Virus record (IMG/VR): IMGVR_UViG_2778261538_000001
Direction: 5' to 3' (one strand)
Length of the DNA stretch: 43,878 bases
Source of the DNA: a virus
Taxonomy: Duplodnaviria; Heunggongvirae; Uroviricota; Caudoviricetes
In this document: in pieces, positions 1 through 43,878 of the stretch
How the letters are laid out: each line of letters starts with the position of its first letter
Numbering within the stretch: the stretch's first letter is position 1
Position numbers and translations under genes: made by a program
Notes under the pieces: generated by a model
Told to the model about the DNA's origin: nothing
Seen by the model: only the letters and a program-made list of their open reading frames with translations
The model's database searches: none

Positions 1-1143
1 CTATGCTGTTTTGATATCTACGATAATCCAGTCTTTACCACGATCATCATTGTATCGGTCGGTCATTTTTCTGGATTTATGACCTAACAACTTTTGCGTA
101 TCCAGACCCTGTTCCCGATATAACCGTTCTGACAGAGATCGCTGCTCATGAAATGTGGGCGCAGTTCCTGGCTCCCATTTTATGCCACATTTTTCCCTGG
201 CCTTTTTAAAAGCCGTTGTAAGAGTATTTGCAGAAACCTGGTCTCCTCTGTTTGCTTGAGAGGTAGTGTGACGGTAATGGACCAGATATTTACTAACAAC
301 AGCATCCCTGCACTGAGATATAACTTCACGAAGGGTAATATTCAGAGCATCGCATTTCAGGCTAAGCGGAATAGCAAGTTTTGAACCGGTTTTTTCCTGA
401 GTAATGTGCAACATGTCGTCCCATATATCAGAGAATTTCAAATTGCAGATATCGCCTAAACGTTGTCCAGTAACAAGAGCAAGTAGCATGCCGCATTTTA
501 AATAGGGCTGCCGTCTGCTTACGCTTTCAAATATTGCCTGCCATTCGGGCAGTGATAATCTTTGGCGGTTTACTCGATTTCGCGGTTGTTTTGTTGCCTG
601 CGCTGGGTTAAATCCTGGCGGAACATGTCCTGCGTGTTGTGCTTCTTTGAAGACGTCGATCAACACCATTCTCACGACTTGCGCCATCCTGTTATGACCT
701 TCAGCCTTTACAGCATCAATTATTTCGGCAATATCAAGTGCGGTAATATCCTTGAGGTGTTGCATTCCACAATGCTCACGGAAAAGACGAATGGGTTTAC
801 CTTTTTGCCGATAGGAGTTGGGTTTTAGTTCATTATGTTGCAGCCTGTCCTCCTGGATAGAAATATATTTATCAAGCCATTCTGTCACCGTAATGTCTGA
901 ACGCCTGCCTTTCATTCTTTCTAGACGCTCATTGACGCTTAATATTTGTCGGGTACGTTGTTCAGCAATAATGGTATTTGCTTCAGTAGCAACTTGTTTT
1001 GCTTCATTCTCATCAGTTCCTAAGCTATGAAAACGACCGGATAGTGGATGTTTGTATTGCCAATATACCTTTCCGGTTCGCTTATCTAATTTGCAATATA
1101 AATTGGGTATAGAGATTTTGTGAGATCGGGGTCTAGCAGCCAT
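1..1143 (-). CDS. int: Phage tyrosine integrase (lambda-Int family), 380 aa; stop at window edge so attL should lie just left of the window
   Basis: Complete ORF with C-terminal tyrosine-recombinase-like region; positioned at prophage end, followed upstream by an xis-like gene that overlaps its start. Confidence 0.88.
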   Translation of the reverse strand: MAARPRSHKISIPNLYCKLDKRTGKVYWQYKHPLSGRFHSLGTDENEAKQVATEANTIIAEQRTRQILSVNERLERMKGRRSDITVTEWLDKYISIQEDRLQHNELKPNSYRQKGKPIRLFREHCGMQHLKDITALDIAEIIDAVKAEGHNRMAQVVRMVLIDVFKEAQHAGHVPPGFNPAQATKQPRNRVNRQRLSLPEWQAIFESVSRRQPYLKCGMLLALVTGQRLGDICNLKFSDIWDDMLHITQEKTGSKLAIPLSLKCDALNITLREVISQCRDAVVSKYLVHYRHTTSQANRGDQVSANTLTTAFKKAREKCGIKWEPGTAPTFHEQRSLSERLYREQGLDTQKLLGHKSRKMTDRYNDDRGKDWIIVDIKTA

Positions 1144-1369
1144 CAGCGATTATCCGTTGGAGTTTTGGGTTTGCGTTTATTGGGAGTTGCGGTTCTGCAA
1201 GCGTTCCTACAAAACGGGAATTTCGGTCAATCATCCAGTAGCGACCAACTTTTATAGCGGGTGGGGCCATCATTTTCCCTTGCGCGTATTTTTTCAGAAC
1301 TCGCTCACTTGGTGCTAAGTCCCCAAATTCTTCTTTAGCCCAGTCCTGTAAAGTGATTAGTCGAGACAT
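1133..1369 (-). CDS. xis: Excisionase-like small DNA-binding protein, 78 aa
   Basis: Small basic ORF overlapping the int start by 11 nt (classic xis-int arrangement). Confidence 0.6.
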   Translation of the reverse strand: MSRLITLQDWAKEEFGDLAPSERVLKKYAQGKMMAPPAIKVGRYWMIDRNSRFVGTLAEPQLPINANPKLQRIIADGC

Positions 1370-1508
1370 TTGTCCTCCTCTTAGCTGCTGAGGGAGTTTG
1401 TGACCGATATATCTGACATGATATTAAGCTCATGGCAGGTACATCTCTTGACTGGTCATAGAGATAAATTTAATGCTGAGAAATGCAGTATTGAATTTAT
1501 CAATTTTT

Positions 1509-1748
1509 CTATTTCCTGCGTATGGCACGTAACTTCTTAATGTGTTCTGCTGTATCGATCTCTTCGGCTATCCGATCTGCATCAGCTTTATTCACAGGTT
1601 CAAAGTCATGATTAAAGCGGAACATGCTGGCGATACATGTTCTGCCTTTTTGGATGTAGTGAACTTTGTTGTGGGTAGAACGCAGGATTTTGCAGGGAGT
1701 GCCGTGGTGGTCGACGTACCAGGTGTTAGGAAAAATGATTCTGAACAT
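1509..1748 (-). CDS. Hypothetical early-left protein, 79 aa
   Basis: ORF co-oriented with the early-left operon; no motif recognised. Confidence 0.4.
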   Translation of the reverse strand: MFRIIFPNTWYVDHHGTPCKILRSTHNKVHYIQKGRTCIASMFRFNHDFEPVNKADADRIAEEIDTAEHIKKLRAIRRK

Positions 1749-1795
1749 TTTTACACCTCAGTTGGACGATGTTGAAATTTGCTGCTTTGAGGCCA

Positions 1796-2014
1796 TTACA
1801 ATCCCCATTGTTTGTTCTTAAGTTCGATCTCCTCCTGGCAACTTGCACAAGTCCGACAACCCTGAACGGCCAGGCGTCTTCGCTCATCTATGGGATCGCC
1901 ACACTCACAACAATGAGTGGCAGATATAGCCTGGTGGTTCAGGCGGCGCATTTTTATTGCTGTGTTGCGCTGTAATTCTTCAATTTCTGATGCTGAATCA
2001 ATGATGTCTGCCAT
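1796..2014 (-). CDS. TraR/DksA-family C4 zinc-finger protein, 72 aa
   Basis: Translation contains CxxC-(17)-CxxC (CCECGD...CRTCASC) typical of phage TraR/DksA-like zinc fingers. Confidence 0.65.
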   Translation of the reverse strand: MADIIDSASEIEELQRNTAIKMRRLNHQAISATHCCECGDPIDERRRLAVQGCRTCASCQEEIELKNKQWGL

Positions 2015-2112
2015 CTTCCATTAATCCCTGAATTGTTGGTTAATACGCTTGAGGGTGAATGCGAATAATAGAAAAGGAGCCTGTAGCTCCCTGATGATTT
2101 TGCTTTTCATGT

Positions 2113-2328
2113 TCACCGTTCCTTAAAAACGCCGTTTAACATGCCGATCGCTAGGCTTAAATGAGTCGGTGTGAATCCCATCAGCGTTACCGTTTCGCGG
2201 TGCTTCTTCAGTACGCTACGGCAAATGTCATCGACGTTTTTATCCGGAAACTGCTGTCTGGCTTTTTTGATTTCACAATTAGCCTGACGGGCAATGCTGC
2301 GAAGGGCGTTATTATGTTCTATTGTCAT
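2113..2328 (-). CDS. Hypothetical protein, about 71 aa (ATG at 2328; the longer 2113..2466 ORF overlaps the upstream gene)
   Basis: ORF in operon context; start chosen at the internal ATG that avoids overlap with 2336..3088. Confidence 0.3.
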   Translation of the reverse strand: MTIEHNNALRSIARQANCEIKKARQQFPDKNVDDICRSVLKKHRETVTLMGFTPTHLSLAIGMLNGVFKER

Positions 2329-2335
2329 ATTGGCC

Positions 2336-3088
2336 TCACACTTCGAATGCCAACTGAGGGGTAAAGACGTCCCGTTCAGCGTTGTAATTAAGTGAACTGG
2401 CACTGTTGAATGATTCAATGCGTTCCACAAGAACTTGCGTACGGGTTTCTTTACTTGCGGGAGCATATGGCGAACCTACCCAGGATTTGTCGATGCCTAT
2501 ATTTCTTGCGACGTTCGTGCTGTCTGCAGACGAAAGCGGTACATGAGTAAAAATGTCTTTATTTAACATCCGTAACCCATGAATCTTGGTGATTGGGTAG
2601 CCGTACTGATCTACAACATGACGTATAAGATCGCGTAGTTTAGCCCGACACGCTCTCGGTCGTTTTGCATCGTATTCCCCCATCGAGCCGATGCAGACGC
2701 GGGGAAACTCATGGCACAGACGAATAAATCGCTCATCTGGTTCGTTCATGTGCCACACCGGAGCACCAATAAATTTACCGTGAGGCCATGCCGCAATCAG
2801 GGCGTCATTCTCTTCACTGGTTCCGCCGATAACATCCGGGATAACCGCGAATGAGAAACGAGGGTGATTACCCCAGCGTTCAACAAATCTGTAATATTCA
2901 TTCCAGTCTACGGCCTTGTTTTTTGTCCAGAATGTGAATGCACCATTATCAAGAGCAAATGATTGGGTGACTTCGGAAGCCAGCTCAATCTGAGCTGGAT
3001 TAGCAAAACTGATGAATGCGTGTCTGCCTTTCCAGGCTTTCAACGCACAGGTATCGGGAGTTATTGGACCACCGTGAAAATGAATCAT
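2336..3088 (-). CDS. Conserved hypothetical early-left protein, 250 aa
   Basis: Long ORF, coding-like composition, start overlaps the stop of the small upstream ORF (ATGA). Confidence 0.6.
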   Translation of the reverse strand: MIHFHGGPITPDTCALKAWKGRHAFISFANPAQIELASEVTQSFALDNGAFTFWTKNKAVDWNEYYRFVERWGNHPRFSFAVIPDVIGGTSEENDALIAAWPHGKFIGAPVWHMNEPDERFIRLCHEFPRVCIGSMGEYDAKRPRACRAKLRDLIRHVVDQYGYPITKIHGLRMLNKDIFTHVPLSSADSTNVARNIGIDKSWVGSPYAPASKETRTQVLVERIESFNSASSLNYNAERDVFTPQLAFEV

Positions 3089-3243
3089 ACACTCTCCCGT
3101 TTATTATTTATCTCCTCAGCCAGTCGCTGGGCTTTCAGCGGATTTCGGATAACAGAAGGCCCGGGAAATACCCAGCCTCGCTTTGTAACGGAGTAGACGA
3201 AAGTGATCGCACCTACCCGGATATTATCGTGAGGATGCTTCAT
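3085..3243 (-). CDS. Small hypothetical protein, 52 aa, translationally coupled to exo (upstream) and to the 250-aa gene (downstream)
   Basis: ATG at 3243 overlaps the exo stop; GGAG about 9 nt upstream; its stop overlaps the ATG at 3088. Confidence 0.4.
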
Positions 3244-3920
3244 CGCCATTGCTCCCCAAATACAAAACCAATTTCAGCCAGTGCCTCGTCCATTTTTTCG
3301 ATGAACTCCGGCACCATCTCGTCAAAACTCGCCATGTACTTTTCATCCCGCTCAACCACGACATAATGCAGTCCTTCACGCTTCATACGCGGGTCATAGT
3401 TGGCAAAGTACCAGGCATCTTTTCGCGTCACCCACATGCTGTACTGCACCTGGGCCATGTAAGCTGACTTTATGGCCTCGAAACCACCGAGCCGGAACTT
3501 CATGAAATCCCGGGAGGTAAACGGGCATTTCAGTTCAAGGCCGTTGCCGTCACTGCATAAACCATCTGGAGAGCAGGCGGTACGCATACTTTCGTCGCGA
3601 TAGATGATCGGTGATTCAGTAACATTCACGCCGGAAGTGAACTCAAACAGGGCTCTGGCGTCGTTCTCGTACTGTTTTCCCCAGGCCAGCGCTTTAGCGT
3701 TAACTTCCGGAGCCACACCGGTGCAAACCTCAGCAAGCAGGGTGTGGAAGTAGGACATTTTCATGTCAGGCCACTTTTTTCCGGAGCGGGGTTTTGCTAT
3801 TACGTTATGAACTTCTGAAGCTGTGATGACGCCGAGCCGTAATTTGTGCCACGCATCATCCCCCTGTTCGACAGCTCTCACGTCGATCCCGGTACGCTGC
3901 AGGATAATGTCCGGTGTCAT
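3240..3920 (-). CDS. exo: Lambda exonuclease (Red-alpha), 226 aa
   Basis: Translation [40 protein letters not shown]... matches lambda Exo almost residue for residue (from memory). Confidence 0.97.
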
Positions 3921-4702
3921 GCTGCCACCTTCTGCTCTGCGGCTTTCTGTTTCAGGAATCCAAGAGCTTTTACTGCTTCGGCCTGTGTCAGTTCTGACGA
4001 TGCGCGAATGTCGCGGCGAAATATCTGGGAACAGAGCGGCAATAAGTCGTCATCCCATGTTTTATCCAGGGCGATCAGCAGAGTGTTAATCTCCTGCATG
4101 CTTTCATCGTTAACCGGAGTGATGTCGCGTTCCGGCTGACGTTCTGCAGTGTATGCGGTATTTTCGACAATGCGCTCGGCTTCATCCTTGTCATAGATAC
4201 CAGCAAATCCGAAGGCCAGACGGGCACACTGAATCATAGCTTTATGCCGTAACATTCGTTTGGGATGCGACTGCCACGGTCCCGTGATTTCTCTGCCTTC
4301 GCGGGTTTTGAATGGTTCGCGGCGGCATTCATCCATCCACTCGGTAACGCAGATCGGATGATTACGGTCCTTGCGGTAAATCCGGCATGTACATGATTCA
4401 TTGTCCTGCTCAAAGTCCATGCCATCAAACTGCTGGTTTTCATTAATGATGCGGGACCAGCCATCAACGCCCACCACAGGAACGATGCCGTTCTGCTTAT
4501 CAGGGAAGGCGTAAATTTCTTTCGTCCACGGATTAAGGCCGTACTGGTTGGCGACGATCAGCAATGCGATGAACTGCGCATCGCTGGCATCACCTTTAAA
4601 TGCCGTCTGACGAAGAGTGGTGATCAGTTCCTGTGGGTCGACAGAATCCATGCCGACACGTTCAGCCAGCTTCCCGGCTAGCGTTGCGAGTGCTGTACTC
4701 AT
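3917..4702 (-). CDS. bet: Lambda Bet (Red-beta) single-strand annealing protein, 261 aa
   Basis: Translation matches lambda Bet; overlaps exo start by 4 nt as in lambda. Confidence 0.97.
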
Positions 4703-4707
4703 CCGTT

Positions 4708-5004
4708 TTATACCTCTGAATCAATATCAACATGGTGGTGAGCAATGGTTTCAACCATGTACCGGATGTGTTCTGCCATGCGCTCCTGAAACTCAACATC
4801 GTCATCAAACGCACGGGTAATGGCTTTTTTGCTGGCCCCGCAGCGTTGCAAATGATCGATGCAGAGTGATTCAAACAGGTGCTGTGGAAGACCTTTTTCC
4901 ATGTCGTCTGCCAGTTCTGCCTCTTTCTCTTCACGGGCGATCTGCTGGTAGTGACGCGCCCAGCTTTGAGCCTCAAGACGATCCTGAATGTAATAAGCGT
5001 TCAT
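4708..5004 (-). CDS. gam: Gam (RecBCD inhibitor), short 98-aa form only
   Basis: Translation [21 protein letters not shown]... equals the C-terminal 98 aa of lambda Gam; no in-frame upstream start is available for the long form. Confidence 0.9.
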
Positions 5005-5079
5005 GGCTGAACTCCTGAAAATGGCTGTGAAAATATCGCCCGCGAAATGCCGGGCTGATTAGGAAAACAGGAAAGGGGA

Positions 5080-5370
5080 TTAGTGATTCAGGCCGTTGCC
5101 GCGCCCGTCGAGAAAAACTTCCACGAGCAAATCACGGGTATAAGTGCGCTCGATGCCGCGATGCAGATAAAGCCGTCCGCGTAAATTAGCTGATGCAGTC
5201 CAGGTACCATCTTTGTGTTTGACCAGCATTCCTGGCATGACCGCACCTCGATTAACGGTCTGCGTTCCGTAATGTTGATGAACCATAAAAACTCCTGCCC
5301 GTAAGCTGGGCTGCTGAACATATAGAGACTTCTGCGCGTATTCAGGCGGTGGATGGCCGCCGGTTGTCAT
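5080..5370 (-). CDS. Hypothetical early-left protein (about 96 aa from ATG at 5370; the 136-aa ORF to 5490 would need a TTG start)
   Basis: ORF in the position occupied by N/kil/cIII in lambda; GAGG upstream of the ATG at 5370; identity not recognised. Confidence 0.4.
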
Positions 5371-5539
5371 AACTAAGCCGCCTCGTTGAAACGACTGAGG
5401 TATGAAGTGTTGAGTTGATTTCAGCTGGTCACACCGACGTTCACGCGTCCGCTTCACCCCTCGCACTTCCCGAAGCCTGCTGAAATTCAAGCTGCGGATC
5501 TAAGCGGTCATCGCAACGGTGAATCAGGTGGTTGCCGTA

Positions 5540-5650
5540 TCGTTGTGTTGTTGCGATGAATTTATTTAAAACTATAGTTGTTTTGTCGTCAACAACAAAA
5601 GTTGTTTTATTGGTTGTTTTAGATGTAACTGGTTGTATTTAGGATGGGTT
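5540..5650 (-). promoter_or_regulatory. Candidate oL/pL region: GTTGTT/AACAAC inverted repeats with leftward TTGACG-17-TTAAAT promoter-like hexamers
   Basis: Palindromes GTTGTT-N8-AACAAC and AACAAC-N4-GTTGTT at about 5577-5606 share the half-site seen in the cI-cro intergenic region. Confidence 0.45.
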
Positions 5651-5733
5651 TATTTTGTGACTTGCATCGCATAGCGATAACTGAAGGGAGATTGTGGTGG
5701 TTTTTTGAACGGTATACGTGATGAGGGGAGGGG

Positions 5734-5762
5734 ATAAAAGAAAACCCGGCACGGTGGCCGGG
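5734..5762 (-). terminator. Rho-independent terminator closing the cI-kinase-phosphatase operon
   Basis: CCCGGC-acggtg-GCCGGG stem-loop followed on the minus strand by TTTTCTTTTAT, immediately 3' of the phosphatase stop. Confidence 0.7.
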
Positions 5763-5766
5763 AAGT

Positions 5767-6510
5767 TTACAAATACTTTACATTTACCGCTATAAGAGAA
5801 TAATCGTCAGTCGGGCCTTTTGTCTCTATTCTTCGCATTAGGCTGGAGGCAAACCTTGATGCGGTTGACAATGTACGGTAAGAAAATCGTGGGCGTTGCT
5901 CCCAAAAGGTATGCGCGCCATCAGACATGATGAATAGAGATAGAACACCATCGTCAAGAGGAAGTTCATCTTTATCAATATTTATGACTTGATGTTGAAG
6001 GGGGATCTTGGCAGCAAGTGCAGTTGTAATAATATTTTTACCTTTTGCATTTTTGAGCTGTCGAGCTGTATAAATACCGCTATCTATCAACATTTGATGT
6101 TGAGTATGATCTGTTGTTAATTGGATTAGCTTATTTCCATTTTTTAAATAAACACGACAGTCACCTACATGTATAATTGTTAGACCTTGATTGTGAAGTA
6201 GGCACATTGTTAAAGTTGTAGCAGCAGATGCTAATTCTTTATCAACTGACGAAAGAGATGCCACCTTTTCTTGTAGGGTCTTAAGTAAGGATAAGACATT
6301 GTCTTCATGAGTGAAGCTGTCTTTAATACTATACAAATGATTTATTACTGCTGCAGATGCTTCTTTTCCTCCTTTATAACCACCAACCCCATCAGCTATA
6401 GCCATAAGATAACCATTTGGTGTTTGAAGTGGATAAAGCACGCTATCTTGATTTTCCCTGCCATTATGTTTTGGTACAGAAAATATGGATGATGAGAGTA
6501 TGCTAATCAT
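5767..6510 (-). CDS. PP2C-family Ser/Thr protein phosphatase, 247 aa
   Basis: Motifs AIADGVGG, HVGDCRVY and FIMSDGAH in the translation; overlaps kinase stop by 4 nt; AT-rich. Confidence 0.8.
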   Translation of the reverse strand: MISILSSSIFSVPKHNGRENQDSVLYPLQTPNGYLMAIADGVGGYKGGKEASAAVINHLYSIKDSFTHEDNVLSLLKTLQEKVASLSSVDKELASAATTLTMCLLHNQGLTIIHVGDCRVYLKNGNKLIQLTTDHTQHQMLIDSGIYTARQLKNAKGKNIITTALAAKIPLQHQVINIDKDELPLDDGVLSLFIMSDGAHTFWEQRPRFSYRTLSTASRFASSLMRRIETKGPTDDYSLIAVNVKYL

Positions 6511-7232
6511 AAGCGTTTCAACTCCAATTCCTCAAAGATCTGCTCTACGGTCAGGAATCTTTTGTTAAGTTGTCTATGCGTACATTTGTTTATTATATCA
6601 TCAAAACCATCAATATTTAATTCTTCAATTAAAATACCAATTGAATATATATCTGATTGTTTTGAATATCCGTTGAGGAAAACGTTGTAATCAAAGTATT
6701 TAGGAGTAGCGGGGTATTGGCCAATTTGTGTTAATAGCTGTGTATTGGCATCTGGTGACACATTTTTTGCAAGGCCGAAGTCAGATAACTTATAAATTCC
6801 ATCTTTAAATTTTAGTACATTTAGTGGTTTTATATCCCGATGAAGATATCCTTTCTTATGAATCCATCCGACGGCATTTAGTACCATTTTTACAATAGAG
6901 ATTTTTTCAGCCTTTGTAAGAGTTCCACTTTTTATTTCTTCTTCAAGATTTGTTTCTGCTAGTTCCATTACGAACCAAGGCTGAGCATTCTGTAAGTGGC
7001 ATATGAATATTTGGACAATATTAGTATGCAGGCATTCAGTTTGATATCTTACTTCTCGTTCAAATCTGGTAAAGAGTTCAGGATCTGTTGCATCAGGTCG
7101 TAAAATTTTTCTGGCATATAGACCACAAATTTTTCTTTGTGAGTTATATAACCTTATTTTTTCTACAAGGCCAAAACCGCCAGAACCAATTACTTCTAGG
7201 GGTTCTATTAGGTAATTCCCACGTTCTTCCAT
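6507..7232 (-). CDS. Minimal Hanks-type Ser/Thr protein kinase, 241 aa
   Basis: Gly-rich loop GSGGFG, conserved Lys (YARK), catalytic loop HRDIKPLN, DFG motif (LSDFGLAK); AT-rich; directly downstream of cI. Confidence 0.85.
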   Translation of the reverse strand: MEERGNYLIEPLEVIGSGGFGLVEKIRLYNSQRKICGLYARKILRPDATDPELFTRFEREVRYQTECLHTNIVQIFICHLQNAQPWFVMELAETNLEEEIKSGTLTKAEKISIVKMVLNAVGWIHKKGYLHRDIKPLNVLKFKDGIYKLSDFGLAKNVSPDANTQLLTQIGQYPATPKYFDYNVFLNGYSKQSDIYSIGILIEELNIDGFDDIINKCTHRQLNKRFLTVEQIFEELELKRL

Positions 7233-7327
7233 TGTTCATCCTTTTAAGTTAGACAAAAGGAAAAATATAATGCAATGTTATCGATGCTTTTTTGAAGCCA
7301 AAGTTAACTTGTTGAATTTATGTCGAA

Positions 7328-8017
7328 TTATCCATGCTTCCTATACGTCTGCGGCATGCTCCCGATGACTTTCCCGAAGATGAATACCCGGTTCATCTCG
7401 TCTTTCTCGATTGGGTCCCACGGTGAGTAGCTCTTGTTATCAGAGATAACCAGCAGTTTATCCTTCATCATTTGCAGGCGCTTTACATGGGCTGTGTCGT
7501 CGTACAGAAACGCATAGATACCATCACCGTCGAAAGATTTAACCGTGATATCAACGAACAGCAGATCACCTGGTTCGATCGTTCCTGACATGCTGTCACC
7601 GCGTACGTTAATGATACGGATATTTTCCGCCTTCCTGCCATCGAACATGTGACGAGCATCGTCAAACGAATACTCAACCGAACGTAGAACTTCTACAAAC
7701 TCACGGTTGATGACTCCCGGCCCGGCACTCACTTCGATATCAAGAACGTCAATCTTAAAGTATTTGGAATGGCTGACAGTTGTTTGTATTGGTTGCACTG
7801 TACTGTCTGACATATTTCCAACGCCAGAAGATAACCATTCTGCGCGCACACCCAAAGCGTTCGCGATCTCCACGATTTTAGTTGTTTGGTTAGCTTTCCC
7901 TGTTTCGATTTTCTGAATAGCTGCTTGGCTAACCCCGACCAAATCCCCAAGCGCCTTTTGTGTAAGGCCTCGCGCTAATCTGGCTTCTTTAAGTCTTTCT
8001 GAGAGTGTTGTTTTCAT
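7328..8017 (-). CDS. cI: CI-type prophage repressor (HTH plus LexA-like S24 autopeptidase domain), 229 aa from ATG at 8017
   Basis: N-terminal HTH (LTQKALGDLVGVSQAAIQKIETG), C-terminal GDSM and VKRL Ser/Lys dyad motifs; divergent from cro. Confidence 0.85.
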   Translation of the reverse strand: MKTTLSERLKEARLARGLTQKALGDLVGVSQAAIQKIETGKANQTTKIVEIANALGVRAEWLSSGVGNMSDSTVQPIQTTVSHSKYFKIDVLDIEVSAGPGVINREFVEVLRSVEYSFDDARHMFDGRKAENIRIINVRGDSMSGTIEPGDLLFVDITVKSFDGDGIYAFLYDDTAHVKRLQMMKDKLLVISDNKSYSPWDPIEKDEMNRVFIFGKVIGSMPQTYRKHG

Positions 8018-8121
8018 AGTCCAAATGTACAACCAAGGTTTTATTTCATCAAACGAAAATGGTTGTTGACTAAAAACAACCATGGTTTTAATCTTGATTC
8101 AAATTAACCACGGAGGTTGTT
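8018..8121. promoter_or_regulatory. oR operator / pRM-pR divergent promoter region
   Basis: Palindromes AACCAAGGTT (8031-8040), GGTTGTT-N7-AACAACC (8061-8081), AACCATGGTT (8078-8087); rightward TTGACT (8066-8071)-17 bp-TAATCT (8089-8094); GGAGG RBS before cro. Confidence 0.55.
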
Positions 8122-8352
8122 ATGAACCCAGCCATCAAAACAGCGATCAATATCGTTGGTTCACAAAAGAAACTAGGCGCTGCCTGCGAAGTTTCACAGC
8201 AGGCCGTCTATAAGTGGCTTCACAACAAAGCAAAGGTATCCCCTGAACATGTCGGCAGCATTGTTACGGCTACTGGTGGAGTAGTGAAGGCATACCAGAT
8301 TCGCCCGGATCTTCCGAAGTTGTTTCCACACACTGAAAAGAACGCAGCTTAA
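8122..8352 (+). CDS. cro: Cro-like HTH regulator (YdaS-like), 76 aa
   Basis: Small HTH protein divergent from cI at the immunity region. Confidence 0.75.
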   Translation: MNPAIKTAINIVGSQKKLGAACEVSQQAVYKWLHNKAKVSPEHVGSIVTATGGVVKAYQIRPDLPKLFPHTEKNAA

Positions 8353-8364
8353 ATTTCCATTTCA

Positions 8365-8376
8365 CGCTCTTTAACA
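8365..8376 (+). promoter_or_regulatory. boxA-like motif CGCTCTTTAACA (possible nutR)
   Basis: Close match to lambda boxA (CGCTCTTA...) between cro and the next gene; no convincing boxB hairpin seen. Confidence 0.3.
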
Positions 8377-8421
8377 ATAAGCAATCAACTTAACAGTCAA
8401 TTCAAACTAAAGGAGTCAATT

Positions 8422-8961
8422 ATGCAACCACTTACATACCAACAGACTAGCGGATTTAGCCCGACTGCGGTGATAAATCGTTCTCAAACAAAACAAGCTC
8501 CAGGCCACGAAAAAATCCGTGATGCCGTCCGCGCCTGGTCGGCTGTAGATAATCAGGATGTCGTTGCCGCACTCATTGTGAATGAGTATCGGGAGCAGGG
8601 CGGCGGCACCATCGATTTCCCTGATGATGTCAGCCGTGCACGCCAGAAGATGTTCCGCTTCCTCGATAACAAATTCGATTCTGAAAAATACCGAAATAAC
8701 GTGCGTGAACTGACCCCGGCAATTCTGGCGGTACTACCGCTGGAATATCGCGGTTACCTAGTTGAGCAGGATAGCTTCATGGCTCGGCTGGCTGAAATGG
8801 AAAAGGAACTCAGTGAGGCAAAGCAGGCGGTCATTCTCAACGCACCACGCCACCAGAAACTGAAGGAGATGAGTGAAGGCATTGTGTCGATGTTTCGAGT
8901 GGACCCGGATCTGGCTGGTCCACTGATGGCGATGGTCACCACCATGCTGGGGGCAATATGA
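8422..8961 (+). CDS. CII-position regulatory protein (YdaT-like), 179 aa
   Basis: Position immediately after cro and before O; no catalytic motif recognised. Confidence 0.55.
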   Translation: MQPLTYQQTSGFSPTAVINRSQTKQAPGHEKIRDAVRAWSAVDNQDVVAALIVNEYREQGGGTIDFPDDVSRARQKMFRFLDNKFDSEKYRNNVRELTPAILAVLPLEYRGYLVEQDSFMARLAEMEKELSEAKQAVILNAPRHQKLKEMSEGIVSMFRVDPDLAGPLMAMVTTMLGAI

Positions 8962-9047
8962 CAGGTTCAGAAATGGCGAAAGCCGGTCTGCTGGAACAGA
9001 ACCGACTTTCAGGTGCAAATCGTAACACACTCATTGCGGGAGGAATT

Positions 9048-9977
9048 ATGGCAAACACTGCTGAGATATTCAATTTTCCAGTGCCGGATGCGGCACAAAA
9101 GGAGCCGCGCGTGGCAGATCTCGATGATGGTTATACGCGCATTGCAAATGAGTTGCTGGAAGCTGTGATGCTGGCCGGATTAACACAGCACCAGCTTCTG
9201 GTCTTTCTGGCTGTCATGCGCAAAACATATGGCTTTAATAAAAAACTGGATTGGGTTAGCAACGAGCAACTTTCCGAATTAACCGGGATATTGCCGCACA
9301 AGTGTTCTGCTGCAAAAAGTGTTCTGGTAAAGCGTGGGATTTTTATTCAGAGCGGGCGGAATACCGGCATTAATAATGTGGTCAGTGAATGGTCTACATT
9401 ACCCGAATCAGGTAAGAAAAATAAAGTTTACCTGAAAGAGGTAAATTTACCTGAATCAGGTAAAAAAAGTTTACCCAAATCAGGTAAAGGCGTTTACCCG
9501 AATCAGGTAAACACAAAAGACAAACTAACAAAAGACAATATAAAACCTTTTTCGTCCGAGAATTCTGGCGAATCCTCTGACCAACCAGAAAACGATCTTC
9601 CTGTGGTGAAACCGGATGCTGCAATTCAGAGCGGCAGCAAGTGGGGGACAGCAGAAGACCTGACCGCCGCAGAGTGGATGTTTGACATGGTGAAGACCAT
9701 CGCGCCATCAGCCAGAAAACCGAATTTTGCAGGGTGGGCTAACGATATCCGCCTGATGCGTGAACGTGACGGACGTAACCACCGCGACATGTGCGTGCTG
9801 TTCCGCTGGGCATGCCAGGACAACTTCTGGTCCGGTAACGTGCTAAGTCCGGCCAAACTCCGCGACAAGTGGACCCAACTCGAAATCAACCGTAACAAGC
9901 AACAGGCAGGCGTGACAGCTAGCAAACCAAAACTCGACCTGACAAACACAGACTGGATTTACGGGGTGGATCTATGA
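9048..9977 (+). CDS. O: Replication initiator O, hybrid: non-lambda N-terminal DNA-binding half, lambda-like C-terminal half (309 aa from ATG at 9048)
   Basis: N-terminus shows the lambda-O pattern (ADLDDGY...LTGILP...) with divergent sequence; C-terminus ...KWTQLEINRNKQQAGVTASKPKLDLTNTDWIYGVDL matches lambda O; GGGAGG RBS at 9037. Confidence 0.85.
   Translation: MANTAEIFNFPVPDAAQKEPRVADLDDGYTRIANELLEAVMLAGLTQHQLLVFLAVMRKTYGFNKKLDWVSNEQLSELTGILPHKCSAAKSVLVKRGIFIQSGRNTGINNVVSEWSTLPESGKKNKVYLKEVNLPESGKKSLPKSGKGVYPNQVNTKDKLTKDNIKPFSSENSGESSDQPENDLPVVKPDAAIQSGSKWGTAEDLTAAEWMFDMVKTIAPSARKPNFAGWANDIRLMRERDGRNHRDMCVLFRWACQDNFWSGNVLSPAKLRDKWTQLEINRNKQQAGVTASKPKLDLTNTDWIYGVDL
9399..9510. repeat. Replication origin iterons inside O: four to five copies of about 18 bp TTTACC(C/T)(G/A)AATCAGGTAA, followed by an AT-rich stretch
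   Basis: Directly visible tandem-spaced repeats at about 9399, 9425 (degenerate), 9446, 9470 and 9493; AT-rich segment 9511-9560. Confidence 0.75.
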
Positions 9978-10675
9978 AAAACATCGCCGCACAGATGATT
10001 AACTTTGACCGTGAGCAGATGCGCCGGATCGCCAACAACATGCCGGAACAGTACGACGAAAAGCCGCAGGTACAGCAGGTAGCGCAGATAATCAACGGTG
10101 TATTCAGCCAGTTACTGGCAACTTTCCCGGCGAGCCTGGCTAATCGTGACCAGAACGAACTGAACGAAATCCGCCGCCAGTGGGTTCTGGCTTTCCGGGA
10201 AAACGGGATCACCACGATGGAACAGGTGAGCGCCGGAATGCGTGTTGCCCGTCGGCAGAATAGACCATTTCTGCCATCACCCGGGCAGTTTGTTGCATGG
10301 TGCCGGGAAGAAGCATCCGTTACCGCCGGGCTGCCAAACGTCAGCGAGCTGGTTGATATGGTTTACGAGTATTGCCGGAAGCGTGGTCTGTATCCGGATG
10401 CAGAGTCTTATCCGTGGAAATCAAACGCGCACTACTGGCTGGTTACCAACCTGTATCAGAACATGCGGGCCAATGCGTTGACTGACGCGGAATTACGGCG
10501 CAAGGCTGCCGATGAACTGTCCTGTATGACCGCGCGAATTAACCGTGGTGAGGCGATACCTGAACCAGTAAAACAACTTCCTGTCATGGGCGGTAGACCT
10601 CTAAATCGTGCACAGGCTCTGGCGAAGATCGCAGAAATCAAAGCTAAGTTTGGGCTGAAAGGAGCAAGTGTATGA
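9974..10675 (+). CDS. P: Replication protein P (DnaB loader), 233 aa
   Basis: Translation MKNIAAQMINFDREQMRRIANNMPEQYDEKPQVQQVAQIINGV... matches lambda P nearly identically. Confidence 0.97.
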   Translation: MKNIAAQMINFDREQMRRIANNMPEQYDEKPQVQQVAQIINGVFSQLLATFPASLANRDQNELNEIRRQWVLAFRENGITTMEQVSAGMRVARRQNRPFLPSPGQFVAWCREEASVTAGLPNVSELVDMVYEYCRKRGLYPDAESYPWKSNAHYWLVTNLYQNMRANALTDAELRRKAADELSCMTARINRGEAIPEPVKQLPVMGGRPLNRAQALAKIAEIKAKFGLKGASV

Positions 10676-10974
10676 CGGGCAAAGAGGCAATTATTCATTA
10701 CTTGGGGACTCATAAGAACTTCTGTGCGCAGGACGTTGCCGCGGTAACAGGCGCAACCGTAACCAGCATAAATCAGGCTGCGGCTAAAATGGCGCGGGCA
10801 GGAATCCTGGTCGTTGATGGTAAGGTCTGGCGAACGGTGTATTATCGGTTCGCTACCAGAGAAGAATGGGAAGGAAAGGTGAGCACGAATTTGATTTTTA
10901 AGGAGTGTCGCCAGAGTGCCGCGATGAAACGGGTATTGAGGGTATATAAAAGAACATCAATGGGTACACAATGA
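10672..10974 (+). CDS. ren: Ren, 100 aa
   Basis: Translation MTGKEAIIHYLGTH... matches lambda Ren over most of its length. Confidence 0.88.
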   Translation: MTGKEAIIHYLGTHKNFCAQDVAAVTGATVTSINQAAAKMARAGILVVDGKVWRTVYYRFATREEWEGKVSTNLIFKECRQSAAMKRVLRVYKRTSMGTQ

Positions 10975-11041
10975 TGAAACAGGTGAGTTGAGTTCAAACT
11001 GTAGTACAATTCTCTCCAGTTTGAACAGGAAAGAATATGCT

Positions 11042-11374
11042 ATGAATCCTTATATTTATCTTGGTGGTGCAATACTTGCAGAGGTCATTGGTACAACCTT
11101 AATGAAGTTTTCAGAAGGTTTTACACGGTTATGGCCATCTGTTGGTACAATTATTTGTTATTGTGCATCATTCTGGTTATTAGCTCAGACGCTGGCTTAT
11201 ATTCCTACAGGGATTGCTTATGCTATCTGGTCAGGAGTCGGTATTGTCCTGATTAGCTTACTATCATGGGGATTTTTCGGCCAACGGTTGGACCTGCCAG
11301 CCATTATAGGCATGATGTTGATTTGTGCCGGTGTGTTGGTTATTAATTTATTGTCACGAAGCACACCACATTAA
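11042..11374 (+). CDS. emrE: SMR-family multidrug efflux transporter EmrE, 110 aa
   Basis: Translation from MNPYIYLGGAILAEVIGTTLMKFSEGFTRLWPSVGT... matches E. coli EmrE; start chosen at ATG 11042. Confidence 0.93.
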   Translation: MNPYIYLGGAILAEVIGTTLMKFSEGFTRLWPSVGTIICYCASFWLLAQTLAYIPTGIAYAIWSGVGIVLISLLSWGFFGQRLDLPAIIGMMLICAGVLVINLLSRSTPH

Positions 11375-11629
11375 AAATAATTTGTTTTTAAACGACTAAA
11401 ATATGGAGGCTCGTATATTTATATGGGCCTCGTTTTATGCTTTTTGTTAATGTCTTTAGTTTTTATTCATTCTTTTGTGCTTTCAAGATTATGGTGTAAG
11501 AAAATTGCAATACGATTATTGTTGTATATTCAAGATAATGTGACCTTAATTGTCTTTTTAAATAAAAATTAAACAAAAATCATATCTCACCACTAAGGTT
11601 TATAAAAGCATACTTTAGCAGGTGTCACC

Positions 11630-13156
11630 ATGAAAAAAGCCATAGCATATATGCGATTTTCATCACCAGGTCAGATGTCTGGTGATTCATTAAACCGCCA
11701 GAGAAGGCTTATTACTGAATGGCTAAAGGTAAATAGTGATTATTACCTTGATACCGTAACGTATGAAGATTTGGGGTTAAGCGCATTCAATGGAAAGCAT
11801 GCACAATCAGGAGCTTTTTCGGAATTTTTAGATGCTATAGAACATGGTTATATATTGCCAGGGACTACATTGTTAGTTGAAAGTCTGGACAGACTTTCAA
11901 GAGAAAAAGTCGGTGAAGCGATTGAGCGTCTGAAATTGATTTTGAATCACGGTATTGATGTTATAACTCTTTGCGATAATACAGTCTATAATATTGACTC
12001 ATTGAATGAGCCATATTCATTAATAAAAGCCATACTTATAGCACAAAGGGCAAATGAAGAAAGCGAGATAAAGTCAAGTCGGGTTAAATTATCATGGAAG
12101 AAAAAACGGCAGGATGCACTGGAGTCAGGCACGATTATGACGGCTTCTTGTCCGAGATGGCTCTCATTGGATGACAAAAGAACGGCTTTTGTTCCAGACC
12201 CCGACAGGGTGAAAACTATTGAGCTAATTTTTAAACTCAGGATGGAAAGGCGCTCATTGAATGCAATAGCCAAGTATTTAAATGATCATGCTGTAAAGAA
12301 TTTCTCAGGAAAAGAAAGTGCATGGGGACCTTCTGTAATTGAAAAATTATTAGCGAATAAAGCTCTGATAGGTATATGCGTACCTTCATATCGTGCAAGA
12401 GGCAAAGGGATAAGTGAAATCGCTGGCTATTATCCCAGAGTCATATCAGATGATTTGTTTTACGCTGTACAGGAAATTCGGTTGGCACCTTTTGGTATTA
12501 GCAATAGTAGCAAGAATCCTATGCTAATAAATCTACTTCGAACAGTTATGAAGTGTGAGGCTTGTGGTAATACCATGATTGTTCATGCGGTATCTGGAAG
12601 TTTGCATGGCTATTATGTTTGTCCGATGAGAAGATTACATCGATGTGACAGACCATCAATAAAAAGAGATTTGGTTGATTATAATATCATTAATGAATTG
12701 CTTTTTAATTGTAGCAAAATTCAACCAGTTGAAAACAAGAAAGATGCTAATGAAACTTTAGAGTTAAAAATTATTGAGCTTCAGATGAAAATTAATAATT
12801 TAATCGTTGCATTGTCTGTCGCGCCTGAAGTTACCGCTATAGCAGAGAAAATAAGACTATTAGATAAGGAATTACGAAGGGCTTCGGTATCATTAAAAAC
12901 TTTGAAGAGTAAAGGGATGAGTTCACTTGGTGATTTTCATGCTATTGATTTAACCAGTAAAAATGGGCGAGAGCTATGTCGTACACTTGCCTATAAAATA
13001 TTCGAAAAAATTATAATTAATACAGATAATAAAACCTGTGATATCTATTTTATGAATGGCATTGTTTTTAAACACTATCCTTTAATGAAAGTAATATCCG
13101 CCCAGCAGGCGATAAGTACTCTTAAATATATGGTTGATGGTGAGATTTATTTTTGA
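11630..13156 (+). CDS. Large serine recombinase (resolvase/invertase catalytic domain plus recombinase and zinc-ribbon domains), 508 aa; YbcK-like
   Basis: N-terminal YMRFSSPGQ catalytic-serine motif; Cys cluster CEACGN...YYVCPMRRLHRCD; very AT-rich. Confidence 0.8.
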   Translation: MKKAIAYMRFSSPGQMSGDSLNRQRRLITEWLKVNSDYYLDTVTYEDLGLSAFNGKHAQSGAFSEFLDAIEHGYILPGTTLLVESLDRLSREKVGEAIERLKLILNHGIDVITLCDNTVYNIDSLNEPYSLIKAILIAQRANEESEIKSSRVKLSWKKKRQDALESGTIMTASCPRWLSLDDKRTAFVPDPDRVKTIELIFKLRMERRSLNAIAKYLNDHAVKNFSGKESAWGPSVIEKLLANKALIGICVPSYRARGKGISEIAGYYPRVISDDLFYAVQEIRLAPFGISNSSKNPMLINLLRTVMKCEACGNTMIVHAVSGSLHGYYVCPMRRLHRCDRPSIKRDLVDYNIINELLFNCSKIQPVENKKDANETLELKIIELQMKINNLIVALSVAPEVTAIAEKIRLLDKELRRASVSLKTLKSKGMSSLGDFHAIDLTSKNGRELCRTLAYKIFEKIIINTDNKTCDIYFMNGIVFKHYPLMKVISAQQAISTLKYMVDGEIYF

Positions 13157-13478
13157 GTAATAATCACTTTTTCAACCGTGCTATGGTATGAAAGTAAAGT
13201 AACTAATATGATATTAACTATCTTGAACGAAGCGCCCTGAGCTATAGTTTTACTATAGGCACTGCCACTGGATGTTGGCATTCTTGCTCTAGTAGCTCAA
13301 CAATACCCAATCACAAAACAATTCACTGATAACAAACTTTGTGCACGTGCTTGGTTATGGCGAACAGGTGATGTTAACCTCTTGCCTGAATGCCACTCCA
13401 CTTCATTAAGTATCTGAGCACCGAGAGGCTGGTCACGCCCCCATTAAAAATAATTTCTTTTGAATCGAGTGAAATAGG

Positions 13479-13505
13479 TTAGCCCGCATAAGTGCGGGCT
13501 GCTTT
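13479..13505 (+). terminator. Stem-loop terminator (AGCCCGCA-taag-TGCGGGCT then GCTTTTT)
   Basis: Perfect 8-bp stem with T-run on the plus strand; abuts the 3' end of the minus-strand esterase gene. Confidence 0.5.
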
Positions 13506-14549
13506 TTACAGGTCAGCGTTTGTTTTTTGTTGTTGGGTAGCGGTTTTTATGGGGGTTCCCAGGTTTTTAGTAAACCACTCAACAACTCTGTTTATAATAA
13601 TTGGCTGATACCATGTATTATCGCCATGCTCAGCCCCTTCTACCAGAACGTACTCAGCGTTATCGCCGTTCTTCTTCAACATCCTGAATAGTTTGGCGCT
13701 TTGCTCAGGTGAAACCAGAGTGTCTTTGCTACCATGCATAATAAGAAATGGGGGTTTTACTCCTTTCATATGTCCGATTGGACTGGCGTTTAGCGCTTTT
13801 TCTTTTGACGCTGTTATGGGGGCTCCCGCAAAACTTCTGAATGCAGGGCCATTGATCATTAAGGCTTCGGTTACGGCAGGAGATCGATGAACCTCCTGCA
13901 CTGATTCAGGGAACCCCTCGCCAATATTCAACAAGTCAGAAATCCCATAAAGTGTGGCAACTGCCTGAACATCTGCTGATTGCTGAAGAAAGTCACCTTT
14001 ATTAAAGGTTTTGTCACCATTTGTAGTTCCCATCATCTGGGCAAGCCATCCACCGGCAGAGTCACCCAGAACTCCGATTCTTTGAGGATCAATCCCATAA
14101 TCGCTGGCATGTTCTCTCAAGTAACGTATTGCAGCTTTCCCATCCTCAACTGGTGCTGGAAATGTATCAGGAATTGTTCTGTATTCTACAGCGGCCACAA
14201 CAAAACCAGCTTCAGCCAGAGCCATTCTCATTTCAATAAATTTGTCATGTTCAGAAGACATGAATCCGCCGCCGGGATAATAAATAATGGCTGGTTTTAA
14301 ATCATTTGTTCGCGGGACAAGAACTGACATGTGAAGCTGTCTGACAGAACGAGTTCCTTTTATCTGGGAATAAACAACATCACCAATGAGATCGACCTGG
14401 TTTCTGGTGGGTGAAACACTAATGATATCTGCACCCGGGGTGTAACCAGGAAGATTAGTCTGGACAGGTGTTGCACAACTCCCGACCGACATGGCCATTG
14501 ACATACCATACAATAGTGTTGCAGATGATAATATCTTGTTAATTTTCAT
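13506..14549 (-). CDS. Secreted alpha/beta-hydrolase (esterase/lipase family) with N-terminal signal peptide, 347 aa
   Basis: GDSAGG nucleophile elbow, YYPGGGF oxyanion-hole-like motif, hydrophobic N-terminus ending ...SVGSC (possible lipobox). Confidence 0.8.
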   Translation of the reverse strand: MKINKILSSATLLYGMSMAMSVGSCATPVQTNLPGYTPGADIISVSPTRNQVDLIGDVVYSQIKGTRSVRQLHMSVLVPRTNDLKPAIIYYPGGGFMSSEHDKFIEMRMALAEAGFVVAAVEYRTIPDTFPAPVEDGKAAIRYLREHASDYGIDPQRIGVLGDSAGGWLAQMMGTTNGDKTFNKGDFLQQSADVQAVATLYGISDLLNIGEGFPESVQEVHRSPAVTEALMINGPAFRSFAGAPITASKEKALNASPIGHMKGVKPPFLIMHGSKDTLVSPEQSAKLFRMLKKNGDNAEYVLVEGAEHGDNTWYQPIIINRVVEWFTKNLGTPIKTATQQQKTNADL

Positions 14550-14996
14550 GTTTTACATGCCTTGACTTATCGGATGAAATTCTCTTACTGAATTTAACGG
14601 CAGTTTAATAGCAGTACAACTCGTGGTAGCTAGGGAAATATCCCAGTCGTGGTTAAGGTTGTACTTGACGGCTATTATTTCAACAATGCTTAAAGTGAGA
14701 GCTTAAGGTTATGCGTATGTTTTACAGTCCGAGTAGATTCTGACCAATAGCTTCTTTGTATAATTCTGTCAGAAATAAATCTTGGCTTGCATGAAGTTTG
14801 AGACCTTATCTTGTTTGATTATGAATAATCAATTCGCCATAATTGTATCACCGGAGCCTGAACAACTCCTGTGACTTCTGCGCTAAACGGGGACGTTTAT
14901 GCGCACATACAATCCAACCTATCTTCTCCATTCACAGATGCAGAAATGCACCTGCGATTTTTTGCATCCAGCGTTTGGCCTCTGCGGAGGTGAATC

Positions 14997-15452
14997 GTGA
15001 ACCTCCCACAAGATGGCATCAAATTGCATCGCGGCAACTTCACCGCTTTCGGCCAGCAGATCCAGCCTTATCTGGAGGACGGAAAATGCTTTCGCATGGT
15101 GCTTAAACCGTGGCGTGAGAAACGCAGTCTTTCCCAGAATGCACTCAGCCATATGTGGTACAGCGAAATCAGTGAATACCTCATCAGCAGGGGGAAATCG
15201 TTCGCTACCGCAGCATGGGTAAAAGATGCTCTCAAACACACATACCTCGGTTATGAAACCAAGGACCTGGTTGATGTCGTAACCGGCGAAATCACTACTA
15301 TCCAGTCGTTACGCCATACCTCCGATCTTGATACCGGAGAGATGTATGTCTTCCTGTGTAAGGTTGAAGCTTGGGCGATGAATATTGGCTGCCACCTGAC
15401 TATTCCGCAGCGCTGCGAGTTCCAGCTGCTGCGCGACAAGCAGGAGGCGTAA
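14997..15452 (+). CDS. NinB-family recombination protein (YbcN-like), 151 aa, GTG start
   Basis: Translation [15 protein letters not shown]... matches DLP12 YbcN as I recall it; GGAGG RBS at 14986. Confidence 0.75.
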
Positions 15453-15622
15453 TGGCTACACCGCTTATTCGTATCATGAACGGACACATCTACAAAGTAC
15501 CAAATCGTCGTAAGCGTAAACCTGAGCTGAAGCCATCCGAAATACCAACACTGCTCGGGTATACCGCCAGCCTGGTTGATAAAAAATGGTTGCGACTGGC
15601 AGCAAGGAGGAATCATGGCTGA
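15452..15622 (+). CDS. ninE: NinE, 56 aa
   Basis: Translation [37 protein letters not shown]...; ATG overlaps the preceding stop. Confidence 0.8.
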   Translation: MATPLIRIMNGHIYKVPNRRKRKPELKPSEIPTLLGYTASLVDKKWLRLAARRNHG

Positions 15623-15905
15623 TTTGAGAAAAGCAGCGCGTGGTCGGGAATGCCAGGTAAGAATCCCTGGCGTATGTAATGGCAATCCTGAAACGTCAGT
15701 ACTGGCACATATCCGGCTGGCTGGATTGTGCGGTACCGGTATCAAACCGCCAGACCTGATTGCCACCATTGCATGTTCTGCCTGCCACGACGAAATCGAC
15801 CGTCGCACGCATTTTGTTGACGCTGGATATGCAAAAGAATGCGCGCTGGAAGGTATGGCGAGAACACAGGTTATCTGGTTGAAAGAGGGGGTTATTGAGG
15901 CGTGA
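15615..15905 (+). CDS. YbcO-like protein (DUF1364; putative nuclease), 96 aa
   Basis: Translation [35 protein letters not shown]...; AGGAGG RBS at 15605. Confidence 0.8.
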
Positions 15906-16264
15906 ATACCTACAGCATCACATTACCTTGGCCTCCGAGCAATAATCGCTATTACCGCCATAATCGTGGGCGCACGCACGTCAGCGCAGAGGGGCAGGCA
16001 TACTGCGATAACGTCGCCCGAATCATTAAAAACGCAATGCTGGATATCGGCTTGGCTATGCCAGTGAAAATCCGTATTGAGTGCCACATGCCGGATCGCC
16101 GTCGCCGTGACCTGGATAATCTGCAAAAAGCCGCTTTTGACGCACTCACCAAAGCAGGTTTCTGGCTGGATGATGTTCAGGTCGTTGATTACCGTGTTGT
16201 GAAGATGCCCGTTACCAAAGGTGGGAAGCTGGAGCTGACCATCACCGAACTGGGAGATGAATGA
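15902..16264 (+). CDS. rusA: RusA Holliday-junction resolvase, 120 aa
   Basis: Translation [18 protein letters not shown]... is the characteristic RusA N-terminus. Confidence 0.9.
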
Positions 16265-16401
16265 TGTTTGAGTCTTATATGGCAGAGCGTCTTCGCCGCC
16301 GCTGGGTGCGCCTGCGCTTATATCGTTTTCCTGGTTCTGTTTTGACCGATTACCGAATACTGAAGAATTACGCCAAAACCCTGACAGGAGCAGGAGTATG
16401 A
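16261..16401 (+). CDS. Small protein YlcG-like, 46 aa
   Basis: ATGA overlap with rusA stop; translation [23 protein letters not shown]... Confidence 0.55.
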
Positions 16402-16486
16402 AGTCAGAGATAACAATCAACTAATACTGTTTTGTTGATTTTTGCTTGTAATTGGCGTTCTGGTCTGATTTTTGTGGAGTAAGTTG

Positions 16487-16870
16487 ATGCGTGATATTCA
16501 GATAGTTCTTGAGCGTTGGGGAGCGTGGGCGGCTAATAATCATGAAGATGTGACCTGGTCGTCCGTTGCCGCCGGTTTTAAGGGATTAATTCCTTCAAAA
16601 GTAAAATCTCGCCCGCAATGTTGTGACGATGACGCGATGATCATTTGCGGGTGCATGGCCCGTCTGAAAAAGAACAACAGCGATTTACACGATTTATTAG
16701 TAGATTATTATGTATGTGGTATGACATTCATGTCACTGGCAAGTAAGCATTGCTGCTCGGATGGTTATATCGGGAAAAGGTTACAGAAGGCTGAGGGCAT
16801 AATTGAAGGGATGTTAATGGCATTAGATATCCGGTTAGATATGGATATCGTTGCTAATAATTCTAATTGA
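16487..16870 (+). CDS. Late-gene antiterminator Q (QuuD type), 127 aa
   Basis: Translation [24 protein letters not shown]... with Cys-rich zinc-binding region; GGAG RBS at 16476. Confidence 0.85.
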
Positions 16871-17006
16871 TATGCAATTGTTTACTAAAAGTTATTAAAA
16901 ATGGGGCGTGGAAACGCCCCCAAAATAAAGGGTAATATATAACAGAAGGTTTATATAGTAAGAAGCAAGGTAGTGCTTCTAAAGGAAGTGGCTTGAGGGC
17001 TCCACT

Positions 17007-17049
17007 TATATGTTGCGGAGGCAAAGCCTCCCGCAACATATCTTTTTCG
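17007..17049 (+). terminator. tR'-like rho-independent terminator downstream of Q
   Basis: ATATGTTGCGGAGG-caaag-CCTCCCGCAACATAT stem-loop followed by CTTTTTCG. Confidence 0.6.
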
Positions 17050-17058
17050 TAAGTCAGA

Positions 17059-18141
17059 TTAGAACTGATAAACCAGACCTACAGCGACGATGTCGTCGGT
17101 ATCAATACCAGCTGTTTTGGTAAACTTACTATCGTCAATTAAGTTGATTTTGTAATCAACAAAAGTGGACATGTTTTTATTAAAGTAGTAAGTAGCACCG
17201 ACATCGACATACTTGACTAAGTCTCGGTCACCATGAACACCAAGGTCTTTACCTTTTGACTGAAGGTAAGCAACAGATGGTCGCAGACCGAAGTCAAACT
17301 GATATTGTGCTACTGCTTCAAAGTTTTGTGCTTTGTTTGCAATATGGTTATTACCAAAAACGGTCATATTCTGAGTTTCAGAATATGTGGTAGCCAGATA
17401 GATATTGTTCGCATCATATTTCAGGCCTGCAGCCCATACTTCCGCATTTTTGCCGGAGGCATTGAATTTGCTCTTACCATAGGCGACCTGACCGTCAGTG
17501 CGATCTGATTTAGCATAGGTTGCACCCACGCCGAATCCTTCATACTCATAAGTAGTGGAGAAACCGAAACCATCACCATTGGCTTCAGTTACGTCAGTGC
17601 GGTCATTTTTACCCTGATACTGAGCAGCAAAGTTCAGGCCATCGACCAGACCAAAGAAGTCGTTGTTACGATAAGTTGCAACACCAGTAGTGCGACCAGT
17701 CATGAACACATCTGTTTGGGTCCAGGTATCACCACCGAATTCTGGCAGGACGTCAGTCCACGCACCGATGTCGTATGCTACACCGTAGTTACGGCCGTAA
17801 TCGATTGAGCCGTAATCACCAAATTTCAGGCCTGCAAATGCAAGACGGGTTTTGTCTTTGGAAGAACCTTGAGATTCAGCACGGTTGCCTTTGAATTCAT
17901 ATTCCCACTGACCGAAACCAGTCAGTTGATCGTTGATTTGGGTTTCACCTTTGAAGCCAAGACGGGCATAAGTAGTATCACCATCATCTGCATCATTAGA
18001 GGAGAAGTAGTGCTTGGCATTAACTTTCCCGTATAGATCCAGCTTGTTACTGTCTTTATTATAAATTTCAGCTGCCTGAGCAGACATCGCCATCAGTACT
18101 GATGCAGCTACAGCAGAAATTGCCACTGTTAATTTTTTCAT
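17059..18141 (-). CDS. nmpC: OmpC/OmpF-family general porin (NmpC/Lc type), intact, with signal peptide, 360 aa
   Basis: Signal peptide ending [12 protein letters not shown]-terminal ...VGLVYQF terminal Phe, typical 16-strand porin; antisense to late operon. Confidence 0.93.
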
Positions 18142-18730
18142 TGTACGCCCTTTTTTTTGAACTATTATTAAAAAATGATGTCACTGCGCGATAAATATTC
18201 ATCTAATCAATGCGATTATTTCAAGATGTAAGTTTTAGTTTCTCATTTAATTTGTGAAGTAGATCTCTATTTTTATCTGAACCTTTTCTATCTAATCCTA
18301 TTCATGGCTCTTGTTTGAACGAAAATAAATCTATTAGCTAATTTATATTAATGGCACTTATTTATAAGCGCTCTATAATTCTTTAGCTTAATTTAAACAA
18401 ACTAAAAATAACATCGGAAATTATTCATTGGTTATTTGTTGAAGTTTTCTTATGTATTTGTGGTGGTGTTTTGAACACTCGGTGGCATTCTCACAAATAT
18501 CATTTAGTAGTTTACGTACGTAAAAAATTGGTTATGCTGTTAAGAGTGGTTACTTCGTCACACAGCTTAAACCCGCCGTCGAGCGGGTTTTTCCATTTTT
18601 TGAGTCTCGATATTAGCTGATAACCCAATACCTGAGTTATTCACTGACTCCAAATCTGTTACGTTTCTGCCTTTATTGCGATACGTAGTATCCCCTTAAT
18701 TTACACCCGCTTTGTCTGCGAGGTGGGGTT

Positions 18731-18946
18731 ATGAAATCCATGGATAAGTTAACAACGGGTGTCGCCTATGGCACCTCAGCAGGTAGTGCCGGGTACTGGT
18801 TTTTACAGTTGCTCGATAAAGTCACGCCCTCACAGTGGGCGGCAATAGGTGTGCTGGGTAGTCTGGTATTTGGCTTGCTGACGTATCTGACAAACCTTTA
18901 TTTCAAGATTAAAGAAGATAAGCGTAAGGCTGCGAGAGGTGAATAA
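18731..18946 (+). CDS. essD: Class II pinholin (S21 type) with dual start M1-K-S-M4, 71 aa
   Basis: Translation [18 protein letters not shown]... two TM segments; matches phage 21 S / DLP12 EssD from memory. Confidence 0.88.
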
Positions 18947-19443
18947 TGTCGCCATCATTACGCAAGGCTATTGCTGCTGCTATTGGTGGTGGGGCTGTTG
19001 CCATAGCGTCTGTGCTCATCACTGGTCCGAGTGGTGACGATGGCCTGGAAGGTGTCAGCTACATACCATACAAAGATATCGTTGGCGTATGGACTGTATG
19101 TCACGGACACACCGGAAAAGACATCATGCTCGGTAAAACGTATACCGAAGCAGAATGCAAAGCCCTCCTGAATAAAGACCTTGCCACTGTCGCCAGACAA
19201 ATTAACCCGTACATCACAGTCGATATACCGGAAACAACGCGCGGCGCTCTTTACTCGTTCGTTTACAACGTGGGCGCTGGCAATTTCAGAACATCGACGC
19301 TTCTTCGCAAAATAAACCAGGGCGATATCAAAGGCGCATGTGATCAGCTACGTCGCTGGACATATGCTGGCGGTAAGCAATGGAAAGGTCTCATGACTCG
19401 TCGTGAGATTGAGCGTGAAATCTGTTTGTGGGGTCAGCAATGA
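18946..19443 (+). CDS. rrrD: SAR endolysin (lysozyme), 165 aa
   Basis: Gly/Ala-rich signal-anchor-release N-terminus ([20 protein letters not shown]) then lysozyme domain; ATGA overlap with holin stop. Confidence 0.9.
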
Positions 19444-19898
19444 ACAGAGTAACCGCGATTATCTCCGCTCTGGTTATCTGCATCATCGTCTGCCTGTCAT
19501 GGGCTGTTAATCATTACCGTGATAACGCCATTACCTACAAAGCCCAGCGCGACAAAAATGCCAGAGAACTGAAGCTGGCGAACGCGGCAATTACTGACAT
19601 GCAGATGCGTCAGCGTGATGTAGCAGAACTCGACGCCAGATACACAAAGGAGCTTGCTGATGCTAACGCGACTATCGAAAGTCTTCGTGCTGATGTTTCT
19701 GCTGGGCGTAAGCGCCTGCAAGTCGCCGCCACCTGTGCAAAGTCAACGACCGGAGCCAGCAGCATGGGCGATGGAGAAAGCCCAAGACTTACAGCAGATG
19801 CTGAACTCAATTATTACCGTCTCCGAAGTGGAATCGACAAGATAACCGCGCAGGTCAACTACCTGCAGGAGTACATCAGGACGCAGTGCTTAAAATAA
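19440..19898 (+). CDS. Rz i-spanin, 152 aa
   Basis: N-terminal TM helix plus coiled-coil periplasmic domain; ATG overlaps endolysin stop. Confidence 0.85.
19654..19845 (+). CDS. Rz1 o-spanin lipoprotein embedded in the +1 frame of Rz, 63 aa
   Basis: Signal peptide with lipobox-like ...LLGVSAC then Pro-rich mature region ([13 protein letters not shown]). Confidence 0.7.
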
Positions 19899-19936
19899 TT
19901 TTAATTTCACTGAAATTTTATACGTGACTTTCAGGA

Positions 19937-19965
19937 AAATGCCTCGCAGATGCGGGGCATTTTTG
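19937..19965 (+). terminator. Rho-independent terminator after the lysis cassette
   Basis: GCCTCGCA-ga-TGCGGGGC stem-loop followed by ATTTTT. Confidence 0.55.
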
Positions 19966-20314
19966 TACAGGTATTTCACCGCGCACCGGAGCGCACTCAA
20001 CCACGTCGAACCAAACCCTTTGGAATGAGCCTTTGAGTAGTCAGTTAGTGCTGGTGAGCCTTGACGGGCTGATCTCCTATGCAGCAAAGGTTCATCACAA
20101 AGTAAGGCGAACGCTATGACAAACCAAGATTCTATAGACCTATCTGATCTTCGTGGAATGGTCAGTTTTCCAGACAAAAGGTAATCACCATAGTCGTATG
20201 GCTATGAATCTTGTTGCTGCAGATAAGCATTTTGTGATTGAAGTGGTCAAATCTCTCAAATGCAGTAAAATGCAGTGCGCTATAATTCAATAACGGAGGG
20301 AGTAAGGAGAAGTC

Positions 20315-20935
20315 ATGAAAGATCAAGATGTTAGGTTCGCGGTGCATCATAAGCTTTTGAAAGAATCGCATTTAGATCCAGACTGTCTTGTGGTCGATGA
20401 ATTTTCCATATCCCTTGGCGCCAGTAGAGCAGACATTGCTGTAATAAATGGTGTTATACACGGGTACGAGCTCAAAAGTGAATATGACTCTTTGGAGCGT
20501 TTGCCTCTTCAAATCAAGCATTATTCTTCTGTAATGGACAAGGTTACTCTTGTCGTAGCTGAGAAACACCTTGAGGGAGCATTAAAGTTAATCCCAGGTT
20601 GGTGGGGCGTTAAAACGGTTTCTGTTGGGCCAAAAGGCGCCATTCTTATAAAGCACATGCGTGGAGAAAAGCTTAATCGAAACCATGACACATTGATGCT
20701 CGCTCAATTGCTTTGGAAAGATGAATGTATCGACGTACTTGAACGATGGGGCTATTCCAAAGGAATCAAAAGCAAGCCCCGATTTGAGTTATGGAATATT
20801 ATTGCGGAAAATATTCCAATAGCGAATCTCAGGCTTGAAGTCAGAACAGCCTTAAAGAAACGCGTAGGCTGGAAAGTTAAGGCTTGGCAGGCTGAGTCTG
20901 CGCCAACCAATAAAGCTGTCTCACGACTAACGTAA
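20315..20935 (+). CDS. PD-(D/E)xK-like protein (possibly sce7726 family), 206 aa
   Basis: Motif VVDEF...RADIAV...GYELKSE (D...D...E-x-K) in the N-terminal half; AT-rich; convergent with and overlapping its partner. Confidence 0.6.
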   Translation: MKDQDVRFAVHHKLLKESHLDPDCLVVDEFSISLGASRADIAVINGVIHGYELKSEYDSLERLPLQIKHYSSVMDKVTLVVAEKHLEGALKLIPGWWGVKTVSVGPKGAILIKHMRGEKLNRNHDTLMLAQLLWKDECIDVLERWGYSKGIKSKPRFELWNIIAENIPIANLRLEVRTALKKRVGWKVKAWQAESAPTNKAVSRLT

Positions 20936-21944
20936 TATGGTGCGTATGTGCAACTTTACGCCATTCTTTAGAGCCGCCAGATTTGTTAGCGCCTAATGAT
21001 CTTTGGTAAATGTAATCATCCCCCCAACTAAATTTGGAGCCAAAGACTTGATACTCTGGCGAACTAACAAGGGTAGTACATAAGTTTTTAGTTTGGCCCC
21101 ATCCATTTCCTTTAACTGCGGTACCTTTTACAAAGATCCATGAGGTATCGTTCGAATATCTCACTGAGACATACTGAGACATGAAGCGTGGGTCTACGCT
21201 CGTAATGGTAGAGCTAGCGGTGGGATAATCACTAAAACTTGGCGTTCTTCCATTGCTAAAATTCTGTACTACGTACATCCAAAGATCGTATTCATGGCGC
21301 GGAATATGATGAACTTGATGTTGCGGTATCCCTGCCTGTGATGCCGGGTATGCGGTTGAAGATAAAATCAAGTTTCTCCACGGAGCTTGGCCTGATAATG
21401 TGTTGACCATGCTTAATGCTTGTTGTTTTAAACTATCAGTTGCGTTTTGAATATCTCCAAAATCAATGATTACATCAATTAAACTAGGATGAATATTTAA
21501 GTGGTTAACCAGACTTGTGAATTGGTGCCATGTCTGGGGGGTGATAGATATAGCGAGCCCATTGATTAAGTTGCGTTGAACAGCATGTATATAGTTTGTT
21601 GAATATGCGGGAGAAACAACAGGGATAATTTCCTTACCATTTACTCTAGCATCTTGGATACACATATCTAGAGGATGATGGCGGCTCGAACCATGTTTAT
21701 CTAAATATTTAACATCCAGCAAAACAGGACGATTGGCTTTCCAGGATGCCGCAAGGTTAATACCGAAGTCAGATAAGTAAGAACTCAAACTCTTCTTGTA
21801 GCATTCGTTTTCATAATCCCAGTCTATGTCTGGAATGGTAATGATCGGAGTAAAACCAGAGAGCGTAGTTTGATCTAAAAGCATCAGAGATTCATATTCA
21901 GCAGGCTTCCATTTCAGCTGTGGATAATATTGATGTTGACTCAT
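20877..21944 (-). CDS. Uncharacterised 355-aa protein, partner of the PD-(D/E)xK-like gene (possibly sce7725 / beta-protein family)
   Basis: Long AT-rich ORF convergent with 20315..20935, 59-nt 3' overlap; no catalytic motif recognised. Confidence 0.6.
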   Translation of the reverse strand: MSQHQYYPQLKWKPAEYESLMLLDQTTLSGFTPIITIPDIDWDYENECYKKSLSSYLSDFGINLAASWKANRPVLLDVKYLDKHGSSRHHPLDMCIQDARVNGKEIIPVVSPAYSTNYIHAVQRNLINGLAISITPQTWHQFTSLVNHLNIHPSLIDVIIDFGDIQNATDSLKQQALSMVNTLSGQAPWRNLILSSTAYPASQAGIPQHQVHHIPRHEYDLWMYVVQNFSNGRTPSFSDYPTASSTITSVDPRFMSQYVSVRYSNDTSWIFVKGTAVKGNGWGQTKNLCTTLVSSPEYQVFGSKFSWGDDYIYQRSLGANKSGGSKEWRKVAHTHHITLVVRQLYWLAQTQPAKP

Positions 21945-22149
21945 TAAAACTCCTTAAAATCTTTACTTATCCTAAGTATAGTGTTATGGCGTAACGCCAA
22001 TTGTTTTTATACACTTGAAAACATTGGGAAAAGTTGAGCTATATCTAAATTTACAAAATTGGATGTTATAGAAATCGAGGTTTCAACTAGGCATGGAACT
22101 GCAAAATTTTTAATGCCTGCACGCGAAAGTCGTTGGCGGGTCCTTTCCG

Positions 22150-22356
22150 GTGATCCAGACCGTTACGGGGCGGCGACCTCGCGGGTTTTCGCTATTTATG
22201 AAAATTTTCCGGTTTAAGGCGTTTCCGTTCTTCTTCGCCGTAACCTAATGTTTTTATTTAAAACACCCCCTGAAAAGAAAGGAAACGACAGGTGCTGAAA
22301 ACGGGCTTTTTAGCCTCTGTCGTTTCCTTTCTCTGTTTTTGTCCGTGGAATGAACA
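22150..22356 (+). other. cos site: cosN with 12-nt cohesive end GGGCGGCGACCT at 22168-22179, followed by cosB up to the Nu1 start
   Basis: Sequence ...CCGTTACGGGGCGGCGACCTCGCGGGTTTTCGCTATTTATGAAAATTTTCCGG... matches the lambda cos region. Confidence 0.85.
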
Positions 22357-22876
22357 ATGGAAGTCAACAAAAAGCAGCTGGCTGACATTTTCGGTGCGAG
22401 TATCCGTACCATTCAGAACTGGCAGGAGCAGGGAATGCCCGTTCTGCGAGGTGGTGGGAAGGGTAATGAGGTGCTTTATGACTCTGCCGCCGTCATAAAA
22501 TGGTATGCCGAAAGGGATGCTGAAATTGAGAACGAAAAGCTGCGCCGGGAGGTTGAAGAACTGCGGCAGGCCAGCGAGGCAGATCTCCAGCCAGGGACTA
22601 TTGAGTACGAACGCCATCGACTTACGCGTGCGCAGGCCGACGCACAGGAACTGAAGAATGCCAGAGACTCCGCTGAAGTGGTGGAAACCGCATTCTGTAC
22701 TTTCGTGTTGTCGCGGATCGCAGGTGAAATTGCCAGTATTCTCGACGGGATCCCCCTGTCGGTGCAGCGGCGTTTTCCGGAACTGGAAAACCGACATGTT
22801 GATTTCCTGAAACGGGATATCATCAAAGCCATGAACAAAGCAGCCGCGCTGGATGAACTGATACCGGGGTTGCTGA

Positions 22877-22902
<26 letters not shown>
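22357..22902 (+). CDS. nu1: Terminase small subunit Nu1, 181 aa
   Basis: Translation MEVNKKQLADIFGASIRTIQNWQEQGMPVLRGGGKGNEVLY... essentially identical to lambda Nu1. Confidence 0.97.
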
Positions 22903-26583
<3,681 letters not shown>

Positions 26584-26603
<20 letters not shown>

Positions 26604-27915
26604 TCTCCCGCATATTGCCAGCATGGCCTTTAATGAGCCGCTGATGCTTGAACCCGCCTATGCGCGGGTTTTCTTTTGTGCGCTTGCAGGCCAGCTTGGG
26701 ATCAGCCGCCTGACGGATGCGGTGTCCGGCGACAGCCTGACTGCCCAGGAGGCACTCGCGACGCTGGCATTATCCGGTGATGATGACGGACCACGACAGG
26801 CCCGGAGTTATCAGGTCATGAACGGCATCGCCGTGCTGCCGGTGTCCGGCACGCCGGTCAGCCGGACGCGGGCGCTGCAGCCGTACTCGGGGATGACCGG
26901 TTACAACGGCATTATCGCCCGTCTGCAACAGGCTGCCAGCGACCCGATGGTGGACGGCATTCTGCTCGATATGGACACGCCAGGCGGAATGGTGGCGGGG
27001 GCATTTGACTGCGCTGACATCATCGCCCGTGTGCGTGACATAAAACCGGTATGGGCGCTGGCCAACGACATGAACTGCAGTGCAGGTCAGCTGCTTGCCA
27101 GTGCCGCCTCCCGGCGTCTGGTCACGCAGACCGCCCGGACAGGCTCCATCGGCGTCATGATGGCTCACAGTAATTACGGTGCTGTCCTGGAGAAACAGGG
27201 TGTGGAAATCACGCTGATTTACAGCGGCAGCCATAAGGTGGATGGCAATCCCTACAGCCATCTTCCGGATGACGTCCGGGAGACACTGCAGTCCCGGATG
27301 GACGCAACCCGCCAGATGTTTGCGCAGAAGGTGTCGGCATATACCGGCCTGTCTGTGCAGGCTGTGCTGGATACCGAGGCTGCAGTGTACAGCGGTCAGG
27401 AGGCCATTGATGCCGGACTGGCTGATGAACTTGTTAACAGCAGCGATGCGATCACCGTCATGCGTGATGCACTGGATGCACGTAAATCCCGTCTCTCAGG
27501 AGGGCGAATGACCAAAGAGACTCAATCAACAACTGTTTCAGCCACTGCTTCGCAGGCTGACATCACCACCGTGGAGCCTGCGAAGGAGGGCGAAAACGCC
27601 AGCGCGGCGCAGCCGGATGTGAACGCACAGATCACCGCAGCGGTTGCGGCAGAAAACAGCCGCATTATGGGGATCCTCAACTGTGAGGAGGCTCACGGAC
27701 GCGAAGAACAGGCGCGCGTTCTGGCAGAAACCCCCGGAATGACCGTGGAAACGGCCCGCCGCATTCTGGCCGCAGCACCACAGAGTGCACAGGCGCGCAG
27801 TGACACTGCGCTGGATCGTCTGATGCAGGGTGCACCGGCACCGCTGGCTGCAGGTAACCTGGCATCTGATACCAATAAAGAATTACTTAATACACCTGAA
27901 GCTTTACCGGTATAA
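26584..27915 (+). CDS. C: Prohead protease / minor capsid protein C (GTG start at 26584), about 443 aa
   Basis: Translation from TAELRNLPHIASMAFNEPLMLEPAYARVFF... matches lambda gpC; extreme C-terminus differs slightly. Confidence 0.9.
27508..27915 (+). CDS. nu3: Scaffolding protein Nu3 (in-frame internal start within C)
   Basis: Internal ATG at 27508 (MTKETQSTTVSATASQ...) preceded by GGAGGG, as in lambda. Confidence 0.7.
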   Translation: MTKETQSTTVSATASQADITTVEPAKEGENASAAQPDVNAQITAAVAAENSRIMGILNCEEAHGREEQARVLAETPGMTVETARRILAAAPQSAQARSDTALDRLMQGAPAPLAAGNLASDTNKELLNTPEALPV

Positions 27916-27924
27916 GAGGCAGTT

Positions 27925-28257
27925 ATGGCGACAAAAGAAGAGTTTAACCATTACCAGCCGCTGGGTAACAGTGATCCGGCTCATACAGCAATTGCGCCTG
28001 GCGGATTGAGTGCGAAAACGCCTGCAATGACCCCACTGATGCTGGATGGCACTACCCGTAAGCTGGTTGTGTGGGATGGCACCACCGACGGTGCAGCCGT
28101 TGGCATTCTTGCGGTTGCTGCTGACCAGACCAGCACCACACTGACGTTCTACAAGTCCGGCTCGTTCCGTTATGAGGATGTGCTCTGGCCGGAGGCTGCC
28201 AGCGACGAGACGAAAAAACGGACCGCGTTTGCCGGAACGGCAATCAGCATCGTTTAA
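27925..28257 (+). CDS. D: Head decoration protein D, 110 aa
   Basis: Translation closely matches lambda gpD. Confidence 0.95.
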
Positions 28258-28312
28258 TCTTCCCCTTCATCAACAAAGGCCGCCTGTGCGGCTTTTTTTA
28301 TGGAAATAATTT

Positions 28313-29338
28313 ATGTCTGTATATACAACTGCAGAATTACTGGCATCGACCCAGCATCACTTTAAGTTCGATCCGCTGTTTCTGCGCCTGTTTTTCCGTG
28401 AAACCTATCCTTTCACCACGGAAAAAGTCTATCTCTCACAAATTCCGGGACTGGTAAACATGGCGCTGTACGTTTCGCCGATTGTTTCCGGTGAGGTTAT
28501 CCGATCCCGTGGCGGCTCCACCTCTGAATTTACGCCGGGTTATGTCAAGCCGAAGCATGAGGTGAATCCGCAGATGACCCTGCGTCGCCTGCCGGATGAA
28601 GATCCGCAGAACCTGGCTGACCCGGCTTACCGTCGTCGCCGTATTATTCGGCAGAATATGCTGGATGAAAATCTGGCGATTGCCCAGGTCGAAGAGATGC
28701 AGGCAGTTTCTGCCGTGCTTAAGGGCAAATATACCATGACCGGTGAAGCCTTCGATCCGGTTGAGGTGGATATGGGCCGCAGTGAGGCGAATAACATCAC
28801 GCAGTCCGGCGGCACGGAGTGGAGCAAGCGTGACAAGTCCACGTATGACCCGACCGACGATATCGAAGCCTACGCGCTGAACGCCAGCGGTGTGGTGAAT
28901 ATCATCGTGTTTGATCCGAAAGGCTGGGCGCTGTTCCGTTCCTTCAAAGCCGTCAAGGAGAAGCTGGATACCCGTCGCGGCTCTCATTCCGAGCTGGAGA
29001 CAGCGGTAAAAGACCTGGGCAAAGCGGTGTCTTATAAGGGAATGTATGGCGATGTGGCCATCGTCGTGTATTCCGGACAGTACGTGGAAAACGGCGTCAA
29101 AAAGAACTTCCTGCCGGACAACACGATGGTGCTGGGGAACACTCAGGCACGCGGTCTGCGCACCTATGGTTGCATTCAGGATGCGGACGCACAGCGCGAA
29201 GGCATTAACGCCTCTGCCCGTTACCCGAAAAACTGGGTGACCACCGGCGACCCGGCGCGTGAGTTCACCATGATTCAGTCAGCACCGCTGATGCTGCTGG
29301 CTGACCCTGATGAGTTCGTGTCTGTACAACTGGCGTAA
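28313..29338 (+). CDS. E: Major capsid protein E, 341 aa
   Basis: Length and translation match lambda gpE. Confidence 0.97.
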   Translation: MSVYTTAELLASTQHHFKFDPLFLRLFFRETYPFTTEKVYLSQIPGLVNMALYVSPIVSGEVIRSRGGSTSEFTPGYVKPKHEVNPQMTLRRLPDEDPQNLADPAYRRRRIIRQNMLDENLAIAQVEEMQAVSAVLKGKYTMTGEAFDPVEVDMGRSEANNITQSGGTEWSKRDKSTYDPTDDIEAYALNASGVVNIIVFDPKGWALFRSFKAVKEKLDTRRGSHSELETAVKDLGKAVSYKGMYGDVAIVVYSGQYVENGVKKNFLPDNTMVLGNTQARGLRTYGCIQDADAQREGINASARYPKNWVTTGDPAREFTMIQSAPLMLLADPDEFVSVQLA

Positions 29339-29379
29339 TCATGGCCCTTCGGAGCCATTGTTTCTCTGTGGAGGAGTCC

Positions 29380-29775
29380 ATGACGAAAGATGAACTGATT
29401 GCCCGTCTCCGCTCGCTGGGTGAACAACTGAACCGTGATATCAGCCTGACGGGGACGAAAGAAGAACTGGCGCTCCGTGTGGCAGAACTGGAAGAAGAGC
29501 TTGATGACACGGGCGACACTGCCGGTCAGGATATCCCTCTCAGCCCGGAAAATGTGCTGACCGGACATGAAAATGAGGTTGTATCAGCGCAGCCGGATAC
29601 CGTGACTGATACGGCTGATCTGGTCACGGTTGTGGCACTGGTGACGCTGCATACTGATGCACTTCACGCCACGCGGGATGAGGCTGTGGCATTTGTGCTG
29701 CCGGGAACGGCGTTCCGTGTCTCTGCCGGTGTGGCAGCTGAAATGACAGAGCGCGGCCTGGCCAGAATACAATAA
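29380..29775 (+). CDS. FI: DNA packaging protein FI, 131 aa
   Basis: Translation MTKDELIARLRSLGEQLNRD... matches lambda FI. Confidence 0.9.
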   Translation: MTKDELIARLRSLGEQLNRDISLTGTKEELALRVAELEEELDDTGDTAGQDIPLSPENVLTGHENEVVSAQPDTVTDTADLVTVVALVTLHTDALHATRDEAVAFVLPGTAFRVSAGVAAEMTERGLARIQ

Positions 29776-29786
29776 CGGGAGGCGCT

Positions 29787-30140
29787 GTGGCTGATTTCGA
29801 TAACCTGTTCGATGCTGCCATTGCCTGCGCCGATGAAACGATACGCGGGTACATGGGAACGTCAGCCACCATGACATCCGGTGAGCAGTCCGGTGCTGTG
29901 ATACGTGGTGTTTTTGATGACCCTGAAAATATCAGCTATGCCGGACAGGGCGTGCGCGTTGAAGGCTCCAGCCCGTCCCTATTTGTCCGGACTGATGATG
30001 TGCGGCAGCTGCGGCGCGGCGACACGCTGACCATCGGTGAGGAAAACTTCTGGATAGACCGGATTTCGCCGGATGATGGCGGAAGCTGTCATCTCTGGCT
30101 TGGGCGGGGCGTACCGCCTGCCGTTAACCGTCGCCGCTGA
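29787..30140 (+). CDS. FII: Head completion protein FII, 117 aa
   Basis: Translation matches lambda FII. Confidence 0.95.
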   Translation: MADFDNLFDAAIACADETIRGYMGTSATMTSGEQSGAVIRGVFDDPENISYAGQGVRVEGSSPSLFVRTDDVRQLRRGDTLTIGEENFWIDRISPDDGGSCHLWLGRGVPPAVNRRR

Positions 30141-30151
30141 AAGGGGGATGT

Positions 30152-30730
30152 ATGGCCATAAAAGGTCTTGAGCAGGCCGTTGAAAACCTCAGCCGTATCA
30201 GCAGAACGGCGGTGCCCGGTGCCGCCGCAATGGCCATTAACCGCGTTGCTTCATCCGCGATATCGCAGTCGGTGGCACAGGTTGCCCGTGAGACAAAGGT
30301 ACGCCGGAAACTGGTAAAGGAAAGGGCCAGGCTGAAAAGGGCCACAGTCAAAAATCCGCAGGCCAGAATCAAAGTTAACCGGGGGGATTTGCCCGTAATC
30401 AGGCTGGGTAACGCGCGGGTTGTCCTGTCCCGACGCAGGCGTCGTAAAAAGGGGCAGCGTTCATCCCTGAAAGGTGGCGGCAGCGTGCTTGTGGTGGGAA
30501 ACCGTCGTATTCCCGGCGCGTTTATTCAGCAACTGAAAAATGGCCGCTGGCATGTCATGCAGCGTGTGGCCGGGAAAAACCGTTACCCCATTGATGTGGT
30601 GAAAATTCCGATGGCGGTGCCGCTGACCACGGCGTTTAAACAGAATATTGAGCGGATACGGCGTGAGCGTCTTCCGAAAGAGCTGGGCTATGCGCTGCAG
30701 CATCAACTGAGGATGGTAATAAAGCGATGA
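30152..30730 (+). CDS. Z: Tail completion protein Z, 192 aa
   Basis: Length and order match lambda gpZ. Confidence 0.93.
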   Translation: MAIKGLEQAVENLSRISRTAVPGAAAMAINRVASSAISQSVAQVARETKVRRKLVKERARLKRATVKNPQARIKVNRGDLPVIRLGNARVVLSRRRRRKKGQRSSLKGGGSVLVVGNRRIPGAFIQQLKNGRWHVMQRVAGKNRYPIDVVKIPMAVPLTTAFKQNIERIRRERLPKELGYALQHQLRMVIKR

Positions 30731-31122
30731 AACATACTGAACTCCGTGCAGCCGTACTGGATGCACTGGAAAAACATGACACCGGGGCGACGCTTTTTGA
30801 TGGTCGCCCCGCTGTTTTTGATGAGGCGGATTTTCCGGCAATTGCCGTTTATCTCACCGGCGCTGAATACACGGGCGAAGAGCTGGACAGCGATACCTGG
30901 CAGGCGGAGCTGCATATTGAAGTTTTCCTGCCTGCTCAGGTGCCGGATTCAGCGCTGGATTCGTGGATGGAGTCCCGGATTTATCCGGTGATGAGCGATA
31001 TCCCGGCACTGTCAGATTTGATCACCAGTATGGTGGCCAGTGGCTATGACTACCGACGCGACGATGATGCGGGCCTGTGGAGTTCAGCCGATCTGACTTA
31101 TGTCATTACCTATGAAATGTGA
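30727..31122 (+). CDS. U: Tail terminator U, 131 aa
   Basis: Length and order match lambda gpU. Confidence 0.93.
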
Positions 31123-31129
31123 GGACGAT

Positions 31130-31870
31130 ATGCCTGTACCAAATCCTACAATGCCGGTGAAAGGTGCCGGGACCACACTGTGGGTTTATAAGGGGAACGG
31201 TGACCCTTATGCGAACCCGCTTTCAGACGTGGACTGGTCGCGTCTGGCAAAAGTTAAAGACCTGACGCCCGGCGAACTGACCGCTGAGTCCTATGACGAC
31301 AGCTATCTCGATGATGAAGATGCGGACTGGACTGCGACCGGGCAGGGGCAGAAATCAGCCGGAGATACCAGCTTCACGCTGGCGTGGATGCCCGGAGAAC
31401 AGGGGCAGCAGGCGCTGCTGGCGTGGTTTAATGAAGGTGATACCCGTGCCTATAAAATCCGCTTCCCGAACGGCACGGTCGATGTGTTCCGTGGCTGGGT
31501 CAGCAGTATCGGTAAAGCGGTGACGGCGAAGGAAGTGATCACCCGCACGGTGAAGGTCACCAATGTGGGACGCCCGTCGATGGCAGAAGATCGCAGCACG
31601 GTCACAGCGGCAACCGGCATGACCGTGACGCCTGCCAGCACCTCGGTGGTGAAAGGGCAGAGCACGACGCTGACCGTGGCATTCCAGCCGGAAGGCGCAA
31701 CCGACAAGAGCTTCCGTGCGGTGTCTGCGGATAAAACAAAAGCCACCGTGTCGGTCAGTGGTATGACCATCACCGTGAACGGCGTTGCTGCAGGCAGGGT
31801 CAACATTCCGGTTGTATCCGGTAATGGTGAGTTTGCTGCGGTTGCAGAAATCACCGTCACCGCCAGTTAA
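31130..31870 (+). CDS. V: Major tail protein V, 246 aa
   Basis: Translation [22 protein letters not shown]... matches lambda gpV. Confidence 0.95.
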
Positions 31871-31885
31871 TCCGGAGAGTCAGCG

Positions 31886-32308
31886 ATGTTCCTGAAAACC
31901 GAATCATTTGAACATAACGGCGTGACCGTCACGCTTTCTGAACTGTCAGCCCTGCAGCGTATTGAGCATCTTGCCCTGATGAAACGGCAGGCAGAACAGG
32001 CGGAGTCAGACAGCAACCGGCAGGTTACTGTGGAAGACGTCATCAGAACCGGCGCTTTTGTGGTGGCGATGTCCCTGTGGCATAACCATCCGAAGAAGAC
32101 GCAGATGCCGTCCATGAATGAGGCCGTTAAACAGATTGAGCAGGAAGTGCTTACCACCTGGCCCACAGAGGCAATTTCTCATGCTGAAAACGTGGTGTAC
32201 CGGCTGTCCGGTATGTCTGAGTTTGTGGTGAATAATGCCCCTGAACAGGCAGAGGACGCCGGGCCTGCAGAGCCTGTTTCTGCGGGAAAGTGTTCGACGG
32301 TGAGCTGA
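31886..32308 (+). CDS. G: Tail assembly chaperone G, 140 aa
   Basis: Translation matches lambda gpG; ends just after slippery heptamer. Confidence 0.95.
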   Translation: MFLKTESFEHNGVTVTLSELSALQRIEHLALMKRQAEQAESDSNRQVTVEDVIRTGAFVVAMSLWHNHPKKTQMPSMNEAVKQIEQEVLTTWPTEAISHAENVVYRLSGMSEFVVNNAPEQAEDAGPAEPVSAGKCSTVS

Positions 32309-32724
32309 GTTTTGCCCTGAAACTGGCGCGTGAGATGGGGCGACCCGACTGGCGCGCCATGCTTGCCGGGATGTCATCCACGGAGTATGCCGACTGGCAC
32401 CGCTTTTACAGTACCCACTATTTTCATGATGTTCTGCTGGATATGCACTTTTCCGGGCTGACGTACACCGTACTCAGCCTGTTTTTCAGCGATCCGGATA
32501 TGCATCCGCTGGATTTCAGTCTGCTGAACCGGCGTGAGGCTGACGAAGAGCCTGAAGATGATGTGCTGATGCAGAAAGCGGCAGGGCTTGCCGGAGGCGT
32601 CCGCTTTGACCCGGACGGGAATGAAGTTATCCCCGCTTCCCCGGATGTGACGGGCATGACGGAGGATGACGTAATGCTGATGACAGTATCAGAAGGGATC
32701 GCAGGAGGAGTCCGGTATGGCTGA
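32290..32724 (+). CDS. T: T segment of the G-T tail assembly chaperone, expressed by programmed -1 frameshift at G GGA AAG (32284-32290)
   Basis: Slippery heptamer GGGAAAG in the G frame; -1 frame continues as VFDGELSFALKLAREMGRPDW... to 32724. Confidence 0.8.
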   Translation: MFDGELSFALKLAREMGRPDWRAMLAGMSSTEYADWHRFYSTHYFHDVLLDMHFSGLTYTVLSLFFSDPDMHPLDFSLLNRREADEEPEDDVLMQKAAGLAGGVRFDPDGNEVIPASPDVTGMTEDDVMLMTVSEGIAGGVRYG

Positions 32725-35296
32725 ACCGGTAGGCGATCTGGTCGTTGATTTAAGTCTGGATGCGGCCAGATTTGACGAGCAGATGGCCAGAGTCAGGCGT
32801 CATTTTTCCGGTACGGAAACTGATGCGAAAAAAACAGCGGCAGTCGTTGAACAGTCGATGAACCGGCAGGCGCTGGCTGCACAGAAAGCGGGGATTTCCG
32901 TCGGGCAGTATAAAGCTGCCATGCGTATGCTGCCTGCGCAGTTCACCGACGTGGCCACGCAGCTTGCAGGCGGGCAAAGTCCGTGGCTGATCCTGCTGCA
33001 ACAGGGTGGTCAGGTTAAGGACTCCTTCGGCGGGATGATCCCCATGTTCCGGGGGCTTGCCGGTGCGATCACCCTGCCGATGGTCGGGGCCACCTCGCTG
33101 GCGGTGGCGACCGGTGCGCTGGCGTATGCCTGGTATCAGGGTAACTCAACCCTGTCCGATTTCAACAAAACGCTGGTCCTTTCCGGTAATCAGTCGGGTC
33201 TGACGGCAGATCGTATGCTGGTCCTGTCCAGAGCCGGGCAGGCGGCAGGGCTGACGTTTAACCAGACCAGCGAGTCACTCAGTGCACTGGTTAAGGCGGG
33301 GGTAAGCGGTGAGGCTCAGATTGCGTCCATCAGCCAGAGTGTGGCGCGTTTCTCCTCTGCATCCGGCGTGGAGGTGGACAAGGTCGCTGAAGCCTTCGGG
33401 AAGCTGACCACTGACCCGACGTCGGGGCTGACGGCGATGGCGCGCCAGTTCCATAACGTGACGGCGGAGCAAATTGCGTATGTTGCTCAGTTGCAGCGTT
33501 CCGGCGATGAGGCCGGGGCATTGCAGGCAGCGAACGAGGCCGCAACGAAAGGGTTTGATGACCAGACCCGCCGCCTGAAAGAGAACATGGGCACGCTGGA
33601 GACCTGGGCAGACAGGACTGCGCGGGCATTCAAATCCATGTGGGATTCGGTGCTGGATATTGGTCGCCCGGACACAGCCCAGGAAATGCTGGAGAAAGCA
33701 GAAAAGGCTTTTGATGAGGCGGACAAAAAATGGCAGTGGTATCAGAGCCGGAGCCACCGGCGCGGTAAAACCTCAGCATTTCTTGCCAATCTCCGTGGAG
33801 CATGGGAGGACAGAGCGAATGCGCAACTTGGGCTTTCAGCCGCCACGTTGCAGGCCGATCTGGAAAAGGCCAGAGAGATGGCAGCAAAGGACTGGGCCGA
33901 CTCTGAGGCATCACGGCTGAAATATACCGAAGAGGCGCAGAAGGCTTACGAACGCCTGCAGACGCCGCTGGAGAAATATACCGCCCGTCAGGAAGAACTG
34001 AACAAGGCACTGAAGGACGGGAAAATCCTGCAGGCAGATTACAACACGCTGATGGCGGCGGCGAAAAAGGATTATGAAGCGACGCTGAAAAAGCCGAAAC
34101 AGTCCGGCGTGAAGGTGTCTGCGGGCGATCGTCAGGAAGACAGTGCTCATGCTGCCCTTCTGACGCTTCAGGCAGAACTCCGGACGCTGGAGAAGCATGC
34201 CGGAGCGAATGAGAAAATCAGCCAGCAGCGCCGGGATTTGTGGAAGGCAGAAAGTCAGTTCGCGGTACTGGAGGAGGCCGCACAACGTCGCCAGCTGTCT
34301 GCACAGGAGAAATCCCTGCTGGCGCATAAAGATGAGACGCTGGAGTACAAACGCCAGCTGGCTGCACTTGGCGACAAGGTTACGTATCAGGAGCACCTGA
34401 ACGCGCTGGCGCAGCAGGCGGATAAATTTGCACAGCAGCAACGGGCAAAACGGGCCGCCATTGATGCGAAAAGCCGGGGGCTGACTGACCGGCAGGCAGC
34501 GCGGGAAGCCACGGAACAGCGTCTGAAGGAGCAGTATGGCGATAATCCGCTGGCGCTGAATAACGTCATGTCAGAGCAGAAAAAGACCTGGGCAGCTGAA
34601 GACCAGCTTCGCGGGAGCTGGATGGCAGGCCTCAAGTCAGGCTGGAGTGAGTGGGAAGAGAGCGCCACGGACAGTATGTCGCAGGTTAAAAGTGCTGCCA
34701 CGCAGACCTTTGATGGTATTGCGCAAAATATGGCGGCGATGCTGACCGGCAGTGAACAGAACTGGCGCAGCTTCACCCGTTCCGTGCTGTCCATGATGAC
34801 AGAAATTCTGCTTAAGCAGGCAATGGTGGGAATTGTCGGGAGTATCGGCAGCGCCATTGGCGGTGCTGCCGGTGGTGGCGCATCAGCGTCAGGCGGTACA
34901 GCCATTCAGGCTGCTGCGGCGAAATTCCATTTTGCGACCGGAGGATTTACGGGAACCGGCGGCAAATATGAGCCAGCGGGGATTGTTCACCGTGGTGAAT
35001 TTGTCTTCACGAAGGAGGCAACCAGCCGGATTGGCGTGGGAAATCTCTACCGGCTGATGCGCGGCTATGCCACCGGCGGTTATGTCGGTGGCACCGGAAG
35101 TCCGGCGCAAATGCGGCGTTCAGAGGGTATCAGGTTTGAGCAGAACAACAACGTGGTGATTCAGAACGACGGTACGAATGGTCTGCCAGGTCCACAGATG
35201 ATGAAGGCGGTGTATGACATGGCCCGCAAGGGTGCCCGTGATGAAATCCAGGCACAGATGCGCGATGGTGGTCTGTTCTCCGGAGGTGGACGATGA
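32717..35296 (+). CDS. H: Tail tape-measure protein H, 859 aa
   Basis: Length, position and translation match lambda gpH. Confidence 0.95.
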   Translation: MAEPVGDLVVDLSLDAARFDEQMARVRRHFSGTETDAKKTAAVVEQSMNRQALAAQKAGISVGQYKAAMRMLPAQFTDVATQLAGGQSPWLILLQQGGQVKDSFGGMIPMFRGLAGAITLPMVGATSLAVATGALAYAWYQGNSTLSDFNKTLVLSGNQSGLTADRMLVLSRAGQAAGLTFNQTSESLSALVKAGVSGEAQIASISQSVARFSSASGVEVDKVAEAFGKLTTDPTSGLTAMARQFHNVTAEQIAYVAQLQRSGDEAGALQAANEAATKGFDDQTRRLKENMGTLETWADRTARAFKSMWDSVLDIGRPDTAQEMLEKAEKAFDEADKKWQWYQSRSHRRGKTSAFLANLRGAWEDRANAQLGLSAATLQADLEKAREMAAKDWADSEASRLKYTEEAQKAYERLQTPLEKYTARQEELNKALKDGKILQADYNTLMAAAKKDYEATLKKPKQSGVKVSAGDRQEDSAHAALLTLQAELRTLEKHAGANEKISQQRRDLWKAESQFAVLEEAAQRRQLSAQEKSLLAHKDETLEYKRQLAALGDKVTYQEHLNALAQQADKFAQQQRAKRAAIDAKSRGLTDRQAAREATEQRLKEQYGDNPLALNNVMSEQKKTWAAEDQLRGSWMAGLKSGWSEWEESATDSMSQVKSAATQTFDGIAQNMAAMLTGSEQNWRSFTRSVLSMMTEILLKQAMVGIVGSIGSAIGGAAGGGASASGGTAIQAAAAKFHFATGGFTGTGGKYEPAGIVHRGEFVFTKEATSRIGVGNLYRLMRGYATGGYVGGTGSPAQMRRSEGIRFEQNNNVVIQNDGTNGLPGPQMMKAVYDMARKGARDEIQAQMRDGGLFSGGGR

Positions 35297-35622
35297 AAAC
35301 CTTCCGCTGGAAAGTGAAACCCGGGATGGATGTGACATCGGCTCCTTCCGTCAGGGAGGTGCGCTTTGGTGATGGCTATTCCCAGCGTGCGCCTGCCGGG
35401 CTGAACGCTGACCTGAAAACGTACAGCGTGACGCTGTCTGTCTCCCGTGAGGAGGCCACGGCGCTGGAGTCGTTTCTGGCTGAGCACGGGGGCTGGAAGG
35501 CCTTTCTGTGGACGCCGCCTTATGGTTACAGGCAGATAAAGGTGACCTGCGCAAAATGGTCGTCGCAGGTCAGTATGTTGCGTGTTGAGTTCAGCGCAGA
35601 GTTTAAACAGGTGGTGAACTGA
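35293..35622 (+). CDS. M: Tail tip protein M, 109 aa
   Basis: Matches lambda gpM. Confidence 0.95.
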   Translation: MKTFRWKVKPGMDVTSAPSVREVRFGDGYSQRAPAGLNADLKTYSVTLSVSREEATALESFLAEHGGWKAFLWTPPYGYRQIKVTCAKWSSQVSMLRVEFSAEFKQVVN

Positions 35623-36320
35623 TGCAGGATATCCGGCAGGAAACACTGAATGAATGCACCCGTGCGGAGCAGTCGGCCAGCGTGGTGCTCTGGGAAATCG
35701 ATCTGACAGAGGTCGGTGGAGAACGTTATTTTTTCTGTAATGAGCAGAACGAAAAAGGTGAGCCGGTCACCTGGCAGGGGAGGCAGTATCAGGCGTATCC
35801 CATTCAGGGGAGTGGTTTTGAACTGAATGGCAAAGGCACCAGTACGCGCCCCACGCTGACGGTTTCTAACCTGTACGGTATGGTCACCGGGATGGCGGAA
35901 GATCTGCAGAGTCTGGTCGGCGGAACGGTGGTCAAGCGTAAGGTTTACGCCCGTTTTCTGGATGCGGTGAACTTCGTCAACGGAAACAGTGACGCCGATC
36001 CGGAGCAGGAGGTGATCAGCCGCTGGCGCATTGAGCAGTGCAGCGAACTGAGCGCGGTCAGTGCCTCTTTTGTACTGTCCACGCCGACGGAAACGGACGG
36101 CGCTGTTTTTCCGGGACGTATCATGCTGGCCAACACCTGCACCTGGACCTATCGCGGCGATGAGTGCGGTTATCACGGTCCGGCGGTCGCGGATGAATAT
36201 GACCAGCCAACGTCCGATATCACGAAGGATAAATGCAGCAAATGCCTGAGCGGTTGTAAGTTCCGCAATAACGTCGGCAACTTTGGCGGCTTCCTTTCCA
36301 TTAACAAACTTTCGCAGTAA
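35622..36320 (+). CDS. L: Tail tip protein L, 232 aa
   Basis: Matches lambda gpL. Confidence 0.95.
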   Translation: MQDIRQETLNECTRAEQSASVVLWEIDLTEVGGERYFFCNEQNEKGEPVTWQGRQYQAYPIQGSGFELNGKGTSTRPTLTVSNLYGMVTGMAEDLQSLVGGTVVKRKVYARFLDAVNFVNGNSDADPEQEVISRWRIEQCSELSAVSASFVLSTPTETDGAVFPGRIMLANTCTWTYRGDECGYHGPAVADEYDQPTSDITKDKCSKCLSGCKFRNNVGNFGGFLSINKLSQ

Positions 36321-36325
36321 ATCCC

Positions 36326-37069
36326 ATGACACAGACAGAATCAGCGATTCTGGCGCACGCCCGGCGATGTGCGCCAGCGGAGTCGTGCGGCTTCGTGGTA
36401 AGCACGCCGGAGGGGGAAAGATATTTCCCCTGCGTGAATATCTCCGGTGAGCCGGAGGCGTATTTCCGTATGTCGCCGGAAGACTGGCTGCAGGCAGAAA
36501 TGCAGGGTGAGATTGTGGCGCTGGTCCACAGCCACCCCGGTGGTCTGCCCTGGCTGAGTGAGGCTGACCGGCGGCTGCAGGTGCAGAGTGATTTGCCGTG
36601 GTGGCTGGTCTGCCGGGGGGCGATTCATAAGTTCCGCTGTGTGCCGCATCTCACCGGGCGGCGCTTTGAGCACGGGGTGACGGACTGTTACACGCTGTTC
36701 CGGGATGCTTATCATCTGGCGGGGATTGAGATGCCGAATTTTCATCGCGGGGATGACTGGTGGCGTCACGGTCAGAATCTCTATCTGGATAATCTGGAGG
36801 CCACAGGGCTGTATCAGGTGCCGTTGTCAGCGGCGCAGCCGGGCGATGTGCTGCTGTGCTGTTTTGGTTCATCGGTGCCGAATCATGCCGCCATTTACTG
36901 TGGTGACGGCGAGCTGCTGCACCATATTCCTGAACAACTGAGCAAACGAGAGAGGTATACCGACAAATGGCAGCGACGCACACACTCCCTCTGGCGTCAC
37001 CGGGCATGGCACGCATCTGCCTTTACGGGGATTTGCAACGATTTGGCCGCCGCATCGATCTTCGTGTGA
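36326..37069 (+). CDS. K: Tail tip assembly protein K, 247-aa ORF (the shorter form I recall for lambda would start at the internal Met at 36470)
   Basis: Translation matches lambda K; Cys/His-containing NlpC/P60-like region visible. Confidence 0.88.
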   Translation: MTQTESAILAHARRCAPAESCGFVVSTPEGERYFPCVNISGEPEAYFRMSPEDWLQAEMQGEIVALVHSHPGGLPWLSEADRRLQVQSDLPWWLVCRGAIHKFRCVPHLTGRRFEHGVTDCYTLFRDAYHLAGIEMPNFHRGDDWWRHGQNLYLDNLEATGLYQVPLSAAQPGDVLLCCFGSSVPNHAAIYCGDGELLHHIPEQLSKRERYTDKWQRRTHSLWRHRAWHASAFTGICNDLAAASIFV

Positions 37070-37638
37070 AAACGGGGGCCGAAGCCATCCGGGCGCTGGC
37101 CACGCAGCTACCGGCGTTTCGTCAGAAACTGAATGACGGCTGGTATCAGGTACGGATTGCCGGGCGGGACGTCAGCACGTCCGGATTGACGGCGCAGTTA
37201 CATGAGGTTCTGCCTGACGGCGCTGTGATTCATATTGTTCCCAGAGTCGCCGGGGCCAAGTCAGGGGGCGTATTCCAGATTGTTCTGGGGGCTGCCGCCA
37301 TTGCCGGATCATTCTTTACTGCCGGAGCCACCCTTGCAGCATGGGGGGCAGCCATTGGGGCCGGTGGTATGAACGGTATCCTGTTTTCTCTCGGTGCCAG
37401 TATGGTACTTGGTGGTGTGGCGCAGATGCTGGCACCGAAAGCCAGAACTCCCCGTACACAGACAACGGATAACGGTAAGCAGAACACCTATTTCTCCTCA
37501 CTGGATAACATGGTTGCCCAGGGCAATGTTCTGCCTGTTCTGTACGGTGAAATGCGCGTGGGGTCGCGGGTGGCTTCTCAGGAGATCAGCACGGCAGACG
37601 AGGGGGACGGTGGTCAGGTTGTGGTGATTGGTCGTTGA
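36967..37638 (+). CDS. I: Tail tip assembly protein I, 223 aa
   Basis: Matches lambda gpI; overlaps K 3' end. Confidence 0.9.
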   Translation: MAATHTLPLASPGMARICLYGDLQRFGRRIDLRVKTGAEAIRALATQLPAFRQKLNDGWYQVRIAGRDVSTSGLTAQLHEVLPDGAVIHIVPRVAGAKSGGVFQIVLGAAAIAGSFFTAGATLAAWGAAIGAGGMNGILFSLGASMVLGGVAQMLAPKARTPRTQTTDNGKQNTYFSSLDNMVAQGNVLPVLYGEMRVGSRVASQEISTADEGDGGQVVVIGR

Positions 37639-37698
37639 TGAAAAACGTTTTATGTGAAACCGCCTCAGGGCGGTTTTGTCGTTTCTGGAGCGTGAGGA

Positions 37699-40600
37699 AT
37701 GGGTAAAGGCAGCAGTAAGGGGCATACCCCGCGCGAAGCGAAGGACAACCTGAAATCATCCCAGATGCTGAGCGTGATAGACGCCATCAGCGAAGGGCCG
37801 GTTGAAGGTCCGGTGGATGGATTAAAAAGCGTGCTGCTGAACAGTACGCCGGTACTGGACAGTGAGGGGAATACCAACATCTCCGGTGTCACGGTGGTGT
37901 TCCGGGCAGGTGAGCAGGAGCAGACTCCGCCGGAGGGATTTGAATCCTCCGGCTCCGAGACGGTGCTGGGTACGGAAGTGAAATATGACACGCCGATCAC
38001 CCGGACCATCACGTCGGCAAACATCGACCGTCTGCGCTTTACCTTCGGTGTGCAGGCACTGGTGGAAACCACCTCAAAGGGTGACCGGAATTCGTCGGAA
38101 GTCCGCCTGCTGGTTCAGATACAGCGTAACGGTGGCTGGGTGACGGAAAAAGACATCACCATTAAGGGCAAAACCACCTCGCAGTACCTGGCCTCGGTGG
38201 TGGTGGATAACCTGCCGCCGCGCCCGTTTAATATCCGGATGCGCAGGATGACGCCGGACAGCACCACAGACCAGCTGCAGAACAAAACGCTCTGGTCGTC
38301 ATACACCGAAATTATCGATGTGAAACAGTGCTACCCGAACACGGCACTGGTCGGCGTGCAGGTGGACTCGGAACAGTTCGGCAGCCAGCAGGTGAGCCGT
38401 AATTATCATTTTCGCGGGCGCATCCTGCAGGTGCCGTCGAACTATAACCCACAGACGCGGCAATACAGCGGTATCTGGGACGGAACGTTAAAACCGGCAT
38501 ACAGCAACAACATGGCCTGGTGTCTGTGGGATATGCTGACCCATCCGCGCTACGGCATGGGGAAACGTCTTGGTGCGGCAGATGTGGATAAATGGGCGCT
38601 GTATGTCATCGGTCAGTACTGCGACCAGTCGGTGCCTGACGGATTTGGCGGCACGGAGCCGCGCATCACCTGTAATGCGTACCTGACCACACAGCGCAAG
38701 GCGTGGGATGTGCTCAGTGATTTTTGCTCGGCGATGCGCTGTATGCCGGTATGGAACGGGCAGACGCTGACATTCGTGCAGGACCGACCGTCGGATAAGG
38801 TGTGGACCTATAACCGCAGTAATGTGGTGATGCCGGATGATGGCGCGCCGTTCCGCTACAGCTTCAGCGCCCTGAAAGACCGCCATAATGCCGTTGAGGT
38901 GAACTGGATTGACCCGGATAACGGCTGGGAGACGGCGACAGAGCTTGTGGAGGACACGCAGGCCATTGCCCGTTACGGTCGTAACGTCACGAAGATGGAT
39001 GCCTTTGGCTGTACCAGTCGGGGGCAGGCACACCGCGCCGGGCTGTGGCTGATTAAAACGGAGCTGCTGGAAACGCAGACCGTGGACTTCAGCGTGGGCG
39101 CAGAAGGGCTTCGCCATGTACCGGGCGATGTCATTGAAATCTGTGATGATGACTATGCCGGTATCAGCACCGGTGGTCGTGTGCTGGCGGTGAACAGCCA
39201 GACCCGGACGCTGACGCTCGACCGTGAAATCACGCTGCCATCCTCCGGTACCACGCTGATAAGCCTGGTTGACGGAAGTGGCAATCCGGTCAGCGTGGAG
39301 GTTCAGTCCGTCACCGACGGCGTGAAGGTAAAAGTGAGCCGTGTTCCTGACGGTGTTGCTGAATACAGCGTATGGGGGCTGAAGCTGCCGACGCTGCGCC
39401 AGCGCCTGTTCCGCTGTGTGAGTATCCGGGAGAACGATGACGGTACGTATGCCATCACCGCCGTGCAGCATGTACCGGAAAAAGAAGCCATCGTGGATAA
39501 CGGGGCGCACTTTGACGGCGACCAGAGCGGCACGGTGAATGGTGTCACGCCGCCAGCGGTGCAGCACCTGACCGCCGAAGTCACCGCAGACAGCGGGGAA
39601 TATCAGGTGCTGGCGCGATGGGACACGCCGAAGGTGGTGAAGGGCGTGAGCTTCCTGCTTCGCCTTACCGTGGCAGCGGACGACGGCAGTGAGCGGCTGG
39701 TCAGCATGGCCCGGACGACGGAAACCACATACCGCTTCAGGCAACTGGCGCTGGGGAACTACAGGCTGACAGTCCGGGCGGTAAATGCGTGGGGGCAGCA
39801 GGGCGATCCGGCATCGGTATCGTTCCGGATTGCCGCACCGGCAGCGCCGTCGCAGATTGAGCTGACACCGGGGTATTTTCAGATAACCGCCACGCCGCAT
39901 CTTGCGGTTTATGATCCGACGGTACAGTTTGAGTTCTGGTTCTCGGAAAAGCGGATTGCGGATATCAGGCAGGTTGAAACCACAGCACGCTATCTTGGCA
40001 CGGCGCTGTACTGGATAGCCGCCAGTATCAATATCAAACCGGGCCATGATTATTATTTTTACGTTCGCAGTGTGAACACCGTTGGCAAATCGGCATTTGT
40101 GGAGGCTGTTGGCCAGCCGAGTGATGATGCATCCGGCTATCTGAATTTTTTCAAAGGAGAGATAGGGAAAACCCATCTGGCTCAGGAGTTGTGGACGCAG
40201 ATTGATAACGGTCAGCTTGCGCCTGACCTGGCTGAAATCAGGACGTCCATTACGGGTGTCAGCAATGAAATCACGCAGACCGTCAATAAGAAACTGGAAG
40301 ACCAGAGTGCAGCGATCCAGCAGATACAGAAGGTTCAGGTTGATACAAATAATAACCTGAACAGCATGTGGGCTGTGAAGCTGCAGCAGATGCAGGACGG
40401 ACGCCTTTATATCGCGGGTATTGGTGCCGGTATTGAGAATACCCCTGACGGTATGCAGAGTCAGGTGCTGCTGGCGGCGGACAGGATTGCGATGATTAAT
40501 CCTGCGAATGGCAATACAAAGCCGATGTTTGTTGGTCAGGGCGATCAGATATTTATGAATGAAGTGTTCCTGAAATATCTGACGGCTCCCACCATTACCA

Positions 40601-41181
40601 GCGGCGGTAATCCTCCGGCATTTTCCCTGACACCGGACGGGCGGCTGACGGCGAAAAATGCGGATATCAGCGGTAACGTGAACGCGAACTCCGGGACGCT
40701 CAACAATGTCACGATTAATCAGAACTGCCGGATTCTGGGAAAACTGTCAGCTAACCAGATTGAAGGTGATATTGTCAAAACGGTGGGAAAAGCCTTTCCG
40801 AGAAATGGCAGTTATGCCAGCGGTACAATAACGGTCACTGTGTACGATGACCAGGCTTTTGACCGTCAGATAGTCGTCCCCCCCGTTCTGTTTCGCGGTG
40901 GTAAGCATGAAAACTTCAACAGCAACAACCAACAGTCATACTGGTATTCAACCTGTAAGCTGCAGGTGCTGAAGAACGGACAGGAAATCTTTCAGCAACC
41001 CGCGACGGATGTCAGCAGGGTATTTTCATCAGTCATTGATATGCCTGCCGGACACGGCCATGTCACCCTGACTTTCAATGTTTCTTCATATGGTGCAAAT
41101 AACTGGACGCCAACGACCAGTATCAGCGACCTTCTTGTTGTTGTGATGAAGAAATCTACAGCCGGTATCAGTATCAGTTGA
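37699..41181 (+). CDS. J: Central tail fibre / host-specificity protein J, 1160 aa; extreme C-terminus not recognised as lambda
   Basis: N-terminus [20 protein letters not shown]... and most of the protein match lambda J from memory; ORF is about 28 aa longer than the 1132 aa I recall. Confidence 0.93.
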
Positions 41182-41239
41182 ATTTTATAACCCAGATACG
41201 GGTGCCAGAAATGGCGCCTTTTTTATTTGTGGAGTGAAT

Positions 41240-43297
41240 ATGGCAGTACAGATTTCAGGCGTGCTGAAAGACGGTGCAGGAAAACCGATACAGAACTGCA
41301 CCATTCAGCTCAAAGCAAAACGTAACAGCACCACGGTTGTGGTGAACACGGTGGCCTCAGAAAATCCGGATGAAGCCGGACGTTACAGCATGGATGTCGA
41401 GTATGGCCAGTACAGCGTTATCCTGCTGGTTGAAGGTTTTCCGCCTTCACATGCCGGGACCATCACCGTGTATGAGGATTCTAAGCCGGGGACGCTGAAT
41501 GATTTTCTGGGTGCCATGACGGAAGAGGATGTCATGCCGGAGGCATTGCGTCGTTTTGAGGTAATGGTGGAGGATGTGGCACGCAACGCTGAAGCCGCCT
41601 CTCAGAGCGCAGCGGCAGCAAAGAAATCAGAAACAGCAGCGGCATCGTCCAGGAACGCGGCGAAAACATCAGAGACGAATGCAGGTAACAGCGCGAAAGC
41701 GGCAGCTTCTTCAAAAACAGCCGCACAAAACGCAGCAACAGCGGCAGAACGTTCAGAGACAAATGCCCGTGCGTCAGAGGAAGCCTCCGCAGACAGTGAA
41801 GAGGCTTCCCGCCGTAATGCAGAGTCAGCCGCTGAGAATGCCGGAATCGCCACCACAAAAGCGCGGGAGGCCGCAGCAGACGCAACAAAGGCCGGGCAGA
41901 AAAAGGATGAGGCTCTGTCGGCAGCGACACGAGCTGAAAAGGCGGCAGACCGCGCAGAAGCCGCAGCGGAAGTGACTGCAGAGCCCTGTGCGAATATAGT
42001 GCCGCCGCTGCCTGATGTGTGGATACCGTTTAACGATTCACTGGATATGATTACGGGGTTTTCGCCATCATATAAAAAGATTGTTATTGGTGACGATGAA
42101 ATAACAGTGCCAGGCGACAAGATTGTTAAGTTTAAACGAGCTTCAACAGCAACGTATATCAATAAGTCAGGCTCGTTTGTTGTGGCAGATGTTGATGAAG
42201 CCAGATTTGAAAAGTCTGGTTTACTGATAGAAGGGCAACGTACTAATAATTTCATTAACAGTAATGCACCAGAAGCATGGAACTTTAATAATAAACGTCT
42301 TGATGTAAACAGTAATCTCGATCCATTTGGATTCAGCTATGGTGTTCTGACGTATAAAGATTCACCTGATACCGGGCCTGTGACGCTCATTTCAACAGGA
42401 ACAGGTCGGGTTATCTCTGTGGAAAATGGTGACTCTGTTACAATTTCTGCCCGATTCAAGGGAAACGGAATCAGGGCGAGAATGCGCATATCGAAGCTGA
42501 ATGATGATGGCGCAGGGAATACTTTTATAGCAGATGCGCTTCTGGATTTGAGCAATCTGACATTAAAAAGTGATGTGCTTTCGTCATCTTTCGTAGTGGA
42601 AAACAGCGGATGGATATTCTTTCAGTCAACCTATAAATCTGATTCATCACAAAATATATATGCCCGAATAGAAATGTATCAACAGGAAGGCAATGAAATT
42701 AAGGTCGGTGACAGTATATCAATGGCAACGCCTCAGGTTGAGAAAGGAACTGCTGCATCATCATTCATCATAACAGGGGGAACACCGGCAACGCGAGCCA
42801 GTGATATTGTGACAATCCCATTAAATAAAAACTGGGTGCGAAGGCCACTGACAGTACTGACAGAGTGCAGTGTCTCATGGGACGTTATGCCAAATACCAC
42901 GGGCGCAGCAAGGATATTAAATATTTCCACTACGGGAGACTCAACAGATATAGCTGACCAGAGTTATATGTATCTTGGTTTTATCTCAAAGGGCTCAAAA
43001 GCAATCATCACGAATGGAAAGGGAACTATGGCAGAGATAAAAAGTGACATTGCTGTTTCAGGGCGAAAAAACATTATTGGCGGAAGGTTTAAAGAAGACG
43101 GGAGTCTGTCTGTAGTGGTAAATGGAAATATCGGTGGTGCATCGGTTTCGCCTTATAATGATACAAGATATCTTAATGGTTTCATGAATATAGGGGGGCA
43201 ATCCTCCACCGGAGACAGGCATTTATTTGGACATGTCAGAAATCTGCGAATCTGGCACAGGGAATTGAATGACAGGCAATTAAAAGAGGCTGTATGA
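41240..43297 (+). CDS. stf: Side tail fibre protein Stf: lambda-like N-terminus and Ala/Ser-rich shaft, unrecognised C-terminal distal domain (685 aa from ATG 41240)
   Basis: N-terminus MAVQISGVLKDGAGKPIQNCTIQLKAKRNSTTVVVNTV... matches lambda Stf; C-terminal about 350 aa do not match the lambda His/Gly-rich end as I recall it. Confidence 0.85.
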   Translation: MAVQISGVLKDGAGKPIQNCTIQLKAKRNSTTVVVNTVASENPDEAGRYSMDVEYGQYSVILLVEGFPPSHAGTITVYEDSKPGTLNDFLGAMTEEDVMPEALRRFEVMVEDVARNAEAASQSAAAAKKSETAAASSRNAAKTSETNAGNSAKAAASSKTAAQNAATAAERSETNARASEEASADSEEASRRNAESAAENAGIATTKAREAAADATKAGQKKDEALSAATRAEKAADRAEAAAEVTAEPCANIVPPLPDVWIPFNDSLDMITGFSPSYKKIVIGDDEITVPGDKIVKFKRASTATYINKSGSFVVADVDEARFEKSGLLIEGQRTNNFINSNAPEAWNFNNKRLDVNSNLDPFGFSYGVLTYKDSPDTGPVTLISTGTGRVISVENGDSVTISARFKGNGIRARMRISKLNDDGAGNTFIADALLDLSNLTLKSDVLSSSFVVENSGWIFFQSTYKSDSSQNIYARIEMYQQEGNEIKVGDSISMATPQVEKGTAASSFIITGGTPATRASDIVTIPLNKNWVRRPLTVLTECSVSWDVMPNTTGAARILNISTTGDSTDIADQSYMYLGFISKGSKAIITNGKGTMAEIKSDIAVSGRKNIIGGRFKEDGSLSVVVNGNIGGASVSPYNDTRYLNGFMNIGGQSSTGDRHLFGHVRNLRIWHRELNDRQLKEAV

Positions 43298-43572
43298 AAG
43301 ATTTAACTTTGAAGTTTCATGACAAACTGCAGTTTAAGGCCTTCCTGTCATCTCTTGGCTGGGCGGAAGATGAAGACCTCCAGAATAAACTGTTAGTTGA
43401 TGAAATTGGTTTCACCTACACAGAAACAGGGGTAACTGAAGAGGGAGAACCTGTCTGTATCCGGAATGACGGTTATTTTGTCAACATTCGTATTCTTGAT
43501 GACTTGTTTGATGTTTCTGTATTCTCTGATTATGTTGTGGAGCTGGAAACACCGCTTCGGGAATGGAGCTGA
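43294..43572 (+). CDS. Small acidic protein translationally coupled to stf (candidate fibre assembly chaperone or accessory protein), 92 aa
   Basis: ATGA overlap with stf stop; acidic composition; occupies the position where a Tfa chaperone is expected but is far shorter. Confidence 0.45.
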   Translation: MKDLTLKFHDKLQFKAFLSSLGWAEDEDLQNKLLVDEIGFTYTETGVTEEGEPVCIRNDGYFVNIRILDDLFDVSVFSDYVVELETPLREWS

Positions 43573-43584
43573 AAGGAGGAAATA

Positions 43585-43878
43585 ATGGATATAAGCCCCT
43601 TACTTCATGCATTTTGTGCTGTGGCTGCGCAGATACTGGTTGGTCTTTTTACCGGAAACTGGGCTTACGGAGCGATAGCCGGTTGTACGTTCTTCATTGC
43701 GCGTGAACATACCCAGGCAGAATATCGCTGGATTGAAATGTTCGGGCATGGCAAGCGAATGAATATGCCGTGGTGGGGCGGTTTTGATCCGCGTGCTTGG
43801 GATGTGGCAAGCCTGATGGATTTTGCTGTGCCGGTGGTGGCGTGTCTGCTGGTCTGGCTGTTGGTTAATCGTGGGTGA
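43585..43878 (+). CDS. Small predicted inner-membrane protein, 97 aa (stop is the last codon of the window)
   Basis: Two to three hydrophobic segments (LLHAFCAVAAQILVGLF..., DFAVPVVACLLVWLLV); GGAGG RBS upstream. Confidence 0.5.
   Translation: MDISPLLHAFCAVAAQILVGLFTGNWAYGAIAGCTFFIAREHTQAEYRWIEMFGHGKRMNMPWWGGFDPRAWDVASLMDFAVPVVACLLVWLLVNRG

Follow-up and report, generated by a model that had tools for sequence, protein, structure and literature searches.

The gam gene at positions 4708 to 5004 (minus strand) of a 43,878-nucleotide phage sequence from IMG/VR, hereafter called the window, is very probably a normal and intact gene of a lambda-like E. coli prophage, present in a common allelic form that encodes the short protein only. 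The 98-amino-acid protein is the sole form of Gam that can be encoded in the window. A short-only gam is the commonest natural arrangement and no peculiarity; the arrangement found here is already known and ordinary. None of the sequence contradicts this explanation; two minority substitutions in the protein (H55C and Q91H) may weigh against it. As a RecBCD inhibitor, the gene would be a standard one in its most common natural form, and little biological weight attaches to it.

The gam gene and its translation signals

The gam ORF comprises 297 nt, starts with ATG at 5004..5002 and stops with TAA at 4710..4708; an ORF list that takes the first start after a stop gives a product of 98 aa. A sequence-only reading of the window had described it as the C-terminal 98 aa of lambda Gam. 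This was borne out, as 94 of the 98 residues are identical to residues 41-138 of lambda Gam (the short isoform GamS), and at the DNA level 286/297 nt are identical. The substitutions that distinguish the window protein from lambda GamS are L22I, H55C, S61A and Q91H (GamS numbering). The Pfam model PF06064 Gam was matched with 210.3 bits against a cutoff of 25 (E 3.7e-63; residues 1-98 on model positions 1-98 of 98) and PHROG 259 over 1-98 of 98 positions (E 1.9e-59). The PDB chains 5mbv_A and 2uuz_A matched the full-length protein in a phmmer search with E values of about 3e-59, and these GamS chains share about 96% identity with it. Such similarities are far beyond chance. The full-length model match above the curated threshold, the close relation to a structurally characterised GamS chain and the genomic context, with gam directly upstream of bet and exo and all three on the minus strand, place the ORF in the Gam family. 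An NCBIfam search with Gam gave no match at E ≤ 0.001.

GamS is the form present in the solved RecBCD complex, in which a dimer blocks the DNA site and an N-terminal helix lies in the ssDNA channel of RecB (Wilkinson et al. 2016, PMC5218532). As it is about 96% identical to the Gam seen with RecBCD by cryo-EM, the window Gam is expected to bind and inhibit RecBCD as well. By homology, it would dimerise as GamS does and fill the duplex-DNA site of RecBCD, and one N-terminal helix would insert into the 3'-ssDNA channel of RecB.

A strong Shine-Dalgarno site, AGGAG, is located 7 nt before the gam ATG (5012..5016, -). The anti-Shine-Dalgarno duplex predicted for this start has an energy of -6.9 kcal/mol, which ranks close to the 5th percentile among background 20-mers from the window, and the 20 nt before the lambda GamL ATG yield a predicted +0.4 kcal/mol. 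The stop codon of gam is followed after 5 nt by the ATG of bet (4702..4700), as in lambda. Both bet (RecT family; 3917..4702, -) and exo (YqaJ/lambda exonuclease; 3240..3920, -) were assigned from their ORFs and family matches. Lambda GamS (PDB 2UUZ/2UV1, 5MBV) has the same length, the same Shine-Dalgarno and start context, the same spacer hairpin and the same position before bet and exo as the window gene. It is proposed that gam would be transcribed leftwards within an early-left operon of kil, gam, bet and exo, and that its own Shine-Dalgarno site would direct the translation of a 98-aa protein equivalent to lambda GamS.

Among the matches listed in a survey of viral contigs (described below), I22 and A61 are the majority alleles, while C55 (H55C in 11 of 109 contigs) and H91 (Q91H in 3 of 109) are minority alleles. 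A protein identical to the window Gam is encoded by at least two viral contigs. Apart from these two minority substitutions, nothing specific speaks for the alternative that gam is a decaying gene of a defective prophage without a functional product. This is highly improbable, as the ORF has its full length with Shine-Dalgarno site, start and stop intact, bet and exo are intact and translationally juxtaposed, and the window holds a complete lambda-like structural gene set with 95-97% identity to lambda.

The kil-gam junction and the upstream frame

Upstream of its ATG, the gam frame runs through 18 sense codons, none of them ATG, GTG or TTG, and is closed by an in-frame TAA at 5061..5059 (-), 19 codons upstream of the start. 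The sequence-only reading had likewise seen no in-frame upstream start and had named a misread one as the point at which it might fail; a search that included the GamL frame found none. In lambda, the 138-aa isoform GamL (NC_001416 32816..33232), whose C-terminal 98 residues are homologous to the window Gam, starts at an in-frame ATG 40 codons upstream, inside the lambda-type kil, and no such ATG is present in the window. In the lambda GamL frame upstream of a 1-nt indel (see below), there is no start codon either in the context of a KilR-type kil, and a viral contig that combines a KilR-type kil with a lambda-type spacer (L067) has 60 open codons without a start. As the gam frame is shut by the TAA and the GamL frame is startless, no 138-aa form can be encoded.

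The sequence-only reading had explained the missing long form by a recombination junction just 5' of gam at which lambda sequence had been replaced, and had proposed a nucleotide alignment with lambda to place the breakpoint. In a blastn comparison of the whole window with the lambda genome, one block was obtained (3086-5086, equal to lambda 31194-33193) with 96.95% identity, and a three-way alignment gave the same edge of similarity. The similarity extends 82 nt upstream of the GamS ATG to position 5086, at the last two kil codons, which read ...CAC TAA in both phages (TAA at 5082..5080 in the window). Upstream of 5086, window and lambda are unrelated in sequence; the mosaic junction is at position 5086/5087. 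The proposed junction is thus real, but it is situated 82 nt further upstream, at the boundary of kil and spacer in the region of the kil stop codon. Lambdoid phages are typically mosaics with exchanges at gene boundaries, and a missing long frame is no evidence of a junction at the start of the gene.

In place of the 47-aa kil of lambda, which is overlapped there by cIII, the window carries a KilR-type kil of 68 aa with its own Shine-Dalgarno site GGCAGGAG (5080..5286, -). Its product has no sequence similarity to lambda Kil and matched PHROG 294, 'Kil protein for bacterial septation inhibition', with E 1.3e-37. The KilR of the Rac prophage, an FtsZ inhibitor protein (NCBIfam NF008465), shares this PHROG. 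The window Kil aligns with the Rac KilR model over 1-70 of 73 positions, but with 63.1 bits it scores below the curated cutoff of 92, which makes it a relative outside the NF008465 subfamily. RefSeq annotates the identical 207-nt kil CDS in an E. coli genome whose junction matches that of the window at 100% identity. The kil frame is also open further upstream to a TTG at 5490 (5287-5490, -), which would add an arginine-rich segment, RGVKRTRERR, reminiscent of the arginine-rich motifs in N proteins. This upstream segment has no PHROG or Pfam match, and RefSeq annotates the 68-aa Kil alone.

The GamL ATG (lambda 33232) lies inside the lambda kil, 46 nt before the kil stop (33187), and the exchange of kil therefore removes it; together with the first 13 codons of GamL, which also lie in the lambda-type kil, it is absent from the window. 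The remaining 81 of the 120 coding nt of the GamL extension exist in the window as untranslated spacer. The lambda-homologous stretch made up of this spacer and the last kil codons (82 nt; 5005..5086, -) was delimited by alignment and blastn; two substitutions and one indel separate it from lambda. The indel is part of a polymorphic site at 5018..5023 (-), where the window has TTTT (5021..5018) and lambda TTT, linked to a C at 5023 in the window and a T in lambda. The spacer reads CAGCCATTTTCAGGAG in the window and CAGCTATTTCAGGAG in lambda. The extra T shifts the GamL frame so that lambda's CTA ATC is read as ...C TAA TC..., which creates the TAA at 5061..5059. The frame would thus be closed even if a lambda-type kil were present, by a second and independent cause. 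Replacement of lambda sequence, the cause given in the sequence-only reading, is accordingly only a part of the explanation: kil was swapped together with the GamL ATG, but the 1-nt spacer polymorphism closes the frame as well. A 138-aa GamL frame would require both a lambda-type kil as the source of the ATG and the TTT spacer haplotype, and the window phage has neither, since its kil was exchanged at the stop boundary and its spacer is TTTT.

The kil-gam spacer also contains a GC-rich hairpin, GCCCGGCATTTCGCGGGC, which is terminator-like with its T-rich tail (5038..5055, -) and identical in sequence in lambda, where it would belong to the tL2 terminator cluster. Lambda's annotated GamL frame would be translated through the counterpart of this hairpin. 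In an RNA folding analysis, the spacer was not distinctive beyond the single GC hairpin (z = -1.45), and a scan of the whole window with Rfam at gathering thresholds gave no match.

Distribution of the short form and the GamL extension

The same combination of KilR-type kil, spacer haplotype and 98-aa Gam is found in PhiR47_2, 4A7, Perceval and E. coli KC-Dl-1, and the coliphages PhiR47_2, 4A7, Perceval and others share 96-100% identity with the window over the junction. Viral contigs were surveyed in IMG/VR with an exact 25-mer spanning the gam start, which matched at least 120 contigs, and 120 of them were classed according to the type of kil, the spacer haplotype and the presence of an upstream start. 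These are the first matches and were not de-replicated, so that the frequencies are rough. Among the matches listed, the largest class was that of the window, KilR-type kil with TTTT (55/120), followed by lambda-type kil with TTT (30/120) and lambda-type kil with TTTT (29/120). Only the lambda-type kil with TTT showed the 40-codon extension with its ATG, i.e. the GamL ORF, while the other two classes had no upstream start. A start was equally absent, among the matches listed, from KilR-type kil with TTT (2/120; L004 and L067), from lambda-type kil with TTT and another indel (2/120) and from one contig (L034; 1/120) with neither haplotype, in which unrelated sequence reaches up to the Shine-Dalgarno site. 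In the last contig of the matches listed (L064; 1/120), a KilR-type kil with TTTT has a mutated stop, and the read-through ORF provides a start by fusion. Its kil stop reads CACTAC, and the frame before gam (start at oriented position 7329) is open for 130 codons with several possible starts.

In total, an upstream start was absent from 89 of the 120 viral contigs among the matches listed (74%), and even of the contigs with a lambda-type kil, 31 of 61 among the matches listed lacked the long form. The kil-gam junction of the window was found at a query coverage of at least 80% in 2,156 of 5,426 complete E. coli genomes, several of them 100% identical, and over two thousand complete E. coli genomes share it at an identity of at least 90%. 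The lambda-type junction occurred in 1,387 of the 5,426 genomes. More diverged relatives are short-only too: the Gam of Salmonella phage SEN34 (70% identical) has 98 aa only, the same Shine-Dalgarno site and 21 upstream codons without a start, and that of Shigella phage 75/02 Stx (83% identical) has 98 aa only and a stop one codon upstream. RefSeq calls a 297-nt gam (98 aa) in the true lambda prophage of a K-12 genome as well as in an E. coli genome with the junction of the window, while the lambda reference record still carries the 138-aa CDS. The sequence-only reading's premise of 138 aa as the expected state is therefore weak, since most natural gam loci encode 98 aa only, and the 138-aa Gam of the lambda reference is unsuitable as the expected length when the gam of other phages is judged.

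Homopolymer runs are error-prone on some sequencing platforms, and the extra T at 5018-5021 might be an error of sequencing or assembly in a locus that is really lambda-like and in frame. This was rejected and is effectively refuted, as the haplotype recurs in independent assemblies: 85 of the 120 independent viral contigs among the matches listed carry CCATTTT with the linked C/T substitution, and several finished E. coli genomes match it at 100% identity. Moreover, the two contigs with TTT and a KilR-type kil still have no start codon.

According to the survey, most natural lambdoid phages can do without the long frame, which fits the use of GamS in structural studies, cell-free systems and recombineering. 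The absence of GamL from the window phage presumably has no functional cost. It could be argued instead that its absence is a meaningful loss, i.e. that GamL is functional and selected and was lost through kil replacement and frameshift with a phenotypic consequence. GamL is one of two described isoforms and is treated as real in the literature. Expressed from plasmids, GamS and GamL both potentiate ciprofloxacin in E. coli with an about four-fold lower MIC, and in some disc assays with K. pneumoniae GamL had a somewhat stronger effect than GamS (PMC5218532). However, the plasmid 'GamL' constructs keep the internal Shine-Dalgarno site and ATG and could also make GamS. The GamL ATG has no Shine-Dalgarno site, the Gam models of Pfam and PHROG have 98 positions, and the extension is absent from 74% of the sampled contigs, from half of the lambda-kil loci (both among the matches listed) and from the diverged homologues. 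A literature search yielded no usable ribosome-profiling evidence on the gam start. The 'GamL' of a 2025 Genome Research paper was discarded, as it is an unrelated phi80 protein and not the long lambda isoform.

To assess selection on the extension, distinct changes in the 74-nt spacer were sorted by their effect in the GamL frame, separately for the two haplotypes. In frame-intact TTT contigs, there were 6 synonymous to 5 non-synonymous changes, with an expected synonymous fraction of 0.23 (binomial p 0.024), while the frame-broken TTTT haplotype had 5 to 14 (p 0.48). The contrast between the haplotypes was not significant with these small counts (Fisher one-sided p 0.12). The synonymous excess in GamL-capable contigs is small and gives a weak hint of a function of the extension, which this phage would lack. 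A meaningful loss of GamL is regarded as unlikely. Only slightly less doubtful is the reading that the 40-residue GamL extension is a young, lineage-restricted overprint which exists only at a lambda-type kil with TTT and is under weak purifying selection. If this were true, lambdoid phages would naturally be polymorphic in their Gam isoform content, by presence or absence, and those like the window phage would be natural GamS-only controls for the role of GamL.

The early-left region and the wider window

Besides the ordinary short-only gam, several features of the surrounding region were recorded. Two genes lie between an S24-type repressor gene (7328..8083, -) and kil-gam-bet-exo, one for a Ser/Thr kinase (6507..7232), the other for a PP2C phosphatase (5767..6510). 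A terminator-like hairpin (5762..5745) comes after PP2C. No recognisable N, cIII, ea10, ral or sieB was present in the early-left region 5287-8090. The kinase/PP2C cassette occupies the position of rexAB in lambda, and related phages have other cassettes at this site; PhiR47_2 has the GevAT toxin-antitoxin instead of kinase and PP2C in the interval from the repressor gene to the putative pL. The site looks like a swappable accessory or defence slot that is expressed in the lysogen.

Operator-like repeats of the type AAAACAAC...GTTGTTTT at 5566-5610 are inverted copies of repeats at 8048-8091 in the divergent region of repressor and cro. They suggest an early-left promoter (oL/pL) near 5560-5610, downstream of the kinase/PP2C cassette, which would be the one used for gam, and an oR at the repressor/cro divergent region. 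A promoter scan called no site near 5560-5610. The start of the longest repressor ORF (8083) overlaps the repeats at 8048-8091, so that the true start is probably an internal Met (MKTTLSERL...).

A 15-mer, CGCAGCTT(G/A)AATTTC, occurs at 5482-5496 (-) downstream of the putative pL and at 8343-8357 (+) downstream of cro, in both cases in the same orientation relative to transcription. The right-hand copy is followed by CGCTCTTTAACAA at 8364-8376, which resembles the boxA consensus. The 15-mers and the boxA-like sequence are candidates for nut- or put-like antitermination sites in a phage without a recognisable N.

As a whole, the window has the appearance of a complete lambda-like (Lambdavirus) prophage that starts at int (1..1143, -). 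It departs from lambda at the integrase end, in the immunity region, in the side tail fibres and in parts of the nin region, while the head and tail genes in 22168-40195 are 95-97% identical to lambda from nu1 through J.

What the first reader, a model, noticed from the sequence alone, without database searches (positions are those of the whole stretch)
5734..7232. Ser/Thr kinase plus PP2C phosphatase pair in the rexAB slot of the immunity operon
Directly downstream of cI, where lambda carries rexA-rexB, sit two overlapping, co-oriented genes. One is a stripped-down Hanks-type kinase (GSGGFG, HRDIKPLN, DFG) with no sensor domain; the other is a PP2C phosphatase (DGVGG, GDCR, MSDG). A hairpin plus T-run terminator follows at 5734-5762. 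Both genes are markedly more AT-rich than the flanking lambda-like genes, so they look like a horizontally acquired moron expressed from the repressor promoter in the lysogen. Prophage kinases at this locus are known to exclude superinfecting phage (Stk of 933W, as I recall), but a kinase with a cognate phosphatase as a two-gene unit here suggests a toxin/antidote-like or sensor/reset abortive-infection module that I do not recognise as described.
Basis: partly seen in the sequence, partly recalled or inferred. Interest (0 to 1): 0.85.

Follow-up and report, generated by a model that had tools for sequence, protein, structure and literature searches.

The report
Prophage kinase–phosphatase cargo beside the repressor
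A lambda-like E. coli prophage carries, right after its repressor gene, a tightly coupled protein kinase and phosphatase pair that travels between phages as one unit and is most likely an untested anti-phage system, a minimal relative of the published kinase-kinase-phosphatase (KKP) module.

Summary
On the minus strand, cI (7328-8017) is followed by a 241-aa Hanks kinase (6507-7232) and a 247-aa PP2C phosphatase (5767-6510). The two genes share an ATGA stop/start overlap. A terminator (5745-5762) and the early-left genes follow. All catalytic residues are invariant across homologues, and both genes are under purifying selection.

- **Cargo slot:** the pair exactly fills an AT-rich slot (5763-7328) between the cI stop and a backbone terminator.
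- **Alternative cargo:** sibling phages with the same backbone carry PADLOC candidate defence genes there (PDC-S42, PDC-M11AB). 933W-type phages carry the exclusion kinase Stk in the equivalent slot.
- **Obligate unit:** in 61 of 61 viral contigs with a family kinase, the cognate PP2C lies immediately downstream.
- **Mobility:** the cassette occupies at least five different prophage cargo slots, a P4-like element and a Yersinia defence hotspot.

The most likely function is lysogen-expressed abortive infection or exclusion, with the kinase as effector and the phosphatase as brake. This is inferred, not shown. The concept was published in 2024 for the three-gene KKP module. This pair fails KKP's defining features, and I found no paper describing it. 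I rate it a new variant of a known kind.

The parts
7328..8017 (-). cI-type repressor (HTH_3 + Peptidase_S24). Its stop codon is the right-hand junction of the cargo slot. The longest ORF runs to 8083.
   Evidence: Pfam S24 1.5e-18 and HTH_3 6.5e-13. PGAP 'S24 family peptidase' at the equivalent coordinates in L003. Backbone homology resumes at 7329.
7233..7327 (-). 95-nt cI-kinase spacer, the first part of the acquired AT-rich cargo. It carries an AAGGA ribosome-binding site 7 nt before the kinase ATG. No terminator and no consensus promoter are predicted on this strand.
   Evidence: Sequence. Promoter/terminator scan. Co-transcription with cI is inferred.
6507..7232 (-). Bare Hanks-type Ser/Thr protein kinase, 241 aa, with no accessory domain.
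   Evidence: Pkinase 2.5e-32. Invariant G18 G21 A40 K42 E60 H131 R132 D133 K135 N138 D151 F152 G153 D194 G199 R225 across 33-45 homologues. AF2 pLDDT 89.5 with a disordered activation loop at 159-171. Foldseek matches to PknB and other kinase domains. pN 0.07-0.21 against pS 0.74-0.85.
5767..6510 (-). PP2C/PPM-family Ser/Thr phosphatase, 247 aa. Its start overlaps the kinase stop (ATGA).
   Evidence: PP2C_2 4.8e-12. Invariant D22 D40 G41 G116 D117 R119 D134 S196 D197 G198 D235 D236, plus the family-specific FWExRPRF motif. AF2 pLDDT 92.2. TM 0.72-0.82 to PstP, tPphA and Stp1. pN 0.17-0.28 against pS 0.73-0.78.
5763..7328 (.). The replaceable cargo segment (35.7% GC). Sibling phages with 96-99.7% identical flanks carry other cargo here.
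   Evidence: blastn junctions at 5762/5763 and 7329 against L094 and L096. The alternative cargos are PADLOC PDC-S42 and PDC-M11A/B.
5735..5762 (-). Intrinsic terminator of the immunity operon (6-bp GC stem, 6-nt loop, T-run). It is part of the conserved backbone.
   Evidence: Terminator scan. Fold -11.8 kcal/mol, z -2.2. It lies inside the flank shared with L094 and L096.
5560..5640 (-). Putative pL/OL region: TTGACG-17-TTAAAT at 5592-5564, with AACAAC/GTTGTT palindromes. It heads the kil-gam-bet-exo operon.
   Evidence: Read from the sequence. One palindrome found at 5592-5605 and one inverted repeat. Synteny with kil 5080-5286, gam, bet and exo. This is inference; the site is not mapped.

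Best explanation
The pair is a mobile two-gene phosphorylation switch that the prophage carries as defence cargo against other phages.

Shown:
- It is an intact, selected kinase plus PP2C operon with a conserved stop/start overlap.
- It is inherited as a unit.
- It sits in a replaceable slot between cI and the immunity-operon terminator, where related phages carry known or candidate defence genes.

Inferred:
- It is transcribed with cI from the repressor promoter in the lysogen, as rexAB is in lambda.
- In uninfected cells the phosphatase keeps the sensor-less kinase, and its substrates, dephosphorylated. T168 and T176 in the activation loop are conserved.
- On infection by a heterologous phage, a phage protein either blocks the phosphatase or directly activates the kinase. 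The first is how T4 Gp59 acts on PfpC in KKP. The second is reported for 933W Stk and for Stk2.
- Broad phosphorylation of host or phage proteins then arrests growth and aborts the infection.
- The phosphatase allows the system to reset.
For: - Catalytic competence and selection.
- Obligate coupling: 61/61 IMG/VR loci with a family kinase (31-100% identity) have the PP2C directly downstream on the same strand, while 0/19 generic-kinase loci do. 47 of 69 pairs overlap as ATGA and 15 more overlap in other ways. K and P identity matrices correlate at r=0.85, Mantel 0/2000.
- Hotspot allelism: identical backbones carry PDC-S42 (3e-86) or PDC-M11A/B (2e-133, 7e-52) in exactly this slot. phi24B/933W carries Stk there.
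- Portability: the cassette is found after the repressor, after N, between Q and lysis, between Rz and terS, at prophage ends, in P2-like and P4-like elements. In Yersinia it sits next to a slot that alternates PDC-S60 + ThsB-like TIR with PDC-M38A/B.
- Precedent: KKP is a kinase-toxin/PP2C-antitoxin defence (PMC11341870). A Ser/Thr kinase was validated as an E. coli defence (PMC9519451).
- Rarity: only 15 of 5,426 complete E. coli genomes carry it, always in a prophage.
Against: - There is no functional data of any kind for this family.
- Several 'defence' neighbours are only PADLOC candidates, not validated systems.
- In many phages the cassette lies in the late operon or downstream of N. 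There it could be expressed during lytic growth rather than in the lysogen.
- The kinase's PADLOC hits (mad6, PD-T4-6, Stk2) cover only the generic kinase core, and 933W Stk gives the same hit pattern. They therefore add little.
- The toxin-first gene order is unusual for toxin-antitoxin pairs.
- No promoter or transcript evidence was obtained.
Confidence: 0.55

Rival explanations
1. The pair is a lysogenic-conversion or lysogeny-control switch. It phosphorylates a host regulator, such as a nucleoid protein, or a phage regulator. This would tune prophage induction or host physiology rather than block other phages.
For: KKP kinases phosphorylate MvaU and control Pf prophage production (PMC11341870). 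The pair lies next to cI in the immunity operon here.
Against: The same cassette works from at least five unrelated slots, from P2/P4-like elements and from non-phage chromosomal sites. That argues against dependence on one phage's regulatory circuit. The slot's alternative cargos are defence candidates.
Confidence: 0.2
2. The pair is a prophage addiction (stabilisation) module. The kinase would be a stable toxin and the phosphatase a labile antidote, so that loss of the prophage kills the cell. Any phage defence would be incidental.
For: The enzymes oppose each other and are tightly translationally coupled. KKP behaves as a toxin-antitoxin system.
Against: Differential stability cannot be assessed. 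A hotspot with frequent allelic replacement is not what an addictive element predicts. Many TA systems in such slots turn out to be defence systems.
Confidence: 0.12
3. The pair is a counter-defence or host-takeover function used during the phage's own lytic growth. It would act like the T7 gp0.7 kinase, which disarms host defences by mass phosphorylation, with the phosphatase limiting damage.
For: T7 kinase counteracts defences (bioRxiv 10.1101/2024.12.20.629319). In 14 viral loci the pair lies between Q and the lysis genes, and in 4 it lies after N.
Against: In this window the pair is upstream of the putative pL and is sealed off by a terminator, so lytic promoters should not read it. It also occurs without any phage, in Yersinia and Acinetobacter chromosomes. 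It has no similarity to the T7 kinase family.
Confidence: 0.08
4. The pair consists of orthologues of a housekeeping Stk/Stp pair, or of decaying remnants with no function of their own.
For: NCBIfam's best hits are Stk1 PASTA kinase and Stp1 phosphatase.
Against: Scores are far below the family cut-offs (105 against 450 bits; 110 against 230 bits). There is no PASTA or transmembrane region. The gene order is reversed: kinase then phosphatase here, phosphatase then kinase in the Firmicute-type hits. The pair is present in only 15 of 5,426 E. coli genomes. Purifying selection is strong.
Confidence: 0.02

Closest known systems
KKP module (PfpC phosphatase + PfkB/PfkA kinases; Guo et al. 2024, Nat Commun, PMC11341870)
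   Same: It is prophage-borne cargo in Gram-negative bacteria, combining Hanks Ser/Thr kinase(s) with a PP2C phosphatase in one operon. It is proposed as a phosphorylation-based toxin/antitoxin and abortive-infection defence in which a phage protein inhibits the phosphatase.
   Different: KKP is defined by three genes in the order phosphatase-kinase-kinase. One kinase carries a C-terminal cold-shock domain and the other an FHA domain, and both kinases are needed for toxicity. Here there is one bare 241-aa kinase, no CSD or FHA, the order kinase->phosphatase, and a lambdoid immunity-region location. Sequence relatedness to PfpC/PfkA/PfkB was not tested because I had no sequences.
Stk of Stx phage 933W/phi24B (Friedman et al. 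2011, as cited in PMC3681748 and PMC9122126)
   Same: It is a eukaryotic-like kinase encoded between cI and OL, co-oriented with cI, which is the same slot. It is reported to be activated by HK97 infection and to cause exclusion.
   Different: Stk is 348 aa and shares only 26% identity over the kinase core. It is reported to be a tyrosine kinase. It has no partner phosphatase: no PP2C hit in any Stx phage.
PD-T4-6 (E. coli single-gene Ser/Thr-kinase defence; Vassallo et al. 2022, PMC9519451) and staphylococcal Stk2 (Depardieu et al. 2016)
   Same: The kinase domain matches their PADLOC models (1.4e-34 and 1.7e-27). Both are kinase-effector abortive-infection systems.
   Different: The matches cover only the catalytic core (profile positions 15-205 of 327 and 129-352 of 500). 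Those are single-gene systems with extra regions. This kinase always has a PP2C partner.
TerY-P triad (Anantharaman et al. 2012; Gao et al. 2020, as summarised in PMC10542128)
   Same: It is a PP2C phosphatase plus Ser/Thr kinase signalling module. One form is validated as a stand-alone anti-phage system.
   Different: TerY-P needs a TerY-like VWA protein and a kinase fused to a zinc ribbon or OB fold. Neither is present here.
Lambda RexAB
   Same: [quoted passage not shown] It is lysogen-expressed exclusion cargo.
   Different: There is no sequence or fold relationship. RexAB is a sensor plus membrane ion channel, not a kinase/phosphatase pair.

Membership tests
Hanks-type (eukaryotic-like) Ser/Thr protein kinases | Gly-rich loop, VAIK Lys, alpha-C Glu, HRDxKxxN, DFG, and the subdomain IX Asp and XI Arg | tested here: met
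   All are present and invariant in 33-45 homologues. Pfam 2.5e-32. The AF2 model matches kinase domains. The APE motif is degenerate (YFDY) in the window's subclade but is retained in more distant members.
PP2C/PPM phosphatases | Metal-binding Asp residues of motifs 1, 2, 8 and 11, the GDxR motif, and the PPM fold | tested here: met
   D22, D40, D117, D197 and D235/D236 are invariant. The model has pLDDT 92 and TM 0.72-0.82 to PstP/tPphA/Stp1.
KKP (Guo et al. 2024) | A gene triplet: one PP2C followed by two kinase genes | tested here: not met
   There is a single kinase gene. cI lies upstream and a terminator downstream. All 61 viral loci have the order K->P.
KKP (Guo et al. 2024) | PfkA-like kinase with a C-terminal cold-shock domain, and PfkB-like kinase with a C-terminal FHA domain | tested here: not met
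   Pfam finds only the kinase domain over residues 12-212 of 241 aa. Family members are 241-264 aa.
KKP (Guo et al. 2024) | Kinase toxicity neutralised by the phosphatase, and a phage protein that inhibits the phosphatase | not testable with these tools
   This needs expression and infection experiments.
933W Stk-type exclusion kinase | Kinase gene between cI and OL, co-oriented with cI | tested here: met
   phi24B record: cI 307-1014, stk 1939-2985, OL 3349-3387. Window: cI, kinase, PP2C, terminator, putative pL.
933W Stk-type exclusion kinase | Orthology to Stk | tested here: not met
   25.7% identity, E=3e-7, 241 aa against 348 aa.
PD-T4-6 | Full-length match to PD-T4-6 models, and a single-gene system | tested here: inconclusive
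   Best hit 1.4e-34, but to profile positions 15-205 of 327 only. 933W Stk gives the same pattern, so the hit reflects the generic kinase core. The obligate PP2C partner contradicts a single-gene system.
TerY-P triad | A TerY-like VWA gene, and a kinase fused to a Zn-ribbon or OB fold | tested here: not met
   No such gene flanks the pair, and the kinase has no C-terminal extension.
Housekeeping Stk1/Stp1 (PASTA kinase pair) | NCBIfam equivalog score, PASTA/TM region, and phosphatase-then-kinase order | tested here: not met
   105 against 450 bits and 110 against 230 bits. The kinase is 241 aa with no PASTA. The order is kinase then phosphatase.
Anti-phage defence system (generic) | Measured protection against phage | not testable with these tools
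   Only association evidence exists: hotspot allelism with PDC-S42, PDC-M11 and Stk, and Yersinia neighbours.

The most novel reading that the evidence does not exclude
The kinase->PP2C cassette is a self-sufficient, two-protein anti-phage system, distinct from KKP, in which the phosphatase itself is the guarded sensor. A phage protein that binds it releases a domain-less kinase that shuts the cell down. The logic resembles plant PYL-PP2C-SnRK2 signalling. It would be the minimal phosphorylation-based immune switch, and it is spread through every cargo slot of lambdoid phages, P2-like prophages and P4-like satellites across Enterobacterales, Xanthomonas, Pseudomonas and Acinetobacter.
Probability: 0.4. 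Interest if true: 0.65.

Novelty: new variant of a known kind. Interest (0 to 1): 0.5.

Why it matters
Phosphorylation-based immunity in bacteria is known from only a handful of systems: Stk2, 933W Stk, PD-T4-6, TerY-P and KKP. How a kinase with no sensor domain is kept silent and then triggered remains an open question.

This cassette is the smallest possible version, one bare kinase and one PP2C. It is widespread, it has clear natural allelic controls in the same phage backbone, and it lives in E. coli lambda-like phages, where the genetics are easy. That makes the trigger question directly testable through escape mutants, kinase-dead and phosphatase-dead alleles, and phosphoproteomics.

The work also shows that the rexAB position is a general swap-in slot for defence cargo with exact junctions. 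This is useful for mining further systems.

Tried and rejected
- **Near-identical phage search:** megablast against 50,697 phage records found only the 164-bp backbone flank, not the pair. The pair is known only from prophages and two distant isolates, Flotzy and phiES15.
- **Rfam:** a scan of the whole window found nothing.
- **Operators at OL/OR:** a motif search gave one hit, no better than chance. An inverted-repeat search gave one weak pair. pL/OL therefore remain putative.
- **Leader fold:** folding 5400-5600, to look for an N-independent antitermination RNA, was unremarkable (z=-1.9).
- **Natural kinase-phosphatase fusions:** the one long homologue, P0123, is an internal duplication and not a fusion. 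The PHROG 5650 profile length hint stays unexplained.
- **Finding a KKP example for sequence comparison:** an FHA-kinase hit (P0107) turned out not to be a KKP locus.
- **Literature:** DefensePredictor, P2/P4 hotspot and H-NS phosphorylation papers contained nothing on this pair. One query was rejected for syntax and one paper look-up failed on too many terms.
- **Rejected ideas:** housekeeping Stk/Stp orthology, and pseudogenisation.

Full report
**What is there.**
The window is a complete lambda/DLP12-like prophage running from integrase (1-1143) to tail fibres. On the minus strand the order is as follows:
- An HTH+S24 repressor (7328-8017; Pfam S24 1.5e-18, HTH_3 6.5e-13).
- A 95-nt spacer.
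- A 241-aa protein kinase (6507-7232; Pkinase 2.5e-32).
- A 247-aa PP2C phosphatase (5767-6510; PP2C_2 4.8e-12), whose ATG overlaps the kinase TGA.
- An intrinsic terminator (stem 5762-5745 plus T-run).
- A promoter-like TTGACG-17-TTAAAT with AACAAC/GTTGTT palindromes.
- kil, gam, bet and exo.

The pair is 35.7% GC, against 46.7% for cI and 51.5% for kil-exo.

**Are the enzymes real?**
- In alignments of 33-45 homologues, every Hanks catalytic residue is invariant: G18/G21, K42, E60, H131-R132-D133, K135, N138, D151-F152-G153, D194, R225. Two activation-loop threonines, T168 and T176, are conserved.
- In 31-44 phosphatase homologues, all PP2C metal-binding aspartates (D22, D40, D117, D197, D235/236) are invariant. 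So is a family-specific FWExRPRF motif.
- AlphaFold models are confident (pLDDT 89.5 and 92.2). Only the kinase activation loop is disordered. The models superpose on PknB and other kinase domains, and on PstP, tPphA and Stp1.
- Against relatives at 63-87% (kinase) and 58-71% (phosphatase) identity, synonymous sites are saturated (pS 0.73-0.85) while pN is 0.07-0.28. Both genes are under purifying selection.

**They are one unit.**
- A scan of IMG/VR found 61 viral contigs carrying a family kinase (31-100% identity). All 61 have the cognate PP2C directly downstream on the same strand; in one it is split by a 1.3-kb insertion. None of 19 loci with merely generic kinases has it.
- The same kinase-then-phosphatase arrangement holds in every locus I fetched from genomes of Yersinia, Klebsiella, Xanthomonas, Pseudomonas, Enterobacter, Pantoea, Serratia and Acinetobacter.
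- Of 69 pairs, 47 have the ATGA overlap, 6 have TAATG and 9 have longer overlaps.
- Pairwise identity matrices of the two proteins correlate at r=0.85 (Mantel 0/2000).

**The slot is a swap-in site for defence cargo.**
- E. coli Z0117EC0117 and the isolated phage IdasGreatGrand share this phage's backbone at 96-99.7% identity. That identity ends exactly at window 5762/5763 and resumes at 7329, the cI stop codon.
- Between those points Z0117EC0117 carries a 313-aa protein matching PADLOC candidate PDC-S42 over its full length (3e-86). IdasGreatGrand carries PDC-M11A/B (2e-133, 7e-52). Both cargos are equally AT-rich.
- The terminator is thus backbone, shared by all alleles, and the cargo has no terminator of its own.
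- In phi24B/933W the same slot (cI ... OL) holds stk. Its product is reported to be activated by HK97 and to exclude it (PMC3681748; Friedman 2011 is cited in PMC9122126). Lambda has rexAB in this position (established knowledge).

**The cassette is highly mobile.**
Among the viral loci it lies in the following places:
- Directly after a repressor: 7 loci from 5 divergent lineages, with kinases 43-100% identical to this one.
- After an N antiterminator: 4 loci.
- Between Q and the lysis genes: 14 loci.
- Between Rz and the small terminase: 13 loci, plus 4 truncated ones.
- In several other places, including after head genes.

It occurs in isolated phages: Flotzy (Rz-terS slot) and Cronobacter phiES15 (Q-lysis slot). 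It is also found in a P2-like Pseudomonas prophage, a P4-like Klebsiella element, a Pantoea prophage end, and apparently phage-free Acinetobacter DNA. In Yersinia enterocolitica it sits beside a slot that holds PDC-S60 plus a ThsB-like TIR protein in one strain and PDC-M38A/B (AbiLi-like) in another. Only 15 of 5,426 complete E. coli genomes carry the window's allele, always next to the repressor.

**Most likely function.**
I commit, at about 0.55, to a lysogen-expressed abortive-infection or exclusion module.
- The kinase is the effector and the phosphatase is the brake, and probably the point at which an incoming phage is sensed.
- Shown: intact enzymes, obligate coupling, hotspot allelism with defence genes, and portability across elements.
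- Inferred: co-transcription with cI. No terminator or consensus promoter is predicted in the spacer.
- Also inferred: kinase toxicity, the trigger, and the outcome.
- The precedent is KKP. There, two prophage kinases are jointly toxic, a PP2C is the antidote, and T4 Gp59 binds and inhibits the phosphatase (PMC11341870).

**Rivals.**
- A lysogeny or host-physiology switch (0.2). KKP also does this through MvaU. It is weakened by the cassette's independence from any one phage's circuitry.
- A pure addiction module (0.12).
- A lytic-phase counter-defence kinase like T7 gp0.7 (0.08). It is weakened here because the pair lies upstream of pL behind a terminator, and because phage-free copies exist.
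- Housekeeping orthologues or decaying remnants (0.02). NCBIfam scores far below cut-off, the reversed gene order, rarity and selection reject this.

**Comparison with what is known.**
- **KKP:** this pair works like KKP but is not a member. KKP is defined by a phosphatase-kinase-kinase triplet with CSD- and FHA-bearing kinases. This is a single bare kinase followed by the phosphatase.
- **933W Stk:** it shares the slot, but not orthology (26% identity) and not the partner phosphatase.
- **PADLOC kinase hits:** matches to mad6, PD-T4-6 and Stk2 cover only the catalytic core, and Stk gives the same pattern.
- **TerY-P:** it requires a VWA protein and a Zn-ribbon/OB kinase, both absent here.
- **Literature:** seven completed full-text searches (an eighth query was rejected), at least four of them aimed at such a pair, found no description of this two-gene cassette. 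Public annotation is generic: 'serine/threonine-protein kinase' and 'PP2C family phosphatase'.

**Verdict.**
- The concept is no longer new, since KKP was published in 2024. This is a distinct, minimal, widespread and experimentally untouched variant, so I rate it a new variant of a known kind.
- Interest is 0.5. A specialist would not be astonished, but the system is an unusually clean entry point to how sensor-less immune kinases are triggered.

Noticed in passing
window 20315-21944 (20315-20935 +, 20877-21944 -): The Rz-terS slot of this prophage holds other cargo. In other phages this slot carries the kinase-phosphatase cassette. Here a 206-aa protein matches PADLOC 'cll' (4e-31). A convergent 355-aa Pfam Beta_protein (8e-56) matches PD-Lambda-2_C (4e-32) and 'beta' (3.5e-10). 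Together they look like part of a P4 gop-beta-cll-type defence locus; that name is from memory of Rousset 2022 and was not checked. The segment is absent from the sibling prophage L003.
   Followed up: partly
window 2336-3088 (-): A 250-aa ORF has no Pfam hit but a strong PHROG 887 match, 'queuine tRNA-ribosyltransferase' (7e-99). It resembles a DpdA-type DNA 7-deazaguanine transglycosylase, which would be an anti-restriction DNA modification; that reading is from memory. It is inserted relative to sibling prophage L003, where window 2311-3085 has no counterpart.
   Followed up: partly
window 5287-5600 (-): There is no N-antiterminator gene between the putative pL and kil, although relatives of the cassette sit directly after N genes in other phages. 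The roughly 300-nt leader might carry an N-independent antitermination signal of the HK022 put type. Rfam found nothing and the fold was unremarkable.
   Followed up: partly
window 10988-14549: A second AT-rich cargo block (33-39% GC) lies in the nin region. It contains emrE (SMR efflux), the ybcK-like large serine recombinase (11630-13156) and an alpha/beta hydrolase (13506-14549, BD-FAE 3e-44), as in DLP12.
   Followed up: no
window 17059-18141 (-): An OmpC/NmpC-type porin gene (Porin_1, 1.9e-151) lies between Q (quuD) and the lysis genes. This is the same slot that holds the kinase-phosphatase pair in 14 other viral contigs. Together with the repressor-adjacent, nin-region and Rz-terS cargos above, four of this prophage's cargo slots are occupied.
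   Followed up: no
L010/L011 6261-6545 (Klebsiella prophages): In Klebsiella prophages, an Acb2/Tad1-hairpin family gene (an anti-CBASS/anti-Thoeris sponge family) lies about 0.7 kb upstream of the kinase-phosphatase cassette, in the same lysis-terminase cargo region. A putative defence and an anti-defence gene therefore travel side by side.
   Followed up: no
PHROG 5650 profile; window 5767-6510: The phosphatase matches positions 276-519 of a 565-column PHROG profile. Some members of that family may therefore be about twice as long, possibly kinase-phosphatase fusions or mis-called read-through ORFs. I could not find such a fusion.
   Followed up: partly
window 8422-8961 (+): The gene in the cII position is a YdaT_toxin-domain protein (2.2e-29). 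PGAP annotates it as 'toxin YdaT domain-containing protein', while the phage record calls it 'CII-like activator'. The two annotations conflict.
   Followed up: no

Follow-up and report, generated by a model that had tools for sequence, protein, structure and literature searches.

A hypervariable accessory-gene slot between ren and ybcN of a DLP12-type prophage carrying emrE, ybcK and a hydrolase gene

Comparison of the ren-ybcN interval with described lambdoid phages

Accessory genes between the replication genes and ninB are known from the nin region of lambda (Hendrix-type mosaicism), and lambdoid morons have sharp module edges at genes or promoters and terminators within the pR-to-Q path. 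The locus studied here is similar in these respects. However, in lambda itself ren is followed directly by ninB, as the initial annotation had stated, with a bare spacer of 73 bp. Our window is the whole stretch of viral DNA that was analysed (43,878 nucleotides); its prophage is complete and lies at icd, with its own tyrosine integrase there.

The DLP12 prophage of E. coli K-12 (NC_000913) shares the backbone and the gene order renD-emrE-ylcJ-ybcK-...-ylcH-ybcN. The pairing of emrE with a YbcK-like recombinase had been taken for the DLP12 arrangement, and K-12 carries exactly emrE-ylcJ-ybcK, with 97.2% identity over 2405 nt (window 10761-13165). From 14814, the genes ylcH-ybcN-ninE-ybcO-rusA-quuD-nmpC are 95% identical. 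Between the two, K-12 has the 1.85-kb ybcL-ybcM, whereas we found a Rha-like fragment, an emrE tail and an oppositely oriented hydrolase gene. Window 13166-14813 has no homology to ybcL-ybcM of K-12, and the suspicion that the hydrolase is foreign to K-12 DLP12 was correct. K-12 also has IS3 in ren, IS5 in nmpC and the argU site, whereas this prophage has no such insertion sequences and uses the icd site.

The same hydrolase cassette was found at 98.7-98.8% identity in the Bievrevirus phages Lambda_4C10 and Lambda_4A7 (LR595861, LR595864), D2, 1W, 3W, PhiR47_2 and Perceval, that is, in 8 deposited phage records of about seven phages (4A7 is in two records). Apart from point substitutions, the differences from our prophage lie solely in other genome modules, and the annotation of Lambda_4C10 gives the order ren-emrE-ybcK-hydrolase-ybcN as here. 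The phage bv_4C10 can be induced and yields plaques (bioRxiv 10.64898/2026.05.26.727859), and EmrE has been published for two of these lambdas (PMC6969025). Viable, inducible temperate coliphages carry a drug/biocide efflux gene along with a predicted exported esterase gene. In ST131 prophages, the cassette is shared from 13502 (97.4% over 13502-15501; the cassette itself 97.9%), with the same hydrolase orientation and right boundary. However, the order there is P, a 4.3-kb inverse autotransporter gene and the hydrolase gene, the autotransporter gene replacing ren, emrE and ybcK.

Large serine recombinases of the phiC31, Bxb1 and A118 class are phage integrases. YbcK has their three-domain architecture and catalytic motifs, but ybcK lies inside the prophage, within the nin region, and the prophage has a tyrosine integrase of its own at icd. 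The hydrolase resembles the BD-FAE and family IV (HSL-like) esterases (6nkf, 6mly, 6xyc) in fold family, GDSAG elbow, GGG oxyanion loop and Ser-Asp-His triad; it differs by a signal peptide that contains a lipobox-like VGSC, and its identity to any solved structure is partial. The arrangement as a whole is ordinary lambdoid mosaicism and already catalogued. The current view of lambdoid mosaicism is unchallenged, and the interest of the locus is modest.

Genes and composition of the slot

The interval 10975-14996 had been described as an AT-rich island with emrE, a gene for a 508-aa serine recombinase and a convergent gene for an exported hydrolase. All three genes are present at the positions first assigned to them (Table 1), and the GC content is 38.9%, whereas the window as a whole has 49.8% and the O-P and ybcN-rusA regions have 50-51%. 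GC content is uneven across the interval (emrE 40.5%, emrE-ybcK spacer 27%, ybcK 35.8%, hydrolase gene 44.3%), which argues against a single origin. The idea of one inserted island of ~4 kb did not hold: only ~1.6 kb (~13166/13230-14813) departs from DLP12, and the parts occur separately elsewhere. Searches for direct and inverted repeats found none bracketing the whole interval; they gave one internal 52-nt direct repeat and inverted repeats that were short, AT-rich and at chance level. A discrete mobile island (integrative element) was rejected because end repeats are lacking and the parts are separate in other genomes. The slot, from ren to ylcH-ybcN, is a hypervariable accessory-gene (moron) site of DLP12-type lambdoid phages. 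Its order is ren, emrE, ylcJ, ybcK, the convergent hydrolase gene, ylcH and ybcN; ylcJ, ylcH, the Rha/P22AR-C fragment and a relic emrE tail are additions to the earlier list.

Table 1. Features of the slot and its flanks, in window coordinates.
Feature	Position	Strand	Remarks
ren	10672-10974	+	PHROG 142 Ren-like exclusion protein, E 1.3e-41; left backbone flank
emrE module	10965-11383	+	CDS 11042-11374, 110 aa, SMR efflux pump; PF00893, E 2e-35
Intrinsic terminator 3' of emrE	11406-11431	+	Terminator scan: 11-bp stem, then T tail; in repeat copy 1
ylcJ	11423-11572	+	49 aa; PF23688 YlcJ-like, E 1.9e-30; annotated in K-12 and an identical RefSeq record
ybcK	11630-13156	+	508-aa large serine recombinase; Resolvase, Recombinase and Zn_ribbon_recom domains
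3' flank moving with ybcK	13157-13229		Cargo divergence between lineages begins at its end
Rha / P22AR C-terminal-domain gene fragment (pseudogene)	13230-13434	+	Matches genes annotated as P22AR-C in many E. coli prophages
Relic second emrE 3' end (~10 nt) with own terminator	13439-13505	+	Repeat copy 2; terminator 13480-13501
Alpha/beta hydrolase gene	13506-14549	-	347 aa, PF20434 BD-FAE, E 3e-44; convergent with ybcK
Hydrolase upstream region and cassette right end	14550-14813	-	Cassette homology of MOD1-EC7003 ends at 14791
Promoter-like TTGATT-17-CATAAT	14815-14843	+	Promoter scan; start of conserved backbone
Hairpin	14848-14874	+	3' of the promoter-like sequence, in the backbone start
ylcH	14899-15000	+	Small ORF; annotated in K-12 and an identical RefSeq record
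ybcN	14997-15452	+	NinB/Orf-like, PHROG 72, E 3.6e-52; right backbone flank

At the flanks, ren is annotated as 'protein ren' in related genomes and ybcN as DNA base-flipping protein YbcN, its PF05772 score of 23.1 bits being just below the cut-off; ylcH had no match in Pfam. In EmrE, the PF00893 match covers residues 3-94, Glu14 is present in MNPYIYLGGAILAE as read from the translation, and one amino acid differs from K-12 EmrE. Homology to the emrE of the chromosomal fliE locus covers exactly 10965-11382. The emrE product is predicted to be a proton-coupled efflux pump for quaternary cations.

In YbcK, the scores for PF00239, PF07508 and PF13408 each exceed the respective cut-off, and the protein matches PHROG 95 integrase (E 6e-120). 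The gene has zero internal stops, and the motifs Y-M-R9-F-S11 and E-S-L-D87-R88-L-S-R91 are intact in the translation. A sequence-level search of the PDB at E<=1e-3 gave no match to YbcK.

The hydrolase scores 151 bits against PF20434 (cut-off 26.8) and belongs to PHROG 3341 esterase; in the PDB it comes closest to 6nkf lipase (1e-36), 6mly GH43-CE and 6xyc acetyl xylan esterase. The triad Ser164 (GDSAG)/Asp276/His308 and GGG 93-95 are kept in every full-length homologue aligned. Besides the N-terminal signal peptide, we found Cys25 in the lipobox-like VGSC. The product would be an intact, exported serine esterase of the BD-FAE family, and it is probably lipid-anchored.

Judged by dN/dS, emrE (0.009-0.1), ybcK (0.08-0.09 against K-12, O157 and EC93) and the hydrolase gene (~0.11-0.19 for pairs at greater divergence, with values as high as 0.45 for the two copies most alike) are all under purifying selection.

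Distribution of the modules and proposed history

Among 5426 complete E. coli genomes, the whole arrangement was found in 172, the hydrolase cassette in 668 (12%, including ST131) and the emrE-ylcJ-ybcK block in 1399; the ybcK gene is present in 26% of genomes and strongly conserved. The 172 full-length matches are all colinear single pieces. The content of DLP12-like prophages could have been identical throughout, with the hydrolase as a normal resident; it varies among those compared. O157 has ybcK without a cargo gene behind it, and in EC93 ybcK comes with a Rha-like gene and one for a hypothetical protein. In EC17CM13, which lacks ybcK, ren and emrE are accompanied by a gene for a 436-aa hypothetical protein, and DG342-2 has ren and two small genes. 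Many E. coli carry a chromosomal fliE-emrE-ybcL-ybcM without ybcK. In MOD1-EC7003, a prophage remnant of Escherichia sp., emrE is convergent with the hydrolase gene and directly abuts it, and ybcK is absent. The ren-ybcN junction is therefore a hot slot for cargo swaps among E. coli prophages, and the hydrolase gene is no oddity: it is a frequent resident, and E. coli prophages as well as viable phages commonly carry it as alternative cargo. Its orientation is constant relative to ylcH-ybcN (ST131, Lambda_4C10), and it is convergent with emrE in the lone locus without ylcH-ybcN. The cargo seen in the slot includes ybcL-ybcM, the esterase, the inverse autotransporter and genes with HEPN, NADAR and GNAT annotations.

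The module boundaries, the distributions and the gene integrity are direct observations. Past ybcK, homology ends at 13222 in O157 and at ~13165-13195 in K-12 (weak to ~13230), and in EC93 it continues up to 13434. The last position lies in the Rha-like pseudogene, whose frame is interrupted by stop codons: the sequence is colinear with EC93 as far as 13434 and MOD1-like from 13439, with a CAC microhomology at 13434-13438. On the right, backbone homology (K-12, O157, EC93) restarts at 14814, and this boundary is identical in six cargo contexts.

The internal direct repeat (11366-11417 and 13439-13490; 52 nt, 77% identity) has copies 2073 bp apart. The relic at copy 2 aligns with emrE tails, and MOD1-EC7003 carries the exact sequence after an intact emrE; its two matches to the window (11041-11403 and 13439-14791) have 38 nt in common, and these are the repeat. 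From these alignments, the repeat appears to be a leftover emrE tail and terminator that moved with the hydrolase gene.

The slot is very likely a passive lambdoid mosaic, in which at least four modules with separate histories recombined: emrE; ylcJ-ybcK with ~70 bp of 3' flank; the dead Rha-like fragment; and the hydrolase cassette with its emrE tail and terminator. The left parent would have been an EC93-like phage (ren-emrE-ylcJ-ybcK-rha...), and the right parent a phage with emrE abutting the hydrolase gene (...emrE> <hydrolase-ylcH-ybcN). One illegitimate join at the CAC microhomology probably united them, and the viable product would then have spread through lysogeny and additional homologous exchange via the conserved flanks. 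We infer this direction of the recombination events. In the alternative direction, MOD1-EC7003 would come from a window-like ancestor via deletion between the repeats; its single copy is a left/right hybrid.

Roles of the hydrolase and of YbcK

A phenolic acid decarboxylase gene adjoins the hydrolase homologues at 3 of ~10 homologue loci (E. coli plasmid pSCU-105-1, Erwinia tracheiphila and a Selenomonas MAG). This neighbourhood, together with the family, suggests that the substrates are probably hydroxycinnamoyl (feruloyl, chlorogenate-type) or acetyl esters, and the esterase may act on dietary hydroxycinnamate esters. In E. coli prophages, the hydrolase gene has no decarboxylase partner beside it. 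As to autonomous transcription, which defines a moron in the Hendrix sense, the promoter scan gave 12 promoter-like hits in the region against 13.1 expected in shuffles, and none of the hits lies upstream of the hydrolase gene; strong terminators on the plus strand lie after emrE and in the relic tail. Expression from the lysogen is putative.

The hydrolase could alternatively serve the phage, for example by deacetylation of a surface receptor for superinfection exclusion or release, rather than the host as a metabolic esterase. It is carried by viable phages, its phage protein family is annotated as esterase, and the product is exported and probably envelope-anchored. Mathieu et al. described lambda morons as being mostly membrane proteins (PMC6969025), which also counts for a phage function. 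However, the gene is kept in a degraded prophage remnant. Outside phages, its nearest relatives occur on plasmids and chromosomes of plant-associated Enterobacterales and in Selenomonas, and several of these adjoin the decarboxylase gene. Moreover, by structure the protein is related to lipases and to carbohydrate, feruloyl and acetyl-xylan esterases, and the gene is outside the tail and lysis modules and transcribed against the early operon. We consider a phage-serving role unlikely.

Full-length homologues of ybcK with 41-61% identity were found across Enterobacterales. The relatives are located at prophage-host junctions like integrases, one of them beside ssrA. YbcK would be an intact, internal orphan of a family usually found at prophage ends, and it is a predicted recombinase. 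Our analysis identified no att site for it, and neither the full-length matches nor 45 of the 3891 matching genomes showed an orientation or excision polymorphism attributable to it. Nothing ties the recombinase to rearrangements of the slot. The esterase and YbcK are both uncharacterised and may merit a bench test.

The ylcJ-ybcK block (~2.07 kb) could nevertheless be self-mobile, with YbcK inserting at the emrE terminator and the 52-nt repeats as attachment sites. Direct repeats at this distance on both sides, single-copy 'empty' configurations for two different downstream cargos, the intact ybcK under purifying selection, and the integrase-like position of its relatives would accord with this. 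However, copy 2 contains both halves of the target (emrE tail and terminator), which integration by a serine recombinase would not yield. We do not take the repeat for a recombinase site. The right end of the block is also variable, with the break in the Rha-like pseudogene (13434) here and unrelated sequence in K-12 after ~13195. In the 45 genomes sampled of the 3891 that match, emrE was always present to the left of ybcK, which leaves no second target, and no conserved site common to all was found in the flanks of distant homologues. A self-mobile block is thus very unlikely.

More generally, YbcK-family recombinases of nin regions (E. coli, Pantoea) might be active and exchange or capture cargo. 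The site would then be ~40-70 bp past the stop of ybcK itself, at the palindrome described below, or at the emrE terminator, and the slot would be a recombinase-serviced cassette site and not a passive mosaic joint. This claim, the site included, is highly improbable.

It is also highly improbable that YbcK captures or inverts the cargo just 3' of itself, as in integrons or shufflons, which would explain the divergence ~70 bp past its stop. Four different contents begin at ~13195-13230, just 3' of ybcK, where a small AT-rich palindrome (TAATATGATATTA, 13203-13215) was read in the sequence, and a Citrobacter koseri homologue adjoins a gene with a faint, sub-threshold match to Shufflon_N of Pfam. 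However, the slot is equally variable in prophages without ybcK, the left and right cassette borders have only TATC in common, the inverted repeats are at chance level, and there was no orientation polymorphism among the 172 colinear matches, ST131, the phage records and MOD1-EC7003. An invertible segment of the Gin/Hin/Pin type was rejected because of these chance-level repeats and the single orientation in every match examined.

A passive mosaic remains our preferred reading. One observation counts against it: the ybcK block starts after the same ~9 nt past the emrE stop in the ybcL-ybcM and hydrolase backgrounds, and it ends within ~25 nt of an emrE stop-proximal position; this coincidence could hint at a preferred site.

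Gene content and composition of the ren-ybcN interval

The window is a complete lambdoid prophage, and positions 10600-15500 are 100% identical to E. coli DETEC-P881, in which the prophage adjoins icd, behind a tyrosine integrase. The gap between ren and the NinB gene is only 73 bp in lambda, and therefore the interval at 10975-14996 is genuine extra DNA. Its GC content is 38.9%, whereas the window as a whole has 49.8% and the flanking backbone about 50-51%; it is also uneven inside the interval (emrE 40.5%, emrE-ybcK spacer 27%, ybcK 35.8%, hydrolase 44.3%). The initial annotation, which placed AT-rich extra DNA with these genes between ren and the ninB-like gene, was correct in this respect. 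An Rfam scan of 10000-16000 (E ≤ 1) gave no match, and no PADLOC defence model matched ybcK, the hydrolase or emrE.

In the immunity region, just upstream of the repressor gene, a PP2C-type phosphatase gene overlaps a Ser/Thr protein kinase gene. The two genes may form a module for phage exclusion or signalling.

Features of the prophage that are discussed in the text, with positions in the window
Feature	Position	Strand	Remark
PP2C-type phosphatase	5767-6510	-	pair spans 5767-7232
Ser/Thr protein kinase	6507-7232	-
ren	10672-10974	+
emrE	11042-11374	+
Direct repeat, copy 1	11366-11417
Intrinsic terminator of emrE	11406-11431
ylcJ	11423-11572	+
ybcK	11630-13156	+	508 aa; Resolvase, Recombinase and zinc-ribbon domains
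Direct repeat, copy 2	13439-13490
Second intrinsic terminator	13480-13501
Alpha/beta hydrolase	13506-14549	-	347 aa, BD-FAE family
Promoter-like TTGATT-17-CATAAT	14815-14843
Hairpin	within 14815-14874
ylcH	14899-15000	+
ybcN	14997-15452	+	NinB/Orf-like
nmpC/OmpD-type porin gene	17059-18141	-	360 aa
'sce7726 family' gene (+) and PF14350 'Beta protein' gene (-)	20315-21944	+/-

A variable cargo slot shared with DLP12 and other prophages

We aligned the window to DLP12 of K-12 MG1655. The identity was 97% over 10761-13165 (the 3' part of ren, emrE, ylcJ and ybcK), and homology returned at 14814 with 95% identity through ylcH, ybcN, ninE, ybcO, rusA, quuD and the porin gene. Thus, emrE with a YbcK recombinase is indeed the DLP12 arrangement, as the initial annotation stated. 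That annotation was also right in setting the hydrolase apart from it: K-12 carries ybcL-ybcM at that position, and in the window their place is taken by the hydrolase, which is encoded on the other strand. However, the idea of one inserted island was not borne out, because only about 13166/13230-14813 differs from K-12 and the parts of the interval are found apart in other genomes. The porin gene is intact in the window, whereas the K-12 copy is broken by IS5. Between the lysis genes and nohD, the 'sce7726 family' and PF14350 genes stand where DLP12 has bor/ybcV; this site is another swapped cargo slot.

The interval corresponds to the slot in which DLP12-type lambdoid phages usually carry variable cargo, and it arose through ordinary mosaic recombination. 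In ST131 prophages, which lack ren, emrE and ybcK, P is followed by a 4.3-kb inverse autotransporter gene and then by this hydrolase cassette and ylcH-ybcN; their match to the window begins at 13502. In ST131 strain 2017_APHA, the autotransporter gene (4266 bp, locus positions 3703-7968) lies directly upstream of the same esterase in the ren/emrE/ybcK position. O157:H7 has ren-emrE-ybcK, then 254 bp, then ylcH, and EC93 has a small Rha/P22AR-C gene and a hypothetical gene downstream of ybcK. EC17CM13 lacks ybcK and has a 436-aa hypothetical gene after ren-emrE, DG342-2 has two small genes after ren, and further genomes hold genes annotated as HEPN, NADAR/phosphoribosyltransferase-like or GNAT.

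Outside this slot, a fliE-emrE-ybcL-ybcM locus that lacks ybcK is present in the chromosome of many E. coli, and its emrE homology covers exactly 10965-11382 of the window. This locus was seen in most non-K-12 E. coli (roughly 2,280 genomes; e.g., FORC_029, locus positions 6001-7937). It shares about 91% identity with the DLP12 copies, is followed by IS200 and gene fragments, and looks like a domesticated prophage remnant. E. coli O104:H4 (NZ_CP064387, 1958307-1959439) has a deletion variant with a partial emrE apparently fused to the 3' zinc-ribbon part of ybcK; thus, the emrE-ybcK block appears to be decaying in that lineage.

Among 5426 complete E. coli genomes, the emrE-ylcJ-ybcK block was found in 1399 and the hydrolase cassette in 668 (both at ≥80% coverage), and the whole arrangement in 172. 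The whole arrangement also occurs in the deposited phage genomes Lambda_4C10, 4A7, D2, 1W, 3W, PhiR47_2 and Perceval. Lambda_4C10 (bv_4C10) can be induced and forms plaques (bioRxiv 10.64898/2026.05.26.727859), and Mathieu et al. noted EmrE in two of these lambdas (PMC6969025). The arrangement is common, annotated in RefSeq and phage records, and carried by working phages. Our analysis adds the exact module boundaries, a former adjacency of esterase and emrE read from a relic emrE tail, and a probable substrate class for the esterase.

Six cargo contexts share the same right edge of the slot. The backbone starts there precisely at the promoter-like sequence, followed by a conserved hairpin and then ylcH. 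The stem of this hairpin (9 bp) reads GTCACCGGAG...CTCCGGTGAC in relatives and has one mismatch in the window. Integron-like border motifs were also considered and rejected: only TATC was common to the left and right cassette boundaries of four to six architectures.

Probable origin of the join and possible role of YbcK

The initial annotation had proposed a search for flanking direct or inverted repeats. None was found around the whole 10975-14996 interval, and the only notable repeat was a 52-nt direct repeat with 77% identity. Its first copy is the end of emrE with its intrinsic terminator, and its second is the final ~10 nt of an emrE with a different intrinsic terminator. We rejected the repeat as an att site, since the second copy is a relic emrE tail plus terminator. 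This relic lies in the hydrolase cassette; therefore, the esterase previously stood beside emrE.

When one genome per species was searched, Escherichia sp. MOD1-EC7003 proved to lack ybcK and to have an intact emrE immediately next to the hydrolase, in convergent orientation. It matches the window at 11041-11403 and 13439-14791, and the 38 nt by which these two matches overlap are the direct repeat. The locus is a prophage remnant between a BioB-/BioA-type gene pair and pectinesterase-/aconitase-family-domain genes, which we take to be bioB/bioA and ybhC/ybhJ, the att-lambda neighbourhood on the K-12 map. In the window, 13230-13434 (rha') is colinear with the EC93 Rha-like gene, contains stop codons and ends abruptly at 13434; the change from EC93-like to MOD1-like sequence falls at 13434-13438, with CAC microhomology. 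The simplest history would be a single illegitimate join of two phages, in which an EC93-like phage would give the left arm through rha', and a phage with emrE abutting the hydrolase would give the emrE tail and the rest of the right arm. The reverse direction could also apply, with deletion between the two repeat copies in a window-like arrangement giving MOD1-EC7003.

The ybcK gene is intact, keeps the catalytic R9/S11 and D87-R88-x-x-R91 motifs, and has a dN/dS of 0.08-0.09 against the K-12, O157 and EC93 alleles. Full-length homologues (41-61% identity) occur in Atlantibacter, Yersinia, Erwinia, Ewingella, Kluyvera, Citrobacter and Pantoea. Several lie at the tail-fibre end of prophages beside host DNA, one of them adjoining ssrA, a position that would suit a prophage integrase; the Pantoea dispersa homologue is in the nin region, like ybcK in the window. 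It is nevertheless very improbable that YbcK moves DNA at this locus, and just as improbable that it exchanges DNA there. The right end of the ybcK block differs between K-12 and the window, the second repeat copy contains both halves of the supposed YbcK target, and the cassette borders share no motif beyond TATC. Among the sampled E. coli (45 of 3891 matching genomes), ybcK was never seen without emrE to its left. The homologue flanks in seven other genera have no conserved non-coding site upstream or downstream, and no orientation polymorphism was seen in 172 full-length matches, ST131, phage records and MOD1-EC7003. Moreover, the slot is equally variable in phages without ybcK. A PDB sequence search with YbcK gave nothing at 1e-3, and the papers found on 'ybcK' were omics lists or a study of sabinene tolerance, none of which dealt with its mechanism.

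In Citrobacter koseri (locus positions 5145-8530), a conjugative element that carries TraD and MobA has a YbcK homologue (49% identity) next to and divergent from a gene whose Shufflon_N Pfam match is faint and below threshold. This pairing is unusual because classical shufflons use a tyrosine recombinase.

The hydrolase, a predicted exported esterase

The hydrolase matches Pfam BD-FAE (E 3e-44). Among solved structures it comes closest to a metagenomic lipase (6nkf, 1e-36), the bifunctional GH43-carbohydrate esterase 6mly and acetyl-xylan esterases. PHROG 3341, the phage protein family to which it belongs, carries the label esterase. The GGG oxyanion loop, GDSAG elbow (Ser164), Asp276 and His308 were kept in every full-length homologue aligned, and dN/dS was ~0.11-0.19 in the more diverged pairs, indicating purifying selection. 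All homologues have a signal peptide. It ends in VGSC or STGC in E. coli, which suggests lipidation at Cys25, and in an AIA-S cleavage site in Pantoea and Erwinia. A promoter scan found no convincing sigma-70 match for the hydrolase, and we infer its expression.

Relatives with 64-76% protein identity occur on Pantoea plasmids and in Erwinia, Pectobacterium and Enterobacter soli, and others at ~45% in Selenomonas. A phenolic acid decarboxylase adjoins the homologue in three loci (E. coli plasmid pSCU-105-1, Erwinia tracheiphila and a Selenomonas MAG), which points to the release of hydroxycinnamic acids from their esters as the probable activity. No paper describing the prophage esterase was found in the literature. 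In Escherichia phage PHB10 (MK524177, locus positions 3940-8800), an esterase homologue with 73% identity has neighbours annotated as aromatic alcohol reductase, gluconolactonase and amidohydrolase; this block is an unusually metabolic cargo for a phage record.

Follow-up and report, generated by a model that had tools for sequence, protein, structure and literature searches.

ybcK of an icd-integrated lambdoid prophage: an intact large serine recombinase gene in an accessory hot spot, without recognisable target sites beside it

The prophage and its variable ren-ninB slot

The window, that is the whole stretch of 43,878 nucleotides analysed here, is a lambdoid prophage, DLP12/phage-21-like, integrated at icd by its own tyrosine integrase. 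The initial annotation had already ascribed a tyrosine integrase to this prophage, and the domains of the protein together with the neighboring excisionase gene (Table 1) bear this out. In a genome record 100% identical to the window both genes adjoin icd. PD-T4-6/Stk2-like and PD-Lambda-2-like genes are also carried by the prophage. The recombinase gene ybcK is situated 11.6 kb inside the prophage, the icd-side end being occupied by tyrosine integrase and excisionase. It is not the integrase of this prophage, since 1387 E. coli genomes cover the stretch from ren over emrE and ylcJ to the start of ybcK, compared with 1399 that cover ybcK.

Table 1. Features of the prophage and of the ybcK locus (window coordinates)
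Feature	Nucleotides	Residues	Strand	Remarks
Lambda-type tyrosine integrase of the prophage	1-1143		-	Arm-DNA-bind_1 and Phage_integrase domains
Excisionase of the prophage	1133-1369		-	adjoins integrase
AT-rich imported block (ren end, emrE, ylcJ, ybcK)	10948-13279		+	breakpoints relative to PhiR5_1, PhiR26_1
emrE, SMR efflux pump	11042-11374		+	Pfam Multi_Drug_Res, E 3.4e-35
D1-L, left repeat copy	11366-11440		+	emrE 3' UTR and intrinsic terminator hairpin (11406-11431)
ylcJ, hydrophobic small ORF	11423-11572	49 aa	+	Pfam YlcJ, E 1.9e-30
Reported sigma-70 promoter of ybcK	11540-11568		+	GTGACC-17-TAAAAA; PMC3946193, sequence read here
ybcK, integrase-type large serine recombinase	11630-13156	508 aa	+	ATG start
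YbcK catalytic domain (approximate)	11639-12112	4-161		
YbcK recombinase domain (approximate)	12200-12481	191-284		
YbcK zinc ribbon (approximate)	12533-12700	302-357		
YbcK coiled coil (approximate, predicted)	12665-12910	346-427		
YbcK C-terminal beta domain (approximate)	12959-13150	444-507		
Rha/P22AR-type antirepressor gene remnant	13280-13434		+	both ends cut off
D1-R, right repeat copy	13439-13512		+	diverged emrE 3' end, UTR and terminator (hairpin 13480-13501)
Alpha/beta hydrolase (BD-FAE esterase family)	13506-14549		-	Pfam BD-FAE, E 3.2e-44
Slot right edge (14814), then small ORF ylcH and ybcN (NinB-like)	14814-15452		+	Pfam NinB

The block containing emrE, ylcJ and ybcK, which is 98.5% identical in Perceval and 4A7, phages of this type, has a GC content of about 0.36, compared with about 0.5 in its flanks, and stands where sister phages carry other cargo and the 5' part of rha. 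In these, the slot between ren and ninB is filled by PD-lambda-1 and Rha, by small ORFs and Rha, or by emrE-ylcJ-ybcK-ybcLM. To the left of ylcJ-ybcK, nearly all E. coli copies have emrE, the module of which (10965-11382 of the window) was also found alone at the fliE locus. ylcJ was seen in E. coli only along with ybcK, and no case of emrE and ylcJ without ybcK occurred among the genomes listed, sampled down the ranking. To the right, the breakpoints vary by prophage type (13195, 13222 and 13434). The rha remnant shares 77-81% nucleotide identity with the Rha genes of phages PhiR5_1 and PhiR26_1 and is continuous with a P22AR_C ORF of strain STEC388. The hydrolase gene is variable cargo, its place being taken in other prophage types by ybcL-ybcM, by nothing or by rha'-hyp. 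Homology picked up again at the same right edge in every comparison.

ybcK is accordingly an accessory gene (moron) in a hot spot for such genes: its composition is foreign, a promoter has been reported for it, the emrE terminator lies upstream, the slot is variable and alleles without ybcK exist. A terminator of its own after ybcK is not clear.

The gene is the same as ybcK (b0544) of the K-12 prophage DLP12, which also codes for 508 aa, with about 98% amino acid identity. It has the same neighbors, ren-emrE-ylcJ upstream and ybcN-ninE-ybcO-rusA-quuD downstream. The prophages themselves differ: the one in the window is apparently complete and located at icd, whereas DLP12 is cryptic and located at argU. 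The cargo downstream of ybcK is the hydrolase gene in the former and ybcL-ybcM in the latter, and a second copy of the emrE 3' UTR to the right of ybcK is present in the window only. ybcK is thus an already catalogued, functionally unstudied E. coli prophage gene, and our finding mainly re-identifies it. It has been counted among 16 site-specific recombinases of K-12, its function being treated as unknown (PMC5426353, PMC7181518), and we found no paper on ybcK that assigns it a recombination function or demonstrates conservative site-specific recombination. The reported promoter was marked as H-NS bound in K-12 (PMC3946193), and the leader 3' of it holds a Rho-dependent terminator (PMC4150792); a simple consensus scan missed it. 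In K-12, H-NS, Hfq and Rho normally keep ybcK silent.

Architecture and conservation of YbcK

The initial annotation had delimited ybcK exactly, as one open reading frame, and had described its product as a protein with a resolvase-type N-terminus, recognized by the motif YMRFSSPGQ (residues 7-15 of YbcK), and a C-terminal recombinase/zinc-ribbon region. Pfam, PHROG and structure prediction agree with this description. Over the residue ranges given in Table 1, the Pfam profiles Resolvase (E 8.9e-19), Recombinase (PF07508, E 2.3e-14) and Zn_ribbon_recom (PF13408, E 8.4e-8) all matched above their curated cut-offs, and PHROG 95 'integrase' matched with an E-value of 5.7e-120. RefSeq uses the gene name ybcK and the product name 'recombinase family protein'. 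A search with NCBIfam profiles yielded nothing but a weak match to XisF, far under its cut-off. The AlphaFold model (pLDDT 81) arranges the protein as catalytic domain, long E-helix, recombinase domain, zinc ribbon with inserted coiled coil and C-terminal beta domain, the coiled-coil insertion being formed by helices 346-364, 369-397 and 401-427 between strands of the zinc ribbon. Its top structural matches were the full-length serine integrase complexes 9dxd and 9dxh (E about 1e-18), followed by PhiC31, Bxb1 and LI. By sequence comparison, too, the C-terminal 300 residues of YbcK aligned with the A118/LI serine integrase 4kis, through its coiled coil.

In an alignment of 19 family sequences, residues R9, S11, Q15, D87, R88, R91 and E143/E144 were invariant, as were the four cysteines C309, C312, C331 and C339 of the zinc-ribbon region. 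Loss of the catalytic serine, named in the initial annotation as a finding that would speak against its reading, is not seen: S11 and the other catalytic residues are kept. YbcK is therefore a complete large serine recombinase of integrase architecture, in which a resolvase-type catalytic domain, recombinase and four-cysteine zinc-ribbon domains and a coiled-coil insertion are all present. Its catalytic residues are intact, and their conservation suggests that the protein is active in recombination.

With the integrases of Listeria A118/LI, Bxb1, PhiC31 and TP901-1, YbcK shares the domain order and the catalytic Ser/Arg/Asp set, at just 14-20% identity. Each of those proteins is the sole integrase of its phage and is encoded beside attP at the prophage end. 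ybcK, by contrast, lies centrally in the early region, its phage has a tyrosine integrase, and no att site could be identified.

A match to ybcK was found in 1690 of 5426 complete E. coli genomes, and most of the gene in 1399 of them (about a quarter to a third). The alleles of the window, K-12, O157 and STEC388 are all intact with 508 aa, and their comparison gave dN/dS values of 0.07-0.08 at dS 0.11-0.16. ybcK is hence under strong purifying selection. Intact copies are present in 12 complete phage genomes that have been deposited and likewise in heavily deleted, decayed prophages. The ybcK of HS-01 looks divergent; it lies in a stretch rich in accessions unique among these loci and looks like a sequencing error.

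The full integrase-type architecture, coiled coil included, raises the question whether YbcK could be a second integrase, inserting the phage at an alternative chromosomal attB via an attP located elsewhere in the phage genome. In an Atlantibacter prophage the homologue comes last among the called genes, the 3' end of ssrA being about 540 bp away, and proteins of a sister clade (see below) are encoded at an apparent island edge. In E. coli, however, ybcK was not seen to form the end of any prophage, and essentially all copies share the phage DNA to the left. The ybcK prophages that we examined occupy tyrosine-integrase sites (icd, argU), with int genes intact or residual. We consider a role as second integrase very unlikely.

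Repeats, empty alleles and the search for rearrangements

The initial annotation had suggested that ybcK points to a nested mobile element or to a switch, working by inversion or excision, that controls the island, and had proposed a search for flanking repeats. We searched positions 10500-15500 and the whole window for direct and inverted repeats, and the direct repeat D1 alone stood out. This imperfect repeat of 52-75 nt brackets ylcJ-ybcK; its two copies, D1-L and D1-R, are 77% identical over 52 nt and have the core CATTAAAAATAATTT in common. The best inverted pairs in the window measured 14-24 nt, which is chance level.

A few otherwise near-identical prophages are devoid of the 2,073-bp ylcJ-ybcK segment. 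In two of these 'empty' prophages, F467 and Rb-50, the emrE-hydrolase junction, ACCACATTAAAAATAATTTCTTTTGAATCG, is identical to D1-R. This arrangement could reflect an active nested mini-element, inserted and excised by YbcK just after the emrE stop codon, which would comprise ylcJ-ybcK(-rha') (about 11384-13456) with D1-L and D1-R serving as attL and attR. Indeed, the 'empty' prophages join emrE straight to the hydrolase gene, exactly as a crossover within the core CATTAAAAATAATTT predicts, and both flanks of the junction are 99-100% identical. The fliE locus likewise has emrE-ybcL-ybcM without ybcK, compared with emrE-ylcJ-ybcK-ybcL-ybcM in DLP12. Furthermore, at three more loci of the family, recombinase and cargo are framed by direct repeats that are diverged copies of a local gene; the recombinase gene starts out from the left repeat and points inward.

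Several observations speak against such an element, however. Copies of the emrE 3' UTR and terminator diverged to 77% identity are what one would expect from unequal crossover between two emrE-bearing phages. Candidate attB, attP, attL and attR sites built from D1 showed a dyad symmetry no better than that of shuffled controls, and no significant or consistent terminal inverted repeats were detected when positions -150 to 0 were compared with the 3' end of the gene at 30 loci, again judged against shuffles. The right-hand copy of D1 is absent from the K-12, O157 and STEC388 types, the right breakpoints of which differ; a candidate D1-like copy 3' of ybcK in K-12 was not significant. In E. coli, ybcK was seen only after emrE-ylcJ. 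An exact search of metagenome and viral contigs for the circle junction GCCCCCATTAAAAATAATTTGTTTTT gave 0 matches. Finally, the six 'empty' alleles have private SNPs common to all of them on both flanks, in addition to diversity of their own, which points to a single separate haplotype lineage and one old event. Recurrent excision was rejected on account of these flank haplotypes. An active nested element is in our view distinctly unlikely. What stands of the proposal in the initial annotation is that the ybcK segment behaves as a discrete imported module.

TnpX of Tn4451 and TndX of Tn5397, likewise large serine recombinases, mobilise small elements via a circular intermediate and with minimal target requirements, a behavior that would suit the many positions in which YbcK-family cassettes are found. 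E. coli differs from these systems in offering neither multiple insertion contexts of high identity nor conserved ends nor a circular junction.

An alternative is that YbcK is a DNA invertase, flipping a nearby segment such as the hydrolase gene, which lies on the opposite strand immediately 3' of ybcK, and thereby controlling expression of the island. Several homologues are encoded just after tail-fibre and tail-fibre-assembly genes, the usual place of the invertases Gin, Cin and Pin, one homologue lies between pilV paralogues, and loci differ in how recombinase and umuDC are oriented to one another. Gin, Cin, Pin and Hin do have the catalytic fold in common with YbcK (PHROG 125, E 2.3e-21), but they are proteins of about 190 aa with a C-terminal helix-turn-helix that depend on an enhancer and on gix/hix sites in inverted orientation, whereas YbcK has integrase size, with recombinase, zinc-ribbon and coiled-coil domains, and no inverted sites. 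Inverted-repeat pairs around the gene were not found at 12 homologous loci either. All 172 genomes with the arrangement of the window matched it as a single collinear piece, and the orientation of the hydrolase gene was unchanged in the empty-site prophages. No inverted arrangement was seen in E. coli, orientation being judged from collinear matches and not genome by genome. We therefore hold an invertase function to be extremely improbable. The switch suggested in the initial annotation, by inversion or by excision, found no confirmation in view of the lack of inverted pairs, inverted variants and circle junctions and of the varied breakpoints.

A working integrase would be expected to have paired sites of 40-50 bp with partial dyad symmetry. 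Analyses of repeats, dyads, terminal repeats and breakpoints all failed to reveal a convincing att site, it being understood that sites with no more than a dinucleotide in common may escape sequence searches. Target sites and rearrangement products, the absence of which the initial annotation had foreseen as counter-evidence, were not observed in cis. In short, no att or inversion sites can be recognised beside ybcK, and throughout the E. coli genomes examined the gene has stayed in place with its neighborhood unrearranged.

Origin and possible role of YbcK

Outside E. coli, homologues in Pantoea and Atlantibacter occupy equivalent early-region positions, and others follow tail-fibre genes, beside umuDC, SRAP or dinI cargo. 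Prophages of Erwinia and Yersinia have YbcK-family cassettes as well. Two Atlantibacter copies share just the sequence from -68 to the stop codon at two different phage positions, which makes for a tight cassette. Clustering of neighbors revealed no partner gene conserved across the YbcK clade; umuDC and SRAP were found repeatedly, though only as fellow cargo. A search for a conserved upstream motif across 14 loci gave just a weak element resembling a -35 box. One further locus (L039) had been taken for a replication gene P split by a cassette, which was wrong, its two pieces being overlapping paralogues.

A sister clade from Serratia, Rahnella, Leclercia, Klebsiella, Erwinia and Mixta (loci L031-L038) is 36-40% identical to YbcK over the full length. 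These recombinases abut a truncated hofB-like T2SSE gene (profile positions 239-370) and are followed downstream by AbiTii, a small resolvase and Shedu. Like YbcK, they read toward the downstream cargo. The truncated T2SSE junction is what one would expect for an island integrase, whereas YbcK is without such a host-gene junction. Because these relatives abut a truncated hofB-like gene and then defence genes, the most likely origin of ybcK would, by analogy, be capture from a small island driven by a recombinase of the serine type.

We favor the explanation that ybcK is a captured integrase gene which acts as a self-contained accessory, is kept by selection and has its targets elsewhere than beside it, and we give this about an even chance of being correct. 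When expressed, YbcK dimers would bind two sites through their recombinase and zinc-ribbon domains, and the coiled coils would draw the two sites together in synapsis. Ser11 would then cleave all four strands, one pair of subunits would turn by 180 degrees and the strands would be rejoined. The targets would act in trans, as sites away from the gene. Certain points weigh against this explanation. The activity of YbcK is deduced purely from conservation, with none of its sites found, and strong purifying selection with no rearrangement product could mean a role other than recombination. The bracket of direct repeats, the 'empty' allele and the three similar loci fit a nested integrative element better. 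Capture from an island, moreover, is an analogy with a clade of just 36-40% identity.

A rival option would be an accessory function in trans for lysogen or phage, in which YbcK acts on foreign or host DNA and its own DNA is not mobilised: it might exclude or damage competing elements, switch a host locus or serve as a DNA-binding regulator. The same hot spot holds the defence gene PD-lambda-1 in sister phages, and the prophage bears the two further PD-type genes mentioned above. In addition, ybcK has its own reported promoter (PMC3946193), and strong purifying selection has kept it intact, decayed prophages included. In BL21(DE3), overexpression of YbcK raised sabinene tolerance and deletion lowered it (PMC7181518). 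This phenotype, however, comes with no mechanism attached, and ybcK is silenced in K-12. A search against PADLOC-DB 2.0 matched YbcK to no known or candidate defence family at E <= 0.01, and the family has no conserved partner gene. To our knowledge, there is no precedent for a large serine recombinase as defence effector. Taken together, we find a function of this kind rather unlikely.

A broader proposal would be that the YbcK family drives very small integrative cassettes, made of the recombinase with or without a little cargo, or alternatively that it provides a trans-acting recombinase directed against mobile DNA. We look upon this proposal as doubtful. If the first version were true, such cassettes would integrate into plasmids and temperate phages, and each would come to lie between diverged duplicates of its local target; the emrE 3' site of the window would be one landing pad, and serine recombinases would be one route by which the accessory hot spots of lambdoid phages are loaded. 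If the second were true, lysogens would use YbcK against other mobile DNA.

In conclusion, our results remove the simplest ideas on a local role of ybcK. Should YbcK be active with targets in trans, as in the explanation we favor, it would be a native large serine recombinase of E. coli with an undiscovered landing site, which would be of interest for genome engineering, and it would be relevant to the way in which lambdoid phages acquire accessory and defence genes by shuffling.

The prophage and its serine recombinase

The lambdoid prophage adjoins icd and corresponds, in complete form, to the cryptic prophage DLP12 of K-12. Its genes run int, xis, exo, bet, gam, kil, a kinase/phosphatase pair, repressor, O, P, ren, emrE, ylcJ, ybcK, alpha/beta hydrolase, ybcN (NinB-like), ninE, ybcO, rusA, ylcG, quuD, an ompC/nmpC-like porin, lysis genes and then head and tail genes. 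The gene under study is already known and annotated: the 4.5 kb surrounding it are 100% identical to E. coli DETEC-P881, where it is called ybcK, 'recombinase family protein'. The DLP12 copy shares 98% amino-acid identity with ours, the ybcK block occurs at 98.5% nucleotide identity in the deposited complete phages 4A7, Lambda_4C10, 1W, 3W, D2, Perceval and PhiR47_2, and phage PhiR34_1 has the exact DLP12 arrangement. Of 5426 complete E. coli genomes, 1690 gave a ybcK match, and 1399 of these contain most of the gene. The porin gene is intact in our prophage; its counterpart in the K-12 DLP12 record has an annotated IS5 transposase gene as immediate neighbour. Relative to an otherwise identical genome record, L001, the coordinate offset changes by a single base at some point upstream of 10600, hence at least one single-base indel separates the two.

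The initial annotation had described a protein of serine-integrase architecture in a prophage that already has a tyrosine integrase. Both statements held: a lambda-type tyrosine integrase is present together with an excisionase, and Pfam, PHROG, alignment, AlphaFold model and structural matches agree on YbcK, the 508-aa product of a single ORF. All three Pfam domains typical of a large serine recombinase are present, PHROG 95 'integrase' matched at 5.7e-120, and residues 167-468 could be aligned with the DNA-binding half of the A118/LI serine integrase from Listeria. The AlphaFold model (mean pLDDT 81) comprises a catalytic domain, a long E-helix, recombinase and zinc-ribbon domains and a small C-terminal beta domain, with a coiled coil (helices 346-427) inserted into the zinc ribbon. 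Its top structural matches were full-length serine integrase-DNA complexes (9dxd/9dxh, E ~1e-18), followed by the PhiC31, Bxb1 and LI integrases. In an alignment of 19 family sequences, S11 and the remaining catalytic residues (R9, Q15, D87, R88, R91, E143/E144) were invariant, as were four cysteines of the zinc-ribbon region.

Other large serine recombinases bind DNA as dimers, synapse through coiled coils, cleave with a serine, rotate their subunits and religate. If active, YbcK would likewise bind its sites as dimers via the recombinase and zinc-ribbon domains, would achieve synapsis by its coiled coils and would cut DNA with Ser11; one subunit pair would rotate, and strand religation would complete the reaction.

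Features of the prophage (window nucleotides) and domains of YbcK (residues, aa)
Feature	Position	Strand	Remark
Tyrosine integrase	1-1143	-	lambda-type
Excisionase	1133-1369	-	
PP2C-type phosphatase	5767-6510	-	
Ser/Thr kinase	6507-7232	-	
Imported block	10948-13279		
D1-L, left repeat unit	11366-11417		77% identical to D1-R over 52 nt; core CATTAAAAATAATTT
emrE 3' UTR, left copy	11366-11440		
ylcJ	11423-11572	+	
ybcK	11630-13156	+	
Rha/P22AR antirepressor gene remnant	13280-13434		
D1-R, right repeat unit	13439-13490		
emrE 3' UTR, right copy	13439-13512		
Alpha/beta hydrolase	13506-14549	-	
Porin (ompC/nmpC homologue)	17059-18141	-	
'sce7726 family' protein	20315-20935	+	
'beta family' protein	20877-21944	-	
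Resolvase	aa 4-161		Pfam, above curated cut-off
Recombinase	aa 191-284		Pfam, above curated cut-off
Zn_ribbon_recom	aa 302-357		Pfam, above curated cut-off

A mosaic locus bracketed by a direct repeat

The comparative anatomy of the ybcK locus is that of a mosaic. Compared with the sister phages PhiR5_1 and PhiR26_1, the end of ren, emrE, ylcJ and ybcK form an imported block, which displaced other cargo, PD-lambda-1 or small ORFs, plus the 5' portion of an antirepressor gene (Rha/P22AR). The slot 3' of ybcK is variable: K-12 has ybcL-ybcM there, STEC388 rha'-hyp and our prophage the hydrolase, and in O157 it is empty; its right edge is constant at 14814 and its left breakpoints vary (13195, 13222, 13434). 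The hydrolase belongs to the BD-FAE esterase family, and its signal sequence (...SVGSC) resembles that of a lipoprotein; the gene is convergent with ybcK and accompanies it in only 172 of 5426 genomes. ylcJ starts inside the emrE terminator hairpin and was seen in E. coli only with ybcK; its very hydrophobic 49-aa product (Pfam YlcJ) is more suggestive of a small membrane peptide than of a directionality factor.

Two states without ybcK were observed. One is a remnant between fliE and yedF carrying emrE-ybcL-ybcM, which an estimate from sampled rows places in some 2000 or more E. coli genomes. At one such locus (NZ_CP069583.1 2040408-2042550), a second emrE (92% nucleotide identity) is followed by ybcL-ybcM and a ylcH fragment and adjoined by an IS200/IS605 transposase and a SRAP pseudogene; the locus is what is left of an old prophage and duplicates DLP12 cargo. 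The other state is an empty allele, with no gene between emrE and the hydrolase gene; it was seen in the isolates F467 and Rb-50 and on four contigs from IMG/VR.

Our prophage has 2,073 bases more than F467, ylcJ and ybcK among them, bracketed by the imperfect direct repeat D1. This bracket is the best evidence for a nested element of the kind that the initial annotation had suggested, yet an active mini-element bounded by D1 appears improbable to us. Both D1 copies are emrE 3' UTR with its terminator hairpin, and D1-R retains traces of the last emrE codons; the duplication suggests that two emrE-bearing phages, one with emrE-ybcK-rha, the other with emrE-hydrolase, underwent an unequal crossover, of which D1 would be the leftover. 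Candidate att sites built from D1 had no greater dyad symmetry than shuffled controls, no terminal inverted repeats were found at ybcK, and D1-R is absent from the K-12, O157 and STEC388 types. Private SNPs on both flanks are common to the six empty alleles, which also differ among themselves; this indicates an old separate lineage rather than repeated excisions, and the predicted circle junction had 0 matches in metagenome and viral collections. Furthermore, ybcK was seen in E. coli only after emrE-ylcJ: the stretch from ren through emrE and ylcJ to the start of ybcK was covered in 1387 genomes, against 1399 for ybcK. The gene has thus neither transposed nor acted as the prophage's integrase over that time span, and we consider a second phage integrase a still more doubtful proposition.

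An inversion switch, the other proposal of the initial annotation, is unlikely and in our estimate the least probable reading of all. The repeat search in the window yielded D1 and no segment flanked by an inverted-repeat pair, and none was seen at twelve homologous loci either; the 172 genomes with our arrangement all gave a single collinear match; the hydrolase keeps its orientation in empty-site prophages; and YbcK has the size of an integrase, not of an invertase. The initial observation, on the protein and on the tyrosine integrase, stands, and its interpretation is partly supported: ybcK does belong to an imported block, whereas an active nested element and an inversion/excision switch find no support.

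Relatives of YbcK in Enterobacterales

Orthologues of 505-522 aa and 41-61% identity occur across Enterobacterales, in mobile contexts of several kinds: lambdoid prophages, in their early (nin-like) region (Pantoea, Atlantibacter), the position 3' of tail-fibre and tail-fibre-assembly genes (Atlantibacter, Yersinia, Erwinia, Ewingella), often beside umuDC, SRAP or dinI cargo, islands with tyrosine integrases and CdiBA, and plasmids. In Citrobacter koseri (L013, 8145-13573), two pilV-like genes, one intact and one degraded, flank a 233-aa ORF and a homologue of 49% identity on a conjugative-element-like stretch. The intact pilin gene encodes an N-terminal KKQETRN repeat; this is possibly a pilin variation locus.

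Two Atlantibacter copies at different phage positions share sequence (76% nucleotide identity) only from -68 to the stop codon, and the moving unit is thus essentially the gene with a short upstream region, in which a weakly conserved element resembles a -35 box. At four loci of the YbcK clade, including ours, recombinase and cargo lie between diverged direct repeats of a local gene, with no core common to the four. This geometry is compatible with integrated circles or, equally, with unequal crossovers between syntenic genomes. A sister clade (36-40% identity), in contrast, resembles a classical island integrase: its gene adjoins a truncated T2SSE (hofB-like) gene, of which profile positions 239-370 remain, and has AbiTii, a small resolvase and Shedu after it. 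The loci of this clade, L031-L038 (Mixta, Serratia, Leclercia, Rahnella, Erwinia, Mangrovibacter, Klebsiella), in which the hofB-like gene is a type IV pilus ATPase gene, appear to be defence islands of one family that use a fixed target gene.

Conservation, expression and possible role

ybcK is no relic in decay. The alleles compared (window, K-12, O157, STEC388) each encode an intact protein of 508 aa, with dS of 0.11-0.16 and dN/dS of 0.07-0.08 between them, and heavily deleted prophages still carry an intact copy. Upstream lies an RpoD promoter with an H-NS mark (PMC3946193), a Rho-dependent terminator was located within the leader (PMC4150792), and Hfq binds ybcK gene DNA in a polyphosphate-dependent manner (PMC10954037). 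When tested for involvement in excising the microcin H47 island, ybcK gave a negative result (PMC5426353). In BL21(DE3), sabinene tolerance rose with ybcK overexpression and fell with deletion; the authors offered no mechanism and termed the gene function-unknown (PMC7181518). Our literature search for recombination activity or sites of ybcK found no paper.

An accessory or defence-like role of YbcK in trans may be considered. PADLOC models gave no match to YbcK; recognisable defence-like genes lie elsewhere in the prophage. The kinase matches the mad6, PD-T4-6 and Stk2 models (E 1e-39 to 1e-27) and the adjoining phosphatase PDC-M21C (E 8e-9); both genes lie on an insert of low GC (0.35), flanked by the repressor and the kil/gam genes, and probably form a prophage exclusion system. 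Directly after the lysis genes, an overlapping convergent pair matching PADLOC 'cll' ('sce7726 family', E 4e-31) and PD-Lambda-2_C ('beta family', E 4e-32) is a second defence-like accessory insert. We regard the role in trans as unlikely, though it ranks first among the alternatives, ahead of the D1 mini-element, the second phage integrase and the invertase, in that order.

The reading we prefer, to which we give an even chance, sees in ybcK a serine recombinase gene of integrase type, captured and self-contained, that resides in the ren-ninB accessory hot spot, is kept by purifying selection and normally silenced, and whose recombination sites are not adjacent to it. The remaining interest lies in the substrate of a widespread, conserved and apparently competent E. 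coli serine integrase.

Follow-up and report, generated by a model that had tools for sequence, protein, structure and literature searches.

A lysogen-expressed prophage cargo gene of Escherichia coli encoding a predicted exported esterase with hydroxycinnamoyl esters as candidate substrates

Introduction

The ferulate esterases FaeD and FaeT of Dickeya are said to have been characterised by Hassan and Hugouvieux-Cotte-Pattat in 2011, with FaeT reportedly being cytoplasmic; we note that such a location is at odds with its evident signal peptide. Both are chromosomally encoded members of the BD-FAE/Abhydrolase_3 family (formerly CAZy CE10), carry N-terminal signal peptides of the SPase I type without a lipobox cysteine, and form part of an arsenal for degrading plant cell walls. 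They are described, by secondary citation, as feruloyl esterases (CE10), with FaeD secreted via the Out T2SS (PMC9007343, PMC10319131). The founder of Pfam family PF20434, BD-FAE (PDB 6TKX/6XYC), comes from a Bacteroidetes xylan PUL and is a bifunctional feruloyl/acetyl-xylan esterase with the catalytic triad Ser128/Asp237/His269 (PMC8165983); other members of the family are named lipases or acetyl-xylan esterases. Two further points of comparison are Lip_vut4 (PDB 6NKF), a 'lipase' from a goat-rumen metagenome, and the chromosomal acetyl esterase Aes of E. coli (HSL family IV), which is cytoplasmic and has a GDSAG-type elbow, an HGGG box and an Abhydrolase_3 match.

Lambdoid prophages carry accessory (moron) genes that are expressed in lysogens, among them bor/iss, nmpC/ompC and emrE, and in the DLP12 prophage of E. 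coli K-12 the slot from ybcK to ylcH/ybcN is occupied by ybcL-ybcM. Stx prophages encode esterases of their own, the NanS-p 9-O-acetyl-sialate esterases. Here we describe an esterase gene in a DLP12-like lambdoid (lambda-like) prophage of E. coli (IMG/VR record IMGVR_UViG_2778261538_000001; the whole stretch of 43,878 nucleotides is hereafter called the window). It occupies the same slot as ybcL-ybcM and, like the other lambdoid morons, is an accessory gene of this prophage family expressed in lysogens, but its product is unrelated to the proteins of either. The NanS-p enzymes also differ from it in fold and family, and the likeness is in concept only, both being prophage esterases that may open esterified gut substrates to E. 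coli.

Results

Genomic setting and distribution

The esterase gene (positions 13506–14549, minus strand) is an intact open reading frame encoding 347 amino acids from an ATG start, coordinates that match the original prediction exactly, with an AAGG ribosome-binding site (14560–14563, minus strand) 10 nt 5′ of the ATG. It lies between ybcK and the genes ylcH/ybcN/ninE/rusA/quuD (ninB is also named on the ybcN side), all of which are on the plus strand, in agreement with the predicted antisense orientation to the early-right genes. Homology to DLP12 stops at position 13195 and restarts at 14814 (blastn against NC_000913), defining a 1.6 kb cargo cassette (13196–14813) that stands in place of ybcL-ybcM; the latter are on the plus strand, whereas the esterase gene is antisense. 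Within the cassette, a co-travelling core unit of 242 bp of upstream DNA, the coding sequence and a hairpin (13439–14791) is the sole segment shared with the decayed prophage that Escherichia sp. MOD1-EC7003 carries at its bioA-ybhC locus, where the esterase gene is retained. The esterase gene is missing from near relatives, both functional and cryptic lambdoids, that have ybcL-ybcM in its place. The window is not collinear throughout with the KC-Dl-1 prophage, from which it departs in the immunity region and again in the post-lysis region. Besides the esterase gene, the prophage carries other cargo, among it a candidate defence pair and a porin gene.

Of 5426 complete E. coli genomes, 672 (12%) have the gene, which is common in ExPEC ST131 and in AIEC LF82 (prophage Perceval), and isolated temperate phages also carry it; a 1.7-kb query containing the gene and its flanks is matched at least in part by 2842 genomes, the gene itself being in the 672. 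Truncated or stop-containing copies occur occasionally, with 43 of the 44 viral alleles intact and with a full triad, and dN/dS values of 0.11–0.12 indicate purifying selection. As had been proposed, the gene is a moron (lysogenic-conversion) gene; its prophage is of the DLP12/lambda-like kind, and its cassette is exchangeable, lying between conserved phage genes and missing from close relatives. A literature search with the accession of the E. coli protein, WP_001535299, gave no match.

Catalytic residues and family assignment

The GDSAGG motif that had suggested an esterase-like hydrolase corresponds to residues 162–167 (14049–14066, minus strand), with the codon of the putative nucleophile Ser164 at 14058–14060. 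It is not a chance motif, given the Pfam BD-FAE and Abhydrolase_3 matches and a match to PDB 6nkf in which Ser, Asp and His align. The acid is Asp276 (codon 13722–13724, minus strand; HGSKDTLV) and the base His308 (codon 13626–13628, minus strand; GAEHGD), and the oxyanion-hole loop is formed by P92-G93-G94-G95-F96 (14262–14276, minus strand). All of these residues are invariant in a 50-sequence family alignment and the three triad residues align with those of 6nkf and 6xyc, such that the Ser-Asp-His triad, the inactivity of which would have spoken against an esterase, is intact.

The best Pfam match is to PF20434 BD-FAE (E = 3.2e-44; 151.4 bits against a gathering threshold of 26.8), covering profile positions 7–214 of 215, and Abhydrolase_3 is also matched (E = 9e-23); no recognised sialate O-acetylesterase family is found among the Pfam matches. 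The protein also matches PHROG 3341 'esterase' (E = 2.6e-129). An AF2 model (pLDDT 82.4, pTM 0.81) has the alpha/beta-hydrolase fold, and the top phmmer and Foldseek matches are 6nkf, 6xyc/6tkx (BD-FAE) and 6mly, with Foldseek giving a probability of 1.00 to many esterase structures. Among solved structures Lip_vut4 is the best match (6nkf; E = 1e-36, 33% identity, TM 0.83), sharing the GDS(S/A)GG motif and the Asp and His positions in an alignment that does not include the signal peptide region. BD-FAE shares the triad and the alpha/beta-hydrolase core but is only ~24% identical, and the prophage protein is extended by a beta-hairpin region near the N-terminus (residues ~33–80) and by a C-terminal tail. 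Membership of the classical Aes/HSL family IV was rejected, because the prophage protein has a PGGG box, with P92 invariant, in place of HGGG, and scores well below the NCBIfam cut-offs (57.9 bits against 389 for Aes; 32–55 bits against 380–430 for the GTSAG, GESAG and GCSAG models of HSL enzymes); it shares the elbow type and the Abhydrolase_3 match with Aes, and differs from it further in having a signal peptide. By predicted fold and aligned triad, the protein is an alpha/beta-hydrolase serine esterase.

Export signal

The N-terminus reads MKINKILSSATLLYGMSMAMSVGS up to Cys25, with two lysines and a hydrophobic core of 17 residues, and fits the PROSITE lipobox pattern PS00013, the cysteine being residue 25. 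The predicted signal peptide (residues 1–24) and lipobox cysteine are encoded at 14475–14549 (minus strand), with the TGT codon of Cys25 at 14475–14477 and an alanine at +2; residues 1–28 are disordered in the AF2 model (pLDDT <50). Cys25 is present in all 44 IMG/VR phage alleles and also in sister clades, and in nearly all of the E. coli cluster members among those listed, C25Y variants being rare. The glycine at −2 of the lipobox is atypical, and an alternative SPase I cleavage between Ala and Thr of S-C-A-T is possible. The signal peptide of the original prediction, and its suggestion of a lipoprotein, are thus upheld at the level of sequence pattern and cysteine conservation, and the product is probably outer-membrane or periplasmic and lipid-anchored.

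Relatives and gene neighbourhoods

Over 327 residues, the prophage protein shares 65% identity with D. aquatica SLM61953; with D. aquatica SLM61950 the figure is 46%. Both Dickeya proteins are named 'Ferulate esterase', and these closest studied relatives are described as freeing ferulic acid from plant material. In D. aquatica, faeD is DAQ1742_00888 and faeT is DAQ1742_00893 (supplement of PMC8386352), and we deduce from the locus-tag order and the LysR neighbour that SLM61953 is FaeT and SLM61950 is FaeD; an assignment through D. zeae accession ranges was dropped as guesswork. The comparison covers the D. aquatica proteins; in D. dadantii 3937 the two enzymes are Dda3937_01449 (FaeD) and Dda3937_01836 (FaeT). 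The FaeT-labelled protein has the same GDSAGG motif, length and conserved C-terminus as the prophage protein, and both Dickeya enzymes share its family and the presence of a signal peptide. The differences are in setting and in predicted anchoring, as the E. coli gene is prophage cargo in gut and extraintestinal strains and its product is probably attached to lipid.

The relatives are found mostly in plant-associated bacteria, and the orthologues are ordinary chromosomal genes at non-phage loci. In the closest lineages, P0002 (80% identity) and P0005 (74%), the orthologue lies 17–34 bp downstream of a phenolic acid decarboxylase gene (padC; PF05870), with a divergent LysR gene. The same gene order is seen in 11 of 80 species-representative loci, spread across the Alpha- and Gammaproteobacteria, with 68 of the 80 lacking the padC linkage, and LysR and PadC are the only neighbours that recur across lineages in this set. 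The esterases of these proteobacterial LysR-padC-esterase modules are orthologous to the prophage protein (57–80% identity); to our knowledge, such modules have not been described in the literature. The prophage cassette has taken the esterase alone, as DNA homology to the padC-linked relatives is restricted to the coding sequence and ~10 nt upstream of the ATG, and there is no remnant of padC or LysR, no other phenolic-acid gene and no co-transferred flank in the window.

The substrate was given as unknown in the original prediction, and this can now be narrowed: the homology to the Dickeya proteins labelled FaeT and FaeD, together with the conserved phenolic acid decarboxylase linkage, points to hydroxycinnamoyl esters as the probable substrates.

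Expression from the lysogen

E. coli LF82 carries a 98.3%-identical prophage, Perceval, and RNA-seq data show that its allele of the gene, PERCE_52, is transcribed in the lysogen (PMC9928086, S1 table). Its log2(fpkm+5) values are 6.9–7.3 in the B1 and MB1 samples, compared to 2.3–3.0 for ninB-rusA, and it has 1650 and 1665 reads in B1, where ninB has 10–17, equivalent to the detection floor (PMC9928086). PERCE_52 is also higher in MB6 than in LB (log2FC 2.26, q = 2.7e-13; PMC9928086). In LB stationary phase it reaches 2.7 times the prophage background, which is under the 5-fold cut-off for morons used in that study (PMC9928086). The expectation that the gene is expressed from the lysogen therefore holds for the Perceval allele, with the neighbouring nin genes silent.

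A consensus promoter scan of the minus strand from 14550 to 14990 found no site. The best candidate from a position weight matrix is a weak sigma-70 promoter (14591–14619, minus strand) with a −35 of TTGTAC, a 17 nt spacer and a −10 of TAAATT, about 42 nt before the ATG; its score of 10.9 is within the expectation from shuffled sequences (median 9.7, 95th percentile 13.3), and its hexamers are conserved in each of the 44 phage alleles as well as in L016. An extended −10 element, TGaTACAAT (14842–14849), was not adopted because it falls beyond the cassette, in backbone DNA that K-12 also has. No RNA element was found by an Rfam scan of 13000–15200 at E ≤ 1.

A GC-rich hairpin lies 5 nt past the stop codon (13480–13501), with an 8-bp GC stem, a folding energy of −16.7 kcal/mol and z = −2.7. 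The original prediction had assigned the gene a terminator hairpin of its own; the hairpin is real, but in the window allele the U5 tail is on the plus strand, which is the strand scored by the terminator scan, and the tail on the esterase strand, AACCUAUUUCAC, is without a U-tract. As read from the sequence, its predicted role is to terminate or insulate transcripts from ybcK. In the commoner form, seen in 26 of the 44 phage alleles, a non-homologous hairpin is found at the same position, and its T-rich tail is on the strand that encodes the esterase.

Discussion

The esterase gene is a real accessory gene encoding an already known kind of enzyme. We consider its best explanation, at a probability of roughly 0.55, to be that it specifies an exported hydroxycinnamoyl (feruloyl or chlorogenate-type) esterase expressed by the lysogen from a prophage moron. 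Under this explanation transcription proceeds while the prophage is repressed and does not depend on the lytic operon, and the product would be exported by Sec and then lipidated at Cys25, with the alanine at +2 directing it to the outer membrane. The result would be a serine esterase (Ser164-Asp276-His308, with a PGGG oxyanion loop) in the cell envelope, belonging to the BD-FAE or former 'CE10' group of carbohydrate-type esterases. Its likeliest substrates would be hydroxycinnamoyl esters of a size that can enter the periplasm, such as feruloyl- and p-coumaroyl-arabinose or -oligosaccharides, chlorogenic acid and simple alkyl ferulates, from which hydrolysis would release a free phenolic acid and a sugar or quinate moiety; a side activity on acetyl esters may occur. 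During lytic growth, convergent antiterminated transcription should silence the esterase gene. Lipidation and localisation, the substrate, and any benefit to the host are the parts of this scheme that we infer.

Other readings of the enzyme are less probable. It could be chiefly a carbohydrate O-acetyl esterase, similar to acetyl-xylan or pectin acetyl esterases, that deacetylates dietary or host oligosaccharides in the periplasm for use by the lysogen; BD-FAE does free acetate from birchwood xylan (PMC8165983), and the PDB relatives 6xyc, 6tkx, 6mly and 6a6o are acetyl or carbohydrate esterases. We think this rather unlikely, as the closest named relatives are ferulate esterases and the neighbour conserved across lineages is a phenolic acid decarboxylase and not a sugar-utilisation gene; the NCBIfam models PaeX and AxeA1 match weakly, with scores (47 and 41) far under the cut-offs of 550 and 700. 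More doubtful again is a reading in which the enzyme is an envelope virulence or fitness factor that matters inside macrophages, namely a lipase or a short-chain carboxylesterase of broad range whose targets are xenobiotic esters or the lipids of host or membrane. The increase of the Perceval allele in macrophages relative to LB and the frequency of the gene in ST131 and LF82 are in keeping with such a role, but expression is just as high in the B1 samples, which contain bacteria only, and the induction is thus not macrophage-specific. Likewise, the best structural match was deposited as a lipase and the family overlaps with HSL-type esterases, but the scores of the HSL subfamily models fall far short of the cut-offs and most relatives come from plant-associated bacteria.

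It is improbable that the enzyme serves the phage itself, for example by de-O-acetylating the O-antigen, peptidoglycan or a receptor in superinfection exclusion, lysis or adsorption. Its predicted envelope location, its carriage by active temperate phages and the accompanying porin gene and candidate defence pair would fit, but the gene runs counter to the lytic transcripts and is expressed while the prophage is repressed, it is replaced by ybcL-ybcM in close relatives and kept in a decayed prophage, and its orthologues reside outside phage loci. A neutral or decaying passenger without function in E. coli is the least credible of all, the occasional broken copies and C25Y variants notwithstanding, given the low dN/dS, the intact viral alleles, the presence of the gene in 12% of complete genomes and its transcription.

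In the absence of a hydroxycinnamoyl esterase activity, the gene would be that of an ordinary accessory esterase, annotated already. Should the activity be real, gut and extraintestinal E. coli would be receiving a hydrolase of plant-phenolic esters from a temperate phage, which would link lysogeny to dietary polyphenol metabolism through release of ferulate and caffeate; the sugar moiety might be scavenged as well. Strain-variable cinnamoyl/chlorogenic-acid esterase activity is reported in some human colonic E. coli isolates, three E. coli strains having been described in what is presumably Couteau et al. 2001 (cited in PMC10340781), and we suggest, very tentatively, that the prophage esterase gene is the determinant of it. 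A real activity would provide a concrete candidate gene for this old strain-dependent phenotype. If the suggestion is true, phages would transmit the ability to free bioactive hydroxycinnamic acids from esters in the diet, a trait that about 12% of sequenced E. coli would possess, ST131 and LF82 among them, and the Escherichia lineage would have turned a soluble secreted enzyme of the plant-pathogen type into an outer-membrane lipoprotein.

Catalytic residues and family

The esterase gene (13506–14549, minus strand) is an uninterrupted ORF of 347 codons with an ATG start, and its product carries a GDSAGG nucleophile elbow at residues 162–167, as read from the minus-strand sequence. Family, structure-match, alignment and model evidence together indicate that this is a true catalytic elbow and not a chance hexapeptide. 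First, Pfam assigns the protein to BD-FAE (PF20434; E=3.2e-44, 151 bits, where the threshold is 26.8) and to Abhydrolase_3 (E=9e-23), and it also matches PHROG 3341 'esterase' (E=2.6e-129). Secondly, its top sequence match among solved structures is Lip_vut4 (6nkf), a rumen-metagenome esterase (E=1e-36), followed by 6mly (a GH43-CE protein) and BD-FAE itself (6xyc/6tkx), and the printed alignments pair the Ser of GDS*GG, the Asp of HG..D..V and the His of GA.HG with their solved-structure counterparts. Thirdly, an alignment of 50 homologues shows no variation at S164, D276 or H308, or in the loop P92-G-G-G-F96, so that no inactive triad is seen and the nucleophile motif of the original prediction stands. 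Lastly, the AlphaFold2 model (pLDDT 82.4, pTM 0.81) has an alpha/beta-hydrolase core with residues 1–28 disordered, and Foldseek relates it, at probability 1.00, to 6nkf (TM 0.83), BD-FAE and other esterases.

By sequence the protein is a member of the group containing BD-FAE and the Dickeya enzymes FaeD and FaeT. A classical HSL/Aes esterase is ruled out by its PGGG, not HGGG, box and by NCBIfam scores far under the cut-offs of the HSL and Aes models. The NanS-p esterases of Stx phages resemble it in concept only, and we believe them to be of another fold and family. We note that the C-terminus (13506–13530) ends in A-x-L, which is ADL here and ANL, ASL, ARL or AKL in other homologues; the linker before it is variable and modelled with low confidence, and the terminal Leu is kept in at least 90% of the aligned homologues from several proteobacterial classes.

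Export signal and lipobox

The N-terminus, MKINKILSSATLLYGMSMAMSVGS-C25-ATPV, has two Lys and a hydrophobic core of 17 residues, and fits the PROSITE pattern for a lipobox, whose Cys is residue 25; the suggestion of a signal peptide and a possible lipoprotein thus gains a conserved Cys. Cys25 is present in 44/44 IMG/VR phage alleles, in almost every E. coli cluster member listed and in E. marmotae, and the two sister clades keep it (..STGC..). Cleavage by SPase I (S-C-A|T) instead of lipobox processing is possible. Under the Lol sorting rule of E. coli, Asp at +2 keeps a lipoprotein in the inner membrane; the residue following Cys25 is Ala, which predicts sorting of the esterase to the outer membrane. 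Orthologues in Dickeya, Pantoea, Klebsiella, Kluyvera, Rhizobium and others have SPase-I-type signal peptides without the Cys, and only 4 of 121 scanned sequences have a lipobox, which is thus an innovation of the Escherichia-associated clade. Rare alleles carry Cys25 to Tyr (14475–14477), each by one G-to-A change (P0001 in the E. coli clade, P0004 and P0157 in sister clades), and these would yield a non-lipidated form.

Probable substrate

Chromosomal homologues with 55–74% identity occur in plant-associated Dickeya, Pectobacterium, Pantoea, Erwinia, Kosakonia, Rhizobium/Agrobacterium, leaf Sphingomonas, Methylobacterium and Azospirillum, and such homologues are also found in Proteobacteria of the gut (Klebsiella, Sutterella and Desulfovibrio). 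In D. aquatica 174/2, two proteins bear the name 'Ferulate esterase': SLM61953 (343 aa, GDSAGG, 65% identity to the window esterase) and SLM61950 (328 aa, GASAGG, 46% identity), encoded 3 kb apart with a divergent LysR gene adjoining SLM61950. A published orthologue table lists faeD as DAQ1742_00888 and faeT as DAQ1742_00893 (PMC8386352), and from this, with accession and coordinate order, we infer that SLM61950 is FaeD and SLM61953 is FaeT. Two papers describe FaeD and FaeT (CE10) as the Dickeya feruloyl esterases, with FaeD secreted via the Out system (PMC9007343, PMC10319131).

Gene context, an independent line of evidence, points in the same direction. If the esterase frees ferulic, p-coumaric or caffeic acid, a decarboxylase consuming those acids is expected directly upstream, and in the two closest lineages (P0002, 80%; P0005, 74%), both on E. 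coli-type contigs, the esterase gene lies 17–34 bp downstream of a PF05870 phenolic acid decarboxylase gene (padC), with a divergent LysR regulator beside the pair. The padC-esterase order recurs in 11/80 species-representative loci (Serratia, Symbiopectobacterium, Mangrovibacter, Acinetobacter, Aeromonas, Azospirillum, Martelella and one unclassified Proteobacteria MAG), Erwinia tracheiphila has a fragmented copy, and no neighbours other than LysR and PadC recur from one esterase lineage to another. The window contains no trace of padC, the prophage having acquired the esterase CDS alone. The three-gene module of LysR, phenolic acid decarboxylase and BD-FAE esterase is conserved in Alpha- and Gammaproteobacteria (L006 5514–8047, L011 1315–2889, and 11 loci within L022–L073), and may represent an operon, as yet uncharacterised, for the detoxification of hydroxycinnamate esters; in L006 it sits beside two more COesterase-family genes and Fe-alcohol dehydrogenases. 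The substrate, originally left as unknown, can therefore be narrowed, though to candidates only, by the feruloyl-esterase branch and the padC linkage of relatives. Because the esterase probably faces the periplasm, it is likely to act on esters that can pass through porins, among them feruloyl-arabinose, feruloylated oligosaccharides of small size, chlorogenic acid and alkyl ferulates.

Position in the prophage and distribution

The window is a DLP12/lambda-like prophage with the order int-xis ... exo-bet-gam ... cI-cro-cII-O-P-ren-emrE-ybcK, then the antisense esterase, then ylcH-ybcN(ninB)-ninE-ybcO-rusA-ylcG-quuD, an antisense ompC/nmpC-type porin gene, and the lysis and structural genes; the esterase gene lies between ybcK and ylcH-ybcN and opposes the early-right genes. 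Homology to K-12 DLP12 ends at 13195 and restarts at 14814, which defines a 1618-bp cassette in the slot occupied by ybcL-ybcM in K-12. Only 14791–13439 (242 bp upstream, the CDS and a hairpin) is shared with Escherichia sp. MOD1-EC7003, and this segment bounds the unit that travels together. In the MOD1-EC7003 copy (L016 4759–6438) the ORF is intact with 96% identity and the segment is joined to emrE; the surrounding prophage, located between bioA and ybhC, has decayed, and this suggests that the cargo outlasts the loss of phage genes. The bioA-ybhC interval is the lambda attachment region, and the decayed prophage there holds essentially only the esterase cassette and emrE.

The CDS is present in 672/5426 complete E. 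coli genomes at 95–100% identity, nearly always on the chromosome, and carriers include O25b:H4-ST131, where it occupies the same slot. It is also found in eight deposited temperate-phage records (including 4A7, 4C10, D2, 1W, 3W, PhiR47_2 and Perceval) and in 44 IMG/VR viral contigs at 97–100% identity, with only two others bearing distant relatives, consistent with an essentially single acquisition by this phage lineage. Escherichia alleles show dN/dS of 0.11–0.12, and 43/44 viral copies are intact and retain the whole triad.

Several other features of these elements were observed. A lipobox-bearing paralogue (P0003, 79% identity; L009 515–7229) lies near SPATE autotransporter (Peptidase_S6) and PerC-family genes in an E. 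coli setting that resembles an island or a plasmid, so the esterase has been mobilised on more than one element type. The KC-Dl-1 prophage (100% match, L001) is not collinear with the window outside the nin region, differing in the immunity (5763–7328) and post-lysis (19444–22136) regions, as is usual in lambdoid mosaicism. Within the window, further cargo comprises ybcK (11630–13156), which lies in the early-right region and encodes a large serine recombinase of 508 aa, emrE (SMR efflux pump, 11042–11374) and the antisense porin gene (17059–18141). Where related prophages have bor/iss, an overlapping convergent gene pair (20315–21944) encodes a 206-aa match to the PADLOC candidate 'cll' (E=4e-31) and a 355-aa Beta_protein (PF14350, E=8e-56; PD-Lambda-2_C-like, E=4e-32), and is probable anti-phage defence cargo.

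Hairpins and promoter

A hairpin at 13480–13501 (8-bp GC stem, -16.7 kcal/mol, z=-2.7) starts 5 nt past the esterase stop. The terminator proposed for the gene therefore exists as a hairpin, but in the window allele its U5 run is on the plus strand, so that the scan scores it as a plus-strand terminator; its tail on the esterase strand is AACCUAUUUCAC. It would halt or insulate emrE/ybcK transcripts and also cap the esterase mRNA. This GC-rich version, AGCCCGCA-CTTA-TGCGGGCT, directly follows the stop in 18/44 alleles, the window included (13440–13505 compared with L097–L140), and the other 26/44 have an unrelated GC hairpin at the same position, GGGAGGGC-TAA-GCCCTCCC, with a T-rich tail on the esterase strand; both versions keep the upstream A5 tract. 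The split looks like the replacement of one (bidirectional) terminator by another, and two unrelated hairpins at one position argue, on sequence grounds, that such a terminator is needed there.

Consensus scanning of 14550–14990 gave no minus-strand promoter, and the best PWM candidate (-35 TTGTAC, 14614–14619; -10 TAAATT, 14591–14596; minus strand), although kept in all alleles, scores within the shuffle range, so neither scan yielded a convincing esterase promoter. A start-stop ORF, ATG TAA (14553–14558), lies between an AAGG Shine-Dalgarno sequence and the esterase ATG, 3 nt from the latter; it is the same in 44/44 phage alleles, MOD1-EC7003 has CAA in place of TAA, and it may be due to chance.

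Expression in the lysogen

Perceval, a prophage of AIEC LF82, is 98.3% identical to the window over 13300–15000 and has the same local order (large serine recombinase, antisense alpha/beta hydrolase, NinB). Expression values, as log2(fpkm+5), are from S1 Table of PMC9928086, a re-analysis of GSE154648, in which B1 and B6 are bacteria-only samples, and MB1 and MB6 are bacteria within THP1 macrophages (MB6 at 6 h post-infection). The esterase allele (PERCE_52 / LF82_159, 'alpha/beta hydrolase') is at 4.38/4.13 in LB stationary phase, 6.92/7.19 in B1, 5.07/5.09 in B6, 6.98/7.30 in MB1 and 6.12/6.27 in MB6, compared with 2.32/2.32, 2.72/3.05, 2.95/2.77, 4.59/4.05 and 5.15/5.43 for ninB (PMC9928086). 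The ninE, ybcO and rusA genes are at 2.32–2.58 in bacteria-only samples (floor 2.32) and reach at most 4.04 in macrophages, and B1 raw counts are 1650 and 1665 for the esterase, 10–17 for ninB and 54–61 for the recombinase (PMC9928086). Between LB and MB6 the esterase rises by a log2FC of 2.26 (q=2.7e-13); in LB stationary phase it is at 2.7x the prophage median, below the 5x moron cut-off, which accounts for its absence from Table 1 of PMC9928086. The gene is thus transcribed from a repressed prophage, as had been proposed, and in a condition-dependent manner, the data being those of the near-identical Perceval allele and not of the window strain. In this it behaves like the other antisense lambdoid morons bor and nmpC, which, with emrE, are likewise expressed in the Perceval lysogen (PMC9928086). 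Expression of the Perceval Q antiterminator gene is higher than expected, with log2 values of up to 10.8 in macrophages.

Novelty and possible phenotype

The existence of the esterase is not new, since hundreds of genomes and several phage records already carry it under the annotation 'alpha/beta hydrolase' or 'esterase', and it has its own PHROG; a literature search on the E. coli protein found no paper characterising it. The present analysis adds that it falls in the feruloyl-esterase branch and that relatives are linked to padC, describes the lipobox specific to its clade, the boundaries of the cassette and the alternative terminators, and draws lysogen expression from published data. Three human colonic E. 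coli strains are reported to hydrolyse chlorogenic acid (PMC10340781). A link between the esterase and such isolates is speculative. We take the source cited there for these strains to be Couteau 2001. That the esterase is an accessory gene is well supported.

Follow-up and report, generated by a model that had tools for sequence, protein, structure and literature searches.

The window, by which we mean the whole stretch of DNA that was analysed (43,878 nt), is an intact DLP12-type lambdoid prophage, running from int to the tail fibres, and its segment 19900-22350, which is the part compared, is 100% identical to E. coli DETEC-P881. Between Rz/Rz1 and Nu1 this prophage carries two convergent genes, here named A and B, which overlap at their 3' ends. 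The features of the locus are the following:

18731-18946: holin
18946-19443: lysozyme
end at 19898: Rz/Rz1
19935-19964, both strands: terminator-like hairpin (RNA fold) just after Rz, bidirectional, left boundary element of the slot
20223-21960: extent of the transferable cassette, by blastn against related cassettes
20244-20271, plus strand: sigma-70-like promoter candidate for gene A, TGGTCA-16-TAAAAT (consensus scan, 9/12 matches)
20315-20935, plus strand: gene A, P4 cII-like / sce7726-family protein, 206 aa
20877-20935, both strands: antisense overlap of the two 3' ends, 59 nt, covering B residues 337-355 and the non-conserved tail of A (residues 188-206)
20877-21944, minus strand: gene B, Beta_protein family, 355 aa
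about 22150-22260: lambda-type cos sequence
start at 22357: Nu1

AAGGAG Shine-Dalgarno sites precede both genes, which are labelled in RefSeq as 'sce7726 family protein' (A) and 'beta family protein' (B). Measured against cassettes that are 76% identical in DNA and 77-85% in protein, dN/dS amounts to 0.03-0.055 for A and 0.05-0.08 for B, so both are real genes under strong purifying selection. The first-pass annotation had described two convergent open reading frames with a 3' overlap of about 59 nt, and the overlap is exactly of this length. By blastn, the cassette DNA is approximately 76% identical to cassettes of Klebsiella, Edwardsiella and Pectobacterium and to IMG/VR cassettes with 77% protein identity; the similarity begins 70-90 bp upstream of the ATG of A and ends 11-20 bp upstream of the ATG of B, and the promoter candidate lies inside the conserved upstream stretch. 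Of 5426 complete E. coli genomes, 126 (2.3%) hold the cassette at a query coverage of 80% or more, and no match to the cassette DNA was found among deposited phage genomes.

The insert has a GC content of 0.39-0.44, against 0.50-0.55 in the flanks, which bears out the AT-rich, foreign composition noted before. The slot is bounded on the left by the hairpin at 19935-19964, which folds with -20.2 kcal/mol on the plus strand (z -5.6), followed by a U-run, and with -14.2 kcal/mol on the minus strand (z -4.8), and which a simple consensus scan did not pick up. The placement of the pair at the bor position, between Rz/Rz1 and cos, also stands: the interval from Rz to Nu1 is occupied by Bor and small ORFs in phage PhiR47_2 and by an anti-repressor in phage IdasGreatGrand, so that the names 'bor slot' and 'moron hotspot' are fair. 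Gene A is oriented as the phage late operon and gene B as bor in PhiR47_2. Altogether, the data support the view of the pair as a moron of two genes, foreign to the prophage, in a slot whose content varies.

In protein A, a PD-(D/E)xK nuclease domain takes up residues ~1-120; a helical C-terminal domain follows at ~126-182, and the chain ends in a disordered tail (192-206) with pLDDT values below 50. A restriction-endonuclease-fold signature had been read in this 206-aa protein from the start, and in fact the series LVVDEF...RADIAV...GYELK is there, together with the restriction-endonuclease core fold and the conserved acidic/lysine catalytic motif that characterize PD-(D/E)xK proteins. Four residues of the VVDEF / RADIAV / GYELK motif, Glu29, Asp40, Glu52 and Lys54, do not vary among 77 non-redundant homologues, which come from many phyla. 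A matches the NCBIfam model sce7726 (NF033832) over residues 1-183 with 184.1 bits (2.3e-54), passing the curated cutoff of 70 bits, the PADLOC model 'cll' (4.3e-31) and phrog_984, and is assigned to Pfam PF26915, 'Phage_P4_cII', in public precomputed annotation. The local Pfam copy gave no match to A, and a profile of its family searched against PDB chains returned chance matches only. From sequence and structural model, A is predicted to be a nuclease with an intact catalytic motif.

Protein B, the 355-aa partner in which no motif could be named in the first-pass annotation, is a full-length match to Pfam Beta_protein (PF14350, 8.2e-56), and it also matches phrog_9159 and the PADLOC model 'beta' (3.5e-10). 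Its model (pLDDT 93.2, pTM 0.91) is a (beta/alpha)8 TIM barrel followed by a C-terminal helical bundle. About 18 residues, mostly Asp, Arg, Tyr and His, are conserved family-wide, and we noticed that the conserved Asp77, Asp161, Arg216 and Asp239 are located at strand ends; sequence conservation and model together suggest that B is an enzyme. The searches for a specific activity returned no known family: the B family profile gave only chance matches against PDB chains, 36 diverse beta proteins searched against Pfam at E <= 1 showed no weak recurrent match to a known TIM-barrel family, the BFVD fold search with B retrieved only its homologue from Gordonia phage Powerball, and comparison of B with known families of TIM-barrel enzymes (TGT/DpdA, GDPD/PLD, BKACE, NeuB and others) gave nothing above the generic TIM-barrel background. 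The beta family comprises 3766 clusters at 50% identity (E <= 1e-3), and its listed members are stand-alone proteins of approximately 360 aa.

The pair had been likened to the sce7726/sce7725 (beta-protein) gene pairs, which appear in the literature only as unexplained island cargo. This likeness holds for one half: A is a bona fide sce7726 member, whereas its partner is a Beta_protein and not a member of sce7725_fam, since B has no match to the sce7725 HMM (NF033831) at E <= 1. The same HMM matched one of 36 diverse partners of A (at 1.5e-5) and none of the ten in a second set. To judge from these searches, 'sce7725' should not be equated with 'beta protein'.

A search with the A profile, in one genome for each species, yielded 80 loci, and the P4, Rac-SA53 and Gordonia phage loci brought the set to 83. 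The 80 loci span Gamma-, Alpha- and Betaproteobacteria, Myxococcota, Firmicutes, Bifidobacterium, Elusimicrobiota, Dehalococcoidia, CPR phyla and one archaeon. A Beta_protein gene is convergent with A in 81 of the 83 loci, the exceptions being L008, whose contig ends just after A, and L009, which has no beta. Approached from the other side, a convergent cII-like gene was observed at all of the 40 IMG/VR loci retrieved through beta, which, having been retrieved with the closer beta alignment, are mostly the same E. coli cassette, and alongside each of six diverse beta representatives. Co-occurrence of the two genes is thus conserved across genomes.

The distance matrices of A and B are correlated (Mantel r 0.86, a value reached by none of 2000 permutations), so the two genes move and evolve together. 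Within the pair A is the more conserved protein in all 71 loci compared, with a mean identity of 47% against 33% for B. On the same strand upstream of beta, 42 of the 81 loci have nothing within 150 nt, which is the two-gene form of the window. A PD-Lambda-2_B-type Xre/M78 peptidase is located directly upstream of the cII-convergent beta in 24 loci, preceded in 15 of these by a DUF6932 protein and in three by a PD-Lambda-2_A HigB (L036 and L055 are examples of loci with PD-lambda-2 A/B-type genes), and gop is found upstream of beta only in P4. Judging from these counts of upstream genes, beta and cII form the conserved core of the loci, to which gop or the HigB/peptidase genes have been added. 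In addition, six loci (L009, L010, L036, L047, L058 and L073) keep A intact, with all catalytic residues, although their beta is lacking altogether, shortened or frameshifted. Some of this may be due to recent decay or to errors of assembly; taken as they stand, the six loci argue that A is not constitutively lethal.

Of the 81 loci with a convergent beta, 79 have overlapping 3' ends, with 4-110 nt and most commonly 44 nt in common. In 59 of 71 loci exactly 25 nt separate the codon of the invariant Trp186 of A from that of the invariant His336 of B on the opposite strand; the 44 nt in common code for the conserved motif L-K-x-R-x-x-W-R of A and, antisense, for the conserved motif N-H-H-[LI]-T-x-V-x-x-Q-L of B. 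As judged from these alignments, the dual coding in the 3' overlap is unusually rigid. The enterobacterial lineage of the window has a relaxed variant of it, with a Trp186-His336 spacing of 64 nt and an overlap of 59 nt that touches only the disordered, non-conserved tail of A; cassettes 76% identical to that of the window overlap by only 11 nt. A role of the overlap as bidirectional terminator was considered and rejected, as no RNA structure was detected in its 59 nt on either strand (z ~0.3). Neither transcript can therefore stop before the other gene, into which it reads antisense.

The pair is located in different genomic contexts. In Acinetobacter prophages it lies directly downstream of an S24 CI-like repressor, with beta co-oriented with the repressor, which is the position of rexAB in lambda. 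It is placed between IS1 and hok/mok in Rac-SA53, and in Gordonia phage DumpsterDude it has the lysis genes on one side and a BrnT toxin module on the other. Outside prophages its neighbours include an OLD-TOPRIM ATPase with a UvrD helicase (Gabija-like), BrxA, DarT, a Type ISP R-M enzyme, a DGR reverse transcriptase and SMC-like ATPases.

We favour, with slightly better than even confidence, the reading of the cassette as the core, without gop, of the family to which P4 gop-beta-cII and PD-lambda-2 belong, acting as a prophage-borne anti-phage module. Homology and context give good grounds for an anti-phage role of the two-gene form, which we infer from them. The lambdoid prophage would carry the pair as a lysogenic-conversion module, for superinfection exclusion or abortive infection. 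A would be the effector, cutting nucleic acid, and the faster-evolving B would sense infection or control A, perhaps with an enzymatic activity of its own. The convergent 3' overlap, having no terminator, would lock the two genes together, and mutual antisense transcripts may set the A:B ratio; both the promoter and this antisense regulation, proposed from consensus scans, are putative. The known toxins of the three-gene relatives, namely Gop in P4 and the Xre-peptidase in PD-lambda-2, are absent here, and the effector role is a putative one.

The roles of the two proteins could be reversed, the TIM-barrel beta being the enzymatic effector, which for example depletes or modifies a metabolite or nucleic acid, and the cII-like protein a DNA-binding sensor or regulator. 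We find this arrangement unlikely, since the complete conservation of the PD-(D/E)xK catalytic set in A argues for catalysis and not only for binding, the effector is usually the more conserved partner, which here is A, and no specific enzymatic family is assignable to beta.

The toxicity of Gop and its neutralization by beta in P4 (Ghisotti, 1990, as cited in PMC9122126) bring to mind an addiction module, in which the nuclease would be the toxin and beta the antitoxin, and which would stabilize the prophage or island with no dedicated role against phages. Both gop-beta-cII and PD-lambda-2 have been described as toxin-antitoxin-like, and the cassette is spread on mobile elements. The six loci with intact A and absent or disrupted beta are nevertheless hard to square with an A that is lethal alone, convergent transcription is atypical for protein toxin-antitoxin pairs, and both tested relatives confer phage resistance (PMC9122126, PMC9519451). 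We hold an addiction module to be quite improbable. In the same way, the simple reading of A as toxin and B as antitoxin was down-weighted on account of the beta-less loci, with the reservation that these may reflect decay or assembly errors.

It is very unlikely that the pair works in the manner of restriction-modification, with beta, as a TIM-barrel base-exchange or modification enzyme, modifying host DNA and the nuclease cutting unmodified incoming DNA. The convergent gene order does resemble that of many type II systems, but beta resembles DpdA/TGT no more closely than it does TIM barrels in general, and the classical model disagrees with an A that, given the six loci with broken beta, is not constitutively lethal. 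Hardly more credible is a function in the life cycle of the phage itself and not against other phages, be it the control of lysogeny that has been suggested for P4 cII or DNA repair/recombination, as in MmcB-like nucleases, because the pair is also present outside prophages in chromosomal defence islands, the slots differ between phages and hold dispensable cargo, and only 2.3% of the E. coli genomes carry the cassette.

Returning to the gop-less core as the preferred reading, the family of the cassette was already known and validated by experiment, and the cassette is a variant of it without gop. So far gop-beta-cII and PD-lambda-2 have been treated as unrelated, three-gene, toxin-antitoxin-like oddities. 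What is new is that a beta-family protein is common to both, that it is paired in the surveyed relatives with a convergent nuclease gene, and that this beta/cII core often stands alone as a two-gene form, far more widely than the three-gene definition suggests. A recent survey assigns no function to Rst_gop_beta_cll and records it from Proteobacteria only; the core pair reaches well beyond that range. If the minimal pair defends alone, many such cassettes would be missed by those defence-annotation tools that require gop, and the pair would be the simplest handle on what the beta TIM barrel does. A broader possibility, which we put forward tentatively and with more doubt than belief, is that a large defence family (~3,700 clusters in bacteria, CPR and archaea), missed by current defence-finder definitions, has the convergent overlapping pair as its ancient core, sufficient by itself; gop and the HigB/Xre-peptidase genes would then be lineage-specific add-ons, beta a new type of enzyme or sensor that licenses the nuclease, and the overlap a functional device tying the two genes together in linkage and expression.

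Among known elements, the bor and rexAB-type morons of lambda share with the cassette the kind of slot, Bor occupying the Rz-to-cos position in PhiR47_2. Position is all that Bor and Rex have in common with it, there being no sequence or fold relationship. A shares the PD-(D/E)xK core and the E..D..ExK constellation with MmcB-like and other restriction-endonuclease-fold nucleases (3dnx, NucS, Can2, SdaI), from which it differs in its own helical C-terminal domain, in its obligate TIM-barrel partner and in having no sequence-level match to any solved structure.

PD-lambda-2 is composed of a HigB-like component A, an Xre-HTH/M78-peptidase component B, which is toxic, and a component C 'related to a P4 phage antitoxin', which is required for the resistance that the system confers (Vassallo et al., 2022, PMC9519451). 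Protein B of the window matches the PD-Lambda-2_C models PDLC03984 (4.4e-32) and PDLC03983 (2.2e-25), in both cases only over residues ~132-349, the C-terminal ~60% of the protein; the match to C as such spans residues 141-344. The beta-like component C is thus represented, and components A and B are not found upstream of beta: no HigB or Xre-peptidase ORF was detected in the window, including the interval 21945-22356. Conversely, PD-lambda-2 as published has no cII-like component, which the pair of the window has. The published clone extends only ~390 bp beyond gene C, too short for a complete cII-like gene, so beta can act in defence without one, at least in PD-lambda-2, and the nuclease may have a regulatory role or not be needed at all.

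The closest comparison is with gop-beta-cII of P4 (Rst_gop_beta_cll in DefenseFinder, gop/beta/cll in PADLOC). Its cII gene is named after the clear-plaque phenotype. The P4 locus consists of gop (plus strand), beta (plus strand, 355 aa) and a convergent cII (minus strand), next to cos. It protects against lambda and P1 (Rousset et al., PMC9122126), and in an ECOR59 locus of this type cell death is set off by orf184, an accessory gene of a phage (Silas et al., bioRxiv 10.1101/2023.04.06.535777). The differences are several: the host element is a satellite in P4 and a lambdoid prophage here, P4 cII has 264 aa against the 206 aa of A, and P4 has lost the overlap altogether, with a 27-nt gap and a terminator between beta and cII in place of the 59-nt overlap of the window. 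P4 also has gop, the only component reported as toxic there, which the window does not have: P4 Gop gave only chance matches (E > 4) by tblastn against the whole window, and on the minus strand between the start of B (21944) and cos/Nu1 there is no ORF apart from spurious ones inside Nu1. The window therefore fits the three-gene definition of neither gop-beta-cII nor PD-lambda-2. The remaining components nevertheless correspond one by one. P4 beta and B both have 355 aa, belong to PF14350 and are 22% identical over their full length (BLASTP 3e-7), P4 cII and A are 27% identical (BLASTP 1e-18) and both belong to sce7726 / PF26915, and in both elements beta and cII are convergent and adjoin cos in a hotspot of a temperate element. 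By homology, the A/B pair appears to be the beta and cII of the validated P4 system without gop, a point that the first-pass annotation did not make; with two of the three gop-beta-cII genes, the cassette is probably a minimal form of the P4 defence.

The codons of the invariant tryptophan of A (the cII-like, sce7726-family protein with a PD-(D/E)xK nuclease fold) and of the invariant histidine of its convergent partner B (beta), placed on opposite strands, are exactly 25 nt apart in 59 of 71 related loci. At these loci, 44 nt common to both genes, with the nearly invariant TGGCGAG as their core, code for conserved motifs of A and of B. The fixed spacing spans bacteria, CPR and one archaeon, examples being (local coordinates):
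L049, 4539-4582
L068, 1346-1389
L055, 4542-4570

A convergent P4 cII-like nuclease gene also overlaps the 3' end of beta in all PD-lambda-2-type operons (n = 24 loci), in which a HigB or DUF6932 gene is followed by an Xre-HTH/M78 peptidase gene and then by beta. The operons ending in beta are found at:
L036, 5625-6887
L055, 5647-7129
L063, L082, L049 and 19 more loci

PD-lambda-2 was published as a three-gene system (PMC9519451), and in its clone (ECOR42 QOYB01000002, 228989-232396) just ~390 bp are left past gene C, the beta-like component. PD-lambda-2 may have a fourth, convergent component, which was either overlooked or truncated.

Other upstream neighbours of beta were observed, namely an AAA_16/AAA_22 ATPase overlapping the beta start by 4 nt (L134, 1775-4630) and a small HTH_17 protein (L131, 546-4759), the gene of which adjoins a Gabija-like pair, OLD-TOPRIM ATPase plus UvrD helicase.

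In the record of Gordonia phage DumpsterDude, the cII-like nuclease gene is unannotated (L004 3956-4633, corresponding to 28621-29298 of the record) and the annotation has in its place gp32, a 71-aa ORF that lies within the nuclease gene on the other strand. The counterpart of this nuclease gene in Powerball, a sister phage, is labelled 'exonuclease'. A search of the phage collection further retrieved the sce7726-like nuclease core (residues ~14-145), at 26-30% identity, from ~290 records of lytic Staphylococcus, Bacillus and Lactobacillus myophages. Since tblastn with the beta protein against this collection detected no beta partner in those records, the nuclease family is predicted, from sequence, to hold also a stand-alone role in virulent phages.

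Besides the cassette, the following features were identified in the window:
5767-6510, minus strand, PP2C phosphatase gene
6507-7232, minus strand, Ser/Thr protein kinase gene
7328-8083, CI-like S24 repressor, adjoining the kinase/phosphatase pair (5767-7232)
8422-14549, accessory cargo of the early-right/nin region: YdaT toxin-domain protein, EmrE SMR pump and recombinase YbcK
within 8422-14549, opposite strand, alpha/beta hydrolase, accessory cargo of the same region
17059-18141, minus strand, porin gene (annotated OmpC; NmpC-like, 360 aa), opposite in orientation to its neighbours, the Q antiterminator on one side and the lysis cassette on the other
19935-19964, strong hairpin (-20.2 kcal/mol, z -5.6) resembling a bidirectional intrinsic terminator

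The hairpin, which a simple consensus scan did not pick up, lies directly 3' of Rz; gene A follows ~350 bp downstream. The flanks of the porin gene are very AT-rich (GC 0.28-0.31 at 18050-18500).

In Acinetobacter prophages (L135-L137, 5001-6621), the two-gene cassette is located immediately 3' of an HTH/S24 CI-like repressor, with beta in the same orientation as the repressor, a site that is the classical place of lysogen-expressed exclusion genes. The two genes of the window's kinase/phosphatase pair sit where lambda has rexAB, and the pair is reminiscent of the 933W Stk kinase, which excludes HK97; with this pair, the prophage probably carries a second moron for defence or exclusion.
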